Of a stretch of DNA of 64,000 nucleotides, positions 1 through 64,000 are shown in pieces (within the stretch, counting starts at the first letter, position 1; the number at the start of each line of letters is the position of its first letter). Source of the DNA: Desulfovibrionales bacterium (GTDB taxonomy: Bacteria > Desulfobacterota > Desulfovibrionia > Desulfovibrionales > Desulfovibrionaceae); contig JASGMV010000001.1 in assembly GCA_030156255.1 (NCBI GenBank), positions 46,935 to 110,934 of the forward strand, in the 5' to 3' direction. A program made the translations under genes and the position numbers. The notes beneath the pieces were generated by a model. The model was not told the DNA's origin. It saw nothing but the letters and a program-made list of their open reading frames with translations, and searched no databases.

Positions 1-1
1 C

Positions 2-268
2 GTTCGGGCGCTGCTCTCCAGGACCGGGACAGGCAAGCCATATGTGGCCTTGACGAGCGACGGCAAAATGAACCACAATAATTTTTTGATAGTTTGCGCC
101 GGCGCCCCGCTTTCCTGCGCGCCGGCCGACGTTTGGACCCATTTGAATGAGGGATTCCAAGGAACCGTTCTGATTCCAGCCGCCTTCGTCAAAAATCTGG
201 ATTTGAAGCGGCTGTCAAGCGTCCCGGGCGTTCAAGTCATCATTCTGCCGGACGCGGATAGATCGTAG
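2..268 (+). CDS. 3' end of an unidentified protein (open at window edge)
   Basis: Frame is open from nt 2 with no upstream stop. Track ORF 44..268 begins at an internal GTG. No motif I can name. Confidence 0.3.
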   Translation, partial: VRALLSRTGTGKPYVALTSDGKMNHNNFLIVCAGAPLSCAPADVWTHLNEGFQGTVLIPAAFVKNLDLKRLSSVPGVQVIILPDADRS

Positions 269-290
269 CGCATAAGATATGGAGCTTTAC

Positions 291-677
291 ATGCCGGGCA
301 AAATACTCATGGTTGACGACGAAGTACATATTCGTCTGCTGCTGGAGCAAACCCTTGAAGAGCTGGAAGACGACTACGGCGTCGAGTTGTTCACCGCCGC
401 GGATGGAGAGCAGGGGTTGGCGCTTATTCAGGAGCATGTTCCGGATCTGGTCTTTCTGGACATCATGATGCCCAAAATGAACGGCTATGAGGTTTGCCAG
501 CACATTACCGAAAACCCCCGATACGCCAACGTCAAAATCATCCTGCTCACGGCCAAGGGGCAGGAGGTGGATCGCAAACAGGGCCTTGAGGTCGGCGCCG
601 CCCAATACATGACCAAGCCTTTCGATCCGGACGAAATCCTTCGGATCGCCAAGGTGTTGCTCAGACTGGAAGACTGA
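291..677 (+). CDS. Single-domain response regulator (CheY-like receiver)
   Basis: Receiver motifs 'ILMVDDE', 'LVFLDIMMP', 'LLTAKG', 'YMTKPF'. GGAG lies 6 nt before ATG 291; the track ORF starts at ATG 279. Confidence 0.85.
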   Translation: MPGKILMVDDEVHIRLLLEQTLEELEDDYGVELFTAADGEQGLALIQEHVPDLVFLDIMMPKMNGYEVCQHITENPRYANVKIILLTAKGQEVDRKQGLEVGAAQYMTKPFDPDEILRIAKVLLRLED

Positions 678-926
678 GTCGAGCGCGCCATCGCGCAAGC
701 CTATCCGCCTTCGGCGAATCGCCCGCAACCGATCCCCCAGCAACCAAAGAACCGCGCATCCGCGGCCGTCGCCGTGGCGATTTCCCAGGCTTTGTAGTAG
801 AGTATCGCAAGCTTGAAACGCGTTTTGCGTTGCAAGCCGCGTTCATGGAGAAAATCCGGCTGTTCGGCGCACCGCGGCTCTCCCGCGGCGCGTTCGTCTT
901 CCCACTCGCAACCAGGAGGAAGCTTC

Positions 927-1112
927 ATGCGAAAATGTCTCACCGCCATGGCCGTCGCCGTGTTCATCGCCGTTTTCACCCTCCCCTGCTTCACGGGCTG
1001 CACCTGGATGGGCAAGGAGTCCGGAGAAGCCGTGGAAACCGTCAAGGAAGCTCCCCAGGATTTCGATAAAGGATACGACCAGGGACAAGACGAAGTGAAG
1101 AAAGCCGACTGA
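927..1112 (+). CDS. Small putative lipoprotein
   Basis: AGGAGG at 913-918, then ATG 927. Signal peptide ends in lipobox-like 'FTGC'. Charged mature part. Track ORF 813..1112 is 5'-extended. Confidence 0.55.
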   Translation: MRKCLTAMAVAVFIAVFTLPCFTGCTWMGKESGEAVETVKEAPQDFDKGYDQGQDEVKKAD

Positions 1113-1125
1113 CGCTTTCGCGGCG

Positions 1126-2316
1126 TCAGAACGATTCGCGCATTCTGCGCACCAGCTCCACGAGCCTGTGCTCGTAGGTATGCTGCGCCAGCACCCGGGC
1201 CCTGGCCGCGCGCGCGATACGGACGCGGCCGGGTTGATCGGCCAGCCAGCGTTGCGTTTGCGGCCCTATGTCGTCCAAAGACTCGTAACATGCGGTCTCC
1301 GCACCGGGGTCGAACAGCTCATCCAAAGCCGCCGAACGCTCGCCCAGAACAAACCCGCCGCAGGCCGGGACGTCGAAAGCCCGCTGGTTCACCGCCTGCC
1401 TCGATTGCAGAGAATTGGTGTTGAAGCATATCCGCGTCGAACGATACAAATCCGGCAGCTCGCGTTCGTAGCGCATCCTCCCCATCCAGGTGAAGGGACG
1501 GCCCGCGCGCGCCAAGGCCTTGGCCCAATACCGGTCCCCGACGACCAGGGGCGAGAACGGCAGCAGCCGCTCCACCGCCCGGAGCCGCCGGACACGGCTC
1601 GCCGCCTGATCCGCCAAACGGCGGAACATCCGCGCCACGGGCGGGTCCAGCGCATCAAAAGCCGCCAGCGCCTCGGCGCTCTCTTGTGCGAGCAACGCGC
1701 GCACGTCCGCTTCCGGCGCCCGCTCCAGGGCGGAGCCCAGCCGCCGCCAAATGCGCAACAGCGCACGAGGATAACGGCCTACGCCCAGATTCGTCCCGAT
1801 TTTTGCGGTCCACGTCCCTCCGGCGAAAGCCGCGTCAAAACGCAGTCGGTCCTGCGGCTTTCCCGGCGTAAAAGCTTCGGGATCCGCGGCCAGCGGCAGG
1901 TAGAACGCCAGGGGAACGCCCGCGGCCCGCAATTGCGCCGGCGCGGTCGGGCGCCAACTGAAGACGGCCAGCCGGCTTTCCGGATCCACGGGACGGTAGA
2001 CGCTCAGGTCGTGAAGGTCCACGAACCAGCTCGCCACGGGCGGGCCTCCGCGGCGAAGCATCCCGAGCACCTCGCCGCCGGCGTCGAGTCCGGCGTGGTT
2101 CACGGTCAAAATGAACTCGGCCCGAAACGCCGCAGCCCTGCCCGCCAGCTCTTTGACGAACTCCAGGTCCTGGCGGAACGTCGTCGTGGTGAAGGGAATC
2201 CGGAGCCGCAGCATGGCCCGCTCCAGCTCCGGAACGACGAAATAATCCTGTTTGACGAGTAGAATACGGGGAGGTCGACCTTGAACGCGGGGCAAAATCC
2301 TCTGGACGGCGTTCAT
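1126..2316 (-). CDS. CgeB-like glycosyltransferase-family protein (DUF3880-type N-domain)
   Basis: C-terminal block 'ICFNTNSLQSRQAVNQRAFDVPACGGFVL...VLAQHTYEHR' aligns with '[29 protein letters not shown]...VLADHTYERR' of 22703..24412. Family name is from memory of the CgeB/Glyco_trans_1_2 architecture. Confidence 0.7.
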   Translation of the reverse strand: MNAVQRILPRVQGRPPRILLVKQDYFVVPELERAMLRLRIPFTTTTFRQDLEFVKELAGRAAAFRAEFILTVNHAGLDAGGEVLGMLRRGGPPVASWFVDLHDLSVYRPVDPESRLAVFSWRPTAPAQLRAAGVPLAFYLPLAADPEAFTPGKPQDRLRFDAAFAGGTWTAKIGTNLGVGRYPRALLRIWRRLGSALERAPEADVRALLAQESAEALAAFDALDPPVARMFRRLADQAASRVRRLRAVERLLPFSPLVVGDRYWAKALARAGRPFTWMGRMRYERELPDLYRSTRICFNTNSLQSRQAVNQRAFDVPACGGFVLGERSAALDELFDPGAETACYESLDDIGPQTQRWLADQPGRVRIARAARARVLAQHTYEHRLVELVRRMRESF

Positions 2317-2513
2317 CGCGGCCTCATGCGGCTGCGTTGCGCGGTCCAGCCCTGCAGGAGCGAATCAGAAACGCGCTCGCAGAGAGCATGGAAGTTGCTG
2401 TAGCCCGCCAAGGCGAAAAACGTCCGCATGGTCCGAAGAGTAACACCTTGCGAACCGCCGGGAAAGAGGCGGCGCGGGCAGGTGAGAATCCCGCCCTACC
2501 CAGCAGCCCCGGC

Positions 2514-4196
2514 TCAGGCCACAGGCGACGAAGCCGTGGACGAAGCCGTGGTCGAAACCGGCTCGCCGGCTCCTTCCGCATCCGCCAAGCTGCGCCTGGC
2601 CTCGGCCAGCGCCTCATCCAGCTCCGTGAACAACGCTCCCGGCCCCGTCAGACGGTCCAGTCCCAGGGAAATGAGCTTGTCGCGCTGCTCCGCCGAGGAA
2701 ACCACCAGCGTCCGAATACCCGCGGCGCGGCAACGCTCGACCATGGAGCTCAAGGCGAACACCGCGGAGATATCCATGAACGGAACGTCCAGGCAATCGA
2801 CCACCGCCACCCGGGCGCCCAGCAACGCTCCGATCTTGCCCTGCATCAAGGAGGCTGTGCCAAAGAAAAACGGCCCGCGTATGGCGATGATGCGCACGCC
2901 GAAATCCGTTTCCTGTTGCAGGGCCTGCTCGGTTTCGCGGTTGTCAAGGCCTCCCGGCGCCTCTTTGATTTGAATGCGGGTCTGCCGGGTAATGCGCAAG
3001 GTGAGCAGCAGCGCGGCCATGGTCACGCCAGCGGCCACGGCCACCATGAGGTCCACCAGGACCGTGATGGCCAGCACCACGACCATGACCGCCAGATCGC
3101 TTTTGGGCGCGCTGCGCAGCAGGCGCAACAACCGGTAGTCCAGGATATCCACGCCGACCTTGACCAGGATGCCGGCCAACACGCACAGGGGAATGCCCGA
3201 AGCCAGGGGGCCAAGCCCCAGCACAAGGGCCAGCAGCACCAAAGCGTGGATGACGCCGGACAACTGCGAGGACCCGCCCGCCTTGATGTTCACCACCGTG
3301 CGCATGGTGGCGCCCGCTCCCGGCAATCCGCCGAACAGCGCCGCGACCATATTGCCGATGCCCTGTCCGATGAGCTCGCGATTGGGGTTGTGGCGGTCCC
3401 GAGTCAGGGAGTCGGCCACCAAAGAGGTCAACAGCGAGTCGATGGAGCCCAGAACGGCCAGGGCCAGGCCCAGACTCGCCAACCGACCCAACTGATGGAT
3501 GTCCACGGCCGGCAGCGACGGCGTGGGCAGGCCCGCCGGCACGGCCCCGATGGTCGCCACGTCCAGGTGGAAAGCCGAGGCGATGACGGTTCCCAGAATC
3601 AAAGCCGTCAGCGGCGACGGCGCAATGCGCGTCAGCCGGACGGGATAAAAGAACACCACGGCCAGGGTGATCGCCGAGAGCAGCACGGCGTGCAGCCCCG
3701 GACCCGAAAAAGCCCCGGAAACGGCCGCGGGCAAGGCGAGGATGGCGGCCATGGGCGAACTCGCGGCCTTGGCGCCGAGCAGCGGGCCGGTCTGGAGCAG
3801 AATGATGATCACCCCGATGCCGGTCATGAACCCGGAGATAACGGGATAGGGGATATACCGAACGACGCCGCCCAGGCGAAACAAGCCGAAAACCACCTGC
3901 AAAGCCCCGGCCAGCAGCACCGTCGCCAGAGCAAGACGGAAGTCCCCGGAGAAGCCGGCAATGGCCGAGGCGAAGACTACGGTCATGGGGCCGGTGGGCC
4001 CTGAAACCTGGGGTTTGGTTCCGCCGAACAACGAGGCGAACAGCCCCACGGCGATGGCGCCGTACAATCCGGCCGCGGGGCCCGCTCCGCTGGACACGCC
4101 GAAAGCCAACGCAAGCGGCAAAGCCACCACTCCGGCGGTGAGGCCGCCGAACACATCTCCTCGAAGACGCCCCATTCTACCACCAACCGACGCCAT
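2514..4196 (-). CDS. SulP-family anion permease with C-terminal STAS domain
   Basis: Multi-TM core ('GGLTAGVVALPLALAFG', 'SGPTGPMTVV') plus STAS tail ('VAVVDCLDVPFMDISAVFAL'). ATG 4196 is preferred over the track start 4283. Confidence 0.9.
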   Translation of the reverse strand: MASVGGRMGRLRGDVFGGLTAGVVALPLALAFGVSSGAGPAAGLYGAIAVGLFASLFGGTKPQVSGPTGPMTVVFASAIAGFSGDFRLALATVLLAGALQVVFGLFRLGGVVRYIPYPVISGFMTGIGVIIILLQTGPLLGAKAASSPMAAILALPAAVSGAFSGPGLHAVLLSAITLAVVFFYPVRLTRIAPSPLTALILGTVIASAFHLDVATIGAVPAGLPTPSLPAVDIHQLGRLASLGLALAVLGSIDSLLTSLVADSLTRDRHNPNRELIGQGIGNMVAALFGGLPGAGATMRTVVNIKAGGSSQLSGVIHALVLLALVLGLGPLASGIPLCVLAGILVKVGVDILDYRLLRLLRSAPKSDLAVMVVVLAITVLVDLMVAVAAGVTMAALLLTLRITRQTRIQIKEAPGGLDNRETEQALQQETDFGVRIIAIRGPFFFGTASLMQGKIGALLGARVAVVDCLDVPFMDISAVFALSSMVERCRAAGIRTLVVSSAEQRDKLISLGLDRLTGPGALFTELDEALAEARRSLADAEGAGEPVSTTASSTASSPVA

Positions 4197-4496
4197 GGAC
4201 AAAACCCCTTCATTGATGCGCCCGCGCGCGGGATCGAGCGTGGGAAAGGTGAGCCGTATATGTCGCACTCCCAGTAAAAGCAAGAAAATTTTGTATGGTT
4301 CTGCCCGCCCCGGCGTATTTTGCAGCGTCCGGAGATTACGATATGGAACGAGACTTCGGATTTACTGGAAATTCTAACGCGCTTCCTTTGCTTCCCCCTT
4401 GCCTTTTCGGGTTCTTCGTCTGATCTTCTTATGAAGAAGCGCAACCTGCGATTGGAAAACTGATCCGGCAAAGACTACGCATTTCAAGGAGGCGAC

Positions 4497-5879
4497 ATGT
4501 TTTTCCAACAAATCACCGTGGAGGGCCTCGGCTGTTTTTCCTACGCCGTCGGCTGCCCCGCGATCGGTGAAATGGCTGTGGTGGATCCCAAACGCGACGT
4601 ACAGACCTACCTGGACATCTCGCGCCGCGAAGGTATGCGCATCACTCGGGTTTTCGACACCCACGTGCATGCGGACCACGTTTCCGGCGCCCAGGAACTG
4701 GCCTCCCAGACGGGAGCGGCGATCTGCATGTCGCGCCACGCGCCCGTGAGCTTCCCGTTCACCAAGCTCACGGAGGGCGACGTGATCGAATTCGGGGCCG
4801 TGCGCCTCGAAGTTCTGGAGACGCCCGGGCACACGCCAAACTCCATCTCCCTGTTGCTCACCGACCTGACGAGAGGCCAGGAGCCGTGGATGGTCCTGAC
4901 CGGCGACGTCCTCTTCGTGGGCGACATCGGACGGCCGGACCTGGTGGGCGAAGCCGTGCTGGAGGAGCAGGTCAAAAACCTGTGGGACAGCCTCTACGTC
5001 AAGCTGGCGAAACATCCGGACCACCTGGAAGTCTTCCCGGCCCACGGCATGGGCTCGTTGTGCGGCAGAGGCATGTCCGCCAAGACCAGCTCCACCCTGG
5101 GCTTCGAACGCCGGCACAACCCCATGCTGGGCTACCCGGATTTCGAATCCTTCCACAAGGCCATGACCCACGACTTCCCGGCCAGGCCCAAAAGCTTCAC
5201 CCACATCATCGAAACCAACATGGGCGGCGCCCCGCTGCTGGAGCGCTGCCCCCTGGACCGGTCCCTGTCGCCGGAGCGCTTCGCCGAGCGCATGGAGCAA
5301 GGCGCCGTGGTCATCGACGCCCGCAGCGCCGCGGCCTTCGGGGGCTTTCACATCCCCGGCGCCCTGTCCATCGGCCTGGAGAAGCAGGTGGCCAACTGGG
5401 TGGGCATGGTGGTGGATCCCTCGGCCGATTTGCTGCTGGTGGTGGAGGACGAAGCCGACTACGAAGCCATGACCACCCAGCTCCATCGCATCGGCTACGA
5501 CAACATCTACGGCTGGCTGGCCGGAGGCATCTCCTCCTGGCTTTATGCGGGCCGGCCCCTGGAGAAGCTGAACCAAATCTCGGTGCAGGAGCTCGAGAGC
5601 CTGCTCAAAAAGCCCGCGCCCCCCGTGGTGCTGGACGTACGCACGCCGGCCGAATGGAAGGCCGGGCGCATCCCCGGCGCGCAGCACTACCCGGTGACAA
5701 AAATTCTGGAGAAGGCCCCGGAGCTGAATCGCGCGGCCCCGATCTGCGTCGTCTGCGGCACGGGATACCGCTCGAACATCGCGGCCTCCGAGTTGATCCG
5801 CCAGGGGTTCGAGGACGTGTTCAGCATGGCCGGCGGGACCACGGCTTGGACCCGGGCCGGCTACGGCCTGGAGAAATGA
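4497..5879 (+). CDS. Metallo-beta-lactamase-fold hydrolase fused to two rhodanese domains (persulfide-dioxygenase-like architecture)
   Basis: 'THVHADHVSG' MBL motif. Two rhodanese modules; the second has the active-site loop 'CGTGYRS'. AAGGAGG precedes the ATG. Confidence 0.85.
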   Translation: MFFQQITVEGLGCFSYAVGCPAIGEMAVVDPKRDVQTYLDISRREGMRITRVFDTHVHADHVSGAQELASQTGAAICMSRHAPVSFPFTKLTEGDVIEFGAVRLEVLETPGHTPNSISLLLTDLTRGQEPWMVLTGDVLFVGDIGRPDLVGEAVLEEQVKNLWDSLYVKLAKHPDHLEVFPAHGMGSLCGRGMSAKTSSTLGFERRHNPMLGYPDFESFHKAMTHDFPARPKSFTHIIETNMGGAPLLERCPLDRSLSPERFAERMEQGAVVIDARSAAAFGGFHIPGALSIGLEKQVANWVGMVVDPSADLLLVVEDEADYEAMTTQLHRIGYDNIYGWLAGGISSWLYAGRPLEKLNQISVQELESLLKKPAPPVVLDVRTPAEWKAGRIPGAQHYPVTKILEKAPELNRAAPICVVCGTGYRSNIAASELIRQGFEDVFSMAGGTTAWTRAGYGLEK

Positions 5880-5921
5880 CGCGCCGCCGGCTCGTTGTAG
5901 GAATTGCTCTGAATTTTCACA

Positions 5922-5966
5922 AAAAAACAAGGCCCGGAGGATCGTCTCCGGGCCTTGCCGTTTTTA
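5922..5966. terminator. Bidirectional intrinsic terminator between convergent genes
   Basis: Stem aaggcccggag (5929-5939) pairs with ctccgggcctt (5946-5956). Flanked by an A-run upstream and 'ttttt' downstream. Confidence 0.6.
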
Positions 5967-5977
5967 TCGAAGGAGGG

Positions 5978-7006
5978 TCACGATTCGACTTTGGCCGCGG
6001 ACCCGGGCTCGGCGCTCGCGGGTCCGCCCTTGTGTTGCTTCTTTTTCTTGAGGTAGTCGATAAACTTGAGAGCGGGTTCGTGCGACGGGTTCAAGCGCAG
6101 GCATTCTTTCAGGTGCTCGGCCGTCTCCTTGAGCTTGTTCTGCTCGAAATAGGCCCGGGCCGCGTTATAGTGTAAATTCTCGTCGTCGTCTGTCAGTTCG
6201 AGGGCGCGGCTGTAATAGTCCACCGCCTGATCCAACATTTTGGACTTGCGCAAGTTGATGCCGAATTCGTTGAACAGGTGCTTGTGCTCCTGCTCAAAAG
6301 CGGTGTCCAGTTTGACCAGCCGCTCGAAGACCTCATTGGCCTTGACCTTGTCCTCGCGCTCCAGATAGCACAACCCGATGCTGAAGTTGGCCCGGATGTT
6401 GTCCACGTCGATCTTGAGCGCCTTGCCGTACTCCATCTCGGCCGAAAAGCTCTTGCCCTGCTTGCGGTAACGGTCGCCTCGGGCGATGTTTTTCTGAATG
6501 TCCCGGAGCTTGGGCAGCACTTCCTTCTGATACATCTCCGGCTCCGGAAGCATGGTCTCCAGCATCTCCTCCTTGCTGATGATCTCCTTCGGCCCCGAAG
6601 GGACGTGCACGGGGCTCAACGGCTGCAGAGAAATCCGCCCGTCCGGCAACTCTTCAGCGAAGAAGTAGGATTGCTGCACAACGCGGCGCGACGTGGTGCC
6701 GGTGCCGATTTTGCTCACCTTCTGGCTGGAGAAGACTCCCAGGACCTTGCCGGGGCCGATCGTCTCCGGAGCCTCGCCCTGAACCGCCAAAACGGAATGG
6801 TCCTCCGCCGTGTCTTCGTCCGGGGACGCAACCGAGGCGTCGGCCGCCGCTTCAACCTTGCTATCCTCCACGGCCTGCGAAACTTCGGACTCGCCGCCGT
6901 CAGCCGGCGGGGGAGCCTCTTCAGCGGGATTGGACTCGCTTTCCGTCGAAGACGCGAAGTCAAACGCCGCTATCTCCGTCTTCATCTTCTTCTTTTTTTT
7001 GAACAT
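5978..7006 (-). CDS. TPR-repeat protein with acidic N-terminal region
   Basis: TPR-like helices in the C-terminal half ('AVDYYSRALEL', 'YNAARAYFEQNK', 'AEHLKECLRLNP'). GGGAG precedes ATG 7006. Confidence 0.75.
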   Translation of the reverse strand: MFKKKKKMKTEIAAFDFASSTESESNPAEEAPPPADGGESEVSQAVEDSKVEAAADASVASPDEDTAEDHSVLAVQGEAPETIGPGKVLGVFSSQKVSKIGTGTTSRRVVQQSYFFAEELPDGRISLQPLSPVHVPSGPKEIISKEEMLETMLPEPEMYQKEVLPKLRDIQKNIARGDRYRKQGKSFSAEMEYGKALKIDVDNIRANFSIGLCYLEREDKVKANEVFERLVKLDTAFEQEHKHLFNEFGINLRKSKMLDQAVDYYSRALELTDDDENLHYNAARAYFEQNKLKETAEHLKECLRLNPSHEPALKFIDYLKKKKQHKGGPASAEPGSAAKVES

Positions 7007-7350
7007 TCAATCTCCCACACGCCCAATCGCACCATCCGGATTTATCTCCCTTTAAGGCTTAGAGGAAATGCTCTTTGAAATCAAGCGACGCTTGGGAGGA
7101 GGCCGCCGGCGCCGAAGCTTGCGCCGGACAGGGAAAACTTCGTTCCGGAAAAGGGATCCCGCCGAGACGAGCGGTGCAGAAAGAACCACGGCGTGTTACG
7201 ATCCGCCGTCCGCGGCCGGTCTTGCGACGAGGCCGCCATTGCAAGTCGGCCGCATCAAGCTTCAGCGCGTGCGGACTCGCTGGCGGCGGACTGCAGGCCG
7301 AGGACGGCGCGGCGCATGAGAAAAGGCCTTGCGAATCGTTGGAGGCGAAA

Positions 7351-8289
7351 TCACGCCCCCGGGGCCTCGCCGTACAATTCGGCGAGAATGTCGGCCCCGC
7401 CGGCGGCGAGAATCTTGTCGGCCGCCAGCTTTCCGATCCGGCCGGCGTCGGCCGCAGGGCCCGTCTGCGCGCGGCGTATCATCCGCTCTCCGCGCACGTC
7501 CGCCACCAACCCGGTCAAGGACAATTCGCTCCCGGCCATTTCCGCAAAGGCGGCGATGGGAACCTGGCACCCGCCTTCCAGACGGGCGAGAAAGCCGCGC
7601 TCCGCCGCCACTTCCGCGCCGGTGCGCTCGTCATGGAGAAACGCGAGCATTTCGGCCGCCTCCGCATCTTCGTAGCGGCGCTCCACGCCCAAGGCGCCCT
7701 GGGCGACGGCGGGGAGAAACTCCGGCGGGGCGAGCTCCCGCTGTTTCGGCGCTTTCAGTCCCAACCGCAGCAATCCCGCCGTGGCCACGACAATGGCGTC
7801 GTAGGCGCCCTCTTCGAGTTTGCGCAGCCGGGTGTCCAGGTTGCCTCGCAGGTCCCGCACGTCCAGATCGGAGCGCAGCGCCAAAAGCTGGGCCTTGCGC
7901 CGCAGGCTGCTGGTGCCCACCTTGGCGCCCTGCGGCAAGCCCTCCAACCCGTCGTAGGCGCAACTCAACAGGCTGTCGGTGCGCACTTCCCGAGCGGGAA
8001 TCGTATCGACGATGAGCCCTTCGGGAAGCTCCGTAGGCACGTCTTTCATGGAGTGCACGGCGATGTCCGCCCGGCCGTCCAGCAAAGCCTCTTCGATCTC
8101 CTTGACGAACAAGCCCTTGCCTCCGACCTTGGCCAGTGGAACGTCCAAAATCTTGTCGCCCTGAGTGGTGATTTTAAGCAGGCCGACCTCCAGGCCGGCG
8201 TACCGGTCCTTCAGTCGTCCGGCGATGTGCTCGGCCTGCCACAAGGCCAGCTTGCTGCCGCGCGTGGCGATGGTCAGATGGTTTCGCAT
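7351..8289 (-). CDS. hemC: Porphobilinogen deaminase (hydroxymethylbilane synthase)
   Basis: '[13 protein letters not shown]', '[23 protein letters not shown]', '[11 protein letters not shown]'. Full-length HemC pattern. Confidence 0.95.
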
Positions 8290-8352
8290 GGGCGTCCTCA
8301 GATGTCGAAGCGCCCGCGGGCCCTTCGGAAACAGTGTCGGGGCGCGGGCGGA

Positions 8353-8586
8353 TCAGCCGCCGCAGGTGGAGCAATTGCCGCCGGAGCAAGAGGAGCAGCC
8401 GCTGGACGACCCTCCGCCGAACGAGCCGCCGAAATCGCCTCCGCCATTGCGGAACCGGCAGGCGGAAAGCAGCTTGCTGGTCTTATCCGAACCGCAAGCC
8501 GGGCAGGTCACGTTCTGGTCATCGCCCAGGACCAACTCTTCAAACTGCTCCTGGCACTTCTCGCAGCGAAATTCAAAAATGGGCAT
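8353..8586 (-). CDS. FmdB-family zinc-ribbon protein
   Basis: 'MPIFEFRCEKC...TCPACGS' double-CxxC ribbon plus a Gly/Ser/Cys tail. GGAGG precedes ATG 8586. Track ORF 8353..8739 is 5'-extended. Confidence 0.8.
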   Translation of the reverse strand: MPIFEFRCEKCQEQFEELVLGDDQNVTCPACGSDKTSKLLSACRFRNGGGDFGGSFGGGSSSGCSSCSGGNCSTCGG

Positions 8587-8741
8587 ACATCCTCCTCGAT
8601 TCAAAAACAGGCGCACCATCCATATAGACCCGTCATCGCGCTTGTCAATGACGCGCCCTGGCGGGCCCGTTCTCCCAGGCGCATATTTCTGCGCCCACCC
8701 CGCCGCCTGCGTCCATTGTTCGTCCATCCTTGCAATCATAT

Positions 8742-8771
8742 TTGACAGTTTGCCGGCCTTGTGGATATTTA
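8742..8771 (+). promoter_or_regulatory. Candidate sigma70-type promoter for the adenylate cyclase gene
   Basis: TTGACA (8742-8747), 18 nt spacer, TATTTA (8766-8771), inside an AT-rich patch about 50 nt upstream of GTG 8819. Confidence 0.45.
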
Positions 8772-8818
8772 AAATAATAATAAGTAGGTCTGGAAACTCC
8801 AGGACAGGAGCCCATCCG

Positions 8819-19283: not shown

Positions 19284-19701
19284 ATTTCTTTTCAAAACTT
19301 TATCCACACCTAGCAATGGCCGTCGCATTTCAAAGGCCGCCATCCATCTCTTGTCGGACTACGTCTCCGACCAGGAGCTTCTCCACGACCTGGACTTGGC
19401 CCTGACCGAAGCCTGCGCCAACGTGGTGCGGCATGCGTATCCTGAAAAACAAGGAGAACTGGAAGTTGTCCTCGGCATCGAACCTGGAAGCCATGTCGAA
19501 TTGCGCATAGCCGACTGGGGCCCCGGACTCGATCCCGACGAGGTCTGTTACGACGCGCCGGAGCCCACCGCGGAAGGCGGGCGAGGCTTCTTCCTGATGA
19601 AAAACCTGTCGGACGAATTGCGGATCGAGGCCGTGAACGGGAAAAACACCATCTTCATCCGTAAGTACATAAGGAAGGAGCAATGGAAGGGATCGAAATA
19701 A
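19276..19701 (+). CDS. Anti-sigma-factor-type serine kinase (RsbW/SpoIIAB-like HATPase)
   Basis: 'LALTEACANVVRHAY' N-box-like motif and 'GGRGFFLMKNLSDEL' G-box. GTG 19276 overlaps the upstream stop. Confidence 0.8.
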   Translation: MSEFLFKTLSTPSNGRRISKAAIHLLSDYVSDQELLHDLDLALTEACANVVRHAYPEKQGELEVVLGIEPGSHVELRIADWGPGLDPDEVCYDAPEPTAEGGRGFFLMKNLSDELRIEAVNGKNTIFIRKYIRKEQWKGSK

Positions 19702-20027
19702 AAATCGAGTCGAATTGCCTGCTGGTTATCTGCCGTGGTGAAATCACGATCGAAGTCACCGGGGAAATGCGGCAAACCGTCGAGGACAACCTCCACTCGC
19801 AAACCTTCGAAGCGCTGGTCCTGGACCTCTCGGGCGTGCGCTTCATGGACTCGTCGGGCATCGGCTCCCTGGTGGCGTTGAACAGCAAGATCAAAAGTTC
19901 CGGAAAGGATTTCTACATCCTGTCCCCCAGCGACCAGGTCCGCAAGACGCTTGAACTCGTCCAGCTACTCTCATTCTTCCACATCGTAGACACCAAAGAG
20001 GAACTCGAACTGCTTCTGCCTGAATAG
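19683..20027 (+). CDS. STAS-domain anti-sigma-factor antagonist (RsbV/SpoIIAA-like)
   Basis: 'LVLDLSGVRFMDSSGIGSLVAL' with the phosphorylatable Ser context. Overlaps the kinase gene by 19 nt. Confidence 0.85.
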   Translation: MEGIEIKIESNCLLVICRGEITIEVTGEMRQTVEDNLHSQTFEALVLDLSGVRFMDSSGIGSLVALNSKIKSSGKDFYILSPSDQVRKTLELVQLLSFFHIVDTKEELELLLPE

Positions 20028-20048
20028 CCGAGCAGCGACGTTGCAGTT

Positions 20049-21170
20049 ATGCCTTATTATCTGAAATGCCATTTCGATCCCCGTTTCGATCCGGCGCGCC
20101 TGCGGCCGAAAGAGCTCGAAGACGGATCGGTGGACCACTACGACCTCGGATACGTGCAAAACGTGGTCATGGGAGAGGTCATCGCCGAGTTGACGGAGTT
20201 GTCCGATCCGGACAGCGATCCCGGCCTGGACCGCAAGTTCGTGTTCGAGAAGAAGGTTTTTCCCGCCGGCCCCAACACCGTGGTGAATCCGGAAAACGAC
20301 AGCCAGCTGCTCGCCGGGGCCAACGGACTGGTGTTCATGGACGCCGCCGGTGAGATCGTCGTGAACCAAAGGATTACGCTGAATTCCGATGTGGACTTTC
20401 ACACGGGCAACATCTTTTTTGTCGGCGATCTGGTGGTGCGGGGCTCCTTGCGCTCCGGCTTCCAGGTGCGGGCCAAAAATTTGCTCGTGCGCGATCTCAT
20501 CGAAGGCGCCGAAGTCCAGTCCATGCAGCTCTTGTCCTGCCCCGGCGGCGTCAAGGGCGGTTCGGTCGCGTCGCTGAAGGCCGGCAAGAGCATGAAACTC
20601 GGATTCGCCGAAAACGCCATGCTCAACGCCGCCGAGAACATTCTCATTGAAAAGAACGCATTCCACTGCAAGGTGTACGCCGGGCAAAAGTTGGCGGTGA
20701 AAGGCCGTTTGATCGGCGGTCTGTACTATGGTTACCAGTTGGTATATGTGGGAGAACAGCTTGGCGGCGGCATGAGCGCCGCGACGCAGATCATCGTCGG
20801 CTTCGATCCGCAGCTGCTTTTCGAAGACCAGCGAATGAATGAACAGCTGGAGGGGGTCCAGCAGCGCATCCTGCAATACCAACGGCAACTGGAGCGAACT
20901 CCCGACGCCGAGGAGGACCTCGGCCCCAAACTGGCGAAAGCCGAAAAAAAGATGACCGCCTTGACGGAGCGCAAAGCGGCCATTTGGGGAAAGATCAGCG
21001 CCACGGAGCGGTTGAAAAACGCCCTTGTGGTCTGTCCGGGGGAAGTGATGCCCGGAGTCGAGATCAGCATTGGGACCTCCTATCTCCATATCAACGACTA
21101 TTTGAAAAACGTGCGCTTCCGCCTCAAAGACGGTGAAATCGTCACGGAGTCGCCAGCCCTGAGGAAGTAA
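20049..21170 (+). CDS. FapA-like (DUF342) flagellar-assembly-type protein
   Basis: Beta-helix-type repeats ('HTGNIFFVGDLVVRGSLRSGFQVRAKNLLV', 'LKAGKSMKLGFAENAMLNA') and a C-terminal coiled coil. Located directly upstream of motAB. Confidence 0.75.
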   Translation: MPYYLKCHFDPRFDPARLRPKELEDGSVDHYDLGYVQNVVMGEVIAELTELSDPDSDPGLDRKFVFEKKVFPAGPNTVVNPENDSQLLAGANGLVFMDAAGEIVVNQRITLNSDVDFHTGNIFFVGDLVVRGSLRSGFQVRAKNLLVRDLIEGAEVQSMQLLSCPGGVKGGSVASLKAGKSMKLGFAENAMLNAAENILIEKNAFHCKVYAGQKLAVKGRLIGGLYYGYQLVYVGEQLGGGMSAATQIIVGFDPQLLFEDQRMNEQLEGVQQRILQYQRQLERTPDAEEDLGPKLAKAEKKMTALTERKAAIWGKISATERLKNALVVCPGEVMPGVEISIGTSYLHINDYLKNVRFRLKDGEIVTESPALRK

Positions 21171-21176
21171 CGTTTT

Positions 21177-21932
21177 ATGGATATCGCAACACTCATCGGC
21201 CTTCTGGGAGGACTCGGCCTCATCGCCGCAACGGTTGTTTTGGGCGGCAACGTCGGAGGCTTTATCGACATTCCCTCCATGCTGGTGGTCATCGGCGGCT
21301 CCGTAGCCTCCGTCTTCATCATGTTCCCCATGAACGTGGCCATCGGCTCTTTCAAGGTAGGGATGAAGACCTTTTTCTCCAAGGGCTACAACGCCCAGGA
21401 AATGATCAACCAAGTCATCCGGCTGGCCGAGACCGCCAGGAAGGAAAGCCTGGTGGCTCTTGAAAAGGTCCAGGTGGACGATCCGTTCCTCAAAAAGGGA
21501 ATCACCATGGTCGCCGACGGATCCGAAGAAAAGCTCGTGCGCCAGGTGCTGGAAATCGAAATCAATTTCATGAAGGAGCGCCACCGCCAGGGGCAAGGCG
21601 TGTTCAAGGGCATGGGGACCATGGCGCCGGCCTTCGGCATGATCGGGACGCTCATCGGACTCGTGCAGATGCTCCAAAACCTGGACGATCCGTCCTCCAT
21701 CGGCCCGGCCATGGCCGTGGCCCTGTTGACCACGTTCTACGGCGCCGTGCTCGCCAACGTCATCTTCCTTCCCCTGGCCCGCAAGCTCGAAGTCCGATCG
21801 GACGAAGACGCCCTGTTCATGGAGATCATGACCGAAGGCGTCATCTCCATCCAGCGAGGCGAGCACCCGTCCATCGTCAAGGAGAAACTGCAGGCCTTCC
21901 TCGCGCCCAAGGTGCGTGAACAGTCGAGTTGA
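21177..21932 (+). CDS. motA: Flagellar stator protein MotA
   Basis: Four-TM MotA/TolQ/ExbB channel: 'MAPAFGMIGTLIGLVQML', 'LLTTFYGAVLANVIFLPLA'. Confidence 0.9.
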   Translation: MDIATLIGLLGGLGLIAATVVLGGNVGGFIDIPSMLVVIGGSVASVFIMFPMNVAIGSFKVGMKTFFSKGYNAQEMINQVIRLAETARKESLVALEKVQVDDPFLKKGITMVADGSEEKLVRQVLEIEINFMKERHRQGQGVFKGMGTMAPAFGMIGTLIGLVQMLQNLDDPSSIGPAMAVALLTTFYGAVLANVIFLPLARKLEVRSDEDALFMEIMTEGVISIQRGEHPSIVKEKLQAFLAPKVREQSS

Positions 21933-21942
21933 GGAAAGCCCC

Positions 21943-22683
21943 ATGTCCGAGGAAGGCTCCAAGAAAACGCCCCCGCCTCAAGATGAGGAAGGTCTTCCGG
22001 CGTGGATGGCCACGTTCGCGGACATGGTCACCTTGCTGTTGTGTTTCTTCGTGCTGCTGCTCTCTTTCGCTCAAACCAACGTCCAGAAATTCAAGGAAGC
22101 TCTCGGCTCGGTCCAGGACTCTTTCGGTGTGAGGTTCGAACGCCGCGAAGCCGATTTCGTGGCTTTGATCCCCAGCAGAATGAAAGAACGCTCGGACATC
22201 AAAATGTCCAAAGACAGCCAGATCCTTCTGGGGCTGGTGCTCCGACTCAAGGACATCGTCGAGGACGACAAGAACCTGGAAAAATCCACGGGCGTCCGCG
22301 CCGACAAGAACGGAGTTCTGCTTTTCACGGACTCGGCCGCCATGTTCTCGGGAGGCTCCACCAAGCTCTCGCCCGAAGCCAGGACGATGCTCGACCGGGT
22401 GGCCAAGCTTCTGAAGGAGCTCAACCTCGACGTCGTCATCCGCGGGCACACCGACGACTCCGAGTACCGCCAAACCAATTTTCCCTCCAATTGGGAGCTT
22501 TCATCCGCCCGCGCCGCCGCGGCCTTGGAGTATTTGTTGAGCAAGGGCATCCCGGCCACGAGACTCAAAGCCGTCGGCTTCGCCGACACCCGGCCCATGT
22601 TCTCCAACGACAGCCCCGCCAACCGGCAACGGAACCGCCGCATCGAACTCTACTTCCACCGGCCGGAGGACGACAGCTGGTAA
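21943..22683 (+). CDS. motB: Flagellar stator protein MotB (OmpA-like peptidoglycan binding)
   Basis: 'WMATFADMVTLLLCFFVLLL' TM with the conserved Asp. OmpA-like 'RGHTDD', 'NWELSSARAAA', 'NRRIEL'. ATG 21943 lies within track ORF 21916. Confidence 0.9.
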   Translation: MSEEGSKKTPPPQDEEGLPAWMATFADMVTLLLCFFVLLLSFAQTNVQKFKEALGSVQDSFGVRFERREADFVALIPSRMKERSDIKMSKDSQILLGLVLRLKDIVEDDKNLEKSTGVRADKNGVLLFTDSAAMFSGGSTKLSPEARTMLDRVAKLLKELNLDVVIRGHTDDSEYRQTNFPSNWELSSARAAAALEYLLSKGIPATRLKAVGFADTRPMFSNDSPANRQRNRRIELYFHRPEDDSW

Positions 22684-22702
22684 CCGGGCCCCGAACCATC
22701 CC

Positions 22703-24412
22703 ATGAAACAACCCGCTGCGCTTCACTATCTCGCCGAAGCCGTTCTGGATGAAAACCGGCTCGTGGACGTCCGGCTGCATTTCCAGGACAAGACGTGGAG
22801 CATGTGGGGACGCGCGGGTTTGAACCGGGAGCTGGCCCTGGCCGAATCCCGCCCGCCGCAAACGCTGCCCGTCCTTATCGGCTCCGGCGTCGGCGCGGCG
22901 CTGGCGCGGCTTCTGGAATCGGGACCCGTGGCGGTGATCGATAGGGAAATCCCGCTGCTGGAAGCCACCCAGGTCCGAGAAGCCTTCGGCGACCACCCGC
23001 TGGTCTTCTGGCTGGACGCCCCCGACCCGGAGGAAACGCTGCAACGGCTGGCGTCCTGGCGGGCCATGCAAGGCGGCCGCCCTCTGGCGCCTCTGCCCAT
23101 CCCCATCTATCTGCGCCTGCGGCCCGACTACTACGCGCTGCTGATGCGCAGAATGCAATCTCCGCAATTATGCTCCAAAGCATGCGACCCGGGGCAGGCG
23201 GACGCCGCCCAGGCCCCTGGAGCCCCGAAAATCAGGCTCCCCCGCCCCTTGCTGATCACCAGCCAATATTTTCTGATGGGAGAAGTGATCGCCGCCCTGC
23301 AGCGGATGGGCGTCGAACACCGAATGCTGGACGTCGGCGCCAGGGAGATGGAGCGACAGGACTTCGTGCAGATGGTGCTCGCCGCCGTTCGGGAGTTCGA
23401 GCCCGACTTCGCGCTCACCGTGAACCACCTCGGCGTGGATCACGAAGGCGTGCTCATGGATATTCTGGACACCCTCCGGCTCCCTCTGGCCTCCTGGTTC
23501 GTGGACGATCCCCGGCTCATCCTGGGTGTGCACAGAAACGTGGTGCATCCTCTGGTCACCCTGTTCACCTGGGACGCGGACACGGTCGAGCCTCTGCGGG
23601 CCTCGGGTTTCCGCCAGGTCCACTATCTGCCGCTCGGCGCCGACCCGACGCGGTTCCACCCGAACCGGGCGAACACGGGACGTCCCGAGTGGAAATCGGA
23701 CGTTTCCTTTGTCGGAAACTCCATGGTCGAAAAAACCGCCCGGAGATTGGAGGCGGCCGCGCCGCCCCCGTTGCTGGCCCGGTCGTTTCCCCTGCTCGCC
23801 CGGGAGTACGGCGCCTCCGATTTCTCCTCGGTGGAGGCTTTCCTGGCCCATCGCCTGCCGCAGTTGCTGCCCGATTATCGGTCCCTGCCCACGCCCGGCC
23901 GGCGACTGGCCTTCGACACGGCCGTCATCTGGGAGGCGACCCGGCGTTACCGGTTGGACTGCGTGCGCCGGTTGGCGCCCTTTTCCCCCTTGGTGGCCGG
24001 AGACCCCGGGTGGAGAAATTTGCTGGAGGGAGCGCGGCAATTCAGATTCCACCCCGAAATCAGCTACTATTCCGACTTGCCTGGATTCTACCAACGCTCC
24101 AAAATCAATTTCAATTGCACCAGTCGCCAGATGAAAGGGGCGGTGAACCAACGGGTGTTCGATGCGCCGGCGGGAGGGTGCTTCGTGCTCACGGACGCCC
24201 AGGCGCAACTCGAAGACCTGTTCGAACCCGGCAAGGAAGTCGCCGTGTACCAGCGGCCGGAGGACGTGGAGGACGCAGTCCGCCGCTACCTGGACGATCC
24301 GGAGGAAAGGCGGCGCATCAGCAAGGCTGGTCGGCGGCGGGTTTTGGCTGACCACACCTATGAACGGCGCATGGCGAAAATGTTGTCCATCATGGCGCAA
24401 ACCTTGGCGTAA
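22703..24412 (+). CDS. CgeB-like glycosyltransferase-family protein (long form)
   Basis: Paralogue of 1126..2316 over the last ~380 aa ('LTVNHLGVDHEGVL', 'ASWFVDDP', 'VNQRVFDAPAGGCFVL', 'VLADHTYERR'), with an extra ~180-aa N-terminal region. Confidence 0.75.
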   Translation: MKQPAALHYLAEAVLDENRLVDVRLHFQDKTWSMWGRAGLNRELALAESRPPQTLPVLIGSGVGAALARLLESGPVAVIDREIPLLEATQVREAFGDHPLVFWLDAPDPEETLQRLASWRAMQGGRPLAPLPIPIYLRLRPDYYALLMRRMQSPQLCSKACDPGQADAAQAPGAPKIRLPRPLLITSQYFLMGEVIAALQRMGVEHRMLDVGAREMERQDFVQMVLAAVREFEPDFALTVNHLGVDHEGVLMDILDTLRLPLASWFVDDPRLILGVHRNVVHPLVTLFTWDADTVEPLRASGFRQVHYLPLGADPTRFHPNRANTGRPEWKSDVSFVGNSMVEKTARRLEAAAPPPLLARSFPLLAREYGASDFSSVEAFLAHRLPQLLPDYRSLPTPGRRLAFDTAVIWEATRRYRLDCVRRLAPFSPLVAGDPGWRNLLEGARQFRFHPEISYYSDLPGFYQRSKINFNCTSRQMKGAVNQRVFDAPAGGCFVLTDAQAQLEDLFEPGKEVAVYQRPEDVEDAVRRYLDDPEERRRISKAGRRRVLADHTYERRMAKMLSIMAQTLA

Positions 24413-24598
24413 TAAATCGATACTTGTTTTTTCCCGCCACCCGTTGACGTGGCCGCGTGTTTCCAATAAACGAAAAAAAGCAACCAGAGGCGTATGTTAC
24501 CATTGTAACCGGCCTAAAGACGACACGGGCGAGATCGAAACGGGTCCACCGCAGGACGCCGGGCGGTTCCGGTTCGCTCAAGCCTATGGGAAGAAGTA

Positions 24599-26041
24599 AT
24601 GAAAATTTCCTGCATGATCTCAAACGCTGAAGACGTACCGGCCATGTTCAAGCCGTTTGCGCTCAAGATGGAGGAGCAGGGAATGCCCCCCATCGTCATC
24701 AACGTTTTCAAGTGTTATTTCGCAAAACTCCTTTACGGCGACCAAGGAAAGCTCACGGAGCGCGAGATCGAGCCCGTCCCGCCCGAGGCCATCAGCCATT
24801 ACGACGAGTTGGAAAACTACATCGACGACGGCCTTGCGGCGCTTCACAAAGTGGCCGTGATCAAGCTCAACGGGGGGCTCGGCACCAGCATGGGGCTGGA
24901 AAAGGCCAAATCGCTCATCAAGGTCAAGGACGGCCTGACTTTTCTGGACATCATTCTCAGCCAGATCAACCAGCTGCGCGAAAAATACAAGGTCATGACC
25001 CCGCTGGTGTTCATGAACAGCTTCAAGACGCACCTCGACACCATGATGCGCATCGAGGGCTTCGACAACGGAGACACCGGCATCCCCCTCGCCTTTCTGC
25101 AGCATCGCTATCCGAAGGTGCTGGTGGACAACTATATGCCCGTGACCTGGCCCAGCAATCCCGAGCTTGAATGGAATCCTCCGGGACACGGCGACATCTA
25201 CACGGCCCTGGTCACGTCCGGGTTGCTTCGTAAATTGCGTGAGCGCGGCTTTACCTATATTTTCATCTCCAACTCCGACAACCTCGGAGCCATCCTGGAC
25301 CCGCGCATTCTGGGATTCATGGCCCAGGAAAAGCTGCCCTTCGTCATGGAGGTGGCCGTGCGGAACCAGCAGGATCGCAAGGGCGGGCATCTGGCGAAAC
25401 TCGCCAAAAACGAACGTTTCGTGCTGCGGGAAACCGCGCAATGCCCGGAAAACGATAAAGAGGCGTTCCAGGACACCAGCAAGCACCGTTACTTCAACAC
25501 CAACTCCCTGTGGCTCGATTTGCGCGCCTTTGAAAAGGTTTTCGTGGACCACGCCATGATGCCTTTGGACCTCATCCTCAACCCCAAACACGTGGACCCT
25601 CGCAATCCCGAGTCGCCCCGGTGCATCCAGTTGGAGACGGCCATGGGGTCGGCCATTTCCGCGTTCGAGGACGCCGCGGCCCTGGAAGTTCCCCGCAGCC
25701 GCTTCGCCCCGGTCAAAACCACCGCCGACCTGATGGTGGTGGCGTCCGACTGCTACGTGCGCACCGAGGACCAAGCCGTCCAGATCGCTCCCGACAGGCG
25801 GCTTCCTTTGCCGGAAATCCATTTGGATGACAAATTCTACCAAAAGATCGACGACTACGAAGCGCGATTCCCGGATGGCGCGCCGTCCCTGCTTCACGCA
25901 ACCAGCTTCACGATCGAGGGGGATGTCCGGTTCGAAAAGGATGTGGAAGTCCACAGCAAGGCCCGGGTGGCGAATCGCAAGAAACGGCAAGCTGTCGTGG
26001 CGCAGGGAACCCGGCTCGAAGGCGAAACCGTTTTCGACTAG
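24599..26041 (+). CDS. UTP--glucose-1-phosphate uridylyltransferase, eukaryote-type UDPGP family
   Basis: 'KLNGGLGTSMG', 'LVFMNSFKTH', 'WNPPGHGDIY', 'FISNSDNLGA', 'YFNTNSLW', 'PRSRFAPVKTTADL' parallel human UGP2 as recalled. Not GalU-like. Confidence 0.9.
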   Translation: MKISCMISNAEDVPAMFKPFALKMEEQGMPPIVINVFKCYFAKLLYGDQGKLTEREIEPVPPEAISHYDELENYIDDGLAALHKVAVIKLNGGLGTSMGLEKAKSLIKVKDGLTFLDIILSQINQLREKYKVMTPLVFMNSFKTHLDTMMRIEGFDNGDTGIPLAFLQHRYPKVLVDNYMPVTWPSNPELEWNPPGHGDIYTALVTSGLLRKLRERGFTYIFISNSDNLGAILDPRILGFMAQEKLPFVMEVAVRNQQDRKGGHLAKLAKNERFVLRETAQCPENDKEAFQDTSKHRYFNTNSLWLDLRAFEKVFVDHAMMPLDLILNPKHVDPRNPESPRCIQLETAMGSAISAFEDAAALEVPRSRFAPVKTTADLMVVASDCYVRTEDQAVQIAPDRRLPLPEIHLDDKFYQKIDDYEARFPDGAPSLLHATSFTIEGDVRFEKDVEVHSKARVANRKKRQAVVAQGTRLEGETVFD

Positions 26042-26047
26042 AGCCGA

Positions 26048-27448
26048 ATGGCCGACAACCATCTCCCCGTCCTTGTCCTCCAGATGCAGCGTCTGGGGGA
26101 CCTTGTCCTTTGTTTTCCCCTCCTGAAATGGCTGTCGCGCAGATACGGCGAGCATCCCCTATGGGTCGTCGCGGAAGGACGGTTCTTCTCGCACCTGACG
26201 CCTCTCTCCCCGCACGCGGCCTACATCCCGGCCGACCAGGCGCACGGCCTTGTCGGCAAGTCCTTCGCCGCCGTGCTCAACCTCTCCATACGCCCCGAGG
26301 CGGCCCAACTCGCCGGCCGGCTCACGGCCGAGGAGAAGTGGGGACCGGCGCTGGATGCGCACGGCGTTTTGCGCATCCACGGCGACTGGCAGCTCTACAG
26401 AGCGAGCCTGGTGAACAACAATCGCTACAACCGCTACCACTGGGCCGAACTGAATGGACTGGATTGCATCGCCCCTGCGGCCATGGGGGACTTCGGCAAA
26501 ACGCCCAGAGCCGCGCCGAGCCCCCGGGTCGGGGTCTTCCTGGGCGCCAGCGAGCCGGCCAAGAAGCCGTCCATGGATTTCTATCGGGCGCTTACGGCCG
26601 AACTTACGGAGCGCGGCCTGCGGCCGGTGCTCTTCGCCGGCCCGGAGGAGCGTTGCCTTGGCCGGGAGGTGTTGCAAGGACAGCCCCACGTCGCCATGGA
26701 CTTGTGCGGGAGGCTTTCCGTGGCCGAATTGGCGGCCATGGTCCAAACGCTCTCGTTGTTCATCACGCCGGACACCGGCCCCATGCACCTGGCGGCCTGG
26801 GCCGGCGCCCGCACCCTCAACCTGTCCTTGGGCAACGTCAACCCGCTGGAGACGGGGCCGTTTCAGCCCGGGCACTACGTTCTTCAGCCCCGGTTGAGCT
26901 GCGCCGGCTGCTGGGGATGCGCGCGCAGCCCCTTGCCCTGTCGCGAATCCTTGAGCCCTGCGCGGACCGCGGCCCTGGCCAAACGCCTCGCCCGACCTCA
27001 TCCGGGCCGCATCGAAGGTCTGAGGCCGCCGGGCGTGAAGCTTCTCGTCTCGGATAGGGACGAATTCGGGCTCTATACGCTGAAAAGCGTCTCCGGCGAT
27101 CCGCCCGCCACCCGCGATCTGCTCCGGGAATTCTGGTCCAAGACGTTCGGCGCCCGTTTCGGCCTCTGGAGCGATGACGTCCCGCTTTCGGCGTGGCGCA
27201 AAATCGAAGAGCGAGAAAAAGTCGCCGCGGCATTTCGAAAAAATCTGGAGAACACAGCCGCCGCCCTGCTGCGGCGCAGGGCCTCAGGGCGCCCGCTGGA
27301 GGACGGTTTTTGGCGATCCCCGGCGCCGCTGCTGCGGCCCCTCACCGGATACGGCCAGATGCTCCTGCAAAACGAAGATTTCGGCCCCGCGGCCTGGGCC
27401 AAGCTCCTGGACCTGCTGGACCGCGTGCGGGAAATTTCAGCGCCTTGA
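26048..27448 (+). CDS. Family-9 glycosyltransferase (heptosyltransferase-like) with C-terminal extension
   Basis: 'VLVLQMQRLGDLVL' and 'ITPDTGPMHLAAWAG' GT9 motifs. Confidence 0.8.
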   Translation: MADNHLPVLVLQMQRLGDLVLCFPLLKWLSRRYGEHPLWVVAEGRFFSHLTPLSPHAAYIPADQAHGLVGKSFAAVLNLSIRPEAAQLAGRLTAEEKWGPALDAHGVLRIHGDWQLYRASLVNNNRYNRYHWAELNGLDCIAPAAMGDFGKTPRAAPSPRVGVFLGASEPAKKPSMDFYRALTAELTERGLRPVLFAGPEERCLGREVLQGQPHVAMDLCGRLSVAELAAMVQTLSLFITPDTGPMHLAAWAGARTLNLSLGNVNPLETGPFQPGHYVLQPRLSCAGCWGCARSPLPCRESLSPARTAALAKRLARPHPGRIEGLRPPGVKLLVSDRDEFGLYTLKSVSGDPPATRDLLREFWSKTFGARFGLWSDDVPLSAWRKIEEREKVAAAFRKNLENTAAALLRRRASGRPLEDGFWRSPAPLLRPLTGYGQMLLQNEDFGPAAWAKLLDLLDRVREISAP

Positions 27449-27470
27449 CGAGCGGACGAAACGGCCCGCC

Positions 27471-27836
27471 TCAGTGCATCGCCTGCAAGAAAGCCGCGAT
27501 ATCCGCTTTGTCCCTCGGACGCAACCGCTCGAAAAAATGGGATTGGCCGGAGCAAGAGACCATCTTATGGTCTATCATCTCCATTATCTGCGAGACAGAA
27601 TACTCTTCATTCTTCAATAATTGCGTCAAATCCATCGGAGCGCACCCCAGCATTTGGCCCAAAGAGCCCTCTCCATGGCCGGTGTGTCCGTGGCAACGGG
27701 AGCAATGCGTTCGATATAGAAACGAACCGCGAATAAGATCGGGAGGCCGCTCCTGGGCGAAACCGTCCAAAACAAAACACACCGGCAACAAAGCCAGGCA
27801 CGCCGTCAACAACAGCTGCAGCATCATTTTATGCAT
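27471..27836 (-). CDS. Small secreted c-type cytochrome
   Basis: Signal peptide 'MHKMMLQLLLTACLALLPVCF', then heme site 'CSRCH'. ATG 27836 lies within track ORF 27471..27989. Confidence 0.75.
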   Translation of the reverse strand: MHKMMLQLLLTACLALLPVCFVLDGFAQERPPDLIRGSFLYRTHCSRCHGHTGHGEGSLGQMLGCAPMDLTQLLKNEEYSVSQIMEMIDHKMVSCSGQSHFFERLRPRDKADIAAFLQAMH

Positions 27837-28000
27837 AGCATCACCATTGGCGCATACGTTCGCGCCGCCGGACGCTTCCGGCATCGCTCCATGGATATCA
27901 TAAATGGACCATCCCCAGCCATTTAAGCTAACACTCTCCCAATATACCAATTGAAAACTCCGGTCCACCCCCAGCCTTGCCGCGGCCAACGAGTTGCGCT

Positions 28001-29755
28001 ATGTTTTCAAGGACCATGGAAGACCAGCTTGGCGCCAGTAATTCCGCGGTCAACGCTATCCTCGACACATCATTCCCGCCTGTCTGGGATATTTCCACGT
28101 TGTACGCCTCCCCTTCGGACCCGGCCATTGAAGCCGATATGGGTCTGCTGGAGCTTGATGCGAGCATTTTCAGCGACGGACGCATCCCGGGAGACGATCC
28201 GGCCGCTTTGCAGCGGCGGGAAGAGATCGCCGGAGGCCTGCGCCGCCTGGAGCGCTACGTCGAACTGCTGGAGGCGGAAGGATGCGAGGCGCCGGAACTC
28301 AAGGCCCGCGTCCGGAAATTTGCACGATCCCTCCACCAGCGAATGCTGGCGTTCGACCTGCATTTAGGCCAGGTCCCGGACAACGCCCCGGCCGCGCAGG
28401 AGCGTCCCTGGATCGTCGCCAAGGCCCGACGCCTCGCTTCTGACGGGCTTGGCGCCCAACGGGAAATGCAGGCCCGAGGCCTGGACGACGCCGCCGAGTG
28501 GGCCGACCGCCACGCAAAAAACCTGGCGGAAATTCGCGCAGGGCAAAAAGATGAAAACCTCATCCAGCTTCGCGCCGGATTGGCCTCGCCCGACCCGTCC
28601 AGGCGCGCCGCCGCCGCGGACGCTCTCGGGCACGGGCTCGCCGGACGCCTGGACGCCCTGGCGGCGTGCCTGAACTCCATGGTTCGCCGGCGCTGCAAAG
28701 CGCAGCGGATTCGCGGCCTCGCCCACTGGCTGGACGCCTCGCGCCGGGAGCAGGGGGCGTCTTCGCAGTTGACGGAGGCGATCATCCCGACCGTGTCCGA
28801 GCACGCTCCGACCGCCCGTTCGTTTTACGACCTCAAGCGCCGCGCCTTGGGTTTGCCGGTGCTGTACGAGCGCGACCGGCTGGCGCCCTGGCCCGGCCTG
28901 GCGTCCCGATGCTCCTGGCCCGAGGCCTGCGCACTGGTCCTCGAATCCTTCGGCGGCGTTTCCAAACGGTTGAGAGCAGCGGCCCGCCGGGTTTTCGAGA
29001 GCGGACGCATCCACGCCGATCCGGACGCCGGAGGAAGCGCCGGCCCGTTTTGCCTCCCCGCCGGCGTACGCCCGGAGCCCTTTGTCCGCCTGCGTTTTCG
29101 CGGCGCAGTGGAGGACGTTTTGACCCTGGCCCACGAGACGGGCCACGCGGTCCACCACGTTTTGTCCCACGGCCAGGGACCGCTGCAGGATACGGCCGCT
29201 CCGATCATGGCCGAAACCGCCGCCTGCCTTTCAGAGGAGCTTGTCCTGCGCCGCCTTGTGGACCAGGGACGCCCCCAAGCCGCCCTGCACCGTCTGGAGC
29301 GGACCATGACGCTGGTCTTCCGGCAGACCGCGCTGCTTCGGTTCGAGGAGCGGATGTACGCCATCGGCGCCGAGCGCGGCTTCGGCTCTGCGGACCTTGA
29401 CCAAGCCTGGGCCGGGGCGCATCGCGCCGTCTACGGCGGAGGCCTACGATTGCACGCGGCCGCGGCGCATGACTGGGCCTTGGTCCCTCATTTCTATTTC
29501 AGCCCAGGTTACGTCGCAGCCTACGTCCTTGGCCGGCTTGCGGCGGCGGATTTGGCCCAGCGGCTGCTGCACCGGCAATCCGGGCTGGAAGACGCGCTGA
29601 TACAGGTCCTGAGCCAGGGACTCGGTCCCGGCGTGGACAAGCAATACCGAAGCCTCGGCTTGAACCCCAATCCTCCAAGCTTTCTGGACGCAGCCCTCAC
29701 CGAATGCCGCCGCCTGGTCCAACAGGCGACGGCGGCCTGCAACCCTTCAACTTAG
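28001..29755 (+). CDS. M3-family oligoendopeptidase (PepF-like)
   Basis: 'LAHETGHAVHH' HExxH zinc site; size and architecture fit oligoendopeptidase F. The track start 27977 is a TTG, so ATG 28001 is used. Confidence 0.85.
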   Translation: MFSRTMEDQLGASNSAVNAILDTSFPPVWDISTLYASPSDPAIEADMGLLELDASIFSDGRIPGDDPAALQRREEIAGGLRRLERYVELLEAEGCEAPELKARVRKFARSLHQRMLAFDLHLGQVPDNAPAAQERPWIVAKARRLASDGLGAQREMQARGLDDAAEWADRHAKNLAEIRAGQKDENLIQLRAGLASPDPSRRAAAADALGHGLAGRLDALAACLNSMVRRRCKAQRIRGLAHWLDASRREQGASSQLTEAIIPTVSEHAPTARSFYDLKRRALGLPVLYERDRLAPWPGLASRCSWPEACALVLESFGGVSKRLRAAARRVFESGRIHADPDAGGSAGPFCLPAGVRPEPFVRLRFRGAVEDVLTLAHETGHAVHHVLSHGQGPLQDTAAPIMAETAACLSEELVLRRLVDQGRPQAALHRLERTMTLVFRQTALLRFEERMYAIGAERGFGSADLDQAWAGAHRAVYGGGLRLHAAAAHDWALVPHFYFSPGYVAAYVLGRLAAADLAQRLLHRQSGLEDALIQVLSQGLGPGVDKQYRSLGLNPNPPSFLDAALTECRRLVQQATAACNPST

Positions 29756-29764
29756 GAGAACGCC

Positions 29765-30892
29765 ATGGATTGCGCCTCCCTGCGAGATGAATTCCCCGTC
29801 ACGAAAAGCGCCGTCTTTTTCAATAACGCCTCGGTTTCTCCCCTGCCCGCCCGCACCGCGGCCGTGGTCTCGGAGCTGGCGAAGGGCCGTTGCGCATCGG
29901 CCAGCGCCGATTTTCCCCGTTGGATGCAAGACGTGGAGGAAACCCACCGGCTTGCGGCGAAACTCGTCGGCGCCTCCTCCCCCTCGGAGATCGCCTTCAC
30001 GGCCAACACCAGCCACAGCCTGGGCTTCATGGCCGCAGGACTGGACCTCGGCGCGGGCGACGCCGTCTCCGTCACCTCTCCCGATTTTCCATCCGTGCTT
30101 TTCCCATGGCTCAATCTGGAGCGCCAAGGCGTCGAAGTGCGGCGCATCGAACGCAAAAACGGACGGTTCACACCCGAAGACGTGGAGCGAACGCTGGACG
30201 ACAAGACGCGGGTGGTGTGCATTGGCGCCGTGGACTGGGTCACGGGGTTCATGGCCGACATCGCAGAGATCGGCCGCCTCTGCAAGGATCGCGGCGTGTT
30301 CTTCTGCGTGGACGCCATCCAAAGCCTGGGCGTCACGCCCATGGACGTAGAGTCCATGGGCATCGACATGCTGGCCGCCGGAAGCCACAAATGGCTGCTG
30401 GCGCCCCAAGGCGTGGGGTTGCTGTACATATCCCAACGCGCGCGGGAGCGCGTCCGCCCCTCTGTGGCCGGCTGGCGCAGCATGAACGACGAAGAGGACT
30501 TCAAGCTAGAGTTCAACCTCAAGCCGGACGCCCGGGCCTTTGAGGCCGGGACCATGAACCTGTCCGGCATCCTCGGACTCAAAAGCTCCCTGGAGATGAT
30601 CCTCGATCTGGGCGCCCCGGCCATCCGTCAGCGCGTCCACAGCCTTGGCGGACAGCTCATCCACGGACTCAGGGAGCGCTCCATCGAACCGGTAACGCCG
30701 GAGGATCCCGGCCATCGCGCCGGCATCGTGAGCTTCAAGGCCCCCGGAGGCGCCGTAATGCTGCATCGCTACCTGGGGGATCAGAACGTGGTCTGTTCGC
30801 TGCGGGACGGAAACATCCGGCTCTCGCCGCACTTCTACAACAACGCGCAGGACGTGGAGGCGTTCTTCAAAATCCTGGACCAGATGCTGTAG
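29765..30892 (+). CDS. Class-V aminotransferase / cysteine-desulfurase-family PLP enzyme
   Basis: 'FFNNASVSPLP' and 'AAGSHKWLLAPQGVGLLY' (PLP-Lys region). Confidence 0.88.
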   Translation: MDCASLRDEFPVTKSAVFFNNASVSPLPARTAAVVSELAKGRCASASADFPRWMQDVEETHRLAAKLVGASSPSEIAFTANTSHSLGFMAAGLDLGAGDAVSVTSPDFPSVLFPWLNLERQGVEVRRIERKNGRFTPEDVERTLDDKTRVVCIGAVDWVTGFMADIAEIGRLCKDRGVFFCVDAIQSLGVTPMDVESMGIDMLAAGSHKWLLAPQGVGLLYISQRARERVRPSVAGWRSMNDEEDFKLEFNLKPDARAFEAGTMNLSGILGLKSSLEMILDLGAPAIRQRVHSLGGQLIHGLRERSIEPVTPEDPGHRAGIVSFKAPGGAVMLHRYLGDQNVVCSLRDGNIRLSPHFYNNAQDVEAFFKILDQML

Positions 30893-30988
30893 CCATTCTT
30901 CCGGCGGCCCTTCGGGTTCTGGCCCGACGAGGGCGAGAGCTATTCACGGTTTCGCTGAACACGAGAAGCAGAAAACCGCCGGACAGCG

Positions 30989-31927
30989 CTACCAGTTCTT
31001 TTCAAAAAACCGCAACCAGTTGCCTCCCATGATTCCAGCGACTGCGTCATCCGGATAACCGCGCCGAGCCAAGGCCTCGGCGAGCGCCGGCAGCAGGCCG
31101 GGATGCTCCAACCCACGATTCGGGGTGTCGAAGCCGCCGTAGTCCGACCCCAGGGCGACGCACGCCGGCCCGTGGCGCTGGACGGCCCAGTCCATGGCCT
31201 CGACAACGTCGTCCACGCCGGCGCTCCTTTCGGCGGACAATATCTCCGGAGCCACGGTCACTCCGGCGACGCCTCCTTGATCCACAAGGGCCGAAAGCTG
31301 TTCCGCGCTCAAATTGCGCGGCGTGTCGTTGAAGCGCCGAAATCCCGTGTGCGAGCACATGACCGGCCCGTCAAAAGCGGCCAGCGCCTCGAAAAAGCTC
31401 GCCTGGTTGAGATGCGCGGTGTCCAGGAAGAGTCCACGCCTCGCGAGCCTGGGCAAGAGCGCGCGGCCGGCGGCTGTCAAGCCATGGGCCGGGTCCACGC
31501 GGTCCCCGGCCGCGAGACGGTTCGGCCCGAAATGGGTCAATCCCACGATCTTGAATCCCTTGGCCGTAAAAGCGTCCAAGTCATAATCCGCCAAGGCGTC
31601 CGAGTTCTCCAACAGACGAATGGCTCTTGGCGGGCCCTGCTCCGCCTCGAAAGCGGCCCGGAGTTCGGCTGCATCAAAAATCGGCAAAATCTCCGGGGCG
31701 TAGCGGTCCAGATAGGCGACGGCGTCGTCCAGCGCTATCCCGAGTTCCGGGGGAAGCGAGGCGTCGGGCAGAAAATAGGCGCTAGCGAACACCCGCACGC
31801 CGCCCTGCTCCAACGCACTCGGAGAAAGCCGCCCCCCGTTGGCCTCGGCGAACGATCTCCCCGGATGGCTGAAGCGCAGGTAATGCAGCAAGTCGACGTG
31901 GCCGTCGATCACGGCGTAGCGGACCAT
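30989..31927 (-). CDS. Membrane dipeptidase (peptidase M19)
   Basis: 'VIDGHVDLL', 'MCSHTGF', 'VALGSDYGGF'. AGGAGG precedes ATG 31927. The track ORF is extended to 32053. Confidence 0.85.
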   Translation of the reverse strand: MVRYAVIDGHVDLLHYLRFSHPGRSFAEANGGRLSPSALEQGGVRVFASAYFLPDASLPPELGIALDDAVAYLDRYAPEILPIFDAAELRAAFEAEQGPPRAIRLLENSDALADYDLDAFTAKGFKIVGLTHFGPNRLAAGDRVDPAHGLTAAGRALLPRLARRGLFLDTAHLNQASFFEALAAFDGPVMCSHTGFRRFNDTPRNLSAEQLSALVDQGGVAGVTVAPEILSAERSAGVDDVVEAMDWAVQRHGPACVALGSDYGGFDTPNRGLEHPGLLPALAEALARRGYPDDAVAGIMGGNWLRFFEKNW

Positions 31928-32727
31928 CGTCTTTCTCCTCCTATTTGGCCGTTCAGCCAATCGAAAACCACGAGGCCCGCGAGCCGCCGGTTCTCCATGG
32001 CGCAATGGTTGTTCGTCCCTTCGCCGACCGGCGCCATCAACAACGGTAAGCAAAGGTTGCGGCGCCGATGCAACCCGAAGCGGTGCTTGAACGGCCCGCG
32101 CGCGCTCCTGCGAGCAAATCCGCCTAGAGAGGATAAACGCCTCTCAGGATGCAGTTGCCAGCTCCAAAGGTTATATTTTTATTCATGTATAAATAATTGC
32201 GCACGAAACTCCGAAATTTTTGTCGCAGATCCGCTCTTCCCTTGCCGCCGCCGATGGCGCCGTCGATCGAACAACCTGTTCCCGGCGTAGAGCGCGCGTA
32301 GCACAAACCACCCGACGATAGTTGAATAAAGCAAACTCATTTTGTCCGCGCCCCGCAAGGCTTGCCGGCATATCGTCCGCCGGCTCAAGCCACACCCGGC
32401 TTCGGATGCGAGCACTCCGCAGGCGCCAAGAAATCGAGGAAAACGTCCCCGGAAAGCCGCCAACAATTATGGCGCAAACGTTAAGTGTCGTATATTTGAA
32501 CTAGTTGCACCGTCAAACTAAATGGGGTACAAAACCGTTACTAGTGTAAAGTTCGTTTCTCTTTTATGCAAGGCTCGAGTTCACCGGGGGGGGAAAGGAG
32601 TCTGGGAGGACAATTCACCTGGGGACAAATCTTATCCATCGCTGAAGAGGTTGCGATTGATAATGTAATCGGCAAAATCCGCTGAGGATAGTTTCAGGTC
32701 ATTCGCCAGATGACAAAGGGGGAGGTT

Positions 32728-34908
32728 ATGAATCTTGTTTCCGGCCTTAACACCAAGTACAAGGTCATTTTGGTTTCATTGTTCTTCGTGGTCCTATTTC
32801 TTCTCTTATTTGGAATAAATTTTTACCAAACAGAATCTCTTGTTTCAAAGACGATCCTCCCGGCATATGAAAACGAAGCTATGCAGACGCATGAAAGTAC
32901 ACTGAAGAATATCATAGAACTCGAAGCGGACCTGTTGGCCCAAGCAGTTGAAGGAGCAACAACAAAAGAAGATATTATTCAACGAGTTACCCAACAAACA
33001 GATTTACTTCGCTTCTTCGACGACAGATCAGGATATTTCTTTACATATGATTTAGACGGCGTCCGCATCAATGTTCCAATCAATAAAAGCGGCAACGGGA
33101 AGAATCTGATCGACCTGAGGGACAAAAACAACATTCCCTTTGTTGCGGAATTCGTTAAGGCCGCGAAAGCTGGCGGAGGATTCGTTACATACTACTTTGA
33201 AAAAGAAGGAAAAGGAATACAGCCCAAACTGAGTTATATCAAACTCGTCCCCGGTACTGATATTCTCGTCGGGACGGGCGTCTACATCGACAACGTGCAA
33301 GAAAACCTCCAAGCCTTCCGCGACAAGATCAATCTACAACTGCATGACAATCAAAGGACAAGCGGCCTGATCTTGATCGGCATGCTCCTTGTCCTGGGCG
33401 TCATTCTCTTCTTTTTCACCTTGTCGATCATCCGTCCGCTCAAGCGTGCGGTGGACGTCGCCGACGCCTTGGCGAAAGGGGACCTCTCCGCGCGGCTGAA
33501 CATGAAGCGCAGGGACGAAATCGGCATTCTCGGGATGTCCATGGACGCTGTGGCGGATAGTCTCTCCAATCTGAGCACGAGCATCGTGGAGGCCGTTGAG
33601 CTTGCTTCGGCGGGCTTCCTGCGAAAAAAAATAAGCAGCAAGGGCTTCGAGGGAGACTACAAGGAGCTCATCGACCGCATCAACGACTGGGGCAGCAGCA
33701 TGTTGCAAGTGATCGATGGCATTCCCGCTCCCGTCATGATCCGCGACGCCGACAGGAATATGCGCTTCATCAATAAGGCAGGCAGCCTGGATATGGTGGA
33801 CGTGGACAATCTGCAGGGCCGCAAATGCAGCGACCATTTCAATACGGAAGACTGCGGCAATGGCCACTGCGCTTGCGACCGCGTGTTCCACACCGGCAAG
33901 AAGGAGCAGTCCTCCACGCAGGCTCGGCCGGCGAACGGAAAGGAGCTCGACATCAGCTACACAGGCCAGCCGATCGGCGACGACGCCGTGTGCGAGGTCA
34001 TAACCGACCAGACCGCCGTGCTGAAAACCCAACGCGCTATCCTCGGGATTGCAGACAAGGCCGAGGGCGTCGTGGCTTCCGCCTCCGAAGAGATATCAGC
34101 CCAGGTGGAGCAATCCAGCCGAGGCGCTGAAGAGCAGGCCAACCGGGTAAGCGAAACCGCCACGGCCATGGAGGAGATGAACGCAACGGTCCTCGAAGTA
34201 GCGAAAAACGCCGGGCAGGCCGCAACCACCGCGGATCAAGCAAAGAGCAAGGCCGAAGAAGGCGCCGCCTACATCCAGCAGCTGGTGGAGTTCATCGGCA
34301 AAGTTCTCGCCACCTCCAAGACCTCGCTCGAAGACATGGGGACGCTGGGCAAGCAGGCGGAAGGCATCGGCAATATCATGAACGTCATTTCCGATATTGC
34401 GGACCAAACCAACCTGCTGGCGCTCAACGCAGCCATCGAGGCTGCGCGCGCGGGCGAAGCGGGCCGGGGTTTCGCCGTTGTGGCGGACGAGGTGCGCAAG
34501 CTTGCTGAAAAAACCATGGCCGCAACAAAAGAGGTCGGCGAGGCGATCGAAGGCATCCAGGCCGGGACGAAAAAGAACTACTCGCAGGTTGAGCAGGCGG
34601 TGGACGCCGTTGAGGAGGCCACGAAGCTCGCCCATACCTCCGAGGAGTCGCTGCTTCAGATCGTTCAGTTCGTCGACAACACCGCGGACCAAGTGCGCTC
34701 GATCGCCACGGCTTCCGAGCAGCAGTCGGCCGCGAGCGAAGAGATCAACCGCTCCATCGAACAGATCGCCACCATTTCTTCGGAAACTTCGCAGGCGATG
34801 GCCCAGGCGGAACAGGCCGTGGTGGAGTTGGCGGACCAGGCGAACGTACTGAAGGGCCTCATTGACGAAATGAAGCAGAACCAGGCGTCCTCCGAGTCCA
34901 AGGCCTAG
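32728..34908 (+). CDS. Methyl-accepting chemotaxis protein (Cache-type sensor, HAMP, Cys-rich PAS-like module, MA domain)
   Basis: Periplasmic Cache-like region ('[10 protein letters not shown]', 'GGGFVTYYF') between two TMs. HAMP ('[19 protein letters not shown]'). Signalling hairpin '[38 protein letters not shown]'. Confidence 0.92.
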
Positions 34909-34955
34909 AGCATATGACGCTTGAAATGCTCTAGACGCAGAACAAGCGTTTTTCA
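34905..34955 (+). terminator. Stem-loop plus T-run after the MCP gene (contains a degenerate copy of the 'GAAATGC' element)
   Basis: ctagagcat (34905-34913) pairs with atgctctag (34926-34934), followed by 'gcgttttt'. Confidence 0.45.
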
Positions 34956-35143
34956 TCCCAAAAAACATCCCCAGGTCCGTTTGCCGGAATGTCGACGACC
35001 GGGCCTGGGGATTCCCGCTCGCAGCAGTTCCCTGGTCCTTGATTCGCAAAACGCCCGTCGGGCGACATTCCGCGCAAGCCGCCGACGCGCCTTATTGATC
35101 TATGGGCGGCGCATCCGGAAGGCCGGGGGGAGCGCCCGGCGCC

Positions 35144-35671
35144 TTACGGATTGGCGACACGGCGAGCCTCAATAAAGGTTCGCCGCCAATATTGATTATC
35201 GAGCCTGTCCACGCGGACGGTGGACCCGCTTTTCGGACTGTGCGCGAACGCGCTACGCCCGAGGTAGACGCCGACATGCAGCTCTTTTCCGGATCGCGTG
35301 CGAAAAAAAAGCAGGTCGCCGGGCCGTAAAGCGAACCTCTCCACGCGCCGGCCGGCGTGCATCTGCCGCCAGGAAACCCGAGGGATGTCCACGCCGACGG
35401 AGGCGTAAGCCCACCAGGCGAGCCCGGAGCAGTCGAACCCCTCGTCCGGGCTTTCGCCTCCATAGAGGTATGGAGCGCCCGCCATGGACCGGGCCAGGCG
35501 CGCCGCTGCGGCGCCGGGATCGGCCGTCAAGCCGCGAACCGGCTTGACGGACTGGGCCAGACCGGCGTCCACCGGGACCTTGGCGCACCCCCAGCCGAGA
35601 ACCATCGCCGCCAAGGCCGGAACAATCAGGCGAGCGGCGCGCCATGCGAAGACGTTCGTTTTCAGCGCCAT
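35144..35671 (-). CDS. NlpC/P60 (C40) cell-wall peptidase, secreted
   Basis: Signal peptide. Catalytic 'FDCSGLAWWAY' and 'LHVGVYLG'. Confidence 0.88.
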   Translation of the reverse strand: MALKTNVFAWRAARLIVPALAAMVLGWGCAKVPVDAGLAQSVKPVRGLTADPGAAAARLARSMAGAPYLYGGESPDEGFDCSGLAWWAYASVGVDIPRVSWRQMHAGRRVERFALRPGDLLFFRTRSGKELHVGVYLGRSAFAHSPKSGSTVRVDRLDNQYWRRTFIEARRVANP

Positions 35672-35949
35672 ACTTCGGCCTACCGGTTCACAACGCCGGA
35701 ATCAAGCCCCGCCCTCTGCACCACGCGGAAGAGAGCAACGTTTTTGACGAGTTGCGCCACGCGCCACGCCCGCAATCATCGCCAGGGGCTACGCCGAAAA
35801 CCAGCGCCTCACGACGGAAAAAGGAAGCGCCCGGCGCGCCGCTTTCATGACTTTTAGCGCGCATTGGAAATCGTTGCGTCGTTCCTTATCTTAGCTTACT
35901 CTTTTAAGGCTATCCATGAGAGTCCTCTTTCTTACGGCCAGGAGAGATT

Positions 35950-36354
35950 GTGAGCGAACACGAAAAAAAGGCGAAAGGACGCATCCTGCTCGCCGAAGAC
36001 AATCTCATCAGTCAGTTGGCGCTGAAACGGTTTCTTCAAACCAAAGGTTTCGAGGTCACCGGTGTGGAAAATGGCGAAGAGGCCCTGCGCCGCCTGAGGG
36101 AATCGTCCTACGACCTCGTACTGATGGACCTGCAAATGCCGATCATGGACGGCATCAGCGCGGCGCGCACGATCCGGGCGGGACGAAACGAACCCTTCAA
36201 CGCCGCCCTCCCCATCATCGCGCTGACCGCTTTTTCCTCCAGCGAGGACCGGAAGCTGACGTTCGAAGCCGGCATGAACCACCATATCGCAAAACCCATC
36301 GACTTCGACGACTTGTTGCGAGTCGTGGAGGATTGCCTGGAGACGCCGACATGA
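35950..36354 (+). CDS. Single-domain response regulator
   Basis: 'ILLAEDN', 'LVLMDLQMPIMDG', 'IIALTA', 'HIAKPI'. GTG 35950 follows AGGAGAG. Confidence 0.88.
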   Translation: MSEHEKKAKGRILLAEDNLISQLALKRFLQTKGFEVTGVENGEEALRRLRESSYDLVLMDLQMPIMDGISAARTIRAGRNEPFNAALPIIALTAFSSSEDRKLTFEAGMNHHIAKPIDFDDLLRVVEDCLETPT

Positions 36355-36782
36355 CGGCCAGGCCGAACTTGTGCGTGGTGGCGGCGGTTATCGAGTCCGA
36401 AGAGGGATTGTTGGCCGTGCGGCGGCCGGCGGGCAAGCCCTACGCAGGCTACTTCGAATTCCCCGGCGGCAAGGTCGAACCTGGCGAGAGCCTGGAGACG
36501 GCTCTTTCCCGCGAACTGCAGGAAGAGCTTGACGTCACCCCCGTGAAATTTGACTTCTGGCTGGAAAAAAGTCATGCTTATCCGGAATTTTACATCCGGC
36601 TGCACGTATTTCGAGTCCGGGAATTCTCTGGAGCGATCAAGCCGTTGGAAGGCCAGAGCCTCTGCTGGCTGGCTCCGGAAGCCGCAGAGCCCGAGGCTTT
36701 TCTCCCCGCTGACAGAGAGTTGGTCGACCTTTTGCGCCGGGAGGCCACCTCCCGGACCCCGAACGTCGACGCCGGCTCTTAA
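36351..36782 (+). CDS. Nudix hydrolase (MutT-like)
   Basis: Nudix box 'GGKVEPGESLETALSRELQEELDV'. ATG 36351 overlaps the regulator's stop (ATGA). Confidence 0.85.
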   Translation: MTARPNLCVVAAVIESEEGLLAVRRPAGKPYAGYFEFPGGKVEPGESLETALSRELQEELDVTPVKFDFWLEKSHAYPEFYIRLHVFRVREFSGAIKPLEGQSLCWLAPEAAEPEAFLPADRELVDLLRREATSRTPNVDAGS

Positions 36783-36801
36783 TTAGAACATTTCACGCCT
36801 G

Positions 36802-36846
36802 AAATGCTTGTTTAACGGCGGACGCAGCCCGCCTACAGGCATTTCG
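36802..36846 (+). repeat. 45-nt nested-hairpin intergenic element, copy A
   Basis: GAAATGCTTGT...ACAGGCATTTC outer stem enclosing GGCGG-N7-CCGCC. About 80% identical to 44530..44574. Confidence 0.7.
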
Positions 36847-36848
36847 CG

Positions 36849-36876
36849 GCAAGGAGTTGCTCGCAACTCCTTGCCG
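36849..36876 (+). terminator. Perfect 12-bp hairpin (terminator-like) after the RR-Nudix pair
   Basis: ggcaaggagttg-ctcg-caactccttgcc. A 'ttttt' run follows about 12 nt downstream. Confidence 0.5.
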
Positions 36877-37074
36877 GGCAGGCTAACTTTTTCAAGGTTG
36901 GCCTGTTCTAGCGGGAGCGCAAAACCCTGAACCAATTGCGCCCGCCAAAGGCGACCGCGCTGGGAGCGAATCGCCGCTTGTCGCGCCGGCGCGTCCCGCT
37001 ACGGCGTAGCGATTACCGCAAGCGGCGCCTTCTTGGAGCGCGCGGCTTGCGGTAAGAATATCAAGGAGCGATCC

Positions 37075-37950
37075 GTGAACGTCCCCGACATCATCAAAAA
37101 GAAAAAAAGCCCCTTCCTCTCGCTTGAATTTTTCCCACCCAAAGAACGTAGCGCCTGGCCTGAATTCTTCGAAGTCGCAAGCCGTCTCCAGGCGTTACAT
37201 CCGCTGTTCTGCTCCGTGACGTACGGAGCCGGCGGCGGAACCCAGGACAACACGCTGGAAATAGCATCAAAGCTTCAAAGCGAGTTGAAGTTCACGCCCT
37301 TGACGCATCTGACCTCCGTGGGCGCCACGCGGCGAAATATCGAAGCGTTCATCACAAGACTCCAGGAGGCCGGGCTCACCAACGTGCTTGCCCTGCGGGG
37401 CGACCCTCCCCGCGGCGTCGAAAACTTCGATTTTTCACGGCAGGAGTTCACCCACGCAACCGATCTGTTGCTCCTTCTCGAACAGCAGTTTCCCGGTATC
37501 TGCGCCGGCGCGGCGGGCTACCCGACGCTTCACCCCGAATCCCCGAGCGCCAAGGACGATCTGGCCTGGACAAAATACAAGGTCGAGTGCGGGGCCAAGT
37601 TCATCGTCACCCAGCTTTTCTTCGACAACCGGGCTTATTTCGACTTTGTGGACCGTTTGGCGGCCATGGGCGTTGACGTCCCGGTCATCCCGGGCGTACT
37701 GCCCATCTTGACCATGCACTCGCTGAAGTTCATTTTGTCGCTGTGCGGGGCGCCGATTCCGGGAAAGTTTTTCCTGGAGCTGGAGGAAGCCCACCAGCGC
37801 GGCGGCGAGAGCGAAGTCCGGAAAATGGGGCTCGAGTTCACCAAAATCCAGGCGCGGGGCCTCATGGAGGGCGGCGCGCCGGGCGTGCATCTGTACACGC
37901 TCAACAAAGACGACGCCTGCCTTGAAATCGGGCGGGACCTAGGATTTTGA
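37075..37950 (+). CDS. metF: 5,10-methylenetetrahydrofolate reductase
   Basis: 'SLEFFPPK', 'FCSVTYGAGGGT', 'NVLALRGDPP', 'IPGVLPI'. GTG 37075 follows AAGGAG. Confidence 0.9.
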   Translation: MNVPDIIKKKKSPFLSLEFFPPKERSAWPEFFEVASRLQALHPLFCSVTYGAGGGTQDNTLEIASKLQSELKFTPLTHLTSVGATRRNIEAFITRLQEAGLTNVLALRGDPPRGVENFDFSRQEFTHATDLLLLLEQQFPGICAGAAGYPTLHPESPSAKDDLAWTKYKVECGAKFIVTQLFFDNRAYFDFVDRLAAMGVDVPVIPGVLPILTMHSLKFILSLCGAPIPGKFFLELEEAHQRGGESEVRKMGLEFTKIQARGLMEGGAPGVHLYTLNKDDACLEIGRDLGF

Positions 37951-37996
37951 CAAGGCTACTTTCCGCCTACCCGGCGGACCAGATAAAGGAGAGCGT

Positions 37997-39028
37997 ATGA
38001 GTAAGCATCCCAGAGTCGCAGTCGTCGGCGCCACCGGCGCCGTAGGCCGGACCATGTTGTCCATTCTTGAAGAGCGCGACTTCCCGGCGTCGGAGGTTGC
38101 AGCCCTGGCCTCGTCGCGCTCTGTCGGAAGCAAACTTCCTTATAAAGACGGAGAATTGACCGTTCAGGAGCTCACGGAAGACTCGTTCAAAAAAATGGGC
38201 CTTGAGCTTGCGCTTTTCTCGGCCGGCGGCGGAACCTCGAAAAAATTCGCTCCCGTTGCGGCCGAAGCCGGCTGCGTCGTGGTGGACAACTCCAGCGCCT
38301 GGCGCATGGACGAAAAAATCCCCCTGGTCGTGCCCGAGGTCAATCCGCACGACCTGGAGTGGCATCCCGGCATTATCGCCAACCCCAACTGCTCCACCAT
38401 CCAGATGGTCGTAGCCCTGCAGCCGCTCCACCTCGAAGGCAAAATCAAACGCGTGGTGGTCTCCACCTATCAGGCGGTTTCCGGCGCCGGGCAGAAAGGC
38501 GTCAACGAGTTGGAGTCGCAGGTCCGCCAGCTTTTCAACGGCCGGGACCCAGAATCCAAGGCCTTTCCACACCAGATCGCGTTCAACTGCCTGCCCCAGA
38601 TCGACGTGTTCACCGAGAACGGCTACACCAAAGAAGAGCTCAAGATGGTGAACGAAACCAAGAAGATCATGGGCGACAACTCCATCCAGGTCACGGCCAC
38701 CACCGTACGCGCGCCCGTGTTTTACGGCCATAGCGAATCGGTCAACGTGGAGTTCGAACGCGACGTCAGCCCCGAAGAAGCCAGGACCATTCTGGCCCAG
38801 TCCCCCGGAATCACCGTCGTGGACTATCCGGAGAAGGGACTCTATCCCATGGCCATCGACGCAGCGGGAGAGGACGACGTGTTCGTCGGCCGCATCCGCC
38901 GCGACGAGAGCGTTCCCCACGGGTTGAACCTGTGGATCGTGTCGGACAACGTGCGCAAAGGCGCCGCCCTGAACACGATCCAAATTGCGGAAACCCTGCT
39001 GGAGCGGGGCCTGCTCAGAGTGAAATAA
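37997..39028 (+). CDS. asd: Aspartate-semialdehyde dehydrogenase
   Basis: 'VAVVGATGAVG', 'IANPNCSTI' (active-site Cys), 'SGAG', 'DNVRKGAALN'. Confidence 0.95.
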   Translation: MSKHPRVAVVGATGAVGRTMLSILEERDFPASEVAALASSRSVGSKLPYKDGELTVQELTEDSFKKMGLELALFSAGGGTSKKFAPVAAEAGCVVVDNSSAWRMDEKIPLVVPEVNPHDLEWHPGIIANPNCSTIQMVVALQPLHLEGKIKRVVVSTYQAVSGAGQKGVNELESQVRQLFNGRDPESKAFPHQIAFNCLPQIDVFTENGYTKEELKMVNETKKIMGDNSIQVTATTVRAPVFYGHSESVNVEFERDVSPEEARTILAQSPGITVVDYPEKGLYPMAIDAAGEDDVFVGRIRRDESVPHGLNLWIVSDNVRKGAALNTIQIAETLLERGLLRVK

Positions 39029-39035
39029 CGCGCGC

Positions 39036-39072
39036 GAACCGCCTCCGAGCGGAGGCGGTTCGGCTTTCCTCC
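39036..39072 (+). terminator. Hairpin after asd
   Basis: gaaccgcctcc-gagc-ggaggcggttc (39036-39061), followed by 'ggctttcctcc'. Confidence 0.5.
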
Positions 39073-39105
39073 ATATCATTCATATTAGACACCGGGAGAG
39101 TGCAG

Positions 39106-40047
39106 GTGGCGAAAGTCGTCGGCTCGGATGAGTACCTTGGTTTGTTGCTTGGAACTCCGCGTCACGGAGAACAAAGCGTTCTGGCCTTCTATGATCACAG
39201 ACTGGGAGCCATCTGCCGGGATCCCCGACTCATGCTCATGCCCTGGGACGACCATCTGGTCCACCGCGGCGACGGCGTGTTCGAGACCATCAAATACATC
39301 GACGGCAAGATGTACCAGCTCGAAGCCCACCTGGACCGCATGGAGACCTCGGCCAAGGGCATTTATCTCAGCCTGCCCTGCCCCCGGGACGAAATCCGCG
39401 AGCACATCCTGGATACGGCCCGAGCCGGCGGCAGCGACATCGGCCTTGTCCGCGTTTTGCTCGGCCGCGGGCCCGGCGGCTTCGGCGTGGATCCGTTCGA
39501 ATGCCCCGTACCAAGCTTGTACATCGTGGCCTACAAGTTCACGCCCAAACCCGAAAACCTTTTTGAAAACGGCGTCACCGCCTTCAAGACCTCCATCCCG
39601 GCCAAGCAGCCGTGGCTGGCAAAAATCAAGTCGCTGGACTACCTGCCCAACGCGTTGATGAAGCGCGAGGCAGAGGAGAAAGGCTTCACCTTCCCCCTCT
39701 GCTTCGACGCCCATGGTTTTTTGGCCGAAGGCGCCACGGAAAACGTGTGCATTGTGGACAAGCAGGGCAGGCTCATCGCGCCGGAGTTCACCAGCGCTTT
39801 GCGGGGCACCACCCTCCTGCGCGCCGTGGACCTCATCAAGCATGAAATCCCCATCAGCTTCCGCGGCGTCACCGAAGGCGAACTGTTCGAAGCCAAAGAA
39901 GTCATCGTCATCGGCACCACCTTGGACGCCATCAGCGTGATCCGCTACGAGGGCAAGCCCATCCACGACGTGCGGCCGGGACCGGTCAGCAAACGCATCC
40001 GGGAGCTTCTGAAAAAAGACCTGCAGGAAAACGGAACGCCCCTGTAG
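39106..40047 (+). CDS. Fold-type-IV PLP aminotransferase (branched-chain / D-amino-acid aminotransferase family)
   Basis: 'HRGDGVFETI', 'KIKSLDYLPNAL' (Lys region), 'EGATENVCIV'. Start is GTG 39106 (or 39100), after GGGAG. Confidence 0.85.
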   Translation: MAKVVGSDEYLGLLLGTPRHGEQSVLAFYDHRLGAICRDPRLMLMPWDDHLVHRGDGVFETIKYIDGKMYQLEAHLDRMETSAKGIYLSLPCPRDEIREHILDTARAGGSDIGLVRVLLGRGPGGFGVDPFECPVPSLYIVAYKFTPKPENLFENGVTAFKTSIPAKQPWLAKIKSLDYLPNALMKREAEEKGFTFPLCFDAHGFLAEGATENVCIVDKQGRLIAPEFTSALRGTTLLRAVDLIKHEIPISFRGVTEGELFEAKEVIVIGTTLDAISVIRYEGKPIHDVRPGPVSKRIRELLKKDLQENGTPL

Positions 40048-40131
40048 AGGAGCCGCGCTCCTCGGCGGACCGTCCCCTCTCGAAGGAATCGCCCCCTACC
40101 CGACAAATAAAAATTTTTGAAGAGGGGGTCC

Positions 40132-40165
40132 GGGGGAGAAACTTTTTGGAAAAAGTTTCTCCCCC
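40132..40165. terminator. Bidirectional terminator: perfect 16-bp palindrome between convergent genes
   Basis: gggggagaaacttttt-gg-aaaaagtttctccccc. Confidence 0.7.
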
Positions 40166-40191
40166 GGCAAGCCCTACTCCTATACTCTACT

Positions 40192-41175
40192 CTATCCCAG
40201 CGCCTCGCGGATCAGCGCGCCGATTCGGGCCGGGCTGTATTGCTCCATATCCAGACGGGCGCGCTCCAGAAGTTCAGGAGGAACCTTGCCCCGGGCGGCT
40301 TTGCCCATCAGGTAGGCGAAGTGGTTCAAGTCCGCCTCGGCCCAGAACATGTCCCGGGAGAAGAACGGCGCCGCCTCGCACATCTCCGGGGAAACCGGCG
40401 CCATGGTGTACTTCACCGGCCAGCTGTTCGCCTCGTTCATGAACTCCATGTTCCCCGAATATCCGGTGGCGATGACCAGGTTGCCGGCGGCCATGGCCTG
40501 GGACAAGGACAGGCCCCAGGCCTCGCAGTGGTGCGCGCTCACATAGCAGTCGCAGACCCTGTGCAAGGCCGCGATTTCATCCTCGTTCAGGACCTCGTTG
40601 ACGCTGACGACGTGAGGCAGAGCGCTTAAATCCACAGAACGGCGATACTGCTTTACGACCAGGCGGGAGGCCGGATACGAGTGCAGCGTCCGGGCGAACG
40701 CCTGCAATATCTTTTTCAGATCCTTCCTGGGATTCACGGAATCCACAATGGTGTAGAAGTAATATGCATCCTCTTCAAAGCCTATCTTGTCTTTGATGCG
40801 TTCGACAGCCGCCCCTGTCGGCTCCGCCCAGCGGACAATATGCGGGATAACGCTGACGTTTTGAAAAACCTTGCGCAGAGAAACGGCGGAAAAGGCGCTG
40901 CACGTCCAAATCTCGTCAACGCCCTGCATGATCTTTCTCCAGCTTCCGGGAAGCGTCTCCGTTTCCCATACGCTGTATGCGATCAAGCGTTTTTTCCCGC
41001 CATACTGTTCAATCCAAGGCGAAAAGCGCGACGTGTCTTCGTGCAAAATAATGACGTCCGCATCTTCCGGATGCTCCACGAGGCAGAGCCCCGCCAGGGA
41101 CATCGCTCCCTTGAACTCCTTCCCGGCGACGTAATGGCTGATATAGTGGCTGAGATGGTAATAAATGCGCTGCAT
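40192..41175 (-). CDS. GT-B glycosyltransferase (GT4/GT1-like)
   Basis: C-terminal 'YVSAHHCEAWGLSLSQAMAAGNLVIATGYSGNMEF'. ATG 41175 ('MQRIYY') is chosen because the extension to 41487 is Arg/Gly junk. Confidence 0.7.
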   Translation of the reverse strand: MQRIYYHLSHYISHYVAGKEFKGAMSLAGLCLVEHPEDADVIILHEDTSRFSPWIEQYGGKKRLIAYSVWETETLPGSWRKIMQGVDEIWTCSAFSAVSLRKVFQNVSVIPHIVRWAEPTGAAVERIKDKIGFEEDAYYFYTIVDSVNPRKDLKKILQAFARTLHSYPASRLVVKQYRRSVDLSALPHVVSVNEVLNEDEIAALHRVCDCYVSAHHCEAWGLSLSQAMAAGNLVIATGYSGNMEFMNEANSWPVKYTMAPVSPEMCEAAPFFSRDMFWAEADLNHFAYLMGKAARGKVPPELLERARLDMEQYSPARIGALIREALG

Positions 41176-41758
41176 ACGCCGCCCTGTCGCCTGCGCTGGC
41201 GAGCCTCGAGAACGCGCACCCAAAACACAGGCCAAAGCCGCGGCGGCTTCTCCCCTGCCTCGTGCGCTCGCGCCCGATCGGCCCAGGCGAAGAAAGATGT
41301 TTCGTGGGAGCGGAACGCCCCGGCGTTCCGCTCCCACGGATCGCCGCGCGAAAGCGGGACGCCCGATAAAAACAAACGGAAAACCACTTCCCGCGAGAGC
41401 CCAAGCGGAGCGCCGGCAAAATGCATCAAAAATCCTGCTCGTCCGCTCGTGCGGCGTGCGCGAAGTTCCTGTCCATCCTCCGCTCAAGATCGTTCCGACA
41501 AAAAGCGTAGCTTTCAGTCGAACTCACGCCATGGGCCGCGGCAAGGATTGGCAGGCAAACCCTTACAACGCCGTTGAACTTCCAAAATTAGACGGCTCTA
41601 GTGTGGTGTCCGCGAAATTCATATACACGCATTTCGCTCAAGATCGCTCTGCTAAAAAACTCGATTTTCAGCAGAACTTACGCCGCTTATCGCGGCGCGG
41701 CGGCCCAAAGAGCCGCCGTCGCGTCGATTCCTGGTATATGAAATTGTCGGACGCGACA

Positions 41759-42061
41759 CTAGACGGAGTAGTCCACAGCGCGCCGTTCCGTAGCGACCTT
41801 CTTCACGAAGGCGACCACTTCCAAGTGCAAAGGATGTGTCTGATAGGCGTCCAACTCCTCCATGGAGGCGAACTCACTGACCAGCACGACGTCTGCGGAG
41901 GTTTCCCCGGCCAGCTCGTTGATCCCCACCTCCAGGGAAACCACTCCGGGAACAACGCCCATGAGTCCTTCCAGCCGGGTTTTGATCTCCACGGCATTCT
42001 CCATCTTGGAAGCGCCCTCGGCGCCGTCCTTCACTCTCCACATGACAATGTGCTTGATCAT
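41759..42061 (-). CDS. Dabb-family stress-responsive alpha/beta-barrel protein
   Basis: 'HIVMWRVK...', 'MEELDAYQTHPLHLEV'. Confidence 0.85.
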   Translation of the reverse strand: MIKHIVMWRVKDGAEGASKMENAVEIKTRLEGLMGVVPGVVSLEVGINELAGETSADVVLVSEFASMEELDAYQTHPLHLEVVAFVKKVATERRAVDYSV

Positions 42062-42384
42062 ACAACACTCCCGAATTTTCCAGGCAGCTTCAGATTCGCC
42101 TCCCCGGCCTCTTAGCGAAAGAGCGCGAAACGCGCAGCACCAGCCTCGATGCGCGGCCGTCCGACGTAAGTAAAAAAACTTGGAGGACGCAGCGGCGTTC
42201 GGAGCAAATGCTCCGGTTTCAACGCCCCGGCGACCGCCCGCCGCGGCCGAGCCTTCCGCCCTCTTTCGCCTACTTGCCGACGAATAGCAAACAAGAATTT
42301 TTCAGGCGCCTCCGCGGAGGGCGATCCACGCCCCAGCAGGCGCCGCCGCAATCTTCGACGGGAGCTCACCCCCGGATGGACGCC

Positions 42385-42813
42385 TCAAAACCTCGATAAC
42401 AAAACGCGCAATTCGTCTACGCTCTCGAACCGGTCGGCTTCGGAGGGCGGCCCGGCGATCTTGTACTCCAACTTTTTGGAAATCGGCCAGCGCCGCCCCT
42501 TGGCCCGCTCCAGCACCTGATCCTTGCTCAGCAACCATCCCTGCTGGGGAGCGACGAGCAGCACCAGCCCGAAGCGTTCGCGTGCGAACCGCTCCACACA
42601 TCCGCGGCCAAGCCCCCAGAAAGGGCGTGGAATGCGGCTGGTGCGAACAATCAGCCATAGCCCATCATATATAAAATAATTGCCATACGATAAGGATTTC
42701 AGCGAACCGCCAATATTGGCCAAACCTCGCGGCGCCGCCCCGAGCATGGCGGCCAGGATCATGGCCTCTGCGTTTTTTCGATGCACGTGATAATAATACG
42801 TCTCGCCCATCAC
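42385..42813 (-). CDS. Hypothetical protein (no recognisable family)
   Basis: 142-aa ORF with non-junk composition and a local AT-rich patch. Flanked by >300 nt of non-coding DNA on both sides. Confidence 0.45.
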   Translation of the reverse strand: MMGETYYYHVHRKNAEAMILAAMLGAAPRGLANIGGSLKSLSYGNYFIYDGLWLIVRTSRIPRPFWGLGRGCVERFARERFGLVLLVAPQQGWLLSKDQVLERAKGRRWPISKKLEYKIAGPPSEADRFESVDELRVLLSRF

Positions 42814-43204
42814 TTTTTCATACCCAAGCGAGGCCCTTTACGCAAGGCTTGATGCGCTTTTTGCGGCCCGCCGACGGACCTCCGGCCGCGGAGTTCTCTC
42901 AAAAACGCCGCCCCCGCGCCTTGACAGATGAGTATATTGGGGATAGAGGTCTAATGCGCTGTTGCATCCGATCATCCTATGGGCGCCCTGGCGGCCGGTC
43001 CATGCATCGCTCAGGCGATATGCCCTTCTCAATAGCGCTGGAACGCTTTGCGTTCAGACAGGGATTAAGGCTCTGTGGCTGGTGACAGAGCTTATGGCTA
43101 CTCGGGTTCCTGTCGGTGTTCTTGCCTCTTGGTCTTGACTCCGCCCAGGCTCCGACCGCCAGTACCGTATCACTTTTAAGCCTTTGCTTGGAGGAGTTTC
43201 GCCA

Positions 43205-43471
43205 ATGGCAAAGAACATTTACGTAGGCAATCTGCCTTGGAACACGTCGGAAGAAGAACTTCGTGAAGCATTCGCCCCTTACGGAGACATCATCTCGGCG
43301 AAGATCATCACGGACCGCGAGACCGGACGCTCCCGCGGCTTCGGCTTCGTGGAGATCGATGGCGACGGCGCCGACGAAGCCATCCGCGCCTTGGACGGCT
43401 CCATGTTCGGCGGCCGCACCCTGAAGGTCAACGAAGCGCGGCCTCGGCCCCAGCGCCAGAGCCGCTGGTAA
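43205..43471 (+). CDS. RRM-type RNA-binding protein
   Basis: RNP2 'IYVGNL' and RNP1 'RGFGFVEI'. GGAGG precedes ATG 43205. Confidence 0.9.
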   Translation: MAKNIYVGNLPWNTSEEELREAFAPYGDIISAKIITDRETGRSRGFGFVEIDGDGADEAIRALDGSMFGGRTLKVNEARPRPQRQSRW

Positions 43472-43509
43472 CCGCATAATCGAGCACAACTTTTCAACCG
43501 CAACAAAAA

Positions 43510-43547
43510 GCCCGTCCCGTTGTTGCGGGGCGGGCTTTCTCTTCTTT
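43510..43547 (+). terminator. Intrinsic terminator after the RRM gene
   Basis: gcccgtccc (43510-18) pairs with ggggcgggc (43527-35), then 'tttctcttcttt'. Confidence 0.7.
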
Positions 43548-43560
43548 GATAGGAGTAGGA

Positions 43561-43779
43561 ATGGCCAAAGAAGAAGGCATCAGCATCAAAGGTACTGTGG
43601 AGGAGGCCTTGCCCAACGCCATGTTCCGAGTCCAACTCGAGAACGGGCATGAGGTCTTAGCCCACATATCCGGAAAAATGCGCAAATACCGCATCAGAGT
43701 CATGCCCGGCGATTCCGTGGTCGTGGAGGTCAGTCCCTACGACCTCACCCGCGGACGCATCACCTACAGGCCGCGCTGA
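43561..43779 (+). CDS. infA: Translation initiation factor IF-1
   Basis: '[40 protein letters not shown]...RITYR'. Confidence 0.95.
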
Positions 43780-43978
43780 CGCTGCAGCCGGCCCCGCCCC
43801 CCCGCTTCGCCTCACGCCCCGAGCCATAAGGCTTCAGCGTCCAGCCCGCGGCGGCGCGCCTAAAGACTGCCGGCTCCTTCCCTGGAACGGAGCTTCACGA
43901 CGCCCCACAGCGCCGGGTCTTTTGTTGCGCCCCCCGGCGGCCGGGCCGGAGTTCGTCGCCACGCAGCCGCATCCCGGA

Positions 43979-44027
43979 ATTTGTCGCTTATTTGTCGGTT
44001 GACACCATGGGGATTCGTCCTACCGTT
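43979..44027 (+). promoter_or_regulatory. Candidate arsC promoter with phased direct repeats
   Basis: ATTTGTCG occurs at 43979 and 43990 (11-nt phase), abutting TTGACA (43999-44004), 16 nt spacer, TACCGT. Confidence 0.35.
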
Positions 44028-44082
44028 CAGTGAACGGCGCCCAACGAGACGCCATGGATACACCAACCTGTATGGAGGCGGC

Positions 44083-44508
44083 GTGACCACCATCTTGTTT
44101 CTCTGCACGGGCAACTCCTGCCGCAGCCAAATGGCCGAAGGCTTCGTCAACCACCTGCGCGCGGAAGGCTTCCGGGCGTATTCGGCCGGGGTGGAGCCCC
44201 ACGGGCTCAACCCTTTGGCCGTGGAGGCCATGGCTGAAGCCGGGGTGGACATTTCCGCCGCCGTCTCCAAAACCGTGGACGATCTGCCGGACGCGGACTT
44301 CGACTTCGTGGTCACTCTGTGCGGCCACGCCCGCGAGACCTGCCCTTTTTTTCCTTCCGCGGCGCGGCGCGTCCACAAAGGCTTCGACGATCCGCCGAAG
44401 CTGGCGGAAGGGCTTTCTGACCGGGAGGATATCCTGAATTGCTACCGCAGGGTGCGCGATGAAATCCGCGCCCTCGTGGAAGGCCTACCCGAGAGTCTGG
44501 AAAACTGA
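44083..44508 (+). CDS. arsC: Arsenate reductase, LMW-PTP / thioredoxin-coupled type
   Basis: 'LCTGNSCRSQMAEG' CX5R loop and 'TLCGHARETCP'. Start is GTG 44083 after GGAGG (alternatively 43981). Confidence 0.85.
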   Translation: MTTILFLCTGNSCRSQMAEGFVNHLRAEGFRAYSAGVEPHGLNPLAVEAMAEAGVDISAAVSKTVDDLPDADFDFVVTLCGHARETCPFFPSAARRVHKGFDDPPKLAEGLSDREDILNCYRRVRDEIRALVEGLPESLEN

Positions 44509-44529
44509 TCCCTAAAACAGGCTACGTTT

Positions 44530-44574
44530 GGAATGCCTGCTTCACGGCGGGCGCAACCCGCCTGCAAGCATTTC
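44530..44574 (+). repeat. 45-nt nested-hairpin intergenic element, copy B
   Basis: GGAATGCCTGC...GCAAGCATTTC outer stem enclosing GGCGGG-N5-CCCGCC. Same position relative to a stop codon as copy A. Confidence 0.7.
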
Positions 44575-44708
44575 GACGCCAAACGCCCTCGCAGAGGACG
44601 CGCGGCCCGGCTCAACCCGCCCGATGCGGCGGGGCGAAGGCTTCAAACCGAAAAAGCGGAGGCGACAGGCGTCCGAGCCTCTGGCCGAACTGGTCGCCCG
44701 CCGCCTCC

Positions 44709-44894
44709 TTAGACGGATTTCTTCGAATCCTTCACCGACCGGCTTTCACAGCATGAAGGCTTCGTCGTTATGGATTGGCATCCGGAGCATCCCGGGCATC
44801 CTCCGTTGCTTGGCCTGGATGAAGGCCAAAACCACCTGCGCGCCAAATATCCTACCGCCGCCGCAACAATGAGTAGTACGATGATCTGTTCCAT
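44709..44894 (-). CDS. FeoB-associated Cys-rich small membrane protein
   Basis: 'MEQIIVLLIVAAAVGYLARR' TM, then 'GGCPGCSGC...CC'. Matches my memory of the family. Divergent from feoA1. No clear SD. Confidence 0.6.
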   Translation of the reverse strand: MEQIIVLLIVAAAVGYLARRWFWPSSRPSNGGCPGCSGCQSITTKPSCCESRSVKDSKKSV

Positions 44895-44910
44895 ACGTTT
44901 AAAATAAGCT

Positions 44911-44937
44911 TTATGATAACGACTGTCAATTTCATAA
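44911..44937. promoter_or_regulatory. Fur-box-like inverted repeat
   Basis: TTATGA-N15-TCATAA, AT-rich, in the divergent feo intergenic region. Confidence 0.4.
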
Positions 44938-44953
44938 AATACAAATTTTTCGC

Positions 44954-44982
44954 TTGACGCACCTTTTGGATTTGGATAATTC
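44954..44982 (+). promoter_or_regulatory. Candidate sigma70 promoter of feoA1B1
   Basis: TTGACG (44954-59), 17 nt spacer, TAATTC (44977-82). Confidence 0.45.
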
Positions 44983-44996
44983 TGCACCCGAGGGAA

Positions 44997-45018
44997 GTTG
45001 ATTTTCATTTTCATTTCC
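44997..45018. promoter_or_regulatory. Fur-box-like hexamer array
   Basis: ATTTTC-ATTTTC-ATTTCC tandem hexamers (compare ATTATC x3, the complement of the GATAAT model), just downstream of the candidate -10. Confidence 0.45.
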
Positions 45019-45062
45019 AAAGTGCGCACACATCCGGCCGAACAGGCGGATGGGGAGGCCGT

Positions 45063-45368
45063 ATGACGAGGTGGATTCGAAGATGGCGCGGTGGCCGCGG
45101 CCCGCAAGAGCGGATGGAGGCTCCTTCGGCGGAGGGTCTGCGCGCCGCCTCGCGATTGTCCAATCTGGACGTTGGCCAGGAAGCCGAAGTCTTCGGAATC
45201 GACGCCGGGCGCAAAGCCAGATGCAGACTCGCCTCGTTGGGACTCATCCCCGGCTCCAGGCTTCGCGTGGTGGCCAACTGCCGCTACGGACCGATGCTCC
45301 TCTCTTTAGGCGAAACCCGGTTGATGGTTGAACGGGGCGTCGCCGCCAAAGTTCTCGTCCGGCAATAA
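45063..45368 (+). CDS. feoA: FeoA-domain protein with Arg/Trp-rich N-terminal extension
   Basis: 'LSNLDVGQEAEVFGI...RLASLGLIPGSRLRVV...LGETRLMVERGVAAKVLV'. GGAGG precedes ATG 45063. Confidence 0.85.
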   Translation: MTRWIRRWRGGRGPQERMEAPSAEGLRAASRLSNLDVGQEAEVFGIDAGRKARCRLASLGLIPGSRLRVVANCRYGPMLLSLGETRLMVERGVAAKVLVRQ

Positions 45369-45467
45369 CGACGTTTGATTTTTTGGGCGCTTCATTACTA
45401 TGATGCTTTGTTACGCCATTTCGACGATATTGAAAATTAAAGTCGATCTCAAAGGTTAAAGACGCAC

Positions 45468-47951
45468 ATGAGCAACGAGATGCTGATGGCCCTGGCCGGC
45501 CAGCCCAACGCAGGGAAGTCCACGGTCTTCAACATGCTGACGGGCGCCCGCCAGCATGTCGCCAACTACCCCGGCGTCACGGTGGAAAAGAAGGTCGGAC
45601 ACTTCAAACTGAACGGCCACAGCGTGGAGCTGGTGGACCTGCCCGGGACCTACAGTCTGACGTCGTACTCCATGGAGGAGCGCGTCGCCAGAGACGTTCT
45701 GCTGAACGGAAGCCCGGCCGTGGTGATCAACGTGGCCGACGCCTCGAACCTCAAACGCCACCTGCATCTGACGTTCCAGCTCATGGAGATGGGCGTCCCG
45801 TTGGTTATCGCCCTGAACATGATGGACGTGGCCGAAGAGCGCAATCAGCGCATCGACCACGAGCTTCTCGCCCGCAAGCTCGGCGTGGCCGTAGCGCCTT
45901 TGGTGGGCCGCAAGAACACCGGCAAGACCGGCCTGCTCGCCGCCATGATCCAGGCGGCGGGCGAGAGCCTCAACGCTCCGCTTCGACTGGACTACGGTCC
46001 GCTGGAGCAGTCCATTTTCGTTCTCGAAAAAGCGCTGGGCGACATTCCGGACCTGAACCTTCCCCACAGATGGTTGGCCCTCAAGCTGCTGGAGGCGGAC
46101 GAAAACGTCAAAGACAAAATTTCGGAGTTCGGCGACCCGGGAAAGGAAATTCTCGCCCTCGCCCAGGAGTTGTCCGCATCCTTTCAGAAGGCGACGGAGG
46201 AGACCGCGGATCGGTGGATCGAAAAACGGCGGTACGAAACCGCGGAGGCCATCGCCAAGGAATGCGTCCACGCCCCGGACGAAGGCGGCCCCACCTTCTC
46301 CGACAAAGTGGACCGCATCATCTGCCACAGGATTCTGGGCTACCCGATTCTGTTCGGGGTCCTGTACCTCATGTACTACCTGTCCATCGAGTTGGGCTAC
46401 GAATTGACCAACTACACATGGCCCGCGCTGGCCTGGGTCCGGGAGACCGCGGCGAGCGCGCTGCCCGCCGAAGGATTCGTCTCCGACCCCATGCTGCGCT
46501 CGCTCATCCTCTGGCTGGTGGACAGCATCAACGCGCTGCTCAACTACATTCCGATCTTTTTGATCCTGTTCGTTTACATCGCCTTCCTGGAGGACCTCGG
46601 CTACATGCCGCGCATGGCCTTTCTGCTGGACGCCTTTTTCCGGCGCTACGGCCTGCACGGGCAGTCCACGCTGCCGCTGGTTCTCGGCGGGGTCTACGTG
46701 GGAGGCTGCGCCGTCCCCGGCGTCATGGCCTGCCGCGCCGTGCCGGACGAACGCGCCAGGCTGGCCACCATTCTGGTGGTGCCCATGATGAACTGCCTGG
46801 CCAAGGTTCCCTTGTACATTCTGCTCATCGGCGTCTATTTCGCGGCGTACAAGGGGCAGGCCATGTTTTTCATCGCCACCATCACCATCCTGATGGCGCT
46901 GACCACCGCCAAACTGCTCAATCTGAGCGTGCTGCGGGACAAGGAGACGGCGCCGTTCATCATGGAGATGCCGCCCTACCATTCGCCCACGGTCAGCGGG
47001 GTTCTCCGTCGAGGAGTCGAGCGGGTCTGGATTTACGTCAAAAAAATCACCACGGTGGTGGCCGCAGTCTCCGTCATTCTGTTCGTGCTCATGCAGTTCC
47101 CCGGGCTGAGCTCCGAGCAGAAGGCGAACATGGACGCCCGGGCCCAAAAAGCCCAGACGGCCTTCATGCGGGCCGCGCAGAAAACGCCTTTGGGCGAGGC
47201 CGTCAATTCCCCGGAGAAGATCGACCAGCTGTTCGACTTTGAATCCCGTTACAAGTCCGCCCGCATGGGCGTTACGGACCAGAGCAAGGCCGACGGCATC
47301 GACGCCGACTTCCAGGAGGAAAACGCAAACTTCTTCGCCATTCTCAAGCCCGGTAAAGACAAGCAGGCCAAGACCGTCTCCCGGGCGTTCAAAAAACTTC
47401 GCCGCGCACGGCTGACCCTGCGCCTGGAGGCCAAGAACGAGATCATCAACCGCAGCATCCTGGGCGGGCTGGGCAAGTGGCTCGAACCCGTGACGCAGTA
47501 CGCGGGATTCACCTGGCGGGTGAACGTGGCGCTGCTTTCGGCCCTGGCCGCCAAGGAGAACACCGTCGCCACCCTCGGCGCCCTCTACCAACCGGTCGAC
47601 TCGGGCGACGAGGACAGCCCGAAGCAGGACAGCGCTCTGGAAAGCCGCATGGCCCGGCAGGAGGCCGGATTCACACCGCTCCACGCCCTGGCGCTGATGT
47701 TGTTCATGGCCCTGTATCCTCCGTGCATGGCCGCGACCATGGTGGTCAAGGTGCAGGCGGGATCTTGGAAATGGATGCTTTTCTCGCTGGTCTACATGAC
47801 CGCGCTCGGCTCCGTGGTCGCCTTTCTGATTTTTTCCGGAGGTTCGCTGCTGGGCCTCACGGGACTCGAGGCCATGGCCTGGTTCTACGCAGCTGCGGTG
47901 GCCGCAGTCATTGTCACCGGATTGATCAGGCCAAAACACGCCGAGACATGA
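45468..47951 (+). CDS. feoB: Ferrous iron transporter FeoB (copy 1)
   Basis: G-domain 'GQPNAGKST', 'NYPGVTVEKK', 'DLPGTYSL', 'ALNMMD', plus the polytopic membrane domain. Confidence 0.95.
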   Translation: MSNEMLMALAGQPNAGKSTVFNMLTGARQHVANYPGVTVEKKVGHFKLNGHSVELVDLPGTYSLTSYSMEERVARDVLLNGSPAVVINVADASNLKRHLHLTFQLMEMGVPLVIALNMMDVAEERNQRIDHELLARKLGVAVAPLVGRKNTGKTGLLAAMIQAAGESLNAPLRLDYGPLEQSIFVLEKALGDIPDLNLPHRWLALKLLEADENVKDKISEFGDPGKEILALAQELSASFQKATEETADRWIEKRRYETAEAIAKECVHAPDEGGPTFSDKVDRIICHRILGYPILFGVLYLMYYLSIELGYELTNYTWPALAWVRETAASALPAEGFVSDPMLRSLILWLVDSINALLNYIPIFLILFVYIAFLEDLGYMPRMAFLLDAFFRRYGLHGQSTLPLVLGGVYVGGCAVPGVMACRAVPDERARLATILVVPMMNCLAKVPLYILLIGVYFAAYKGQAMFFIATITILMALTTAKLLNLSVLRDKETAPFIMEMPPYHSPTVSGVLRRGVERVWIYVKKITTVVAAVSVILFVLMQFPGLSSEQKANMDARAQKAQTAFMRAAQKTPLGEAVNSPEKIDQLFDFESRYKSARMGVTDQSKADGIDADFQEENANFFAILKPGKDKQAKTVSRAFKKLRRARLTLRLEAKNEIINRSILGGLGKWLEPVTQYAGFTWRVNVALLSALAAKENTVATLGALYQPVDSGDEDSPKQDSALESRMARQEAGFTPLHALALMLFMALYPPCMAATMVVKVQAGSWKWMLFSLVYMTALGSVVAFLIFSGGSLLGLTGLEAMAWFYAAAVAAVIVTGLIRPKHAET

Positions 47952-48011
47952 GCGCTTTGATAATGCCGTGCAACGGCTCAACCCAACACCCCTAAAAGGA
48001 GGGAGGATTCA

Positions 48012-48329
48012 ATGAAACGTTTGTTCGTCGCGTTATTCGTCGCCGGGCTTGTCCTGGCCGCCCAACCGGGCATGGCGCACACGCCGCTGTTCTCTTGCTA
48101 CGACAACGGAGACGGGACCGTTTCCTGCGAAGGCGGCTTCTCCGACGGTTCCTCGGCCGCCGGCGTCCCCGTGCACCTCTTGGACGGCTCCGGGAAAAGT
48201 GTCCAGGAGCTGAAGCTGGATCAATTCAGCGAGATAACGTTCAAAAAACCCGCCGGCGACTATTCCGTCCAGTTCGACGCCGGAGAGGGGCATAGCATCA
48301 AGGTTCCCGGCAAAGACATTGTAGAATAA
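48012..48329 (+). CDS. Small secreted protein, predicted mature N-terminus His
   Basis: Strong SD GGAGGGAGG. Signal peptide '...AAQPGMA|HTPLF'. Two Cys and a beta-rich C-terminal part. Confidence 0.65.
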   Translation: MKRLFVALFVAGLVLAAQPGMAHTPLFSCYDNGDGTVSCEGGFSDGSSAAGVPVHLLDGSGKSVQELKLDQFSEITFKKPAGDYSVQFDAGEGHSIKVPGKDIVE

Positions 48330-48357
48330 CGGCTGAGGTGTTTTTTTTTACCTACTT

Positions 48358-48380
48358 ATTTGATAATGACATTCAATTTT
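48358..48380. promoter_or_regulatory. Fur-box-like site upstream of the DUF4198-type gene
   Basis: 'tatTTGATAATGACATTCAATttt' versus the consensus GATAATGATAATCATTATC. Confidence 0.5.
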
Positions 48381-48398
48381 AAATTCAGGAGGAGACGC

Positions 48399-49193
48399 AT
48401 GTACCGTTATCTCTTCGCAGCGCTGCTTGTGCTGTGCATGAGCGCCCCCGCCCAGGCCCACTTCCAAATGCTCTACACCCCCGAGGCTGCGCTGACCAAG
48501 GGCGGCGAGTTGGACCTCAAGCTCGTGTTTTCGCATCCCTTCGACGCCGGGCACACCATGAACATGGGCAAGCCGCTTCAGTTCTTCATGATCAACAAGG
48601 GCAAGAAAACCGATCTGATGAAGGATTTGAAGCCCATCAAGTGGCAAAGCCTGACCAACAGCGGCGATGCATACGAAGCGGAAGTCAAAGTCCGGAAAAT
48701 GGGCGACTACGTCTTCTGCCTGGTTCCCGAGCCGTATTTCGAGCCTGAGGAAGGAGCGTACATCCAGCAGATCACCAAGGTGATCATCAACAACTCCGGG
48801 CTGCCCACGGACTGGGACGCCGCGGTCGGACTGCCGGCGGAGATCGTTCCTCTGGACAAACCCTACGCCCTGTGGACCGGCAACGTGTTCCGCGGCGTGG
48901 TCATGGGCGACGGCAAGCCCGTTCCCGACGCCGAAATCGAGGTCGAATTCCTGAACCATCCTCCGGTTCCCGGCAAAAACATGTTCCAGAAGCAAGCCCT
49001 TGCCACGGCGCCGCAGGACGCATTCGTGACCCTGACCATCAAGGCCGACGCCAACGGCGAGTTCGCCTTCGGCCTCCCCAAGGCCGGCTGGTGGGGCTTC
49101 GCAGCCCTCGGCGTGGGACCGCTGAAAACCTACAAGGACAAGGACAATTCTCAGGACGCCGTCATTTGGGTCAAGGCTGTCGACATGAAGTAA
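48399..49193 (+). CDS. Periplasmic DUF4198-type metal-uptake protein (NikM/CbiK-associated family)
   Basis: Signal peptide '...SAPAQA|HFQMLY' giving an N-terminal His. Family-typical 'GDYVF', 'GNVFRG', 'DANGEFAF' blocks. Family assignment is from memory. Confidence 0.75.
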   Translation: MYRYLFAALLVLCMSAPAQAHFQMLYTPEAALTKGGELDLKLVFSHPFDAGHTMNMGKPLQFFMINKGKKTDLMKDLKPIKWQSLTNSGDAYEAEVKVRKMGDYVFCLVPEPYFEPEEGAYIQQITKVIINNSGLPTDWDAAVGLPAEIVPLDKPYALWTGNVFRGVVMGDGKPVPDAEIEVEFLNHPPVPGKNMFQKQALATAPQDAFVTLTIKADANGEFAFGLPKAGWWGFAALGVGPLKTYKDKDNSQDAVIWVKAVDMK

Positions 49194-49259
49194 CTCCTCC
49201 CACAACCCTGCAAACCAGGGCCCGGCTGCGTCCGGGCCCTGGTCCCCAAGGAGACGAAC

Positions 49260-50465
49260 ATGCGAAGCAAAATATGGGAGCTCAACGAGCTGCAATGCTC
49301 CATCCTCGGAACCTGCCTGAGCATCGGCGAACTGCGCCGAATCGCCAGGAAGTCCCGACTCGACCTGCCGGAGGACGCCACGGAGTTCCATATCCATTCG
49401 CTGTTCGTGGCGGTGTGCAAGGCCAACCGCTCCGAAGCCAAGGCCGTGAACAAGGCGCTGGATCGCAAGTTTTCTTCGGCCCTGCTCAAGTTCAACACCG
49501 GCAAGAGCGAAGAAGAGCTCCGAGACCTCTGGCGACAGGCCCGGGACAACGGAGACATTCCGGGTCCCTACTGGGCGATCATGTCCAACCCCCATCTTTC
49601 CGAGCAATTTCACGCCGAGGTCTTCGGCGAGGTGCACATGCTCTCCCACTTGGTGGGATCGGCGAACCGGGAGGACATTCGCCGGTTAAGCATCCTCGAG
49701 GAAGAACTCGAACGCGTACAACGACGCTGGGCCACGGCCAAAGCCGCCTACAGAAAACGCTTCAAGCGCCTGGAGGAGGAAAACAAGGAGGCTCGGCGCC
49801 AAATCGGAATTTTGGCCAAGGAGCTCGAAACGTACAAGACCAGGGCCGCGACCCTGGCCGATCCGACCCTGCACCAGGAAAACGAGGCCCTGCTGCGTAC
49901 GTTGTCGGTGCAGTCCGCCAGCCTGACGGAAGCGTCCATGCACAACGACCGTCTTTCACAGGAGCTGGACGACACCGCCCGGAAGCTGGAGCGGCTCGGT
50001 CGGGAGGTCCTCGAAAAAGACGCCGAAACAACCTTTCTGGAAAGCGAACTGCGGCGTCTGCTGGCGTCCATAGCCCCGGATCCCTGCCCCGGCGGTTGCT
50101 CCAAAGCCGGTACGGACGCCTGCCCCGGCCCCAACCTTTGCGGCAAAAGAATTCTTTACGTCGGCGGACGCACCAACATGGTGCAGCACTACCGGGCCTT
50201 GGTGGAGCGCCACGGAGGACGGTTCGAACACCACGACGGAGGCATGGAGGAGTCCCGGCAGTCCCTGCCCAAGATTCTGGGAGGGGTAGACGCCGTGGTC
50301 TGTCCCGTCGACTGCGTCAGCCACGACGCCTGCCAACGGGTCAAGGAGGCCTGCCGCAACGGCGTCAAGCCCTTGAAACTGGTTCGCAGCTCCGGGCTGT
50401 CCAGCCTGGCGAAAATTATCGACGAACTCGCCGACGCCGCCGAGTCCGCAAGGGAGGCGTTATGA
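49260..50465 (+). CDS. Coiled-coil protein with C-terminal DUF2325 domain
   Basis: C-terminal 'ILYVGGR..HYRALVERHGG.F.HHDGG....LPKILGGVDAVVCPVDCVSHDA...VK'. Long heptad-like central region. Confidence 0.75.
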   Translation: MRSKIWELNELQCSILGTCLSIGELRRIARKSRLDLPEDATEFHIHSLFVAVCKANRSEAKAVNKALDRKFSSALLKFNTGKSEEELRDLWRQARDNGDIPGPYWAIMSNPHLSEQFHAEVFGEVHMLSHLVGSANREDIRRLSILEEELERVQRRWATAKAAYRKRFKRLEEENKEARRQIGILAKELETYKTRAATLADPTLHQENEALLRTLSVQSASLTEASMHNDRLSQELDDTARKLERLGREVLEKDAETTFLESELRRLLASIAPDPCPGGCSKAGTDACPGPNLCGKRILYVGGRTNMVQHYRALVERHGGRFEHHDGGMEESRQSLPKILGGVDAVVCPVDCVSHDACQRVKEACRNGVKPLKLVRSSGLSSLAKIIDELADAAESAREAL

Positions 50466-50632
50466 CCTGCCGTTGCAGCATCGGGAGCCCCAAGCGCCCC
50501 GCTGATTTTTTGGCGCGCTCTTTCAAAGCCTTTCTGTCCAAGACGGCCAAAGAGCAGGAAACAATGCAACAACCCGAGCCAAAACAAATAACATCCCAAG
50601 CGTCCCGTCCAAAAGACGTCGACAACGTTTGA
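50462..50632 (+). CDS. Possible 56-aa CxC peptide translationally coupled to the DUF2325 gene
   Basis: Its ATG overlaps the upstream TGA (ATGA). 'MTCRCSIGSPKRP...'. No homology recognised. Confidence 0.3.
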   Translation: MTCRCSIGSPKRPADFLARSFKAFLSKTAKEQETMQQPEPKQITSQASRPKDVDNV

Positions 50633-50839
50633 GGGGCTTTTGAGATCGTTATGCAAGCAATAAGCGTTTATTCCCATCGGCCCGCCCTGTCCCGAAAATC
50701 CGGGAGAGGCATCGCAACGATGCCCCGCCTCCATTTCCTGAGACAGTTTCCGGCAACCTGAAGCATCAACACCCCGAGCGGGGCGGCAAGCCGTCCCGCT
50801 CCCAAAAGCGCCGGCCCCGCCGGCGTCATCGGAGGACGT

Positions 50840-51070
50840 ATGGTCACGCCAATGAGGAGCATGAGGGTCAACCAATGCGGCAAGATCCACGAAGTCAAAG
50901 CAAAAGGGGAGCTGGGCCGCCGAATCCGCGACATGGGCCTTGTGCCGGGAACGGATCTGGTCATCGTCGGTAGAGCCCCGCTCTACGATCCCGTCGCGAT
51001 CCGCATGAGAGGCTACACGTTGACCCTTCGAAACAGTGAAGCAGATTTGATTCAGGTGGAGGTTGATTAA
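50840..51070 (+). CDS. feoA: FeoA (copy 2)
   Basis: 'G.IHEVKAKGELGRRIRDMGLVPGTDLVIVGRAPLYDPVAIRMRGYTLTLRNSEADLIQV'. GGAGG precedes the ATG. Confidence 0.9.
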   Translation: MVTPMRSMRVNQCGKIHEVKAKGELGRRIRDMGLVPGTDLVIVGRAPLYDPVAIRMRGYTLTLRNSEADLIQVEVD

Positions 51071-51073
51071 CAA

Positions 51074-53254
51074 ATGGAGAAGATTCGCGTCGCCGTCGCA
51101 GGCCAGCCCAACTGCGGGAAAAGCACCATGTTCAACGCCATCACCGGGGCGACCGCGCGCGTCGGCAACTATCCCGGCATCACGGTCGACCGGCTGGAAG
51201 GCCGTTATCGCATGGACGGATTCGACATTCAGTTGGTGGATTTGCCCGGGACCTACTCGCTCACCTCGTACTCCCTGGAGGAGGTCGTCGCCCGCGACAT
51301 GATCGTGGACGAACGCCCCGACGCCGTGCTGTGCATGATCGATGCGACGGCTCTGGAGCGGAGCCTCTACCTGGTGATCCAGCTCATGGAAATGGAAATT
51401 CCCGTGGTCATCGGCCTGAACATGATGGACGAGGCCAAGCGCAAGGGAATCCGCATCGACACGGCCAAGTTGTCCCGACTTCTGGGCGTTCCCGTGGTGG
51501 AATGCGTCGCCCGCCTCGGCGTGGGCAAAGACCTGCTCATGAAGGAAGTTGCGGCTACGGCGGCCAAACACGCCCTCAATTTCGAACCGATCAAAATCTC
51601 GTACGGCGCGGACCTCGATCCGTTCGTCGACCGGATGGTGGAGTTGATCGAGGCGGAAATTCCCAAGGGAAACCGTCCGCCCGCAAGGTGGCTGGCGACG
51701 AAGCTCCTCGAAGGCGATGAAATCATCGCCGAGAGGATGCACGCGCACGGCTCCATAGCCGACAGGCTGGAAAAAATCACCGCCGAAGCCGAAAAAGCGA
51801 TGGAGACGCGCACGGGCTCCTATCCGGAAGCCATCATCGCGGACAGGCGCTACGGTTTCATCAACGGCCTCGTGCGCCAGGACGTTCTGTTCCGCGAAAG
51901 CGACCTGCGCTTCGACTTCTCCGACAAGGTCGACAAGGTCCTCACGCACCGCATTCTGGGACCGCTCATCATGCTGGGCGTGCTGTGGACCATGTTCTAC
52001 ATCACCTTCACGCTGGGAGCCGCGCCGCAAGGCTGGGTCGAAGACGGCTTCGGCTGGCTCGCCTACCTGGGATCCACCTACATCCCCGAAGGACTGCTCC
52101 AGTCCCTGATCGTCTCCGGAATCATCGACGGCGTGGGCGCGGTGGTCAGTTTCGCTCCGCTCATTCTGATCATGTTCGTCATGCTGGTCTTCCTGGAGGA
52201 CCTCGGCTACATGGCCCGCGTCGCCTACATGGTGGACAAGGTGTTCCGCATCTTCGGGCTGCACGGCATGTCCGTGATGCCGCTGGTGATGTCCGGCGGC
52301 ATGCCCGGCGGCTGCGCGGTGCCCGGCGTCATGGCCGCCAGAACGCTGCGCAGCCCTCGCGAACGGTTGGCGACCATCCTGACCGCGCCGTTCATGGTCT
52401 GCGGCGCCAAGACCACGGCCTACATCATGCTCATCGCGGCATTCTTCCCGCAGAACGCCACGCTGGCCATGTTTCTCGTCGTGCTCACGTCCTGGTTCTT
52501 CGTGCTGGTTGTCGCCCGCATCCTGCGCTCGACGGTCATCAGGGGCGAGCATACGCCTTTCGTCATGGAGCTTCCTCCGTACCGGCTGCCCACGGTGCGA
52601 GGCGTGGCGATCCACGCCTGGGACCGGGTCTGGCAATATTTGAAGAAGGCCGGCACGGTCATTCTGGCGGTCTCCATCTTCATGTGGGCGATGATGACCT
52701 TCCCCCAGTTGCCGGAATCGGAAACCGCGGAATTCGACGCGCAGCGCGAACAAGTCGCCCAACAAGTCCAGGCGGAAAACTCCGGCATGGACGCCGCGCA
52801 AATCCAGGAGCTGATCGACCAGAGAACCCTGGCTATCGACGAGTTGGAGAGTGAAACCGCTCTCAAGAACTCCATCGCCGGGCGCGTCAGCATGGCCATC
52901 AAGCCGGTGACGGATCTCGCCGGATTCCCCTGGCAGGCCAACATCGCCTTCGTGGGCGCCTTCGCGGCCAAGGAAGTCTTCGTTTCGACCATGTCCACGG
53001 CCTATTCCATGGGCGACGTCGATCCCGAGGAATCCGCGTCCTTGAGTGAAAAAATCGGAAACGACAAAGCCTGGACGCTTCCCGTCGTCTTCAGCGTGTT
53101 CCTGTTCATGCTGATGTATACGCCGTGCATGGTTACCGTTGTGGCCATTGCGCGGGAATCCAATTGGAAATGGGCGGCTTTCTCGGTGTGGGGAATGCTG
53201 CTCTTCGCATTCGCTGTCTCCACGGTCGTTTATCAAGTGGGATCAGCGCTATAA
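51074..53254 (+). CDS. feoB: Ferrous iron transporter FeoB (copy 2)
   Basis: 'GQPNCGKST', 'NYPGITVDR', 'DLPGTYSL', 'GLNMMD', plus membrane domain. Starts 3 nt after feoA2. Confidence 0.95.
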   Translation: MEKIRVAVAGQPNCGKSTMFNAITGATARVGNYPGITVDRLEGRYRMDGFDIQLVDLPGTYSLTSYSLEEVVARDMIVDERPDAVLCMIDATALERSLYLVIQLMEMEIPVVIGLNMMDEAKRKGIRIDTAKLSRLLGVPVVECVARLGVGKDLLMKEVAATAAKHALNFEPIKISYGADLDPFVDRMVELIEAEIPKGNRPPARWLATKLLEGDEIIAERMHAHGSIADRLEKITAEAEKAMETRTGSYPEAIIADRRYGFINGLVRQDVLFRESDLRFDFSDKVDKVLTHRILGPLIMLGVLWTMFYITFTLGAAPQGWVEDGFGWLAYLGSTYIPEGLLQSLIVSGIIDGVGAVVSFAPLILIMFVMLVFLEDLGYMARVAYMVDKVFRIFGLHGMSVMPLVMSGGMPGGCAVPGVMAARTLRSPRERLATILTAPFMVCGAKTTAYIMLIAAFFPQNATLAMFLVVLTSWFFVLVVARILRSTVIRGEHTPFVMELPPYRLPTVRGVAIHAWDRVWQYLKKAGTVILAVSIFMWAMMTFPQLPESETAEFDAQREQVAQQVQAENSGMDAAQIQELIDQRTLAIDELESETALKNSIAGRVSMAIKPVTDLAGFPWQANIAFVGAFAAKEVFVSTMSTAYSMGDVDPEESASLSEKIGNDKAWTLPVVFSVFLFMLMYTPCMVTVVAIARESNWKWAAFSVWGMLLFAFAVSTVVYQVGSAL

Positions 53255-53283
53255 TCCTCTATTGCTTTAATGGAGGTGTTACG

Positions 53284-53709
53284 ATGCAGGCCGCCAAATT
53301 ACAGACAACGCCTGGCCGATCCAAAAAGTCGATGTTCGACTATCGTGAAATCAGGTCTTTCGAACTTGCGGACGACCTGGTCACCATAGCGAGCAGATTG
53401 CACAAAATCTACATCCGGATGGACGCGCACAACGTCTTGCAGAAGTTGAAACATCGGACGGTCGATCTCTCCATCAATGTGGTCGAGGCGACCTCGCTGC
53501 AAGACCATCCGGAAAAGGCGCTGCTCTTTGAGATGTCTTTCGAGTCACTCAAGGACGTTCGCTACGAATTGAGCAAAGCACGCACGCTCGGCCTCTGCAG
53601 CGAACCGGAGTTTTTCCACTCCTACAAGATCGTCAATGAATTGGAGCGGAACCTTTGTTCGCTCATAGCCTCATCCCAACGCAAAAAGCTGCTCGCAGCC
53701 CAAGGATAA
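53284..53709 (+). CDS. Divergent four-helix-bundle protein (23S rRNA-IVS-protein-like family)
   Basis: 'LKHRTVDLSINVVEATS', 'FEMSFESLKDVRYELSKARTLG' fit the family pattern I recall (sQlrRAa.SI..NIaEG / GS..El...l). GGAGG precedes ATG 53284. Confidence 0.55.
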   Translation: MQAAKLQTTPGRSKKSMFDYREIRSFELADDLVTIASRLHKIYIRMDAHNVLQKLKHRTVDLSINVVEATSLQDHPEKALLFEMSFESLKDVRYELSKARTLGLCSEPEFFHSYKIVNELERNLCSLIASSQRKKLLAAQG

Positions 53710-53723
53710 GTAACGAGCAATCG

Positions 53724-56054
53724 ATGCCGAAAAACAAAGACATCATCATCCGACACGACATCAGGGGCCGGATGCGCCTGAAGATCCGGTCCCTGAAAAA
53801 CAAAGAGGCCGCCTCGAACGTGACGGCCTCTCTGCAACGCCTCGACGGGTTGCTCTGGGTCCGGGCCAACCCGGCCTGCGCCAGCCTGGTCTTGGGCTAC
53901 AACCCGGAGGACATCCAACGGCGGGCGCTCCTGGAGCGCGTCAGCGCCGCCGTCGGGGCGCCGCCGCCGGTGCAGTCGACGGCGCCCTGCGGCGCGAAAA
54001 CCAAGGAAAAACGCCCGGTGCGGCGGGCCTTCAGGCGGTTCGCAGCCATCACGGCCGTGCTGGGCGCGGCCGTGTTCAGGTCCTCGGTCCTGGGCCTCGC
54101 CGTCGGCCAGACCCTGGCCAGCCCACTGGGAGTCGCCGGCCTGATCTTCAGCGCCCCGCTGGTCCGAAGCGGGATCAGGAAGCTCAAAAGCGGGCGCCTG
54201 AGCCTGGACGGCTTTCTGGCGGCCGGCGCCGTCGCGGCCATCACAGCCGGCGAGGCGCTGACCGCCTTTGAAATCTTGTGGATCAACTCCGGCTCCGAGC
54301 TGCTGACGGCCTGGATCGCGGAGCGCTCCCGCCGTAGCATCGCCGAAATCCTCGAAATCACGTCCCACCATACCTTCGTGCTGCAGGACGGCGTGGAGGT
54401 GGAGCGGGCCGTGAGCGAGGTGCGGCCTCAAGAGATCGTGGTGCTGCACACCGGAGAGAAAATCTCGGTGGACGGCGTGATCGTCGAAGGCGAGGCCGAG
54501 ATCAACGAGGCCCCGCTCACCGGCCGGGAGGAGCTTGTCAACCGAGGCGTCGGCGAGACGGTTTACGCCGGAACCTTCGTGTACAAAGGCGTGATCCAGG
54601 TGCGGGCCGAAAAAGTCGGCGACGCCACGTATCTGGCCCGCGTCATGCGCAAGGTTCAGGACGCCCTGGAGAATCGGGCGCCCATCGAGGGCGTGGCCGA
54701 CCAGTTGGCTCAAAGCCTGGTCCGGATCGGATTCGCTACGACGGCCGCAACCTTCCTGTTGACGGGCAGCGCCTGGCGCGCCTTCACGGTGCTGTTGGTC
54801 ATGGCCTGCCCGTGCGCCACGGTGCTCGCGGCCTCCACGGCCGTCAGCGCGGCCATCAGCGCGGCGGCCAGGCGGCGCATCCTCATCAAGGGCGGCCGCT
54901 ACCTGGAGGAAATCGGCAAATGCGACACGGTCTGTTTCGACAAGACCGGCACGCTGACCACGGCCCGCCCCATGGCGGCGCTCATCCTGCCCGAGGACGG
55001 CGTCGACGAACGGGAGCTGCTCCAATTGGCCTGCTCGGCCGAAATCCACAACCACCACCCGCTGGCCCAGGCCCTCAAGGAGGCCGCCGCGCGCCGAGGC
55101 TTGGAGCCCATCCCGCACGCCGTGTGCGTCTACTTCATGGGCATGGGCATGCGGGCGGTCATCCAGGAGCGGGAAATCCTGGTGGGCAACGACAAGCTCG
55201 CCGAAACCTTCGGCGTCGACTTCGGCGCCCGGACGCCGGAAATCCAGCGTCTCAGAAACCAAGGATATACCGTGCTCCAGGTCTACCGCGACGCGGAGCC
55301 CATAGGGCTTCTGGCCTTCGCCTCCCAGCTTCGGCCCGAGGCTGCGAACGTAATCGAACGCTTGAAGTCCATGGGCGTCAAGCGGTTCATGCTCGTCACC
55401 GGCGACGAGTACGGCTCGGCGAAACCTCTGGCGGACAAGCTCGGCATTACGGAAGTGCAGGCCTCCATCATGCCCGAAGACAAGGCCCGTTTCGTGGAAC
55501 TCGAAATGGAGCAAGGCCGCAAGGTGCTCATGGTCGGCGACGGCGTCAACGACGCCCTGGCGTTGAGCCGGGCCGACGTCGGCGCGGCCATGGGGACGAG
55601 CGGCTCCGAGGTCGCCATCGAGGCCGCGGACATCGCCTTGGTCAACGACGACCTGGAGGCGCTGGCCGACGTCTACGACCTGAGCCGGCGAACCCTGCGC
55701 GTAGTCCGGCAGAACTTCTGGATCGCCACGGGCTCCAACATCGCCGGCGCGGCCCTGGGCGCTCTCGGGCTTTTGTCCCCCGCGGCCGCCGGGCTCGTGC
55801 ACATCGGGCACACCCTGGGCGTTCTGGCCAATTCGTCCCGACTTCTCTCCTTCTCCACCACCAATTCGCCCGCCAAGGGCGCCGCCACCGGAGCGATGCA
55901 TGGACTTCCAAACACTAGCCAACCTGCGGCGCTATTTGACCGTCAAACACCACATTCCGGGCAGAATCCGCCTGAAGTTCAATCCGGCCGTGACGAAGCA
56001 CCCGGAAGTGAAAAAACTGATGAACGGCAATCACGAATTGCCTGCGGGTGTTGA
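53724..56054 (+). CDS. P1B-type heavy-metal ATPase, CPC type, with non-CxxC 'RGRMRLK' N-domain
   Basis: 'ACPCA' in TM4, 'FDKTGTLT', 'GDGVNDALAL', 'TGRE' in place of TGES, last TM 'HIGHTLGVLANSSRLL'. The N-terminus 'IIIRHDIRGRMRLKI' has no CxxC. Confidence 0.9.
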   Translation: MPKNKDIIIRHDIRGRMRLKIRSLKNKEAASNVTASLQRLDGLLWVRANPACASLVLGYNPEDIQRRALLERVSAAVGAPPPVQSTAPCGAKTKEKRPVRRAFRRFAAITAVLGAAVFRSSVLGLAVGQTLASPLGVAGLIFSAPLVRSGIRKLKSGRLSLDGFLAAGAVAAITAGEALTAFEILWINSGSELLTAWIAERSRRSIAEILEITSHHTFVLQDGVEVERAVSEVRPQEIVVLHTGEKISVDGVIVEGEAEINEAPLTGREELVNRGVGETVYAGTFVYKGVIQVRAEKVGDATYLARVMRKVQDALENRAPIEGVADQLAQSLVRIGFATTAATFLLTGSAWRAFTVLLVMACPCATVLAASTAVSAAISAAARRRILIKGGRYLEEIGKCDTVCFDKTGTLTTARPMAALILPEDGVDERELLQLACSAEIHNHHPLAQALKEAAARRGLEPIPHAVCVYFMGMGMRAVIQEREILVGNDKLAETFGVDFGARTPEIQRLRNQGYTVLQVYRDAEPIGLLAFASQLRPEAANVIERLKSMGVKRFMLVTGDEYGSAKPLADKLGITEVQASIMPEDKARFVELEMEQGRKVLMVGDGVNDALALSRADVGAAMGTSGSEVAIEAADIALVNDDLEALADVYDLSRRTLRVVRQNFWIATGSNIAGAALGALGLLSPAAAGLVHIGHTLGVLANSSRLLSFSTTNSPAKGAATGAMHGLPNTSQPAALFDRQTPHSGQNPPEVQSGRDEAPGSEKTDERQSRIACGC

Positions 56055-56217
56055 AAGCTATCGGATCAATCCCATGGCTCTCTCCCTCATTATCGAATAC
56101 GACGCCGAGCGCATCGATCCGGACCTGCTCGAAGAGCTCGCCGCGACTCGAAACGACGAACGCGCGTCCGCCATTGTCGAAGAACTTTATCAAACCCTGA
56201 TGCATCCAACCCAATAA
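55900..56217 (+). CDS. Stand-alone 'HIPGRIRLKF' HMA-like domain protein
   Basis: Shares the N-domain of both ATPases ('HHIPGRIRLKF....V..L......GV.SYRINPMALSLIIEYD'). Overlaps the ATPase-1 tail by 155 nt in another frame. Confidence 0.65.
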   Translation: MDFQTLANLRRYLTVKHHIPGRIRLKFNPAVTKHPEVKKLMNGNHELPAGVESYRINPMALSLIIEYDAERIDPDLLEELAATRNDERASAIVEELYQTLMHPTQ

Positions 56218-56229
56218 GGAGGCGATACG

Positions 56230-57180
56230 ATGAGCAGTCAGCACATGTCCATGCAACCCCAAACAGGCTCCTCCGGCTGCGGCGAAGACGCGGCCGGAGG
56301 CGGCGCCGGGCCGGCCATGCAGCCCCAACAAGGCCAGGGAGGCTTCAACGGCTCGGTCGCGCAGGGAGCGTTCATGGGACAAGGCCAAGCCCAAGGGCAG
56401 AACCCGAGCATGGGCCAGGGGCAAGCGGCCGGCCACCCCCAAGAGGCGGCCCAAGGCGCCTACATGGGGCAAGGTCAGGACGGCGCCCAAGGCCCCGACA
56501 TGGGGCAGCCCCATTTCTCCGCGCAAATTCCCGGCGCCGCGCCCTACCAGGGGCAACCCGGAGCCTTCGTCTACGGACAGCCCATGGCCGGCTACTACTC
56601 CATGGGCGAACAGCAGGCCGGCAGGCAAGCCGGCATGCAGGGATTCGGCGGCGACGCCATGGGCGCGCAAGGCGGATACGCTCCTCAGGCGGGCGCCATG
56701 GGCGGATACGCCGGCGCCTTCGCGCAAGCGCCCGGAAACGGCGGCGCTCCGGGGATGAATCCCGGGCAAGCCATGTATGGGGGCCAGGTTTTCGCCGGCC
56801 AGCAGGGCTCGGCCATGGACTACGCCCAGGCCATGGGCCGGCAATACGCCGCGAGCGCTCCGGGAGTCCAGATTCCCGGCGCATCTCCGGGATACGGACA
56901 GGAAAACCGGTACGGCGAGCTTTACGGATTGATCCAGGAAGCGGCCAACGGCAATCCTGACGTTTCCAAATTTCTTAATTTCTTCACCCAATCCAGCACG
57001 GAATTCTGGAAAGGCGCTTTGATCGGAACCGGCCTGACCCTGCTTTTGACCAACGATACGGTCAAGGGCGCCCTCTCCGGAGCCTTCGCCAGCGTGTGGG
57101 GGGCCTTTGGCAAGAGCGCCGAGGAAATGGAGGAAGAAGAAGACCGTAAAGCCGAGCAGCGCCTCGCCAACAAGGAGTAA
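56230..57180 (+). CDS. Gly/Gln/Met/Ala-rich low-complexity protein with C-terminal membrane-anchor domain
   Basis: AAGGAGG precedes the ATG. About 235 aa of '(F/Y)MGQGQ'-type repeats, then 'FWKGALIGTGLTLLLTNDTVKGALSGAFASVWGAF' and an acidic tail. Confidence 0.7.
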   Translation: MSSQHMSMQPQTGSSGCGEDAAGGGAGPAMQPQQGQGGFNGSVAQGAFMGQGQAQGQNPSMGQGQAAGHPQEAAQGAYMGQGQDGAQGPDMGQPHFSAQIPGAAPYQGQPGAFVYGQPMAGYYSMGEQQAGRQAGMQGFGGDAMGAQGGYAPQAGAMGGYAGAFAQAPGNGGAPGMNPGQAMYGGQVFAGQQGSAMDYAQAMGRQYAASAPGVQIPGASPGYGQENRYGELYGLIQEAANGNPDVSKFLNFFTQSSTEFWKGALIGTGLTLLLTNDTVKGALSGAFASVWGAFGKSAEEMEEEEDRKAEQRLANKE

Positions 57181-57183
57181 AAC

Positions 57184-57594
57184 ATGAGCATCGTCAGACA
57201 GACCAGCATCGCGCCCCGGGCCTCCCTGGCCATGGGAGCGGCAGGGGCCATCGTAGGCGGCGCCGTGGCCGCGGCCCGAGATATCGACAAAGTCAAAAAA
57301 GGCGACATGACCCGCGAAGAGGCGGTCAAGGACGTACTGAAGGAATCCGGAACCACGGGACTGGCGACAGCCGCGGCGACGGCGGTGGTCAGCTCCCTGG
57401 GCCTTACCGGCGTTCTGTCATTGGCCGGCCTCGTGGCTGTGGCCGTGGGAACCAAACGCCTGGCGGACAAGGCGTTGGCGAAGTGTGAAACGAAACGCCT
57501 GGCCGAAGGCGAATCGGAGGCCAGCGAACCCCTGAAATCCGCGCCGGCCAAAAAATCCACAACCAAAAAAGACGGCGCAGCGGCCAAGGCCTAG
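57184..57594 (+). CDS. MamC-like two-TM Gly/Ala-rich membrane protein
   Basis: 'GAIVGGAVAAARDIDKVKKGDMTREEAVKDVLKESGTTGLATAAATAV' resembles '[47 protein letters not shown]' of MamC as I recall it. Confidence 0.6.
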   Translation: MSIVRQTSIAPRASLAMGAAGAIVGGAVAAARDIDKVKKGDMTREEAVKDVLKESGTTGLATAAATAVVSSLGLTGVLSLAGLVAVAVGTKRLADKALAKCETKRLAEGESEASEPLKSAPAKKSTTKKDGAAAKA

Positions 57595-57614
57595 CCGCCC
57601 GAGGAGTATCCACC

Positions 57615-57944
57615 ATGAGCCAAGACACCAAGACCCCGGCGCTTCCGCCCGCGGACTACAACTACCAGTACAACTACGACCCGAGCTACGCCCAGTCCCA
57701 GGCCGCGGCCTATCCCTACTACAACCAGCCGTCCGCGGTGAAGAGCTGGTTCGACTTCAGCAACGCGAACTACGCCAAGGGCTTCGTCATCGGCGCCGGC
57801 GTGGCCCTGGTCCTGGCCAACCCGGCCGTGCAAAAGGCCATCGTCTCCGGAGCCGTCAAGCTCTGGTCCGGCGTCCAGGGCGGCGTGGAAGAGGTCAAAG
57901 AACGCATTCACGACATCAAAGCCGAAATGAGCTCCAAGGAGTAG
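57615..57944 (+). CDS. Tyr/Asn/Gln-rich N-terminus + membrane-anchor domain, paralogue of 56230..57180
   Basis: 'YAKGFVIGAGVALVLANPAVQKAIVSGAVKLWSGV' aligns with the C-domain of the upstream protein. GAGGAG precedes the ATG. Confidence 0.65.
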   Translation: MSQDTKTPALPPADYNYQYNYDPSYAQSQAAAYPYYNQPSAVKSWFDFSNANYAKGFVIGAGVALVLANPAVQKAIVSGAVKLWSGVQGGVEEVKERIHDIKAEMSSKE

Positions 57945-57954
57945 TCCCTCCTGA

Positions 57955-58006
57955 GCGGCCCGGGCTCGCCCCACCCCCGTCCACCCCAGGCCCGGGCCGC
58001 TTTTTT
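57955..58006 (+). terminator. Internal intrinsic terminator/attenuator inside the cluster
   Basis: gcggcccgggc (57955-65) pairs with gcccgggccgc (57990-58000) across a 24-nt C-rich loop, followed by TTTTTT (58001-06). Confidence 0.55.
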
Positions 58007-58034
58007 CCGATGTCGCGACGACAGGAGTAAACGT

Positions 58035-58286
58035 ATGAGTTCAACGAAAAAACGTACGGGCCAGACCGGTAGTCCGTCCAAATCCGGGACTTCCGGCCTG
58101 AGTACGGCGCAATCCCGGGCTCTGGCCAAGGCCGGCATGACCGCAAGCCTCGGCGTGCTGATCTGGACCGGATTCGATCAAAGCCGCGGCGCCCGCAGGC
58201 TGCACCGGCTGGCGGGCGTTTCCCTGGTCGGTTTCAGCGTCTGGCACCATATGCTCTACCCCAAAAAATCCGGAAATTCCTCATGA
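58035..58286 (+). CDS. Small two-TM membrane protein with His pair, coupled to the downstream ATPase
   Basis: AGGAG lies 7 nt before the ATG. 'MTASLGVLIWTGF' and 'LAGVSLVGFSVWHHMLY' are hydrophobic segments. The stop overlaps the ATPase start (ATGA). Confidence 0.55.
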   Translation: MSSTKKRTGQTGSPSKSGTSGLSTAQSRALAKAGMTASLGVLIWTGFDQSRGARRLHRLAGVSLVGFSVWHHMLYPKKSGNSS

Positions 58287-60409
58287 CCCGACGGCCCCCT
58301 ACCAACGGCTTGCGAATCATCCACCAGATTCCCGGGCGGGTGCGCCTGCACGGGGCGCGGCTCAGGGACCCCAATCTGGACATCGATTATCTGAGAGCCC
58401 TTCTGGAAGCCATGCCCGGCGTGCATTCCGTCCGGATCAACCAGGCGGCCGGAAGCGTGGTCATCCGACACGACAACGCAACCCATTGCGTGGACGACTT
58501 CATGCTGGCCCTTTCCCGGCTTCCGAAGGACGCCTATCTGCCCAATACGGAGGCGGACACCGGGCCGGACTTGCTGGAAGTCGCGGCCCACGCCGGAGCC
58601 GCCGCCCTGACGCCGTTTCTCCCCATGCCGATCCAAGCGGCGATGAGTTGGTTCCTCGCCGCGCCGTCCCTGGTCAAGGGGGCGGAGACCCTGCTCGCAC
58701 GGGGATTGAAAATCGAGGTGCTGGACGGAACGGTCAAGCTCCTGGCCCTGCTGCGCCAGGACTACTTCACCACCAACACCGTGGGCGCCCTGCTGGTTCT
58801 CGGCGAATACGTGGAGCGCTCTGCCGAGCGAAAAACCAACGATCTGCTCAAGAACCTGCTCCAGCCCCAGGTGGAGACCGTCAAGGTCGAGCGGGACGGC
58901 GTGGAGCGAATCATTCCCTTCGACCAGGCGCTCATCGGCGACGCGGTCCTGGTCGGCCCCGGGGAGCTCATCCCCGTGGACGGCGTGGTCGCGGAGGGGG
59001 AAGCGTCGGTCAACACCAGCTCGGTCACGGGGGAATCCGCCCCGGTCCACGCCAAACCGGGCGACAAGGCGATCTCCGGCTCCGTAGTGGAGGACGGCAA
59101 GATCAAGATCACGGCCGAGTCGGTCGGGGCGGAAACCAGCATGGCCCGCATTTCCGGATTCCTGGAAAAGTCCCTGCGCACGAAGTCCACGCATCAGAAA
59201 CGCACGGAAGAGCTGGCCGACAAGCTGGTCCCGCTGACCTTCGGCGCGGGACTCGGGCTGTACGCGCTCACCGGAGATTTGCGCCGCGCCGCCTCGGTGC
59301 TGACGGTGGACTACTCCTGCGCCATCAAGCTGAGCTATCCCGTGGCCGTCCGCTCGGCCATGTACGCGGCCGGCCGCGAGGGCGTCCTGATCAAGGGCGC
59401 CGCCAGCCTGGAGCGCCTGGCTTCGGTGGACGCGTTCGTCTTCGACAAGACCGGCACCCTTACCCACGGGGAATTGCAGGTCACGGACGTAGTCTCCCTG
59501 TCCGCATTCGAAGAAAACGAAATATTGGCCCTCGCGGCCGGAGCGGAGGCCCACTACGGCCATCCCGTGGCCGCGGCCGTGGTTTCGCGGGCCAGGGCCC
59601 TGGGCCTCAAATTCCCGGACATGAGCAACGTGGACTTCATCGTGGCCCACGGCGTGTCCGCCTACGTGGACGGCGCCCGCGTCCTGGTGGGCAGCCGCCA
59701 CTTCATCCACGACGACGAAGCCGTGGACTGCTCCCGCGCCGATACGGCGGCCAGCCGGCTTCGGGATCAGGGCAAGTCCCTGCTCTACGTAGCCAGAGAC
59801 GGAGAACTGGCGGGGCTCATCGCCATGCGCGACGACCTGCGCCTTGAAGCGGCCGAAAGCCTGCAGGCGCTCAAGGACATGGGCGTGGTGAAACTCGTCG
59901 TCCTTACCGGCGACCACGAAAGAACCGCCCAGGCCGTCTGCTCGCAGCTGCCGATGCTCGACGAAGTGCACGCGGAGCTCAAGCCCGAAGACAAGGCCGC
60001 CGTGGTGGAGAAACTCAAGGCCGAGGGGCGCCGGATCGCCTTTGTGGGCGACGGCGTCAACGACGCCCCGTCGCTTTTGGCCGCGGACGTGGGCGTATGC
60101 ATGCCCTCGGGCGCGGACCTCGCCCGGGACGCGGCCCAGGTCGTGCTCATCAAGGACGACATCCGCGGGCTGGCCCTGGCCTTGGGCGTCGCCCAGCGAA
60201 CCATTCAAACCCTGCAGCGGTGCGTGTGGAGTTCGGTGGGCGTCAACAGCGCCGTCATGGCTCTGGCCGGCGCCGGCCTGCTGCCCACGGCGCTTTCCGC
60301 AGCCGCCCACAACGGCTCAACCCTCGGCATTCTCGCCTACGCCGCCCTGCGCGGCGTCAACACCCCAGCCACAGAGGACATTCGCCCCCCCAGGAGTTTT
60401 CCATGTTGA
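58283..60409 (+). CDS. fezB: P1B-6-like heavy-metal ATPase (FezB-like), 'SCA' TM4 motif
   Basis: 'DYSCAIKLS' TM4 motif, 'SVTGES', 'FDKTGTLT', 'GDGVNDAPSL', last TM 'AAHNGSTLG'. N-domain 'IIHQIPGRVRLHG' without CxxC. Subclass and symbol rest on my recollection of the SCA signature. Confidence 0.85.
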   Translation: MTRRPPTNGLRIIHQIPGRVRLHGARLRDPNLDIDYLRALLEAMPGVHSVRINQAAGSVVIRHDNATHCVDDFMLALSRLPKDAYLPNTEADTGPDLLEVAAHAGAAALTPFLPMPIQAAMSWFLAAPSLVKGAETLLARGLKIEVLDGTVKLLALLRQDYFTTNTVGALLVLGEYVERSAERKTNDLLKNLLQPQVETVKVERDGVERIIPFDQALIGDAVLVGPGELIPVDGVVAEGEASVNTSSVTGESAPVHAKPGDKAISGSVVEDGKIKITAESVGAETSMARISGFLEKSLRTKSTHQKRTEELADKLVPLTFGAGLGLYALTGDLRRAASVLTVDYSCAIKLSYPVAVRSAMYAAGREGVLIKGAASLERLASVDAFVFDKTGTLTHGELQVTDVVSLSAFEENEILALAAGAEAHYGHPVAAAVVSRARALGLKFPDMSNVDFIVAHGVSAYVDGARVLVGSRHFIHDDEAVDCSRADTAASRLRDQGKSLLYVARDGELAGLIAMRDDLRLEAAESLQALKDMGVVKLVVLTGDHERTAQAVCSQLPMLDEVHAELKPEDKAAVVEKLKAEGRRIAFVGDGVNDAPSLLAADVGVCMPSGADLARDAAQVVLIKDDIRGLALALGVAQRTIQTLQRCVWSSVGVNSAVMALAGAGLLPTALSAAAHNGSTLGILAYAALRGVNTPATEDIRPPRSFPC

Positions 60410-61134
60410 GCAGCATCGACAAAGCGCCCGTGAACACCCCTCTCGTCATCGCCGAGATCGTTCATCAGGATCTGGCCGACAGGCTCGGGCGGTTGGACGT
60501 ACAGCCCGGCGACGAAGTCATGCGTATGGATGAAGAGGCGCTTTTCGGGCCGGTGCGCGTCCGCGGCCCCATGGGCGAAGTCATCCTGGCCGCGGGCATG
60601 GCCGCCAAAATCATCGCCCACCACGACGACGGGCACAAGACTCCGGTGCTGGAAATGAACCCCGGAGAGCAAGGCCACGTCGAGGGGTTGATCTGCGGCT
60701 CCGCCCTGGAGCAGGGCCTCGCCGTGCTGGGCATCCGCGAAAACGACAACCTGACCATGGTGCGCCGCATCCCGCCCATGGAGTACCAAGTGGTGGTGGA
60801 CGGCAAACGCGTCCACCTCTCCGAAGGCGCCGCGGCCAAGGTTTGGGTCAAGATGGGCGAGACCTTCACCCAACTGGCCTCGGCCGGCGCCGGGAGGCCC
60901 TTGCGCGTAGAGCTTCTGCTCGGAGGCAAACGGGCCTACGCCCATCTCGAATCTCTGGGCGTGGCGCCCGGAAAGACCGTGGTCGTGGAGCGGGTGGACC
61001 CGGCCCAGAGGGTGGGCCGCGAAGGCGTGGACCAAGTGGTCCTGGGCGCCGCCTCGGGCCTGCGGGTCTACCTCCGCCCCGACCAGGCCCAGAAAATTCT
61101 GGTGCGGGTGAAGGACGACAAAACGCGCGCCTGA
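60403..61134 (+). CDS. Protein made of three tandem FeoA-like domains
   Basis: Three ~75-aa units, each with the 'G....V..L...........L..LG(I/V).(P/E).G/N...V' FeoA pattern. CAGGAG precedes ATG 60403. 7-nt overlap with the ATPase. Confidence 0.8.
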   Translation: MLSSIDKAPVNTPLVIAEIVHQDLADRLGRLDVQPGDEVMRMDEEALFGPVRVRGPMGEVILAAGMAAKIIAHHDDGHKTPVLEMNPGEQGHVEGLICGSALEQGLAVLGIRENDNLTMVRRIPPMEYQVVVDGKRVHLSEGAAAKVWVKMGETFTQLASAGAGRPLRVELLLGGKRAYAHLESLGVAPGKTVVVERVDPAQRVGREGVDQVVLGAASGLRVYLRPDQAQKILVRVKDDKTRA

Positions 61135-61168
61135 AGCAGCAGCGGAAGCGGGCGGCCGCGCTTTCGGT

Positions 61169-64000: not shown

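What the first reader, a model, noticed from the sequence alone, without database searches (positions are those of the whole stretch)
53284..61134. Ferrosome-type (fez-like) iron-organelle cluster with components beyond the described core
Nine same-strand genes sit directly behind feoA2B2, with gaps of 90 nt or less and three overlaps (155 nt, ATGA, 7 nt).

ATPase 58283..60409 has DKTGT, TGES and GDGVNDAP. Its TM4 metal motif is 'YSCA' rather than CPC/SPC/CPH, and its last TM carries 'HNGST'.

As I recall the P1B classification of Smith, Smith & Rosenzweig (2014), S-C-A in TM4 marks subgroup P1B-6. Grant et al. (Nature 2022) showed that the P1B-6 ATPase FezB, with neighbouring small membrane proteins, builds lipid-bounded iron-storage 'ferrosomes' in Desulfovibrio magneticus, Shewanella putrefaciens and Rhodopseudomonas palustris.

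This locus has that core. It also has parts I do not remember being characterised:
- a second, CPC-type ATPase with the same non-CxxC N-domain;
- two low-complexity membrane paralogues;
- a MamC-like protein;
- a four-helix-bundle protein;
- a 3xFeoA protein.
Basis: partly seen in the sequence, partly recalled or inferred. Interest (0 to 1): 0.85.

Follow-up and report, generated by a model that had tools for sequence, protein, structure and literature searches.

The report
Known large-type ferrosome (fez) gene cluster
This is a standard eight-gene ferrosome (iron-storage organelle) gene cluster in an uncultured Desulfovibrio relative, and its "extra" genes were already listed in the paper that defined ferrosomes, so it is a new example of something known.

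Summary
Nine tightly packed same-strand genes follow feoA2B2. ATPase-2 has DYSCA, HNGST, DKTGT, TGES and GDGVNDAP.

The ferrosome reading is supported. The "beyond the described core" claim is not.

Eight genes (53724-61134) keep the same order in most of 80 related loci. They map one-to-one onto the protein groups in the supplementary tables of Grant & Komeili (bioRxiv 2020). These are FezH, an R-rich HMA2 protein, two GxxxG proteins, group 4-1, DUF4405, FezB and a FeoA-domain protein. I verified this mapping residue-for-residue through Dethiosulfatarculus sandiegensis.

The ninth gene, a weak four-helix-bundle match, has no homologue in any related locus. It is not a fez component.

The window comes from a Desulfovibrionales MAG.

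Two details seem undiscussed in the papers I could search:
- The group 4-1 protein is a true remote homologue of the magnetosome protein MamC (hhalign 99.1 %). Pfam and PGAP already link the two families.
- All 59 FezH-clade pumps replace the catalytic TGE loop with [T/N/S]GRx[E/D].

Verdict: a new member of a known kind, of modest interest. Ferrosome formation by this cluster type is inferred and has not been tested.

The parts
50840..53254 (+). feoA2 (50840-51070) and feoB2 (51074-53254). This ferrous-iron importer lies directly upstream and is probably co-transcribed with the cluster. It is a neighbour, not a fez gene.
   Evidence: Pfam FeoA 61.9 bits. The exact protein is annotated as ferrous iron transport protein B. 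The gap to p1 is 29 nt. feoAB lies next to the fez cluster in about a third of related loci, in either orientation.
53284..53709 (+). p1, 141 aa. A weak four-helix-bundle / 23S-rRNA-IVP-like protein. It is a lineage-specific insert and not a conserved fez component.
   Evidence: TIGR02436 scores 17.9 bits against a cut-off of 24, and PF05635 scores 17.1 against 33.8. tblastn finds no hit in any of 80 related loci. Its 90 %-identity protein cluster has only 2 members.
53724..56054 (+). fezH, 776 aa. The second P1B ATPase, published group 1-2. It has an HMA_2 N-domain with the R-rich motif RGRMRLKIR, TM4 ACPCATV and TM6 HIGHT. DKTGT is intact, but the A-domain loop reads LTGREEL instead of TGES.
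   Evidence: Pfam and NCBIfam hits. Motifs and the NJ clade of 59 FezH-type sequences. The same motif class is listed for Dde_0489 and for Ga0077793_103148 in the published tables.
55900..56217 (+). p3, 105 aa. A soluble HMA_2 protein with an R-rich motif (HHIPGRIRLKF). It belongs to published group 3-1, the class of the FezD-type proteins Sputcn32_3197 and RPA2337.
   Evidence: Pfam HMA_2 43.2 bits. Dde_0490 is 105 aa with GIAHHIPGRLRVKFS. Sputcn32_3197 is group 3-1. No hydrophobic segment was found. Long overlaps with fezH recur in 8 of 38 loci.
56230..57180 (+). p4, 316 aa. It has a long G/Q/A/P/M-rich low-complexity N-terminal region and a C-terminal FWKGALIGTG (GxxxG) hydrophobic helix. 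Published group 2-3.
   Evidence: Composition and motif. [FYWL]x[KRQ]GxxxG occurs in 54 of 54 family members. Dde_0491 'DFWKGALVGAAVVF' and Ga0077793_103150 'RFWKGALVGAALAL' are listed in group 2-3.
57184..57594 (+). p5, 136 aa. It has two hydrophobic helices flanking a charged loop (…KKGDMTREEAVKDVLKESG…) and a Lys-rich tail. It belongs to published group 4-1 and is a remote homologue of the magnetosome protein MamC.
   Evidence: NCBIfam MamC NF038051: E 1.2e-13, 51 bits, cut-off 100. All 28 of 28 family members hit that model. hhalign against bona fide MamC gives probability 99.1 %, E 4.9e-19. Group 4-1 identity was checked through L016 8824-9237, which is Ga0077793_103151.
57615..57944 (+). 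p6, 109 aa. A short paralogue of the p4 C-terminus with YAKGFVIGAG (GxxxG). It belongs to published group 2-1, the class of Sputcn32_3194 and RPA2334.
   Evidence: BLASTP of p4 against p6 gives E 9e-8. Dde_0493 'DYLKGLALGAGVAL' is in group 2-1. Sputcn32_3194 is in group 2-1.
58035..58286 (+). p7, 83 aa. A two-helix membrane protein with invariant His57, Trp70 and His71. It belongs to published group 3-3 (DUF4405-like), which matches the membrane half of FezC.
   Evidence: Family alignment A4. 18 of 28 members hit Pfam DUF4405, best E 2.9e-5, although p7 itself does not. Dde_0494 and Ga0077793_103153 are listed in group 3-3.
58283..60409 (+). fezB, 708 aa. A P1B-6 ATPase with an R-rich HMA_2 N-domain, TGES, DYSCAIK (TM4), DKTGT, GDGVNDAP and HNGST (last TM).
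   Evidence: It is 47-63 % identical to 77 SCA-type homologues, against 28 % to CopA and 26 % to ZntA, and it sits inside the FezB clade. The motifs are those the paper uses to define the group.
60403..61134 (+). p9, 243 aa. A soluble protein with two clear FeoA domains and one degenerate one. Published group 6.
   Evidence: Pfam FeoA 70.6 bits. Homologues follow fezB in 71 of 80 loci. Dde_0496 (242 aa) and Ga0077793_103155 (243 aa) are listed in group 6.

Best explanation
Bases 53724-61134 are a complete large-type (Desulfovibrio alaskensis-type) fez gene cluster. It sits behind a second feoAB pair in an uncultured Desulfovibrionales bacterium.

**Likely working.** Shown here: sequence, motifs, homology and synteny. 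Everything else is inferred from published work on other species.
1. Under anoxic conditions FeoAB2 brings Fe(II) into the cytoplasm.
2. FezB, the P1B-6 ATPase, uses ATP to pump Fe(II) across an internal lipid membrane into small vesicles. There it precipitates with phosphate as a ferrosome granule, an iron store drawn on during starvation.
3. The single-helix GxxxG proteins p4 and p6 probably shape or coat that membrane.
4. The R-rich HMA_2 modules (p3 and the N-termini of both pumps) probably act as docking or hand-off modules.
5. p7, a DUF4405 two-helix protein with invariant histidines, and p5 are integral ferrosome-membrane proteins.
6. The charged loop of p5 between its two helices aligns with the mineral-binding loop of MamC. 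That loop faces the magnetosome lumen (my knowledge of MamC, not checked here), so p5's loop may contact the iron mineral.
7. The FeoA-domain protein p9 may couple import to sequestration.
8. FezH is a second pump with a different metal site (CPC / HxxHT) and an altered dephosphorylation loop. Its substrate and role are unknown.

p1 is an unrelated inserted gene.
For: - **Motifs.** p8 carries the D[Y/F]SCA and HNxxT motifs and the R-rich N-terminus that the defining paper uses for FezB.
- **Phylogeny.** In an NJ tree of 161 ATPases, p8 lies inside the FezB clade and p2 inside a monophyletic FezH clade. E. coli CopA and ZntA lie outside both.
- **Synteny.** The order p2-p3-p4-p5-p6-p7-p8-p9 recurs in most of 80 loci, from Desulfovibrionaceae, Desulfobacterales, Desulfarculaceae, Syntrophobacteraceae and an Oceanispirochaeta.
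- **Mapping to the literature.** The published tables list every class. The strings and lengths given for D. sandiegensis are found exactly in locus L016, in the ORFs homologous to the window genes.
- **Experimental background.** fez operons containing the classes 1-1, 2-1 and 3-1 were shown necessary for ferrosomes in S. putrefaciens and R. palustris, and the S. putrefaciens operon was sufficient in E. coli.
- **Context.** Two feoAB pairs lie within 16 kb upstream, and the paper reports frequent FeoAB adjacency.
- **Organism.** It is a Desulfovibrionales, an order of sulfate-reducing anaerobes (my knowledge); the paper finds FezB mainly in anaerobes.
Against: - No experiment exists for this organism or for any eight-gene cluster of this type. 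The tested systems are fezABC of D. magneticus and the six-gene operons.
- No direct sequence comparison with DMR_28330, Sputcn32_3193 or RPA2333 was possible. The link runs through published motif strings and one bridging genome.
- Iron as the FezB substrate is itself an inference in the literature.
- I found no Fur-box-like site directly upstream of feoA2 or fezH in the window (best 10 of 19). Iron regulation here is therefore assumed.
- The tree is a simple NJ tree with only two outgroup subfamilies. No P1B-3, -4, -5 or -7 references were included.
Confidence: 0.85

Rival explanations
1. This is an ordinary heavy-metal efflux operon. On this reading, two P1B ATPases in the cytoplasmic membrane export Cu, Zn, Cd or Co with small accessory proteins, and no organelle is involved.
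For: [quoted passage not shown] Both pass the broad TIGR01512 Cd-family cut-off. p2 has a CPC motif like CopA and ZntA. The closest solved structures are CopA, ZntA and CadA-type pumps.
Against: - Identity to CopA and ZntA is only 26-30 %, against 47-63 % within the FezB and FezH clades.
- Both proteins fall below the Cu-subfamily cut-off.
- There is no CxxC metal-binding domain. The TM4 and TM6 motifs of p8 are the P1B-6 signature.
- Six conserved partner genes, none of them a known efflux accessory, are syntenic across orders.
- Related operons make ferrosomes.
Confidence: 0.05
2. The cluster is fez-derived, but in this lineage it acts as a cytoplasmic-membrane iron-detoxification or export system, or it is silent, and makes no granules.
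For: Only sequence is available. The insertion of an unrelated gene (p1) between feoB and fezH shows that the locus has been rearranged. No Fur-like site was found at its 5' end.
Against: All eight genes are intact, with conserved motifs and translational coupling through overlaps of 4 and 7 nt. The same architecture persists across many families, which argues for selection on the whole set.
Confidence: 0.08
3. The cluster is magnetosome-related, because it encodes a MamC homologue.
For: p5 and all 28 family members tested hit the MamC model. PGAP names the Desulfonema magnum copy 'magnetosome protein MamC'.
Against: - p5 scores 51 bits against an equivalog cut-off of 100.
- No mam genes were found among the 30 further window products scanned with Pfam.
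- The family sits inside fez clusters of D. alaskensis (Dde_0492), which as far as I know is not magnetotactic, and of Maridesulfovibrio MAGs and D. sandiegensis.
Confidence: 0.02

Closest known systems
fez gene cluster of Desulfovibrio (Oleidesulfovibrio) alaskensis G20, Dde_0489-Dde_0496 (Grant & Komeili, bioRxiv 10.1101/2020.01.10.902569, Supplementary Tables 1, 3-6)
   Same: - The same eight protein classes occur in the same order: FezH, 3-1, 2-3, 4-1, 2-1, 3-3, FezB and a FeoA-domain protein.
- Lengths are near-identical for several pairs: 105 vs 105, 80 vs 83, 716 vs 708 and 242 vs 243 aa.
- The motif classes are the same: ACPCATV with HIxHT, DYSCAIK with HNxST, and FWKGAL.GxxxG.
   Different: - The window has feoAB plus an unrelated gene (p1) upstream. 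It lacks the Fur gene and the second FezB copy (Dde_0497 and Dde_0498) downstream.
- p4 is longer (316 vs 214 aa) because its low-complexity region is longer.
- I could not align the two clusters directly, because no G20 sequence was available to me.
- Neither cluster has been tested experimentally.
Experimentally validated six-gene fez operons of Shewanella putrefaciens CN-32 (Sputcn32_3193-3198) and Rhodopseudomonas palustris CGA009 (RPA2333-2338)
   Same: They share FezB (group 1-1), a group 2-1 GxxxG protein (matching p6) and a soluble group 3-1 R-rich HMA protein (matching p3).
   Different: - The six-gene operons have FezC (group 3-2, an HMA domain fused to membrane helices). The window has that function split into p3 and p7.
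- They carry group 2-5 and group 4-2 proteins where the window has group 2-3 and group 4-1.
- They lack FezH and the FeoA-domain protein.
- In a six-gene-type cluster on Azospirillum brasilense plasmid p3, the protein in the 4-2 position shows no MamC similarity.
fezABC of Desulfovibrio magneticus RS-1 (DMR_28320-28340)
   Same: - It has a FezB with DFSCAIK, HNLAT and an R-rich N-terminus.
- It has a GxxxG protein (FezA, group 2-4).
- It has an R-rich protein (FezC, group 3-2).
- The organism belongs to the same bacterial family, as far as I know (the record calls the window's genome Desulfovibrionales; a near-identical MAG is labelled Desulfovibrionaceae).
   Different: It has three genes only. 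It has no FezH, no MamC-like protein, no FeoA-domain protein and no separate DUF4405 protein. FezA belongs to a different GxxxG subgroup from p4 and p6.
Magnetosome protein MamC / Mms13 (NCBIfam NF038051)
   Same: - p5 is homologous over about 98 columns.
- It has the same two-helix topology.
- Both share the pattern GxxVGGxxAxAxN…(E)Axx(D)xxKExxGxGxAT…K(Y)xxD.
- p5 Glu46 and Asp50 align with the E-x-x-x-D pair of the MamC loop. Papers implicate Glu66 and Asp70 of that loop in Fe binding and magnetite templating (PMC6584501). The numbering offset between the two is my inference.
   Different: - p5 scores below the MamC equivalog cut-off.
- It lies in a fez cluster, not a mam/mms cluster.
- D. 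alaskensis, a host of the family, is to my knowledge not magnetotactic.
- E46 and D50 are only partly conserved across the p5 family (17 and 13 of 28 by my count from alignment A2).
- The expected mineral here is an iron phosphate, not magnetite.

Membership tests
P1B-6 ATPase / FezB | TM4 motif D[Y/F]SCA | tested here: met
   p8 has DYSCAIK. 70 of 88 aligned FezB-type homologues have [YF]SCA; the other 18 have SCV or ACA variants. The definition is quoted.
P1B-6 ATPase / FezB | Last-TM motif HNxxT | tested here: met
   p8 has HNGST.
P1B-6 ATPase / FezB | Core P-type catalytic motifs (TGES, DKTGT, GDGxNDxP) | tested here: met
   p8 has VTGESAP, DKTGT and GDGVNDAP. Pfam E1-E2_ATPase and Hydrolase domains are present.
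P1B-6 ATPase / FezB | No CxxC or His-rich N-terminal metal-binding domain; an R-rich (RxR) N-terminal motif instead | tested here: met
   p8 has HQIPGRVRLHGA inside a Pfam HMA_2 domain, and no CxxC in the N-terminal region. RxR occurs in 77 of 78 SCA/SCV-type FezB sequences.
P1B-6 ATPase / FezB | Phylogenetic placement with FezB homologues, apart from P1B-1 and P1B-2 | tested here: met
   In the NJ tree, p8 lies inside the clade of 88 SCA/ACA sequences, with E. coli CopA and ZntA outside. The clade includes D. sandiegensis and D. brasiliensis proteins that the paper lists as FezB homologues. The test is limited: no P1B-3 to -7 references and no bootstrap.
P1B-6 ATPase / FezB | Six predicted transmembrane helices | tested here: inconclusive
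   A crude Kyte-Doolittle scan gave unreliable segment counts for these Ala/Gly-rich helices. No topology predictor was available.
P1B-6 ATPase / FezB | Localises to ferrosome membranes and is required for granule formation | not testable with these tools
   This needs genetics, proteomics and TEM.
fez gene cluster | fezB accompanied by one or more small hydrophobic GxxxG proteins | tested here: met
   p4 has FWKGALIGTG and p6 has YAKGFVIGAG. The motif occurs in 54 of 54 and 55 of 65 family members.
fez gene cluster | [quoted passage not shown] | tested here: met
   p3 has HHIPGRIRLKF in an HMA_2 domain. RxR occurs in 37 of 48 family ORFs.
fez gene cluster | Gene content and order matching a published fez cluster | tested here: met
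   The order is shared with most of 80 loci. The published entries for D. sandiegensis match locus L016 ORF for ORF. The D. alaskensis entries match by class, order, length and motif.
FezH (second fez P1B ATPase, group 1-2) | R-rich N-terminus, TM4 [AST]CPC[AS]T and last-TM HxxH[TS] | tested here: met
   p2 has RGRMRLKIR, ACPCATV and HIGHT. It lies in the monophyletic FezH clade. The published strings for Dde_0489 are ACPCATV and HIVHT.
MamC (NCBIfam NF038051, equivalog) | Score at or above the curated cut-off of 100 bits | tested here: not met
   p5 scores 51.2 bits. It is homologous (hhalign 99.1 %), but it is not a MamC equivalog.
MamC (NCBIfam NF038051, equivalog) | Encoded within a magnetosome gene cluster of a magnetotactic bacterium | tested here: not met
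   p5 lies in a fez cluster. No mam genes were found among the other window products scanned.
DUF4405 (PF14358) | Significant match to the Pfam model | tested here: inconclusive
   p7 itself has no hit at E<=10. 18 of 28 aligned family members match, best E 2.9e-5.
FeoA domain (PF04023) | Match above the gathering score | tested here: met
   p9 scores 70.6 bits against a cut-off of 23. Two domains are clear and a third is weak.
Four-helix-bundle protein (TIGR02436 / PF05635) | Match above the curated cut-off | tested here: not met
   p1 scores 17.9 bits against 24, and 17.1 bits against 33.8.

The most novel reading that the evidence does not exclude
The eight-gene Desulfobacterota-type cluster may build a more elaborate ferrosome than the tested three- and six-gene systems. 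Two parts could explain this.

- **A MamC-family protein (p5, group 4-1).** Its loop shares the E-x-x-x-D…KE pattern of the magnetite-binding loop of MamC. It may bind or template the iron mineral. That would make MamC a component shared by, or exchanged between, ferrosomes and magnetosomes.
- **FezH.** Its catalytic TGE glutamate is replaced in all 59 sequences examined by Arg, with an acidic residue two positions later. It may be a kinetically different pump, or a non-cycling regulatory or structural ATPase, rather than a redundant transporter.
Probability: 0.3. Interest if true: 0.6.

Novelty: new member of a known kind. Interest (0 to 1): 0.3.

Why it matters
As found, the locus adds one more uncultured Desulfovibrionales genome to the several hundred organisms already known to carry fez clusters. 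It changes nothing about how ferrosomes are understood.

Its use is as a clean example of the large cluster type, which nobody has yet tested genetically.

The two side observations give concrete hypotheses for cultured relatives with the same cluster. D. alaskensis G20, which to my knowledge is genetically tractable, is the obvious candidate.
- **MamC homology of the group 4-1 protein.** If this protein contacts the mineral, it would be the first sequence-level link between the two known iron-mineral organelles of bacteria.
- **The invariant TGE to [T/N/S]GRx[E/D] change in FezH.** This predicts altered dephosphorylation, which can be measured directly.

Tried and rejected
- **Nature 2022 paper.** It was not held under its DOI or PMC id. 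I used the bioRxiv version and its supplementary tables.
- **Reference Fez sequences.** I could not obtain D. magneticus, S. putrefaciens, R. palustris or D. alaskensis sequences. The single genome scan returned only the 80 closest loci. Comparison therefore runs through published motif strings and lengths, and through D. sandiegensis (L016) as a bridge.
- **Literature searches.** A search for 'FezH' hit only unrelated strings. Searches linking MamC and ferrosomes found nothing relevant. The Chem Rev review holds the terms only beyond the stored text.
- **Fur boxes.**
  - The best match upstream of feoA2 is 10 of 19 to the E. coli consensus, and no site lies before fezH.
  - Fur-like sites lie at 44994, 45426 and 48362, next to feoA1, feoB1 and the DUF4198 gene.
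  - The Desulfovibrio-style consensus I used was ad hoc, so these sites are weak evidence.
  - Upstream regions of fezH in related loci score only slightly above background (mean 11.3 vs 10.8 of 19).
- **Promoters and terminators.** The promoter scan gave 0 sites. Terminator-like sites were not above chance.
- **Hydropathy.** TM counting was unreliable for the ATPases.
- **tblastn of p2 against plasmids.** It gave only generic heavy-metal ATPases.
- **Is the group 4-2 (FezF-position) protein also MamC-like?** In a six-gene cluster on Azospirillum plasmid p3 it is not. Its assignment to group 4-2 rests on position only.
- **Magnetosome-cluster reading.** Rejected; see the rival explanations.

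Full report

Yes. On the + strand, feoA (50840-51070) and feoB (51074-53254) are followed by nine ORFs:
- p1 53284-53709
- p2 53724-56054
- p3 55900-56217
- p4 56230-57180
- p5 57184-57594
- p6 57615-57944
- p7 58035-58286
- p8 58283-60409
- p9 60403-61134

Gaps are 29, 14, 12, 3, 20 and 90 nt. Overlaps are 155, 4 (ATGA) and 7 nt.

All nine products occur as exact sequences in public annotation of a metagenome-assembled Desulfovibrionales genome (PWQ57_89-97). A near-identical second MAG also carries them.

p8 carries VTGESAP, DYSCAIK, DKTGT, GDGVNDAP and HNGST. p2 carries ACPCATV, DKTGT, GDGVNDAL and HIGHT. Both pumps and p3 have the Pfam HMA_2 domain with an Arg-x-Arg motif and no CxxC.

**2. 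What is it?**

*The defining paper.* Grant & Komeili (bioRxiv 10.1101/2020.01.10.902569) define FezB by D[Y/F]SCA, HNxxT and an R-rich N-terminus. They state that fez clusters hold two to ten genes. Recurrent components are GxxxG proteins, R-rich proteins, a second ATPase (FezH), a DUF4405 protein, a FeoA-domain protein and a DUF2202 protein. FeoAB, Fur and DtxR genes are often nearby.

*Related loci.* I aligned 15 hits from a search with p8 (3968 at E <= 1e-20) with p8 itself. I used that alignment to fetch 80 related loci from one genome per species. tblastn of all window proteins against these loci gave the following:
- The order p2-p3-p4-p5-p6-p7-p8-p9 is shown by most Desulfovibrionaceae, Desulfobacterales, Desulfarculaceae and Syntrophobacteraceae loci and by an Oceanispirochaeta.
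- Maridesulfovibrio has p5 moved to the front.
- Desulfobulbaceae and Desulfobacter place p8-p9 ahead of the rest.
- p9 follows p8 in 71 of 80 loci.
- p1 has no hit anywhere.

*Published tables.* The supplementary tables assign D. alaskensis G20 genes as follows:

| G20 gene | Published class | Features listed | Window gene |
|---|---|---|---|
| Dde_0489 | FezH clade | ACPCATV, HIVHT | p2 |
| Dde_0490 | group 3-1 | 105 aa, R-rich | p3 |
| Dde_0491 | group 2-3 | FWKGALVGAA | p4 |
| Dde_0492 | group 4-1 | 162 aa | p5 |
| Dde_0493 | group 2-1 | DYLKGLALGAGVAL | p6 |
| Dde_0494 | group 3-3 | 80 aa | p7 |
| Dde_0495 | FezB | DYSCAIK, HNAST | p8 |
| Dde_0496 | group 6 | FeoA, 242 aa | p9 |

*Bridge genome.* I had no G20 sequence, so I checked the mapping through Dethiosulfatarculus sandiegensis SPR. 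This genome appears both in the tables and among my loci (L016). The published motif strings and lengths for Ga0077793_103148-103155 occur exactly in the L016 ORFs that are homologous to p2, p3, p4, p5, p7, p8 and p9. The p6-type gene is missing only because the stored table is truncated.

*ATPase tree.* I built a neighbour-joining tree of 161 ATPases. p8 lies inside a clade of 88 FezB-type sequences. p2 lies inside a monophyletic clade of 59 FezH-type sequences. E. coli CopA and ZntA lie outside both. Identities are 47-63 % within clades, 30 % between p8 and p2, and 26-30 % to CopA and ZntA.

*Family-level checks.*
- p4 and p6 share a C-terminal GxxxG helix (E 9e-8; motif in 54 of 54 and 55 of 65 relatives).
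- 18 of 28 p7 relatives match DUF4405. The family has invariant His57, Trp70 and His71.
- p9 has two clear FeoA domains and one weak one.

*Conclusion.* Bases 53724-61134 are a canonical large-type fez cluster. p1 is a lineage-specific insert. Its four-helix-bundle matches are below cut-off.

**3. How it probably works.**

The sequence evidence shows identity of kind only. Function is inferred from work in other species.
- fez genes are necessary for membrane-bounded Fe-P granules in D. magneticus, S. putrefaciens and R. palustris.
- The S. putrefaciens operon is sufficient to make granules in E. coli.
- Loss of the genes lengthens the lag under anaerobic iron starvation.
- Later C. difficile work describes ferrous-phosphate mineral filled by FezB.

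By analogy I assign these roles:
- FeoAB2 imports Fe(II).
- FezB pumps it into vesicles.
- The GxxxG proteins shape or coat the membrane.
- The HMA_2/R-rich modules mediate docking or hand-off.
- p5 and p7 are integral membrane components.
- p9 may couple import to storage.
- FezH has no assigned role.

Regulation by iron is assumed. I found Fur-like sites only further upstream, at 44994, 45426 and 48362, and none before feoA2 or fezH.

**4. Comparison with what is known.**

The nearest described system is the D. alaskensis G20 cluster. It is catalogued but untested. The validated six-gene operons share three classes with the window: 1-1, 2-1 and 3-1. D. magneticus fezABC shares FezB and the general GxxxG and R-rich classes.

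**5. Side observations.**

*(a) p5 is a remote MamC homologue.*
- It hits NCBIfam NF038051 at E 1.2e-13, which is 51 bits against a cut-off of 100.
- All 28 of 28 family members hit the model, with best E 3e-20.
- I seeded a search with a MamC sequence recalled from memory. It returned database proteins named MamC from Magnetospirillum, Magnetococcus marinus MC-1 and Magnetofaba.
- A profile-profile comparison of the two families gives 99.1 % probability and E 4.9e-19 over 98 columns.
- The best-conserved part is the inter-helix loop. p5 Glu46 and Asp50 align with the E-x-x-x-D pair of MamC. In MamC, Glu66 and Asp70 are implicated in Fe binding and magnetite templating (PMC6584501). The numbering offset is my inference.
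- Both families already share the precomputed Pfam entry PF26373. PGAP names some fez-cluster copies 'MamC'. The link therefore exists in databases.
- I found no paper discussing it, and the preprint and its tables never mention MamC.
- In a six-gene cluster on Azospirillum brasilense plasmid p3, the protein in the corresponding position shows no such similarity.

*(b) FezH has an altered catalytic loop.* In all 59 FezH-clade sequences, the A-domain TGE loop is [T/N/S]-G-R-x-[E/D]. Every FezB, FezB2, third-type pump, CopA and ZntA keeps TGE. There is no length difference around the loop when p2 is compared with E. coli CopA (my reading of the sequences behind). In P-type ATPases this glutamate assists dephosphorylation of the E2P intermediate. 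That is established knowledge for SERCA Glu183, and I cite it from memory.

**6. Verdict.**

The fez interpretation is supported. The claim that the cluster goes beyond the described core is not supported. This is a new member of a known kind, of modest interest.

Noticed in passing
window 53724-56054 (p2); FezH-type ORFs in loci L001-L080: All 59 FezH-clade ATPases replace the catalytic A-domain motif TGE with [T/N/S]-G-R-x-[E/D] (LTGREEL in the window). DKTGT and GDGxNDA are kept. All other P1B pumps in the alignment keep TGE. This suggests altered or lost dephosphorylation.
   Followed up: partly
window 57184-57594 (p5); alignments A2 and A3: The fez group 4-1 protein is a remote homologue of the magnetosome protein MamC (hhalign 99.1 %), and the similarity includes the mineral-binding loop. 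The link is present in Pfam PF26373 and in PGAP names. I found it discussed in no paper I could search.
   Followed up: yes
window 55900-56054; loci L001, L002, L005, L007, L009, L010, L027, L058: The 155-nt overlap between the fezH 3' end and the start of the next gene is not a one-off. Overlaps of 137-197 nt recur in 8 of 38 related loci, while the others show small gaps or overlaps. It is unclear whether both frames are translated across the overlap.
   Followed up: partly
window 44900-50465: A second ferrous-iron importer pair lies upstream: feoA1 45063-45368 and feoB1 45468-47951. After it come a small secreted protein (48012-48329), a DUF4198 protein (48399-49193) and a DUF2325 protein (49260-50465). 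Fur-box-like sites lie at 44994, 45426 and 48362. Together these make the region an iron-uptake island.
   Followed up: partly
window 61169-62536 (- strand): A convergent 455-aa membrane protein with NicO and DsbD_2 domains and a His-rich loop (HGHAHSHDHDHSHSPAHDGGHG). It looks like a nickel/cobalt-type transporter and sits directly after the fez cluster.
   Followed up: no
loci L014, L017, L040, L055 (about 12.6-16.2 kb; L014 about 4.8-9.3 kb): In some Pseudodesulfovibrio-type and Oceanispirochaeta loci, a second FezB copy follows the FeoA-domain gene. Most second copies carry D[YF]ACA in TM4, as Dde_0498 does. On the opposite strand it has its own MamC-like and HMA_2 genes, forming a second mini-cluster.
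   Followed up: no
loci L034, L036, L050, L051, L063, L065, L070, L073, L076, L077, L079: Desulfobulbaceae and Desulfobacter clusters carry a third R-rich P1B ATPase type (TM4 TCPCALR, last TM HNxxT, canonical TGE) in addition to FezB and FezH.
   Followed up: no
window 8165-12715 (+ strand): A 1516-aa protein combines pentapeptide repeats with a class-I adenylate cyclase (Adenyl_cycl_N plus Adenylate_cycl). This is an unusual architecture and has no connection to the finding.
   Followed up: no
locus L083 (Azospirillum brasilense Cd plasmid p3, 3073-7112): A six-gene fez-type operon sits on an Azospirillum chromid, next to an iron ABC transporter. Its FezB is 42 % identical to p8. Similar hits occur on plasmids of Cereibacter azotoformans, Arcobacter and Vibrio.
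   Followed up: partly

Follow-up and report, generated by a model that had tools for sequence, protein, structure and literature searches.

Two P-type ATPases and one small soluble protein encoded close together in a Desulfovibrionaceae genome share a basic segment with the signature IPGRxRL, and the locus raises the question of what this segment is and what purpose is served by its three copies. The copies lie within the window, by which the whole analysed stretch of 64,000 nucleotides is meant, and all are encoded on the forward strand. They are located at the N-terminus of ATPase-1 (53736..53942), in a free-standing protein of 105 aa (55900..56217, with the domain core of residues 8-79 at nt 55921-56136) and at the N-terminus of ATPase-2 (58310..58480). 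As judged by sequence comparison, the three segments are almost certainly copies of an already catalogued Cys-free, Arg-rich relative of the HMA domain, which is known as HMA_2 (PF19991) in Pfam and as CoBaHMA in the literature.

The gathering threshold of Pfam HMA_2 is 30 bits, and it was passed by all three proteins in a Pfam search. The free ORF scored 43.2 bits (E = 5e-11, residues 8-79), ATPase-1 scored 37.0 bits (E = 4e-9, residues 5-73) and ATPase-2 scored 32.7 bits (E = 8.8e-8, residues 10-66). BLASTP comparisons among the three segments gave identities of 31% over 72 aa (E = 3e-7), 36% over 56 aa (E = 8e-7) and 30% over 60 aa (E = 7e-5). Profile-profile alignment (hhalign) of the free class with the ATPase-2 and ATPase-1 classes gave probabilities of 98.1% and 98.9%, respectively. 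A six-frame search of the organism's own 3.84-Mb genome recovered only three copies of HMA_2 (41, 39.4 and 35.1 bits), all of them in one cluster. A pairwise identity of just 30-36% over 56-72 residues might suggest a chance likeness of short basic motifs with no true shared domain; however, the probability of this reading is negligible. The curated Pfam cut-off is exceeded by every copy, the hhalign probabilities between classes reach 98-99%, the domain is conserved among the orthologues of all three classes, and the genome holds exactly three copies in a single cluster. A chance resemblance was ruled out on these grounds, and the shared domain that the preliminary description had proposed was confirmed.

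The same description had recognized an HMA-like pattern without a CxxC metal site, and both observations are borne out at the sequence level. A domain profile composed of 58 sequences matches the canonical HMA domains of CopA, ATP7B, HMA4 and ZntA in PDB sequences with E-values of 3e-14 to 1e-3. This match spans α1-β2-β3-α2 only and leaves the strand bearing the RxR motif outside. The HMA loop that bears CxxC aligns with nothing in the profile match, and CxxC is absent from all three domains, the Cys count being 0 in the whole free protein and 1 in each ATPase N-domain. None of the three proteins was assigned to the canonical HMA family PF00403 at E <= 0.01. In the 58-sequence alignment, which covers three classes, RxR (R19 and R21) is invariant (58/58), and H14 and N53 are at least 90% conserved. 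The Arg on β2 is at least 90% conserved within the ATPase-2 class, and the Asn that follows it is at least 90% conserved overall. The residues common to the free and fused copies are thus His, Arg, Arg and Arg/Asn, none of which is a cation ligand.

Structure models were obtained with AF2 for the free protein (pLDDT 74.8, H-ββ-α-ββ-α-α) and for the ATPase-2 N-domain (pLDDT 84.9, ββ-α-ββ-α). Both models contain a β0-β1 hairpin, α1, a β2-β3 hairpin and α2, with an additional β0 strand and no confident β4. The predicted β0 comprises residues 13-19 of the free protein and residues 11-16 of ATPase-2, precedes a PG turn in each case and carries a His that is at least 90% conserved. A ferredoxin-like fold had been expected for these segments. 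The predicted order of elements is not a plain βαββαβ, since the two models give β-β-α-β-β-α. In a Foldseek comparison no PDB structure matched either model at E <= 1e-3, the best E-value being 0.02 and those of HMA domains 0.05-0.3. The matches of the free-protein model were chiefly to RNA-polymerase subunit L/Rpo11 with a TM-score of about 0.3, and those of the ATPase-2 N-domain were weak, most of them to HMA and KipI-type domains and others to Rpo11. Because no Foldseek match reached E <= 1e-3 and β4 was not confidently predicted, the fold assignment rests on sequence profiles. From the alternation of residues along the strands and the published CoBaHMA model, the basic residues would lie on one face of the sheet and form a surface patch.

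Its gene content identifies the locus as a ferrosome (fez) cluster. The ferrosome is a recently recognised iron-storage organelle that also occurs in gut pathogens, and its iron is held as vivianite-like Fe(II) phosphate. Its genes, all on the forward strand, encode in turn FeoA and FeoB, a CPC pump resembling FezH, the soluble CoBaHMA protein, a trio of GxxxG proteins, a 2-TM protein, FezB and a FeoA-repeat protein. The genes feoA (50840-51070) and feoB (51074-53254) lie directly 5' of the fez genes, and homologous FeoA and FeoB are encoded in related loci. Three small GxxxG membrane proteins (56230-57180, 57184-57594 and 57615-57944) are encoded between the free gene and ATPase-2 with conserved synteny, and the middle one (57184-57594) shows a weak match to MamC NF038051. 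A relationship of the 109-aa GxxxG protein to DUF5132, a family encoded beside a CoBaHMA protein around Microcystis ccyA, was rejected, as 5/12 orthologues matched at E-values of 0.08-1, below any threshold. The 83-aa two-TM protein (58035..58286), whose stop overlaps the start of ATPase-2, is conserved in related loci and has no Pfam match even at E <= 5. The idea that it supplies the membrane portion of a split FezC is therefore unsupported. The last gene of the cluster (60400..61134) encodes the FeoA-repeat protein (Pfam FeoA, 70.6 bits in two stretches), which also follows ATPase-2 in related loci. The order ATPase-1, free protein, three GxxxG proteins, 2-TM protein, ATPase-2 and FeoA recurs across Desulfovibrionaceae loci, and a pump with D[YF][SA]C[AT] and HNxxT was found in 16/16 loci that reach the ATPase-2 position.

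ATPase-2 (58283..60409) is identified as FezB, a P1B-6 ATPase, by its motifs. FezB/P1B-6 pumps are defined by D[Y/F]SCA in TM4 and HNxxT in TM6 in Grant et al. (bioRxiv 10.1101/2020.01.10.902569), and ATPase-2 contains DYSCA in TM4 (residue 345) and HNGST in TM6 (residue 676) together with the P-type core motifs TGES, DKTGT and GDGVNDAP. FezB is believed to fill the ferrosome with Fe(II). According to the literature it resides in ferrosome membranes and is required for ferrosome formation, findings that come solely from D. magneticus, S. putrefaciens, R. palustris and C. difficile. ATPase-1 (53724..56054), the second P1B ATPase, resembles FezH and matches Pfam E1-E2_ATPase and Hydrolase as well as NCBIfam TIGR01525. 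Its N-terminus contains RGRMRLK, and its further motifs are ACPCA in TM4, HIGHT in TM6 and DKTGT. By motifs and context it agrees with the definition of FezH as a P1B ATPase in a fez cluster that bears an R-rich motif at its N-terminus and differs from FezB in its TM motifs. The fused domains are basic (mean charges of +7.4 and +2.9 in the ATPase-1 and ATPase-2 classes, respectively), and residues 1-60 of ATPase-1 have a net charge of +8. The A-domain loop of ATPase-1 reads TGR in place of TGE, a replacement that occurs in the FezH clade. Side observations such as this one are more interesting than the three-copy finding itself.

The free protein consists of an N-terminal helix, the domain core and an acidic C-terminal helical tail. 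The sequence GGAG lies 6 nt 5' of the ATG at 55900, and residues 1-13 are conserved across nine homologues, so that this ATG is a better start than that of the 93-aa version in the protein database. The nine homologues show 45-81% identity, and one of them bears the NCBI name 'HMA2 domain-containing protein'. No TM segment was detected in the free protein (maximum KD19 0.87). Its core has a charge of +4 and its tail a charge of -6; among 20 orthologues of the free class, the mean charges are +3.6 and -3.0, respectively. Within this class H17 is nearly invariant, H18 is present in seven of the nine homologues covering it, and E66-Y67-D68, E78/E79 and LLEEL are conserved. Small, devoid of TM segments, furnished with RxR and encoded inside a fez cluster, the protein fits the soluble R-rich Fez class, to which ('FezD-type') it is assigned by motif, predicted solubility and cluster position. 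At least 13 loci keep the free gene between the two pumps. Its ORF is overlapped for 155 nt by the 3' end of ATPase-1. A frameshift or fusion signal was considered here and rejected in favour of an ordinary gene overlap, because the overlap ranges from none to 197 nt in related loci and the ATPase tails are unconserved.

The association of the domain with pumps was examined in 61 related genomes. HMA_2 was present in 24/24 genomes with a FezB-like pump, and a FezB-like pump was present in 0/33 HMA_2-negative genomes (table 24/0/4/33; Fisher p = 3e-13). The tight link of the motif to SCA-type (P1B-6) pumps that had been suspected is thus supported by this survey. Nearly half of the HMA_2 matches (34/72) were located in frames of at least 650 aa, and most of the short-frame matches adjoin such frames. 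P-type ATPases were also the top matches among 1.84 billion representatives. P1B and P2-type pumps alike carry the domain; tandem copies are frequent, and small free copies often adjoin the pumps. The domain also heads membrane proteins that are not pumps, namely calcyanin, DUF454 and FezC-type 2-TM proteins, and HMA_2 proteins with no P-type ATPase nearby exist in relatives, so that pumps are not its only setting.

The name CoBaHMA stands for "Conserved Basic residues HMA", and the domain was defined on calcyanins of cyanobacteria with calcium-carbonate inclusions (Benzerara et al. 2022, PMC8890360). A preprint equates PF19991 with CoBaHMA and describes β0, a basic patch and the lack of Cys as its features. 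The copies in the window agree with this description in possessing β0 with a conserved His, basic β1/β2 strands (RxR), a core that is HMA-like by sequence profile and no CxxC, and in occurring as a single-domain protein and as N-terminal modules of membrane proteins. Unlike the CoBaHMA domains of calcyanins, they belong to an iron-organelle context in a Desulfovibrionaceae genome. Further differences from CoBaHMA are the lack of a confident β4 in the models and, in the free protein, the additional N-terminal helix and acidic helical tail. Gaschignard et al. 2024 (Proteins 92:776) is cited as a further source on CoBaHMA. The N-terminal domain of KipI/YbgJ (PDB 2KWA, 5DUD and 2PHC) gave some of the best Foldseek matches to the model of the ATPase-2 N-domain, weak as these were (E = 0.06-0.19); it shows no sequence similarity to the present domain, and its biology is unrelated. 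The KipI domain also served as the template for β0 in Benzerara et al. (PMC8890360).

In the accessible text of their preprint, Grant et al. (2020, bioRxiv 10.1101/2020.01.10.902569) report that FezB, FezH and further Fez proteins, both soluble and membrane ones, bear an "R-rich motif", and the N-terminal basic segments of the present proteins are the same feature. The clusters described there resemble the present one in encoding a FezB P1B-6 ATPase with N-terminal RxR, soluble R-rich, GxxxG, 2-TM and FeoA-domain proteins and adjoining feoAB, with conserved order. The feature is a short motif in that text, with an HMA annotation for FezC only, whereas a folded domain is predicted here. Unlike the fez clusters that contain FezC, this cluster has no fusion of HMA_2 with two TM segments, and its 2-TM protein lacks the domain. 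The pattern had initially been treated as an open discovery; it had in fact been covered by Pfam PF19991/CoBaHMA and by the published R-rich motif of Fez proteins, and no new kind of element is involved. The ferrosome work of Grant et al. reportedly appeared in Nature in 2022.

Taken as a whole, the data are best explained by CoBaHMA domains of a ferrosome cluster that dock through a basic face on an anionic partner, an explanation to which slightly more than even confidence is given. The detailed mechanism, in which the copies act as basic-patch docking modules and not as metal sites, is offered tentatively and falls a little short of even. Since they form the N-termini of P-type ATPases, the domains would face the cytoplasm at the ferrosome membrane, and the transported metal would not be bound by them. 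The basic sheet face, formed by His on β0, RxR on β1 and Arg/Asn on β2, may dock on acidic phospholipid head groups or on an acidic protein surface, for example the LLEEL C-terminal helices of the free protein. Such docking would co-localise the two pumps, regulate them, or both. Because it combines a basic core with an acidic tail, the free protein could act in trans on the copies borne by the pumps, as their adaptor or regulator, and would not serve as a chaperone that carries metal, and we infer that its acidic tail may pair electrostatically with the basic patch. A targeting or assembly module had been preferred to a metallochaperone in the preliminary description, and this preference agrees with the conserved His/Arg/Arg/Arg-Asn set, which suggests anion or surface binding, and with hypotheses in the part of the literature available, which assign CoBaHMA a regulatory role and possible binding to anionic lipids.

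A Cys-free metallochaperone and acceptor pair, in which soluble His, Glu and Asp residues hand Fe(II) to the pump N-domains in the manner of CopZ/CopA, is improbable. The arrangement does recall CopZ/Atx1 with CopA/ATP7B, as a domain that sequence profiles place in the same superfamily occurs both as a soluble copy and fused to the pump N-terminus, like a chaperone and the metal-binding domain of its pump. The soluble FezD is called 'chaperone-like' by Grant et al. (bioRxiv 10.1101/2020.01.10.902569), and the cluster is centred on Fe(II), with feoAB and a P1B-6 pump. The residues retained by the free class (H17/H18, E66-Y67-D68 and E78/E79) might in principle ligate Fe(II) through HH, E-Y-D and LLEEL. 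However, the three classes share only His, Arg, Arg and Arg/Asn with no conserved acidic or thiol ligand, cations would be repelled by the arginines, and the β3 'x-Y-D' is also typical of canonical HMA, where it is structural. Unlike the copper proteins, the present copies lack CxxC, for whose loop the profile match offers no counterpart, the GMxCxxC β1-α1 loop and any conserved metal ligand; they have an extra β0, and a stripe of Arg replaces the metal loop. Metal transfer is probably not the function of the domain. Coupling of anion supply to Fe(II) pumping by a phosphate- or polyphosphate-binding module is even less likely: a conserved His with a cluster of Arg is typical of phosphate-binding sites and the ferrosome mineral is itself a phosphate, but the domain would be cytoplasmic and the mineral is lumenal, calcyanin (calcium carbonate) and P2-type pumps carry the same domain in contexts with no phosphate mineral, and Pfam and NCBIfam searches found no phosphate transporter in the cluster.

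Autoregulation is the alternative that comes closest, though it is still unlikely. In this reading the CoBaHMA domain of a pump would bind to the A or N domain of the same protein and gate turnover as in CopA/ATP7B, and the free copy would compete with it or mimic it in trans, with membrane and assembly roles being secondary. The N-terminal position on P-type ATPases is that of regulatory metal-binding domains, and the literature, as far as accessible, uses the label 'regulatory'. The occurrence on P1B and P2-type pumps, in tandem and beside free copies, suggests a role that is generic to pumps and not specific to iron. The autoregulatory reading is countered by calcyanin, DUF454 and the FezC-type 2-TM proteins, which carry the same domain and have no A/N domain. 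Autoregulation and the preferred docking on an anionic partner overlap and are not mutually exclusive.

The 'R-rich motif' of the ferrosome papers, HMA_2 of Pfam and CoBaHMA of the calcium-carbonate papers are one thing. No paper containing both 'CoBaHMA' and 'ferrosome' was found within the searchable literature, so the two literatures may not yet be joined. A broader and speculative idea, which is rather unlikely, is that CoBaHMA and glycine-zipper (GxxxG/GlyZip) membrane proteins form a toolkit common to two unrelated mineral organelles, ferrosomes and cyanobacterial calcium-carbonate inclusions. The domain would then recognise or shape organelle membranes, and the free copy would bridge the FezH-like and FezB pumps into a complex. 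The two systems differ in arrangement: the ferrosome cluster bears CoBaHMA on its pumps and free protein with separate GxxxG genes, whereas calcyanin joins CoBaHMA and three GlyZip motifs in a single protein. The domain is confined to the fez cluster in this genome, and within one bacterial order every genome examined that encodes a FezB-like pump carries it. The Arg-rich N-terminal module is the one feature common to FezB, FezH, FezC-type and soluble Fez proteins, and it is therefore an obvious handle on how these proteins meet and build or load the compartment. Its shared identity, its restriction within the genome and its tracking with the pump together make it a clean, testable target.

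A gene cluster containing feoA (50840-51070), feoB (51074-53254), a small four-helix-bundle-like ORF (53278-53709) and two P-type ATPases was identified on the + strand of the window. ATPase-1 (53724-56054; ACPCA in TM4, HIGHT in TM6), a FezH-like pump, is followed on the same strand by a free-standing 105-aa protein (55900..56217), three GxxxG membrane proteins (56230-57180, 57184-57594 and 57615-57944), an 83-aa two-TM protein (58035-58286), ATPase-2 (58283-60409; DYSCA in TM4, HNGST in TM6) and a FeoA-repeat protein (60400-61134). The gene set matches the ferrosome (fez) clusters of Grant et al. (bioRxiv 10.1101/2020.01.10.902569), whose accessible text defines FezB as a P1B-6 ATPase by D[Y/F]SCA and HNxxT and reported in 2020 that an R-rich motif is carried by FezB and FezH as well as by soluble Fez proteins. 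That text gives an HMA annotation for FezC only and treats the others as a short motif, whereas all three copies in the window are full HMA_2 domains.

The Pfam family HMA_2 ("Heavy metal associated domain 2", PF19991) has a curated threshold of 30 bits, which is exceeded by the free protein (residues 8-79, 43.2 bits, E 5e-11), ATPase-1 (residues 5-73, 37.0 bits, E 4e-9) and ATPase-2 (residues 10-66, 32.7 bits, E 8.8e-8). Pairwise BLASTP among the three copies gave 30-36% identity over 56-72 residues (E 3e-7 to 7e-5), and profile-profile comparison of orthologue alignments gave probabilities of 98.1% between the free and ATPase-2 classes and 98.9% between the free and ATPase-1 classes. These results agree with the preliminary description, which had seen one domain in three IPGRxRL segments, and its remark that CxxC is absent is borne out (0/3 copies), the free protein having no cysteine at all.

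In a 58-sequence domain alignment (the three window copies with orthologues of the free, ATPase-1 and ATPase-2 types, drawn from 20 loci), both arginines of RxR are invariant and the upstream His and downstream Asn are at least 90% conserved. His, Arg, Arg and Arg/Asn are common to all classes, and a β2 Arg is at least 90% conserved inside the ATPase-2 class. The net charge is +8 for residues 1-60 of ATPase-1 (class mean +7.4) and +5 for residues 1-66 of ATPase-2 (class mean +2.9). The HMA_2 profile is stated in a preprint to be the CoBaHMA domain ("Conserved Basic residues HMA"), which lies within the HMA superfamily and is marked by an extra N-terminal β0 with a conserved His, by a charged patch made up of conserved basic residues of β1 and β2, and by the lack of metal-binding cysteines (Benzerara et al. 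2022, PMC8890360). These three distinguishing features are matched by the data here, and the identities of the domain (CoBaHMA/HMA_2) and of the fez cluster are regarded as nearly certain.

AlphaFold2 predicted for the free protein (pLDDT 74.8, pTM 0.60) a helix, β13-19, β22-27, α, β51-57, β62-67 and two α, and for the ATPase-2 N-domain (pLDDT 84.9, pTM 0.73) β11-16, β19-23, α, β47-53, β58-63 and α; the order of elements is identical in both models, and β4 was not confidently predicted in them. The IPG of the motif is the predicted turn of the β0-β1 hairpin, and from strand alternation the His and both Arg would be directed to one sheet face. The 58-sequence profile, compared with PDB sequences, matched canonical HMA domains of Bacillus subtilis CopA (per-domain E 7e-5 and 3e-4), ATP7B, plant HMA4, ZntA and CopZ, the match being restricted to positions ~34-80 (α1-β2-β3-α2). 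A structure search of both models against the PDB returned no match at E <= 1e-3; the weak matches of the better model (E 0.02-0.3) were mostly HMA domains, KipI-type domains and Rpo11. The HMA-like character proposed earlier is therefore treated as established by the sequence profile, whereas the fold search supports it only loosely.

The free protein ORF was confirmed, with GGAG at 55890-55893, six bases 5' of ATG 55900. The protein-collection version has 93 aa (89% of the ORF covered, 99% identity), which a start at TTG 55936 would fit. The true start is likely ATG 55900, because nine homologues from elsewhere (genomes and metagenomes) conserve residues 1-13 (MDFxTLAxLRRYL), and the stored gene call probably starts too late. 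The free ORF is read in frame +1 with respect to ATPase-1 and overlaps it by 155 nt (55900-56054). This looks like an ordinary overlap, since in related loci the ATPase tails lack conservation and the overlap ranges from none to ~197 nt. With no hydrophobic segment (maximum KD19 0.87), the protein is soluble; it has a basic core (+4; mean +3.6 over 20 orthologues) and an acidic C-terminal helical tail (-6; mean -3.0 over 20 orthologues) in which LLEEL is almost invariant. One orthologue is named "HMA2 domain-containing protein" by NCBI.

Among the neighbouring genes, the 136-aa GxxxG protein (57184-57594, +) aligns with positions 11-94 of 97 of the NCBIfam model "magnetosome protein MamC" (NF038051; E 1.2e-13), its 51 bits lying below the cut-off of 100. 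The 109-aa GxxxG protein (57615-57944, +) has a C-terminal segment strongly conserved in its orthologue alignment (A4), ...NPxVQKAxxSGxVKxW...QGGVEExKExxxDxKAE. In the Microcystis ccyA neighbourhood, DUF5132 has been reported beside a CoBaHMA protein; for the 109-aa protein and its orthologues, similarity to DUF5132 and YtxH stayed below threshold (E 0.05-1), and the DUF5132 link was rejected as not significant. The gene at 49260-50465 (+), shortly upstream of feoAB, encodes a coiled-coil protein of 401 aa whose C-terminal domain is DUF2325 (97 bits), and a DUF2325 protein also lies near fez-like genes in Desulfonatronum thiodismutans (L004:13319-13597).

The genome itself (3.84 Mb, 106 contigs, 99% complete) contains exactly three HMA_2 matches, all in this cluster. 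Relatives of the free protein were examined in 20 loci, mostly of Desulfovibrionaceae (Desulfovibrio, Maridesulfovibrio), the remainder including Desulfonatronum, Desulfocapsaceae, a few Alphaproteobacteria and Plasticicumulans. The recurrent order in Desulfovibrionaceae loci is ATPase-1, free protein, GxxxG proteins, 2-TM protein, ATPase-2 and FeoA-repeat protein, and every locus extending far enough (16/16) contains a pump whose TM4 reads D[YF][SA]C[AT] and whose TM6 reads HNxxT. In a survey of 61 genomes from the same family or order, 28 carried HMA_2. FezB-like pumps, defined by at least 386 bits against ATPase-2 and clearly separated from ordinary P1B pumps (at most 321 bits), occur in 24 of the 61; each of these 24 genomes also carries HMA_2, and the 33 genomes lacking HMA_2 have no such pump (Fisher p = 3e-13). 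Open frames of at least 650 aa carry 34 of the 72 HMA_2 matches. Of the 38 in shorter frames, 23 have one of these long frames within 8 kb, and seven more directly adjoin a FezB-like pump with a sub-threshold N-domain.

HMA_2 also heads a 1,032-aa P2-type ATPase (Cation_ATPase_N/C) in the related genome G037 (L035:275-3373, -). Beside it are encoded a 180-aa protein covering nearly the whole HMA_2 model (positions 10-152; L035:3370-3912, -) and a 128-aa free HMA_2 protein (L035:4909-5295, +). The HMA_2-headed P2-type arrangement was also found at G054:C12 and G058:C94; a pump with small CoBaHMA proteins therefore recurs outside P1B-6/ferrosome pumps. The domain profile gave 8,841 matches at E <= 1e-3 among 1.84 billion representative proteins, the weak tail probably including some canonical HMA proteins. 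The top-scoring representatives (P0011-P0159) have two or three tandem HMA_2 domains; ten of them were scanned against Pfam, of which seven are P1B or P2 pumps or fragments and all have two HMA_2 stretches. Full-length pumps among the top representatives include P0053 (1057 aa) and P0145 (1085 aa). A few small HMA_2 proteins have no nearby pump (L037, L039), and calcyanin and DUF454 fusions have been reported (Benzerara et al. 2022, PMC8890360, and the CoBaHMA preprint). The association with P-type pumps is strong but not exclusive, which differs from the refuting case of the preliminary description, a motif ubiquitous in unrelated contexts and unlinked to P1B ATPases.

The A-domain loop of ATPase-1, EAEINEAPLTGREELV, has TGR where the canonical actuator loop has TGE(S/A). 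In P-type ATPases it is the Glu of this canonical loop that drives dephosphorylation of E2P. At the loop position, [TN]GRx[ED] stands in each of the 15 FezH-like sequences compared (the window copy and loci L016-L030), and FezB-like pumps all keep TGE except one with SGE. In the FezH-like pumps the catalytic Glu is consistently lost or shifted, which suggests unusual turnover. The accessible text of the 2020 preprint of Grant et al. does not mention this feature. Desulfocapsaceae FezH-like pumps (L028:7119-9425, L030:7078-9399) have a Cys-rich C-terminal tail, e.g. ...CRGCLLGCKCGNANCNRKCKTC, and the window ATPase-1 ends in ...RIACGC; these lineage-variable tails may be metal-binding.

The fused copies would face the cytoplasm, the outside of the ferrosome membrane, because they are N-termini of P-type ATPases. 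The conserved Arg and His stripe appears unsuited to Fe(II) and suited to an anionic surface, which favours a basic-patch interaction module. Such a patch would dock on acidic phospholipids, as proposed in the accessible CoBaHMA literature, on the acidic surface of a protein (the free-protein tail, for example), or on both; docking would co-localise or regulate both pumps at the organelle, with the free protein as a trans adaptor or regulator. This mechanism, close to the targeting or assembly module of the preliminary description, is tentatively preferred from residue conservation. An autoregulatory role, with the domain docked onto the A or N domains of the pump that carries it, overlaps with the basic-patch explanation and is unlikely. 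A chaperone-acceptor pair that handles Fe(II) without Cys would draw on H17 (nearly invariant), the adjacent H18 (7/9 homologues covering it), EYD and EE, which the free class keeps; none of these is common to the fused copies, however, and such a pair is improbable. The ferrosome mineral is ferrous phosphate according to the literature, and a phosphate or polyphosphate binder tied to it is very improbable.

The pattern first noted here is a published one, already known as a Pfam-catalogued family and from its 2020 occurrence in Fez proteins. No paper combining "CoBaHMA" and "ferrosome" was found in the searchable literature, outside which the key CoBaHMA paper lies. The preprint on fez clusters reportedly has a 2022 journal version. 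Modest additions are that the R-rich motif of ferrosome proteins, Pfam HMA_2 and CoBaHMA denote a single domain, and that in this order FezB-like pumps are perfectly tracked by presence of the domain. A shared toolkit, in which ferrosomes and calcium-carbonate inclusions both combine CoBaHMA with glycine-zipper membrane proteins, the domain being a general organelle-membrane module and the free copy bridging both pumps, is doubtful as a whole; the pairing of CoBaHMA with glycine-zipper proteins in two mineral-organelle systems is a further modest addition of this work.

Follow-up and report, generated by a model that had tools for sequence, protein, structure and literature searches.

In fez clusters, the studied member of the GxxxG-motif proteins is FezA, which is short in both D. 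magneticus and C. difficile. FezA of D. magneticus (86 aa, Group 2-4) has its hydrophobic region at the N-terminus and is among the three most enriched proteins in purified ferrosomes (bioRxiv 10.1101/2020.01.10.902569), and a Group 2-2 member of 131 aa in C. difficile is probably FezA. FezA and FezB of C. difficile were the sole fez genes expressed in an E. coli system that formed ferrosomes, and the ferrosome mineral is an amorphous, vivianite-like, oxygen-sensitive ferrous phosphate. Whole-operon deletions of fez in S. putrefaciens and R. palustris take in Group 2-1 members, and GxxxG helices have been pointed out by Grant et al. to be able to induce curvature (bioRxiv 10.1101/2020.01.10.902569).

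The two proteins examined in this study, A316 (316 aa) and C109 (109 aa), belong to families that are listed as “GxxxG motif” Groups 2-3 and 2-1, respectively, in the supplement of Grant et al. (bioRxiv 10.1101/2020.01.10.902569). In D. alaskensis, Dde_0490-0494 are listed there as Groups 3-1, 2-3, 4-1, 2-1, and 3-3, in this order, and Dde_0495 is given in the preprint. Supplementary Table 4 characterizes Group 2-3 by xFWKGAxxGA and a length of 183-440 aa for most members, and Group 2-1 by YLKGxxxGAGVAL and a length of ~100-190 aa, the latter including Dde_0493, Sputcn32_3194, and RPA2334. The GxxxG module of both families and its link to fez are therefore already known. A similar architecture is also found in the magnetosome membrane proteins Mms6, MamG, and MamD, which are encoded alongside MamC: namely, an N-region that varies, then a Gly-rich hydrophobic segment and, at the C-terminus, an acidic tail, with a MamC-type neighbour. 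These proteins nonetheless differ in that they are related to magnetite, while A316 and C109 have no Leu-Gly repeats and are found in the setting of an amorphous Fe-phosphate.

Organization of the fez cluster

The window (i.e., the whole stretch of 64,000 nucleotides analysed here, from a Desulfovibrionales MAG) has the following genes in and around a large fez cluster.

51074..53254, + strand: ferrous-iron transporter FeoB, lying upstream of the cluster (called gene, Pfam FeoB domains)
53655..56054, + strand: FezH-type P1B ATPase with signatures ACPCAT and HIGHT (Pfam, NCBIfam, supplementary-table signatures)
55900..56217, + strand: small HMA_2, R-rich protein of 105 aa, FezD-like, Group 3-1 (Pfam HMA_2, E=5e-11; syntenic)
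56230..57180, + strand: A316, GxxxG-motif Fez protein of Group 2-3, 316 aa (ORF, Shine-Dalgarno, synteny, motif xFWKGAxxGA)
57184..57594, + strand: MamC-like two-TM protein of 136 aa, Group 4-1 of Grant et al. (NF038051 and PF26373 matches, synteny)
57615..57944, + strand: C109, GxxxG-motif Fez protein of Group 2-1, 109 aa (ORF, Shine-Dalgarno, homologues)
58035..58286, + strand: small protein of 83 aa (homologues in 57 loci; same cassette position as Dde_0494 of Group 3-3)
58283..60409, + strand: FezB, P1B-6 ATPase with signatures DYSCAIK and HNGST (Pfam, NCBIfam, supplementary-table signatures)
60403..61134, + strand: FeoA-domain protein, closing the cluster (Pfam FeoA, E=1.2e-19)

The ORFs of A316 and C109 lie exactly at the coordinates given in the first-pass annotation, and its placement of the two inside an iron-organelle cluster is confirmed by the fez cassette, the signatures of FezH and FezB, and synteny. 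Indeed, the ATPase at 58283-60409 carries both of the motifs (DYSCxxK and HNxxT) of the P1B-6 ATPase by which a fez cluster is recognized. The upstream ATPase (53655..56054) was also considered as FezB, but this was ruled out by its signature motifs, which are of the FezH type; its start is placed at 53724 by gene callers.

From the FezH-type ATPase, the cassette continues through the small HMA_2 protein, A316, the MamC-like protein, C109, and the 83-aa protein to FezB, and the gene order in the window is that of Dde_0490-0495. The same order was kept in ~55 of 65 related loci in a genome scan that sampled FezH-containing “large” fez clusters; of 67 sequences scanned, 48 had the cassette flanked by both ATPases and 60 had the MamC-like protein, which is also syntenic. 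Directly upstream of A316, the HMA_2 protein has a motif, HHIPGRIRLKF, in agreement with the Group 3-1 entries. The gene for the MamC-like protein sits between the two paralogues and starts only 3 nt past the stop codon of A316. PF26373 (MamC) is a precomputed match for this protein and for all of its 40 homologues; its match to NCBIfam NF038051 (51 bits, E=1.2e-13) spans model positions 11-94 of 97 but falls short of the 100 bits set for an equivalog, and the protein is hence a homologue in the MamC family but not a MamC equivalog.

The ATG of A316 is 12 nt past the upstream stop codon and is preceded, 7 nt ahead, by the Shine-Dalgarno sequence AAGGAGG (56216-56222); C109 has GAGGAG 8 nt upstream of its start. 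Syntenic orthologues of A316 were found in ~55 loci, and the module of C109 is highly conserved among its homologues (n=51). Given that A316 carries the Group 2-3 signature xFWKGAxxGA and C109 the Group 2-1 signature YxKGxxxGAGVAL, the two are very probably Group 2-3 and Group 2-1 proteins, respectively, co-transcribed in the cassette of a large fez cluster. Two catalogued proteins of 339 aa, Dsarc_02800 and one from Desulfocarbo, correspond by organism and length to A316-family ORFs in our set (loci L036 and L049). In D. alaskensis, furthermore, peptides of Dde_0492 and Dde_0493, the orthologues of the MamC-like protein and C109, have been seen by shotgun proteomics. Genes of the A316 and C109 types are often truncated or misnamed in public annotations, “collagen” and “polyadenylation factor” being two of the names given.

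A conserved C-terminal module

The paralogy of the two products, which had been proposed from their C-termini, is supported by BLASTP, in which 68 aa align with 32% of the residues identical (E=9e-8), and by comparison of the two family profiles (97.8% probability, E=8e-13, 62 columns). The shared C-terminal module itself was correctly recognized in the first-pass annotation but drawn too short, as it begins around residue 227 in A316 (NRYGELYGLIQEAANGNPDVSKFLNFF...) and around residue 43 in C109.

56908..57180, + strand: conserved C-terminal module of A316, aa 227-316 (alignments A2 and A3, AF2, profile search)
57004..57054, + strand: hydrophobic GxxxG helix of A316, FWKGALIGTGLTLLLTN, aa 259-275 (hydropathy, hydrophobic moment, Hessa sums)
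57741..57944, + strand: conserved module of C109, aa 43-109 (alignment of homologues, AF2)

In A316, the module is composed of two amphipathic helices, the hydrophobic helix with FWKG and GxxxG, a Gly/Ala-rich helix, and an acidic tail, and G21, F39, W40, K41, G42, and G46 (alignment numbering) are invariant in the family alignments A2 and A3. The module of C109 consists of SWFxFSN, a helix YAKGFVIGAGVALVLANP, an amphipathic helix, and an acidic, heptad-like helix VEEVKERIHDIKAEM; W45, Y53, K55, G56, E92, E93, K95, E96, D100, A103, and E104 are invariant, and G60 is kept in 90% or more of the sequences. Four helices were predicted by AF2 in the A316 module (mean pLDDT 71), and helices at residues 51-68 and 70-108 in C109. 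The overall picture is a helix, a break, and a helix behind a disordered N-terminus, from models of only moderate confidence (mean pLDDT 58 and 71).

A profile search with the A316 module retrieved 543 representatives at E<=1e-3, and the module recurs in other fez loci (~55 loci and the groups of Grant et al.), a point on which the first-pass annotation had made its reading depend. A316 and C109 were assigned to no family by Pfam or NCBIfam scans, including the families of magnetosome proteins, and only sub-threshold matches to YtxH, DUF5132, and Gly-zipper families appeared. A profile search for structural relatives in the PDB gave 0 matches at E<=1, and the best Foldseek match against the PDB had E=5. 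Taken together, A316 and C109 are real and related members of the catalogued family of small GxxxG proteins in ferrosome clusters. As in other Group 2 proteins, the hydrophobic GxxxG helix is encoded in fez beside the P1B-6 ATPase FezB; in contrast to the studied FezA, however, the module is at the C-terminus and follows a disordered domain, which is long in A316.

Low-complexity N-terminal tails

In front of the module, both proteins have N-termini that are, as first described, unrelated to each other and of low complexity; this was evident from the composition of both proteins and is conserved across their families.

56230..56907, + strand: low-complexity N-terminal domain of A316, aa 1-226, rich in G/A/Q/P/M/Y, with the composition but not the sequence conserved in the family
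56491..56559, + strand: short linear motif GPDMGQPHFSAQIPGAAPYQGQP in the A316 tail, aa 88-110 (in-frame conservation, codon-position pattern)
57615..57740, + strand: disordered N-tail of C109, aa 1-42, rich in Y/Q/P/A (composition, AF2 pLDDT <50, family tails)

Residues 1-250 of A316 contain 24% G, 16% A, 16% Q, 8% P, 7% M, and 5% Y, and residues 1-226 have no K, two R, five D, and four E (D+E ~4%). The repeat units quoted in the first-pass annotation were all found (FMGQGQ, YMGQGQ, and, twice, GGYA), as were SMGQGQ and DMGQPH. Residues 1-45 of C109 contain 18% Y, 16% A, 13% P, 11% S, and 11% Q, and its residues 1-39 are predicted by AF2 to be disordered (pLDDT <50). The tails in the window are polar, uncharged, and depleted of K/R, with low pLDDT, and resemble FUS-type prion-like domains and synapsin-type disordered regions in being G/Q/P-rich with interspersed aromatics and Met; Q+N amount to only ~15-19%, however, so that they are not classical Q/N prion domains. 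The spacing of Y/F is only marginally regular (gap CV of 0.65 versus 0.88 in shuffled sequences, P=0.07; for Met, P=0.015). No tandem array at the DNA level was found by Tandem Repeats Finder in the tails of the window, and the tracts are hence compositional rather than recent repeats.

In the A316 family, the N-extension is at least 80 aa in 121 of the 148 best representatives. When pooled, these tails contain 16.6% G, 14.8% P, 12.8% Q, 12.5% A, 5.2% M, and 5.0% Y, with medians of 2% for K+R and 6.6% for D+E. The C109-family tails (n=49) are 29-91 aa long and contain 14% Q, 13% A, 13% P, and 12% Y, with a median of one K+R. The gap from an A316-family gene to the upstream gene has a median of 19 nt. 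The low-complexity tails are, therefore, a property of the families and not of chance. The text of the Grant et al. preprint makes no mention of disorder or low complexity (bioRxiv 10.1101/2020.01.10.902569), and the long tails are apparently a conserved feature that had not been described previously.

Also, the A316 tail includes a motif with the consensus GPDMGQPHFSxQxPGAAPYQG, which occurs in the reading frame of 11 distinct loci belonging to several genera (~17 representatives). Its variable sites number 5, 5, and 11 at codon positions 1, 2, and 3, respectively; variation mostly at the third position indicates selection acting on the motif at the protein level.

The hydrophobic GxxxG helix

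The GxxxG motif is present in both proteins (K-G-ALI-G in A316 and K-G-FVI-G in C109); in the A316 family, its glycines are the invariant G42 and G46 of alignment A2. The first-pass annotation called the two proteins membrane-anchored, but the predictions give neither of them a true transmembrane anchor. The hydrophobic core has only 13 residues, and Hessa sums over 19-mers are +7.3 kcal/mol in A316 and +6.5 kcal/mol in C109, with windows of 17-19 residues ranging from +3.7 to +7.3; only 13-mers come near 0 (+0.5 for A316). The second TM helix (TM2) of the MamC-like protein has +1.2 on the same scale, which is used here as a simplified sum that ignores position dependence and snorkelling. Kyte-Doolittle windows of 19 residues never exceed 1.0 in A316 and peak at 1.6 in C109. 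Accordingly, no segment of A316 or C109 was found to qualify as a canonical single-pass anchor (an inserting segment of at least 19 residues with dG_app of about 0 or below). Short TM helices do exist; a core of 13 residues is nonetheless not a canonical transmembrane helix and favours insertion from the cytoplasmic face. The helix is uniformly hydrophobic and not amphipathic, as judged from the hydrophobic moment, and neither A316 nor C109 has a signal peptide.

The positive-inside rule gave no guide to topology, as inspection of the sequence showed flanking charges nearly balanced on either side of the helix. A natural fusion of the A316-type module with a MamC-like protein (P0200, 403 aa), which seemingly placed the C-tail in the cytoplasm, was an artefact: it derives from a transcriptome in EukProt, that of the ciliate Plagiopyla frontata, and the Q at the junction is a stop codon in the related locus L041, which fits a bacterial transcript translated with the ciliate genetic code.

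Discussion

From the family membership shared with the ferrosome-enriched FezA, we infer that A316 and C109 associate with the membrane, and we infer their topology and the role of their tails as well. The 13-residue core and the lack of a signal peptide make insertion from the cytoplasmic leaflet, or packing against neighbouring TM helices, most likely. Our tentative proposal, with somewhat under an even chance of being right, is that both proteins insert from the cytoplasmic side and that their tails constitute a cytoplasmic polymer layer on the ferrosome. In each protein, a Gly-zipper helix of short length (A316, FWKG-ALIG-TGLTLLL; C109, YAKG-FVIG-AGVALVL), after which come a polar break (TND or NP) and then an amphipathic helix, would enter the ferrosome membrane from the cytoplasmic leaflet or pack on TM helices of the ATPases and of the translationally coupled MamC-like protein; the GxxxG segment alone would probably not span the bilayer. 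This would put the acidic C-tail on the cytoplasmic face, together with the N-terminal domain, which is disordered and free of K/R, and the Q/G/P/A/M/Y tails of 45-530 aa could make a dense, weakly self-associating polymer layer there. Such a layer might (i) favour and stabilize, by wedging and steric pressure, the strong bending of the membrane as a vesicle buds into the cytoplasm, (ii) cluster ferrosomes or keep them spaced, and (iii) recruit a partner via GPDMGQPHFSxQxPGAAPYQG. As GxxxG proteins apparently free of low-complexity regions suffice for ferrosomes to form in other species, any role of the tail in curvature is not essential to the organelle.

Alternatively, the helix might span the membrane with the N-terminus out and the C-terminus in, and the translocated tail might be a gel-like matrix that nucleates ferrous phosphate or keeps it amorphous; indeed, the scaffolding or nucleation of an Fe-P phase suggested in the first-pass annotation requires the tail to be inside the ferrosome lumen. 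A low content of K/R is a known requirement for the signal-peptide-independent translocation of an N-tail, and the near absence of Lys and Arg (here two R and no K among 226 aa; family median 2%) fits such translocation equally well. The uniformly hydrophobic helix and the His/Cys patches beside the module in many orthologues are consistent with a lumenal tail, and so is the amorphous, vivianite-like mineral, whose nucleation stands unexplained. Disordered matrix proteins of P/G/Q/M-rich composition (e.g., SM50 of the sea urchin) stabilize amorphous biominerals and might serve as a precedent by analogy. Tails of up to 530 aa would, however, need to cross the membrane with no signal peptide and behind a 13-residue core whose 17-19-mers cost +3.7 to +7.3 kcal/mol, and they offer few carboxylates (D+E ~4-7%) and no phosphate-like or strongly cation-binding chemistry. 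Also, the same kind of mineral forms with GxxxG proteins of 86 and 131 aa, and since these appear too short to have such a tail, the tail is accessory rather than a core nucleator. A lumenal nucleator is thus less likely than insertion at the cytoplasmic face, and we consider it unlikely in itself. The interpretation in the first-pass annotation is, taken as a whole, partly supported.

Another reading of comparably low probability is that only the C-terminal module is functional and the tails are tolerated, fast-evolving spacers or pro-regions, possibly processed off; processing has been reported for Mms6-type magnetosome proteins. Consistent with this, the tails are hypervariable in sequence and length (100-530 aa in the A316 family and 29-91 aa in the C109 family), the copy number of the tail repeats varies among transcript isoforms within one organism, and other species get by with GxxxG proteins of 86 and 131 aa, which leave no room for a tail. 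Some callers annotate only the short form (P0001 of 109 aa for a 255-aa ORF in locus L007). A mere spacer would nonetheless hardly account for a composition that is kept from 31% to 71% GC with N substituting for G/A at low GC (tails of low-GC relatives of A316 are N/Q/Y-rich), for the persistent exclusion of K/R and aliphatic residues, for a 23-aa motif under purifying selection across genera, and for the independent retention of a tail by both paralogues.

It is far less probable that A316 and C109 are generic stress or membrane proteins of the YtxH type (PF12732/COG4980, “GvpP”) that are merely neighbours of fez with no ferrosome-specific role. YtxH shares a Gly-rich hydrophobic helix, a Pro break, and charged amphipathic helices; two close relatives of C109 are named “YtxH domain-containing protein” by NCBI, 23 of the 51 C109-family members have weak YtxH matches (best E=0.003), and one Group 2-3 member is a “Gas vesicle protein” in IMG. 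In YtxH, however, the helix is at the extreme N-terminus with no low-complexity tail, and the family is not specific to fez. C109 scored only 10.7 bits (E=0.77) against a gathering threshold of 37.5 bits, and Pfam gave no YtxH match for A316 or 38 modules of its family; in the recovered loci, moreover, both families are always flanked by FezH and FezB, with the order fixed, and Grant et al. recovered both as conserved members of fez clusters.

The idea that the long ORF of A316 comes from faulty annotation, with the true start near the module and no low-complexity domain, is scarcely credible: long spurious ORFs do occur in a genome of ~62% GC and internal starts are used in some public annotations, but a strong AAGGAGG lies 7 nt ahead of the ATG at 56230, right after the upstream stop, the frame runs on without a stop for 100-530 codons in 56 loci, some of them in genomes with a GC content of 31-38%, the in-frame motif varies mostly synonymously, and most Group 2-3 members of Grant et al. 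have 183-440 aa.

In conclusion, we have found that the two largest GxxxG subfamilies bear a disordered domain whose composition is conserved and which contains a conserved motif and that these tailed subfamilies are co-encoded with a MamC homologue. GxxxG proteins are the only non-transporter components known to be necessary for ferrosome formation. How the ferrosome membrane is shaped and invaginated has been described as an open question, and the control of the amorphous, oxygen-sensitive ferrous-phosphate mineral likewise stands unexplained. The tails, the motif, and the topology provide testable handles, and D. alaskensis G20 (Dde_0491 and Dde_0493) is genetically tractable. A bolder possibility, and a rather improbable one, is that the tails are a condensate or gel-like phase on the ferrosome membrane, either inside as a matrix keeping the mineral amorphous or outside as a bending and clustering coat, with the motif for docking; if true, this would be the first disordered-protein phase organizing a lipid-bounded bacterial organelle.

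Two paralogous proteins within a ferrosome gene cluster

The two proteins in question, A316 (316 aa) and C109 (109 aa), are encoded exactly where the first-pass annotation had placed them and reside inside a ferrosome (fez) cluster. The order of the cluster is FeoB, a weak four-helix-bundle protein, a P1B ATPase, a small HMA_2 protein, A316, a two-transmembrane (TM) protein, C109, an 83-aa protein, a second P1B ATPase and a FeoA-domain protein. The features considered here are as follows.

53655-56054, + strand: upstream P1B ATPase, FezH-type (TM signatures ACPCAT and HIGHT, compared with the tables of Grant et al.)
56230-57180, + strand: A316
56491-56559, + strand: conserved 23-aa island GPDMGQPHFSAQIPGAAPYQGQP in the A316 tail, aa 88-110 (sequence comparison)
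57184-57594, + strand: MamC-like two-TM protein, 136 aa, between the paralogues (NCBIfam NF038051, E=1.2e-13, 51 bits, under the equivalog cutoff; precomputed PF26373 match)
57615-57944, + strand: C109
58283-60409, + strand: downstream P1B-6 ATPase, FezB (TM signatures DYSCAIK and HNGST, compared with the same tables)

The C-terminal region common to A316 and C109, hereafter the module, spans 68 residues with 32% identity (E=9e-8), and the profiles built from the relatives of each (A and C families) match with a probability of 97.8% (E=8e-13); the proposed paralogy is thus borne out. When 1.84 billion representatives were searched exhaustively with a profile, the A316 module proved to have 543 relatives (E<=1e-3), and nearly all of the 150 listed carry the module at or near the C-terminal end. 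A generic YtxH-like identity of the two proteins is very improbable, as the Pfam threshold for YtxH was not reached.

The cassette of small proteins is bracketed by two different pumps, FezH-type and FezB. When 185,579 species genomes were scanned with the upstream ATPase, 65 loci were recovered, almost all in Desulfobacterota, and the nearest species-representative genome showed just 62% ATPase identity. HMMs of the A and C families, applied to every ORF in these loci, showed that about 55 of them keep the order HMA_2, A, MamC-like, C and 83-aa protein; FezH and FezB flank the cassette in 48 of 67 sequences, the rest being mostly cut by contig ends. MamC-like homologues were present in 60 of the 67 sequences scanned. 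The MamC-like gene starts 3 nt past the A316 stop, and its product is the counterpart of Group 4-1 (Dde_0492) of Grant et al., whose text is silent on MamC; a protein link between ferrosomes and magnetosomes is hence worth following.

Several other features of these loci were observed. At its 3' end the FezH-type ORF runs, in another frame, into the first 155 nt of the small HMA_2 gene (55900-56054, + strand), which span the conserved HHIPGRIRLKF motif of that gene; in six other loci (L004, L006, L010, L014, L045 and L048), the ATPase ORF extends 41-149 nt beyond the start of this motif, and one gene caller omitted the small HMA_2 gene. A 141-aa protein between feoB and the FezH-type gene (53284-53709, + strand) is weakly similar to four-helix-bundle/23S rRNA-IVP proteins (E=0.003-0.007), and a 455-aa NicO/DsbD_2-like transporter (61169-62536, - strand) flanks the cluster. 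Downstream of the main cassette in several loci (L012 12621-16100, L015, L019 and L023) is a third P1B ATPase with the signature DFACAVK; in L012, L019 and L023 it adjoins a minus-strand mini-cluster of a MamC-like and an HMA_2 gene, with a weak C-like ORF also in L012 and L019, which suggests a second, smaller fez-like module.

Relation to catalogued GxxxG proteins

The module and its association with fez are not new, since Suppl. Table 4 of the ferrosome preprint (10.1101/2020.01.10.902569) already lists "Group 2 (GxxxG motif)" proteins. Group 2-3, with the signature xFWKGAxxGA and mostly of 183-440 aa, includes Dde_0491 as well as Dsarc_02800 and a Desulfocarbo protein, both of 339 aa and both agreeing in organism and length with ORFs of L036 and L049. 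Group 2-1, with YLKGxxxGAGVAL-type motifs, includes Dde_0493, Sputcn32_3194 of S. putrefaciens and RPA2334 of R. palustris (10.1101/2020.01.10.902569). Indeed, the gene order is identical in D. alaskensis G20 (Dde_0490-0494, then Dde_0495). The module, whose absence from other fez loci was to count against the first-pass proposal, is therefore present in them (Groups 2-3 and 2-1), and the A316 and C109 genes belong, as new members, to a kind that is catalogued but uncharacterised in function. GxxxG proteins, whose motifs may bend membranes, are encoded in almost every fez cluster, and FezA (Group 2-4) is among the three most enriched proteins in purified D. magneticus ferrosomes (10.1101/2020.01.10.902569). 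According to a later preprint, ferrosome formation requires FezA and FezB, and expressing both C. difficile genes in E. coli gave ferrosomes.

Public annotation of the A family is inconsistent: NCBI gives a 109-aa internal-start product (P0001) at a place where an ORF behind a strong Shine-Dalgarno sequence encodes 255 aa (L007 12615-13382), and IMG names in Suppl. Table 4 include "collagen, type II, alpha", "polyadenylation factor subunit 2" and "Gas vesicle protein".

Low-complexity tails and an embedded motif

The low-complexity N-terminal regions, or tails, were confirmed by composition and are conserved across both families; this family-wide trait seems to be undescribed. The preprint text (10.1101/2020.01.10.902569) mentions neither disorder nor low complexity, and no relevant paper came up in a full-text literature search combining ferrosome and "intrinsically disordered". 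In A316, the motifs first quoted were all found, as FMGQGQ, SMGQGQ, YMGQGQ and two copies of GGYA, together with DMGQPH, and Lys is absent from the first 226 residues, where Arg occurs twice. Most A-family ORFs in the loci are of 176-606 aa with N-terminal regions of 60-530 aa rich in Q/P/G/A/M/Y, or in N/Q/Y instead in genomes of 31-38% GC, and 121 of the 148 best representatives carry an N-extension of at least 80 aa. The pooled A-family composition is G 16.6, P 14.8, Q 12.8, A 12.5, S 5.9, M 5.2 and Y 5.0%, with medians of 2% for K+R and 3.8% for I+L+V; C-family tails are of 29-91 aa (Q 14, A 13, P 13 and Y 12%). As to disorder, AF2 gave pLDDT <50 for residues 1-39 of C109.

The tails are translated and are not artefacts of a GC-rich frame, because the median gap between the upstream gene and the start of the long A-family ORFs is 19 nt, Shine-Dalgarno-like sequences precede 37 of 56 such ORFs, and the frame is open even in low-GC genomes. 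A316 itself starts 12 nt past the upstream stop with AAGGAGG 7 nt ahead of its ATG, and GAGGAG is 8 nt upstream of C109; a mis-called A316 start is hardly credible. Shotgun proteomics has detected the orthologous proteins Dde_0492 and Dde_0493 (PMC7376266).

Within the otherwise hypervariable A316 tail, the GPDMGQPHFSAQIPGAAPYQGQP island recurs in 11 distinct loci of several genera (about 17 representatives) across Desulfovibrionaceae MAGs, Desulfobotulus and Maridesulfovibrio, and its nucleotide variation is mostly at third positions (5/5/11 at codon positions 1/2/3). The island is probably a specific binding site.

A His- or Cys-rich patch directly precedes the module in many A-family orthologues, e.g., HPKHDAHQYG and GGCGCG/CSCG (among P0004, P0007, P0008; L004, L006, L056), and others carry a CED/CEE motif close to the N-terminus, in alignment with A316 C17; these are possible metal-binding sites, and the pre-module region of A316 has no such His/Cys patches. 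No DNA tandem array was found over the A316 and C109 tails. In the Plagiopyla frontata transcriptome, isoforms carry different numbers of a perfect QSQPFQGQMQQPVY repeat, and these tails therefore change by repeat expansion and contraction.

Membrane association and possible roles

Both proteins had been described as membrane-anchored, but the segment is non-canonical: the uniformly hydrophobic stretch has just 13 residues (GALIGTGLTLLLT in A316 and GFVIGAGVALVLA in C109), and Hessa-scale sums are about 0 for these 13-mers and +7.3 (A316) and +6.5 (C109) kcal/mol for 19-mers, compared with +1.2 for TM2 of the MamC-like neighbour. AF2 predicts helices 51-68 and 70-108 with an Asn-Pro break in C109, and four helices (mean pLDDT 71) in the A316 module. 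The helix following the hydrophobic stretch is Gly/Ala-rich in A316 and amphipathic in C109, where the C-terminal helix VEEVKERIHDIKAEM has hydrophobic residues spaced by 3-4 and invariant acidic ones. PDB sequence and fold searches for relatives were empty. Charges flanking the hydrophobic helix are balanced on sequence inspection, and the positive-inside rule thus favors neither orientation.

An apparent fusion of the A module with a MamC-like protein (P0200), which seemed to fix the topology, was rejected: the sequence was taken from a ciliate transcriptome, and at the junction it reads Gln where related locus L041 carries a stop, as fits a bacterial transcript translated with a ciliate genetic code. 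P0200, P0208 and P0209 (EukProt, Plagiopyla frontata) are bacterial fez transcripts deposited as ciliate proteins; their probable source is a sulfate reducer associated with the ciliate, which is anaerobic.

We tentatively favor, at somewhat below even odds for the whole, that A316 and C109 are GxxxG proteins of the ferrosome membrane. Their short Gly-zipper helix would enter from the cytoplasmic leaflet or pack on TM helices of the ATPases and the translationally coupled MamC-like protein. The disordered tails would then remain as a polymer layer facing the cytoplasm, which may promote or stabilize curvature, space or cluster vesicles, and recruit a partner via GPDMGQPHFSAQIPGAAPYQGQP. The main alternative, that of the first-pass annotation, is a lumenal matrix or mineral nucleator; translocation of N-terminal tails needs them to be K/R-free, and the ferrosome mineral is amorphous with its nucleation unexplained. 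We nonetheless consider it unlikely, because both proteins lack a signal peptide, the tails are long, the hydrophobic core is short, the chemistry of the tail is poorly suited to binding cations, and ferrosomes form with GxxxG proteins apparently too short for such tails. It is likewise unlikely that the tails are a functionless or processed spacer. The original observation is hence confirmed and its interpretation supported in part. What is added here is a family-wide disordered domain, a motif embedded in it and a short non-canonical hydrophobic segment, with which ferrosome membrane shaping and mineral control become experimentally approachable.

Follow-up and report, generated by a model that had tools for sequence, protein, structure and literature searches.

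The open reading frame at positions 57184-57594 (+) of the 64-kb stretch of DNA from a Desulfovibrionales bacterium analysed here, hereafter called the window, has a predicted product of 136 amino acids which is homologous to the magnetosome protein MamC (Mms13) and is encoded within a ferrosome-type (fez) gene module. It was assigned to the MamC superfamily, and to the FezF type of small fez proteins, from the open reading frame itself, profile matches, hydropathy, a structure predicted with AF2 and a shuffle control. Two lipid-bounded iron organelles are to our knowledge known from bacteria, the ferrosome and the magnetosome, which have so far been described as genetically distinct. MamC is the abundant membrane protein that marks magnetosomes of the alphaproteobacterial type. 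On the sequence evidence the two organelles have one membrane protein family in common, and a mechanistic link between them may exist as well.

The predicted protein and its homology to MamC

The open reading frame is the only MamC-like one in the window. A ribosome binding site, AAGGAG, is found 7 nt 5' of its ATG, the start lies 3 nt past the stop codon of the preceding gene, and the downstream gene begins 20 nt past its own stop. Its GC3 of 0.75 is similar to that of its neighbours (window GC 62 %). It is also called as a gene in an independently made assembly of this DNA, and an identical protein is on deposit from a Desulfovibrionales MAG.

After a short N-terminus with two arginines, the protein has a Gly/Ala-rich, uncharged helix, H1 (residues 14-31), with a Gly-zipper of G18/G21/G25/G26, followed by a loop of 25 residues (32-56) which contains E46, D50 and E54. 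The loop has 7 K/R and 7 D/E, basic residues being as many as acidic ones. An uncharged hydrophobic stretch of 34 residues (57-90) then leads into a Lys-rich tail (91-136). The original prediction had described two Gly/Ala-rich helices joined by a charged loop, a layout which was confirmed by the hydropathy and charge profiles. MamC/Mms13 has segments of the same kind and length (Gly-zipper helix of 18 residues, charged loop of 25, hydrophobic stretch of 34), and in the MamC of Magnetococcus MC-1 the layout of hydropathy and charge segments is identical.

The second of the two uncharged hydrophobic stretches seen by hydropathy is broken at residues 72-76 in the structure predicted with AF2 from an alignment of 124 sequences. 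This model was of moderate confidence (mean pLDDT 71, core 70-89), with helices at residues 12-38, 44-71 and 77-107. As modelled, the protein is a helical hairpin whose 'loop' is itself a helix-turn-helix; the break at 72-76 appears as a kink in the second hydrophobic stretch and may indicate a re-entrant hairpin and a different topology. A Foldseek search of the PDB with the model gave nothing below E = 3, only very weak resemblances to hairpins of the ATP-synthase c-subunit and TraT, and a search of the PDB by sequence gave only chimeras of MBP with the MamC loop (6eqz, 5e7u and 5mm3, E 0.03-0.7) and no full-length structure.

The NCBIfam model for MamC (NF038051.2) matches the protein with an E-value of 1.2e-13 over 84 of its 97 profile positions. 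A precomputed match to the Pfam family PF26373 ("MamC") is also recorded, without a "weak" mark, and the same family tag is carried by all 40 homologues of a first search round and all 120 of a second, whereas a scan against a copy of Pfam-A that lacks the PF26373 model returned only a sub-threshold match to DUF6232. More than 100 homologues were found. The family is modest in size by an exhaustive HMMER search, run over 1.84 billion cluster representatives, in which a threshold of E <= 1e-3 gave 262 clusters and one of E <= 1e-10 gave 121.

For direct comparison, a set of genuine MamCs (n = 24) was found with an M. gryphiswaldense MamC sequence, which is 97 % identical to a database entry; the set includes Mmc1_2265 of Magnetococcus MC-1, the Magnetofaba protein and several Magnetospirillum MamCs. 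The original prediction had aligned the protein with MamC by eye, and the alignment was reproduced with BLASTP, which gave 36 % identity over 76 aa, ungapped, with Mmc1_2265 (E 6e-6) and 32 % identity over 85 aa with MSR-1-type MamC. The aligned proteins have in common the E-x-x-x-D and KE residues of the loop and the sequence GLATA. A K-Y-x-W-D motif is common to MamC and the family of the target protein, the target itself having KRLAD instead. The profile-profile comparison with MamC, on which the original prediction had been staked beforehand, was significant: hhalign of the target family with the 24 genuine MamCs gave a probability of 98.9 % and an E-value of 1.2e-17 over 89 gapless columns. 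Columns common to fez-type and MamC-type proteins include G21, G25, A29, A31, A47, K53-E54 and G59, and further along A61-T62-A63, G73, S79, K91-Y92 and D95; G21 and G25 are kept in at least 92 % of the proteins of either type.

Both proteins are short and biased in composition, and the HMMER bias term amounts to 9.4 bits, so that their similarity might be thought convergent or merely compositional, a matter of Gly/Ala-rich helices without common ancestry. With the HMM built from the 24 genuine MamCs the protein scores 46.5 bits. Global shuffling of its sequence (2000 shuffles) gave a mean of -3.1 and a maximum of 11.4 bits, and 2000 shuffles in which the composition of helix, loop and tail was each kept gave a mean of -0.3 (sd 5.4) and a maximum of 22.1 bits, less than the observed score. 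Composition likewise does not account for the gapless profile alignment, nor for the motifs that the two families have in common in the loop and after the second transmembrane segment (KE, GLATA and KYxWD). A compositional or convergent origin was rejected by the shuffles and the profile alignment and is regarded as extremely improbable, and the resemblance to MamC is, as judged from these comparisons, one of homology rather than of Gly/Ala bias.

Homology does not extend to orthology. The equivalog cut-off of NF038051.2 is 100 bits; the protein scores 51.2 bits and its fez-type relatives 58-72. Genuine MamCs reach 134 bits, and 95.6 bits were obtained for a divergent MamC encoded within a magnetosome cluster. 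Close relatives of the protein are named "magnetosome protein MamC" by PGAP, which would agree with a genuine MamC orthologue in a host that makes or once made magnetosomes. Against such an identity stand, besides the score, the constant fez context and the gene content of the window, in which Pfam scans of the larger open reading frames detected no mam genes; the neighbourhood consists of fez and feo genes, with P1B ATPases, and not of the mamGFDC or mamAB genes among which MamC is encoded. Furthermore, mamC has been reported only in magnetotactic Pseudomonadota (magnetosome gene-content review, PMC9840458), and the host of the target is a Desulfovibrionales bacterium, a sulfate reducer taken to be non-magnetotactic. 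Genuine orthology, ruled out for the window by score and fez context, is thus given almost no weight, and the protein is classed by its scores as a MamC-superfamily homologue and not as a MamC orthologue. Its predicted location outside any magnetosome island was upheld, within the window, by the Pfam scans of the larger open reading frames, and the reported restriction of mamC to magnetotactic Pseudomonadota agrees with the statement of the original prediction that mamC is not known from deltaproteobacterial magnetosome islands.

The fez module and its relatives

Directly upstream of the module, open reading frames and annotation place the ferrous iron importer genes for FeoA (76 aa) and FeoB (726 aa) at 50840-53254 (+). 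The module begins with a P1B ATPase of the FezH type (53724-56054, +), which carries an R-rich HMA_2 domain at its N-terminus, with ACPCATV in TM4 and HIGHT in TM6, motifs that match the FezH table of Grant et al. The 3' end of its gene is overlapped by 155 nt by an open reading frame for an HMA_2 protein of 105 aa (55900-56217, +; HMA_2 E 5e-11) with the R-rich motif VKHHIPGRIRLKF, which is FezD-like (Group 3-1-like), comparable in this motif to Sputcn32_3197 and kept in 12 of the 18 related loci described below. Next follows a protein of 316 aa (56230-57180, +), present in 18/18 loci, in the FezE-like slot (Group 2 type), with a low-complexity N-terminal region rich in Q/G/M and a C-terminal GxxxG helix (EFWKGALIGTGLTLLL); it is related to the GxxxG protein of 109 aa encoded on the other side of the target (phmmer E 1e-6), and equivalents exist in Vibrio and Cereibacter.

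Downstream of the target, this 109-aa protein (KGFVIGAGVALVL; 57615-57944, +) is FezG-like (Group 2-1 type) and has weak similarity to YtxH and DUF5132, the equivalents of its gene in Azospirillum and Arcobacter being annotated as YtxH. A small membrane protein of 83 aa (58035-58286, +) is by its position the counterpart of the small proteins that Grant et al. place in Group 3-3, and is kept, in the same gene order, in 18/18 loci. The stop of its gene overlaps the start of that for a P1B-6 ATPase of the FezB type (58283-60409, +), with an R-rich HMA_2 N-terminus (HQIPGRVRLHG), DYSCAIK in TM4 and HNGST in TM6, in agreement with the FezB table and with the DYSCA[IL]K and HNxST signatures of FezB P1B-6 ATPases. 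The last gene of the module, recognised from a domain scan, annotation and the related loci, encodes a FeoA-domain protein of 243 aa (60403-61134, +). Convergent with the module end is the gene of a NicO/DsbD_2-like membrane protein of the metal-transporter type (455 aa; 61169-62536, -), identified in a domain scan.

The module therefore has the order FezH-type ATPase, HMA_2 protein, GxxxG protein (316 aa), target, GxxxG protein (109 aa), 83-aa protein, FezB-type ATPase and FeoA-domain protein, and its genes are tightly packed, some of them overlapping. In a scan of 50400-62800, promoter and terminator sites were no commoner than expected by chance. The gene types match those of the large fez clusters described in the preprint of Grant et al. 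(10.1101/2020.01.10.902569), and the module is considered ferrosome-type because the motif sets of its two ATPases match the FezH and FezB (P1B-6) tables in the supplement of that work. The ferrosome-type operon proposed in the original prediction was thus recognised from its FezB-type SCA ATPase and its FezH-type CPC ATPase.

Supplementary Table 6 of the same preprint lists a "Group 4" of conserved fez proteins (10.1101/2020.01.10.902569). Group 4-1 includes LZ24DRAFT_00721 (112 aa) of Desulfobotulus alkaliphilus, and the orthologue of the target found in D. alkaliphilus ASO4-4 (L011 9959-10297, 112 aa, 61 % identity, E 4e-24) is taken to be this protein because length and gene number correspond. 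By this correspondence, the target is a FezF-type, Group 4-1 member of a catalogued fez-cluster family. Group 4-2 includes Sputcn32_3195, the FezF of Shewanella putrefaciens CN-32, which is described as having two transmembrane domains, and the fez order of Shewanella, C-D-E-F-G-B (Grant et al. preprint), is the same as in the window. The target and the Shewanella FezF occupy the same operon slot (HMA_2, GxxxG, gene, GxxxG, FezB), and both are small proteins, the target having two hydrophobic stretches by hydropathy which may be transmembrane segments like those described for FezF; they belong to different subgroups (the FezF of 92 aa to 4-2, the target to 4-1) and were compared by slot and description. 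The Group 4 entries of Grant et al. are given without a stated function or relationship to MamC.

When one genome was scanned for each species, 17 loci related to that of the window were obtained, all of them in Desulfobacterota, and an 18th was added from Desulfonema ishimotonii. The eight-gene order around the MamC-like gene was the same in 18/18 of these loci, and in every one, as in the window, the gene is flanked by GxxxG proteins on both sides and lies upstream of fezB. Six further, more divergent family members are also encoded within fez-type clusters, among them a Desulfonema magnum protein which PGAP names "magnetosome protein MamC". The survey of homologues near SCA-type ATPases proposed in the original prediction yielded a fez context for all of these. 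Outside this set, a divergent MamC-type member (P0264) adjoins MamI, MamE, MamK, MamM, MamO, MamA and MamB, one gammaproteobacterial member is an orphan, and one basal member of the MamC type adjoins a fez-like ATPase without the remaining module.

The slot order of the window is also found in Shewanella CN-32 (3196, 3195, 3194, 3193), Vibrio and Arcobacter. A tblastn search of plasmids with the target gave no match, and FezF-slot proteins were compared from the fez clusters on replicons of the plasmid collection, from Vibrio, Arcobacter, Azospirillum and Cereibacter. The HMM of genuine MamCs matched the slot proteins of Vibrio (101 aa, 7e-13) and Arcobacter (117 aa, 2e-11) well, and those of Azospirillum and Cereibacter (Group 4-2 / 4-9 type) weakly; by subgroup, the good matches are of the Group 4-3 type (Arcobacter) and the Group 4-4 type (Vibrio), while the Group 4-2 type (Azospirillum) matches only weakly.

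Other small fez proteins resemble the target in general character. FezA and the other GxxxG proteins of Group 2 (FezE, FezG) are likewise small and hydrophobic, with Gly-based helix-packing motifs. These proteins, represented in the window by the Group 2-type products of the two genes flanking the target, differ from it in belonging to another family, in having a single hydrophobic segment and in giving no match to the MamC profile. No likeness of the flanking GxxxG proteins to MamD, MamG or Mms6 was detected in the NCBIfam scan.

Putative role in the ferrosome membrane

We consider it fairly probable, from sequence and by analogy, that the protein is a FezF-type small membrane protein of the large fez cluster and acts in the way set out here. 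It would insert in the ferrosome membrane as a MamC-like helical hairpin with both termini in the cytoplasm, a position of the C-terminal tail which is suggested by the fit of its Lys-rich sequence to the positive-inside rule. The amphipathic loop, of fixed length (25 residues), would face the ferrosome lumen, and the Gly-zipper of helix 1 (G18/G21/G25/G26) would let the protein pack with itself or with the GxxxG proteins encoded on either side. A ladder of acidic loop residues, E46, D50 and E54, could bind iron or contact the iron-phosphate granule, so that the loop would tune granule nucleation or size and would not be essential. We infer localisation, topology and iron binding of the FezF-type protein by analogy with MamC.

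MamC is characterised by two hydrophobic helices and a connecting helical loop of about 21-25 residues with a Glu/Asp pair, an architecture to which the segments of the target correspond. The acidic residues have counterparts in MamC, E46 and D50 aligning with its Glu/Asp pair and E54 with an invariant Glu. The MamC pair, "Glu66/Asp70", is held to bind iron and to template magnetite (PMC6584501). Within the fez-type group, E46 is conserved in 57 %, D50 in 49 % and E54 in 83 % of the proteins, and conservation of the E46/D50 pair is thus only moderate. The loop has 25 residues in both the fez-type and the MamC-type group. The C-terminal tail is basic in the target and acidic in MamC, as it is, respectively, in 74 % of fez-type and 87 % of MamC-type proteins, and the opposite charge suggests that the cytoplasmic partners of the two types probably differ.

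The protein would be an accessory component of the ferrosome, since minimal fez operons lack a FezF-type gene (fezABC of D. magneticus, fezAB of C. difficile). FezA together with FezB is enough for ferrosome formation in E. coli, which also makes accessory status probable. No D. magneticus protein is listed under Group 4 in that supplement, and it was in this organism that ferrosome proteomics detected, of the Fez proteins, only FezA, FezB and FezC (Grant et al. preprint).

The gene is always encoded between two P1B ATPases, and one basal MamC-type member adjoins a fez-like ATPase with nothing else of the module, as would be expected if the product served the FezB and FezH P-type ATPases as a small subunit for regulation or assembly, comparable to KdpF, sarcolipin/phospholamban or the FXYD proteins. 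Such a subunit would bind the transmembrane domain of the pump, without contact to the mineral. Small size and Gly-zipper helices suit helix-helix packing, and KdpF, sarcolipin and the FXYD proteolipids are likewise small membrane proteins beside a P-type ATPase; they have no similarity to the target in sequence or fold, and serve as an analogy for this mechanism only. The homologue MamC, however, works in clusters with MamB/M of the CDF family rather than with a P1B ATPase, and is a major magnetosome protein in the account of Scheffel et al. (2008) given in PMC9840458, which would not be expected of a stoichiometric regulator of a pump. Glycines aside, the strongest conservation in the family is moreover found in the extramembrane loop, and FezA and FezB form ferrosomes without a FezF-type protein. 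A role as pump subunit is for these reasons considered unlikely.

The high conservation of G21 and G25 in both groups and the GxxxG proteins encoded on both sides of the gene in every locus would also be consistent with a purely structural protein, which shapes or scaffolds the membrane by forming Gly-zipper oligomers with its GxxxG neighbours. Such oligomers would give the ferrosome membrane its curvature or stability, with the loop as a spacer and not as an iron ligand. Roles in curvature or interaction have been proposed for GxxxG motifs (Grant et al. preprint), and what very weak structural resemblance the AF2 model has is only to Gly-rich hairpins, those of ATP-synthase c-rings. A spacer is difficult to reconcile with a loop fixed at 25 residues in which A47, K53, E54 and D50 are kept across otherwise different groups, a pattern that speaks for a specific loop function. 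A purely structural role was consequently judged rather improbable, and the hairpin with a lumenal, mineral-facing loop is the preferred reading.

Possible origin of mamC and relation of the two organelles

In a clustering and an NJ tree, MamC-type sequences fell together among far more diverse fez-type sequences; the tree is unrooted, and its support is poor, the MamC-type split being recovered exactly in 4 of 60 bootstrap replicates (mean Jaccard 0.81). Because such a tree gives no direction, the argument for recruitment is distributional. Fez-type synteny spans Desulfobacterota, Campylobacterota and Gammaproteobacteria, while MamC is confined to magnetotactic Pseudomonadota, and core mamAB genes are also found in lineages without mamC; MamC would, on these grounds, most likely have been recruited from the FezF-type family in magnetotactic Pseudomonadota. 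The wider proposal, that MamC was recruited from a FezF-type protein rather than arising de novo and that the lumenal loop of FezF is a general iron-mineral-facing module, is put forward tentatively, as a possibility that we would not yet expect to hold. If it is true, the FezF loop templates or caps ferrous-phosphate granules as the MamC loop does magnetite, ferrosomes were the donor of parts for the layer of the magnetosome that controls crystal size, and a first handle on the control of mineral size in ferrosomes would be given.

The original prediction had held that a MamC-like protein in a ferrosome-type operon would link the two organelles evolutionarily or mechanistically, and the homology supports the evolutionary link at the level of the superfamily, though not of orthology (51 vs 100 bits). 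No such link between ferrosomes and MamC was found in the preprint of Grant et al., its supplement or the searchable literature. The link is already implied by the Pfam family PF26373 and by the PGAP labels, so that its novelty is confined to the searchable literature.

The shared family of small membrane proteins would be a concrete molecular bridge between ferrosomes and magnetosomes, and suggests an origin for mamC. The FezF-type protein is a candidate for the control of mineral or membrane in ferrosomes, for which no such factor has been characterised. For the annotation of genomes, automatic labels of "magnetosome protein MamC" in Desulfobacterota, Campylobacterota and Vibrio-type genomes would mark ferrosome clusters and not magnetotaxis.

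Genes of the fez module and elsewhere in the window

The 3' end of the gene encoding the FezH-type ATPase overlaps by 155 nt with an ORF of 105 amino acids on the forward strand (55900-56217), the predicted product of which matches the HMA_2 domain (Pfam, E 5e-11) and includes an arginine-rich stretch, VKHHIPGRIRLKF. The ORF is kept in 12 of the 18 related loci of Desulfobacterota that have the same gene order around the MamC-like gene, and is not among the gene calls of L001, an independent assembly of the same DNA. It may be either a true overlapping gene or the mark of a frameshift in the tail of the FezH-type ATPase.

When the protein in the FezE slot (56230-57180, forward strand) was compared with its counterparts in L029 (5694-6419) and L030 (4653-5207), the C-terminal helix EFWKGA..G....L was the sole part kept. 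The N-terminal region is long and of low complexity, with a composition that varies by lineage, being rich in Gln, Gly and Met in the window, but in Met, His and Pro in Vibrio and in Pro, Gly and Trp in Cereibacter.

A stretch of the forward strand (45063-50465) that lies upstream of the fez module encodes a second FeoA/FeoB pair, of 101 and 827 amino acids, and after it an ORF of 105 amino acids and proteins of the DUF4198 and DUF2325 families; the association of DUF2325 with FeoB was seen again in several related loci. Elsewhere on this strand (8165-12715), a class-I adenylate cyclase (Adenyl_cycl_N and Adenylate_cycl) is joined with pentapeptide repeats in a protein of 1516 amino acids.

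C-terminal tails and gene arrangements in the MamC superfamily

In a family-wide comparison, which included the tail of the target protein (57454-57594), the charge of the C-terminal tail was reversed between the two types: fez-type tails are basic, with a mean net charge of +3.2, whereas those of the MamC type have a mean of -4.3 and are acidic. The fez-type tails are rich in Lys, Ala and Pro, and some match PF07382, a histone-H1-like Pfam family.

Other arrangements were also found. In a Gammaproteobacteria MAG (L024, 9001-9276), a MamC-type gene with a product of 91 amino acids has neither mam nor fez neighbours. L032 contains a member (1994-2434) of a subclade scoring better with the genuine-MamC HMM, 1.4 kb from and divergent to a fez-like trio of P1B ATPase, HMA_2 protein and DUF5132-like protein (3871-7855), with no common operon; this layout may be an intermediate arrangement. 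One fez region of Desulfonema ishimotonii (L002) has two MamC-domain genes (4851-5291 and 10001-10486), the second of which, with a weak PF26373 match, lies 5 kb upstream and adjoins the FezH-type ATPase gene.

MamC names on fez-cluster proteins

Four fez-cluster proteins from non-magnetotactic Desulfobacterota, e.g. Desulfonema magnum, are named "magnetosome protein MamC" by PGAP (P0076, P0082 (L033, 8001-8351), P0102 and P0103). They score 58-72 bits on the MamC equivalog model NF038051.2, below its current cut-off of 100 bits, and the names are probably legacy over-annotations. Such names could misdirect screens for magnetotactic bacteria.
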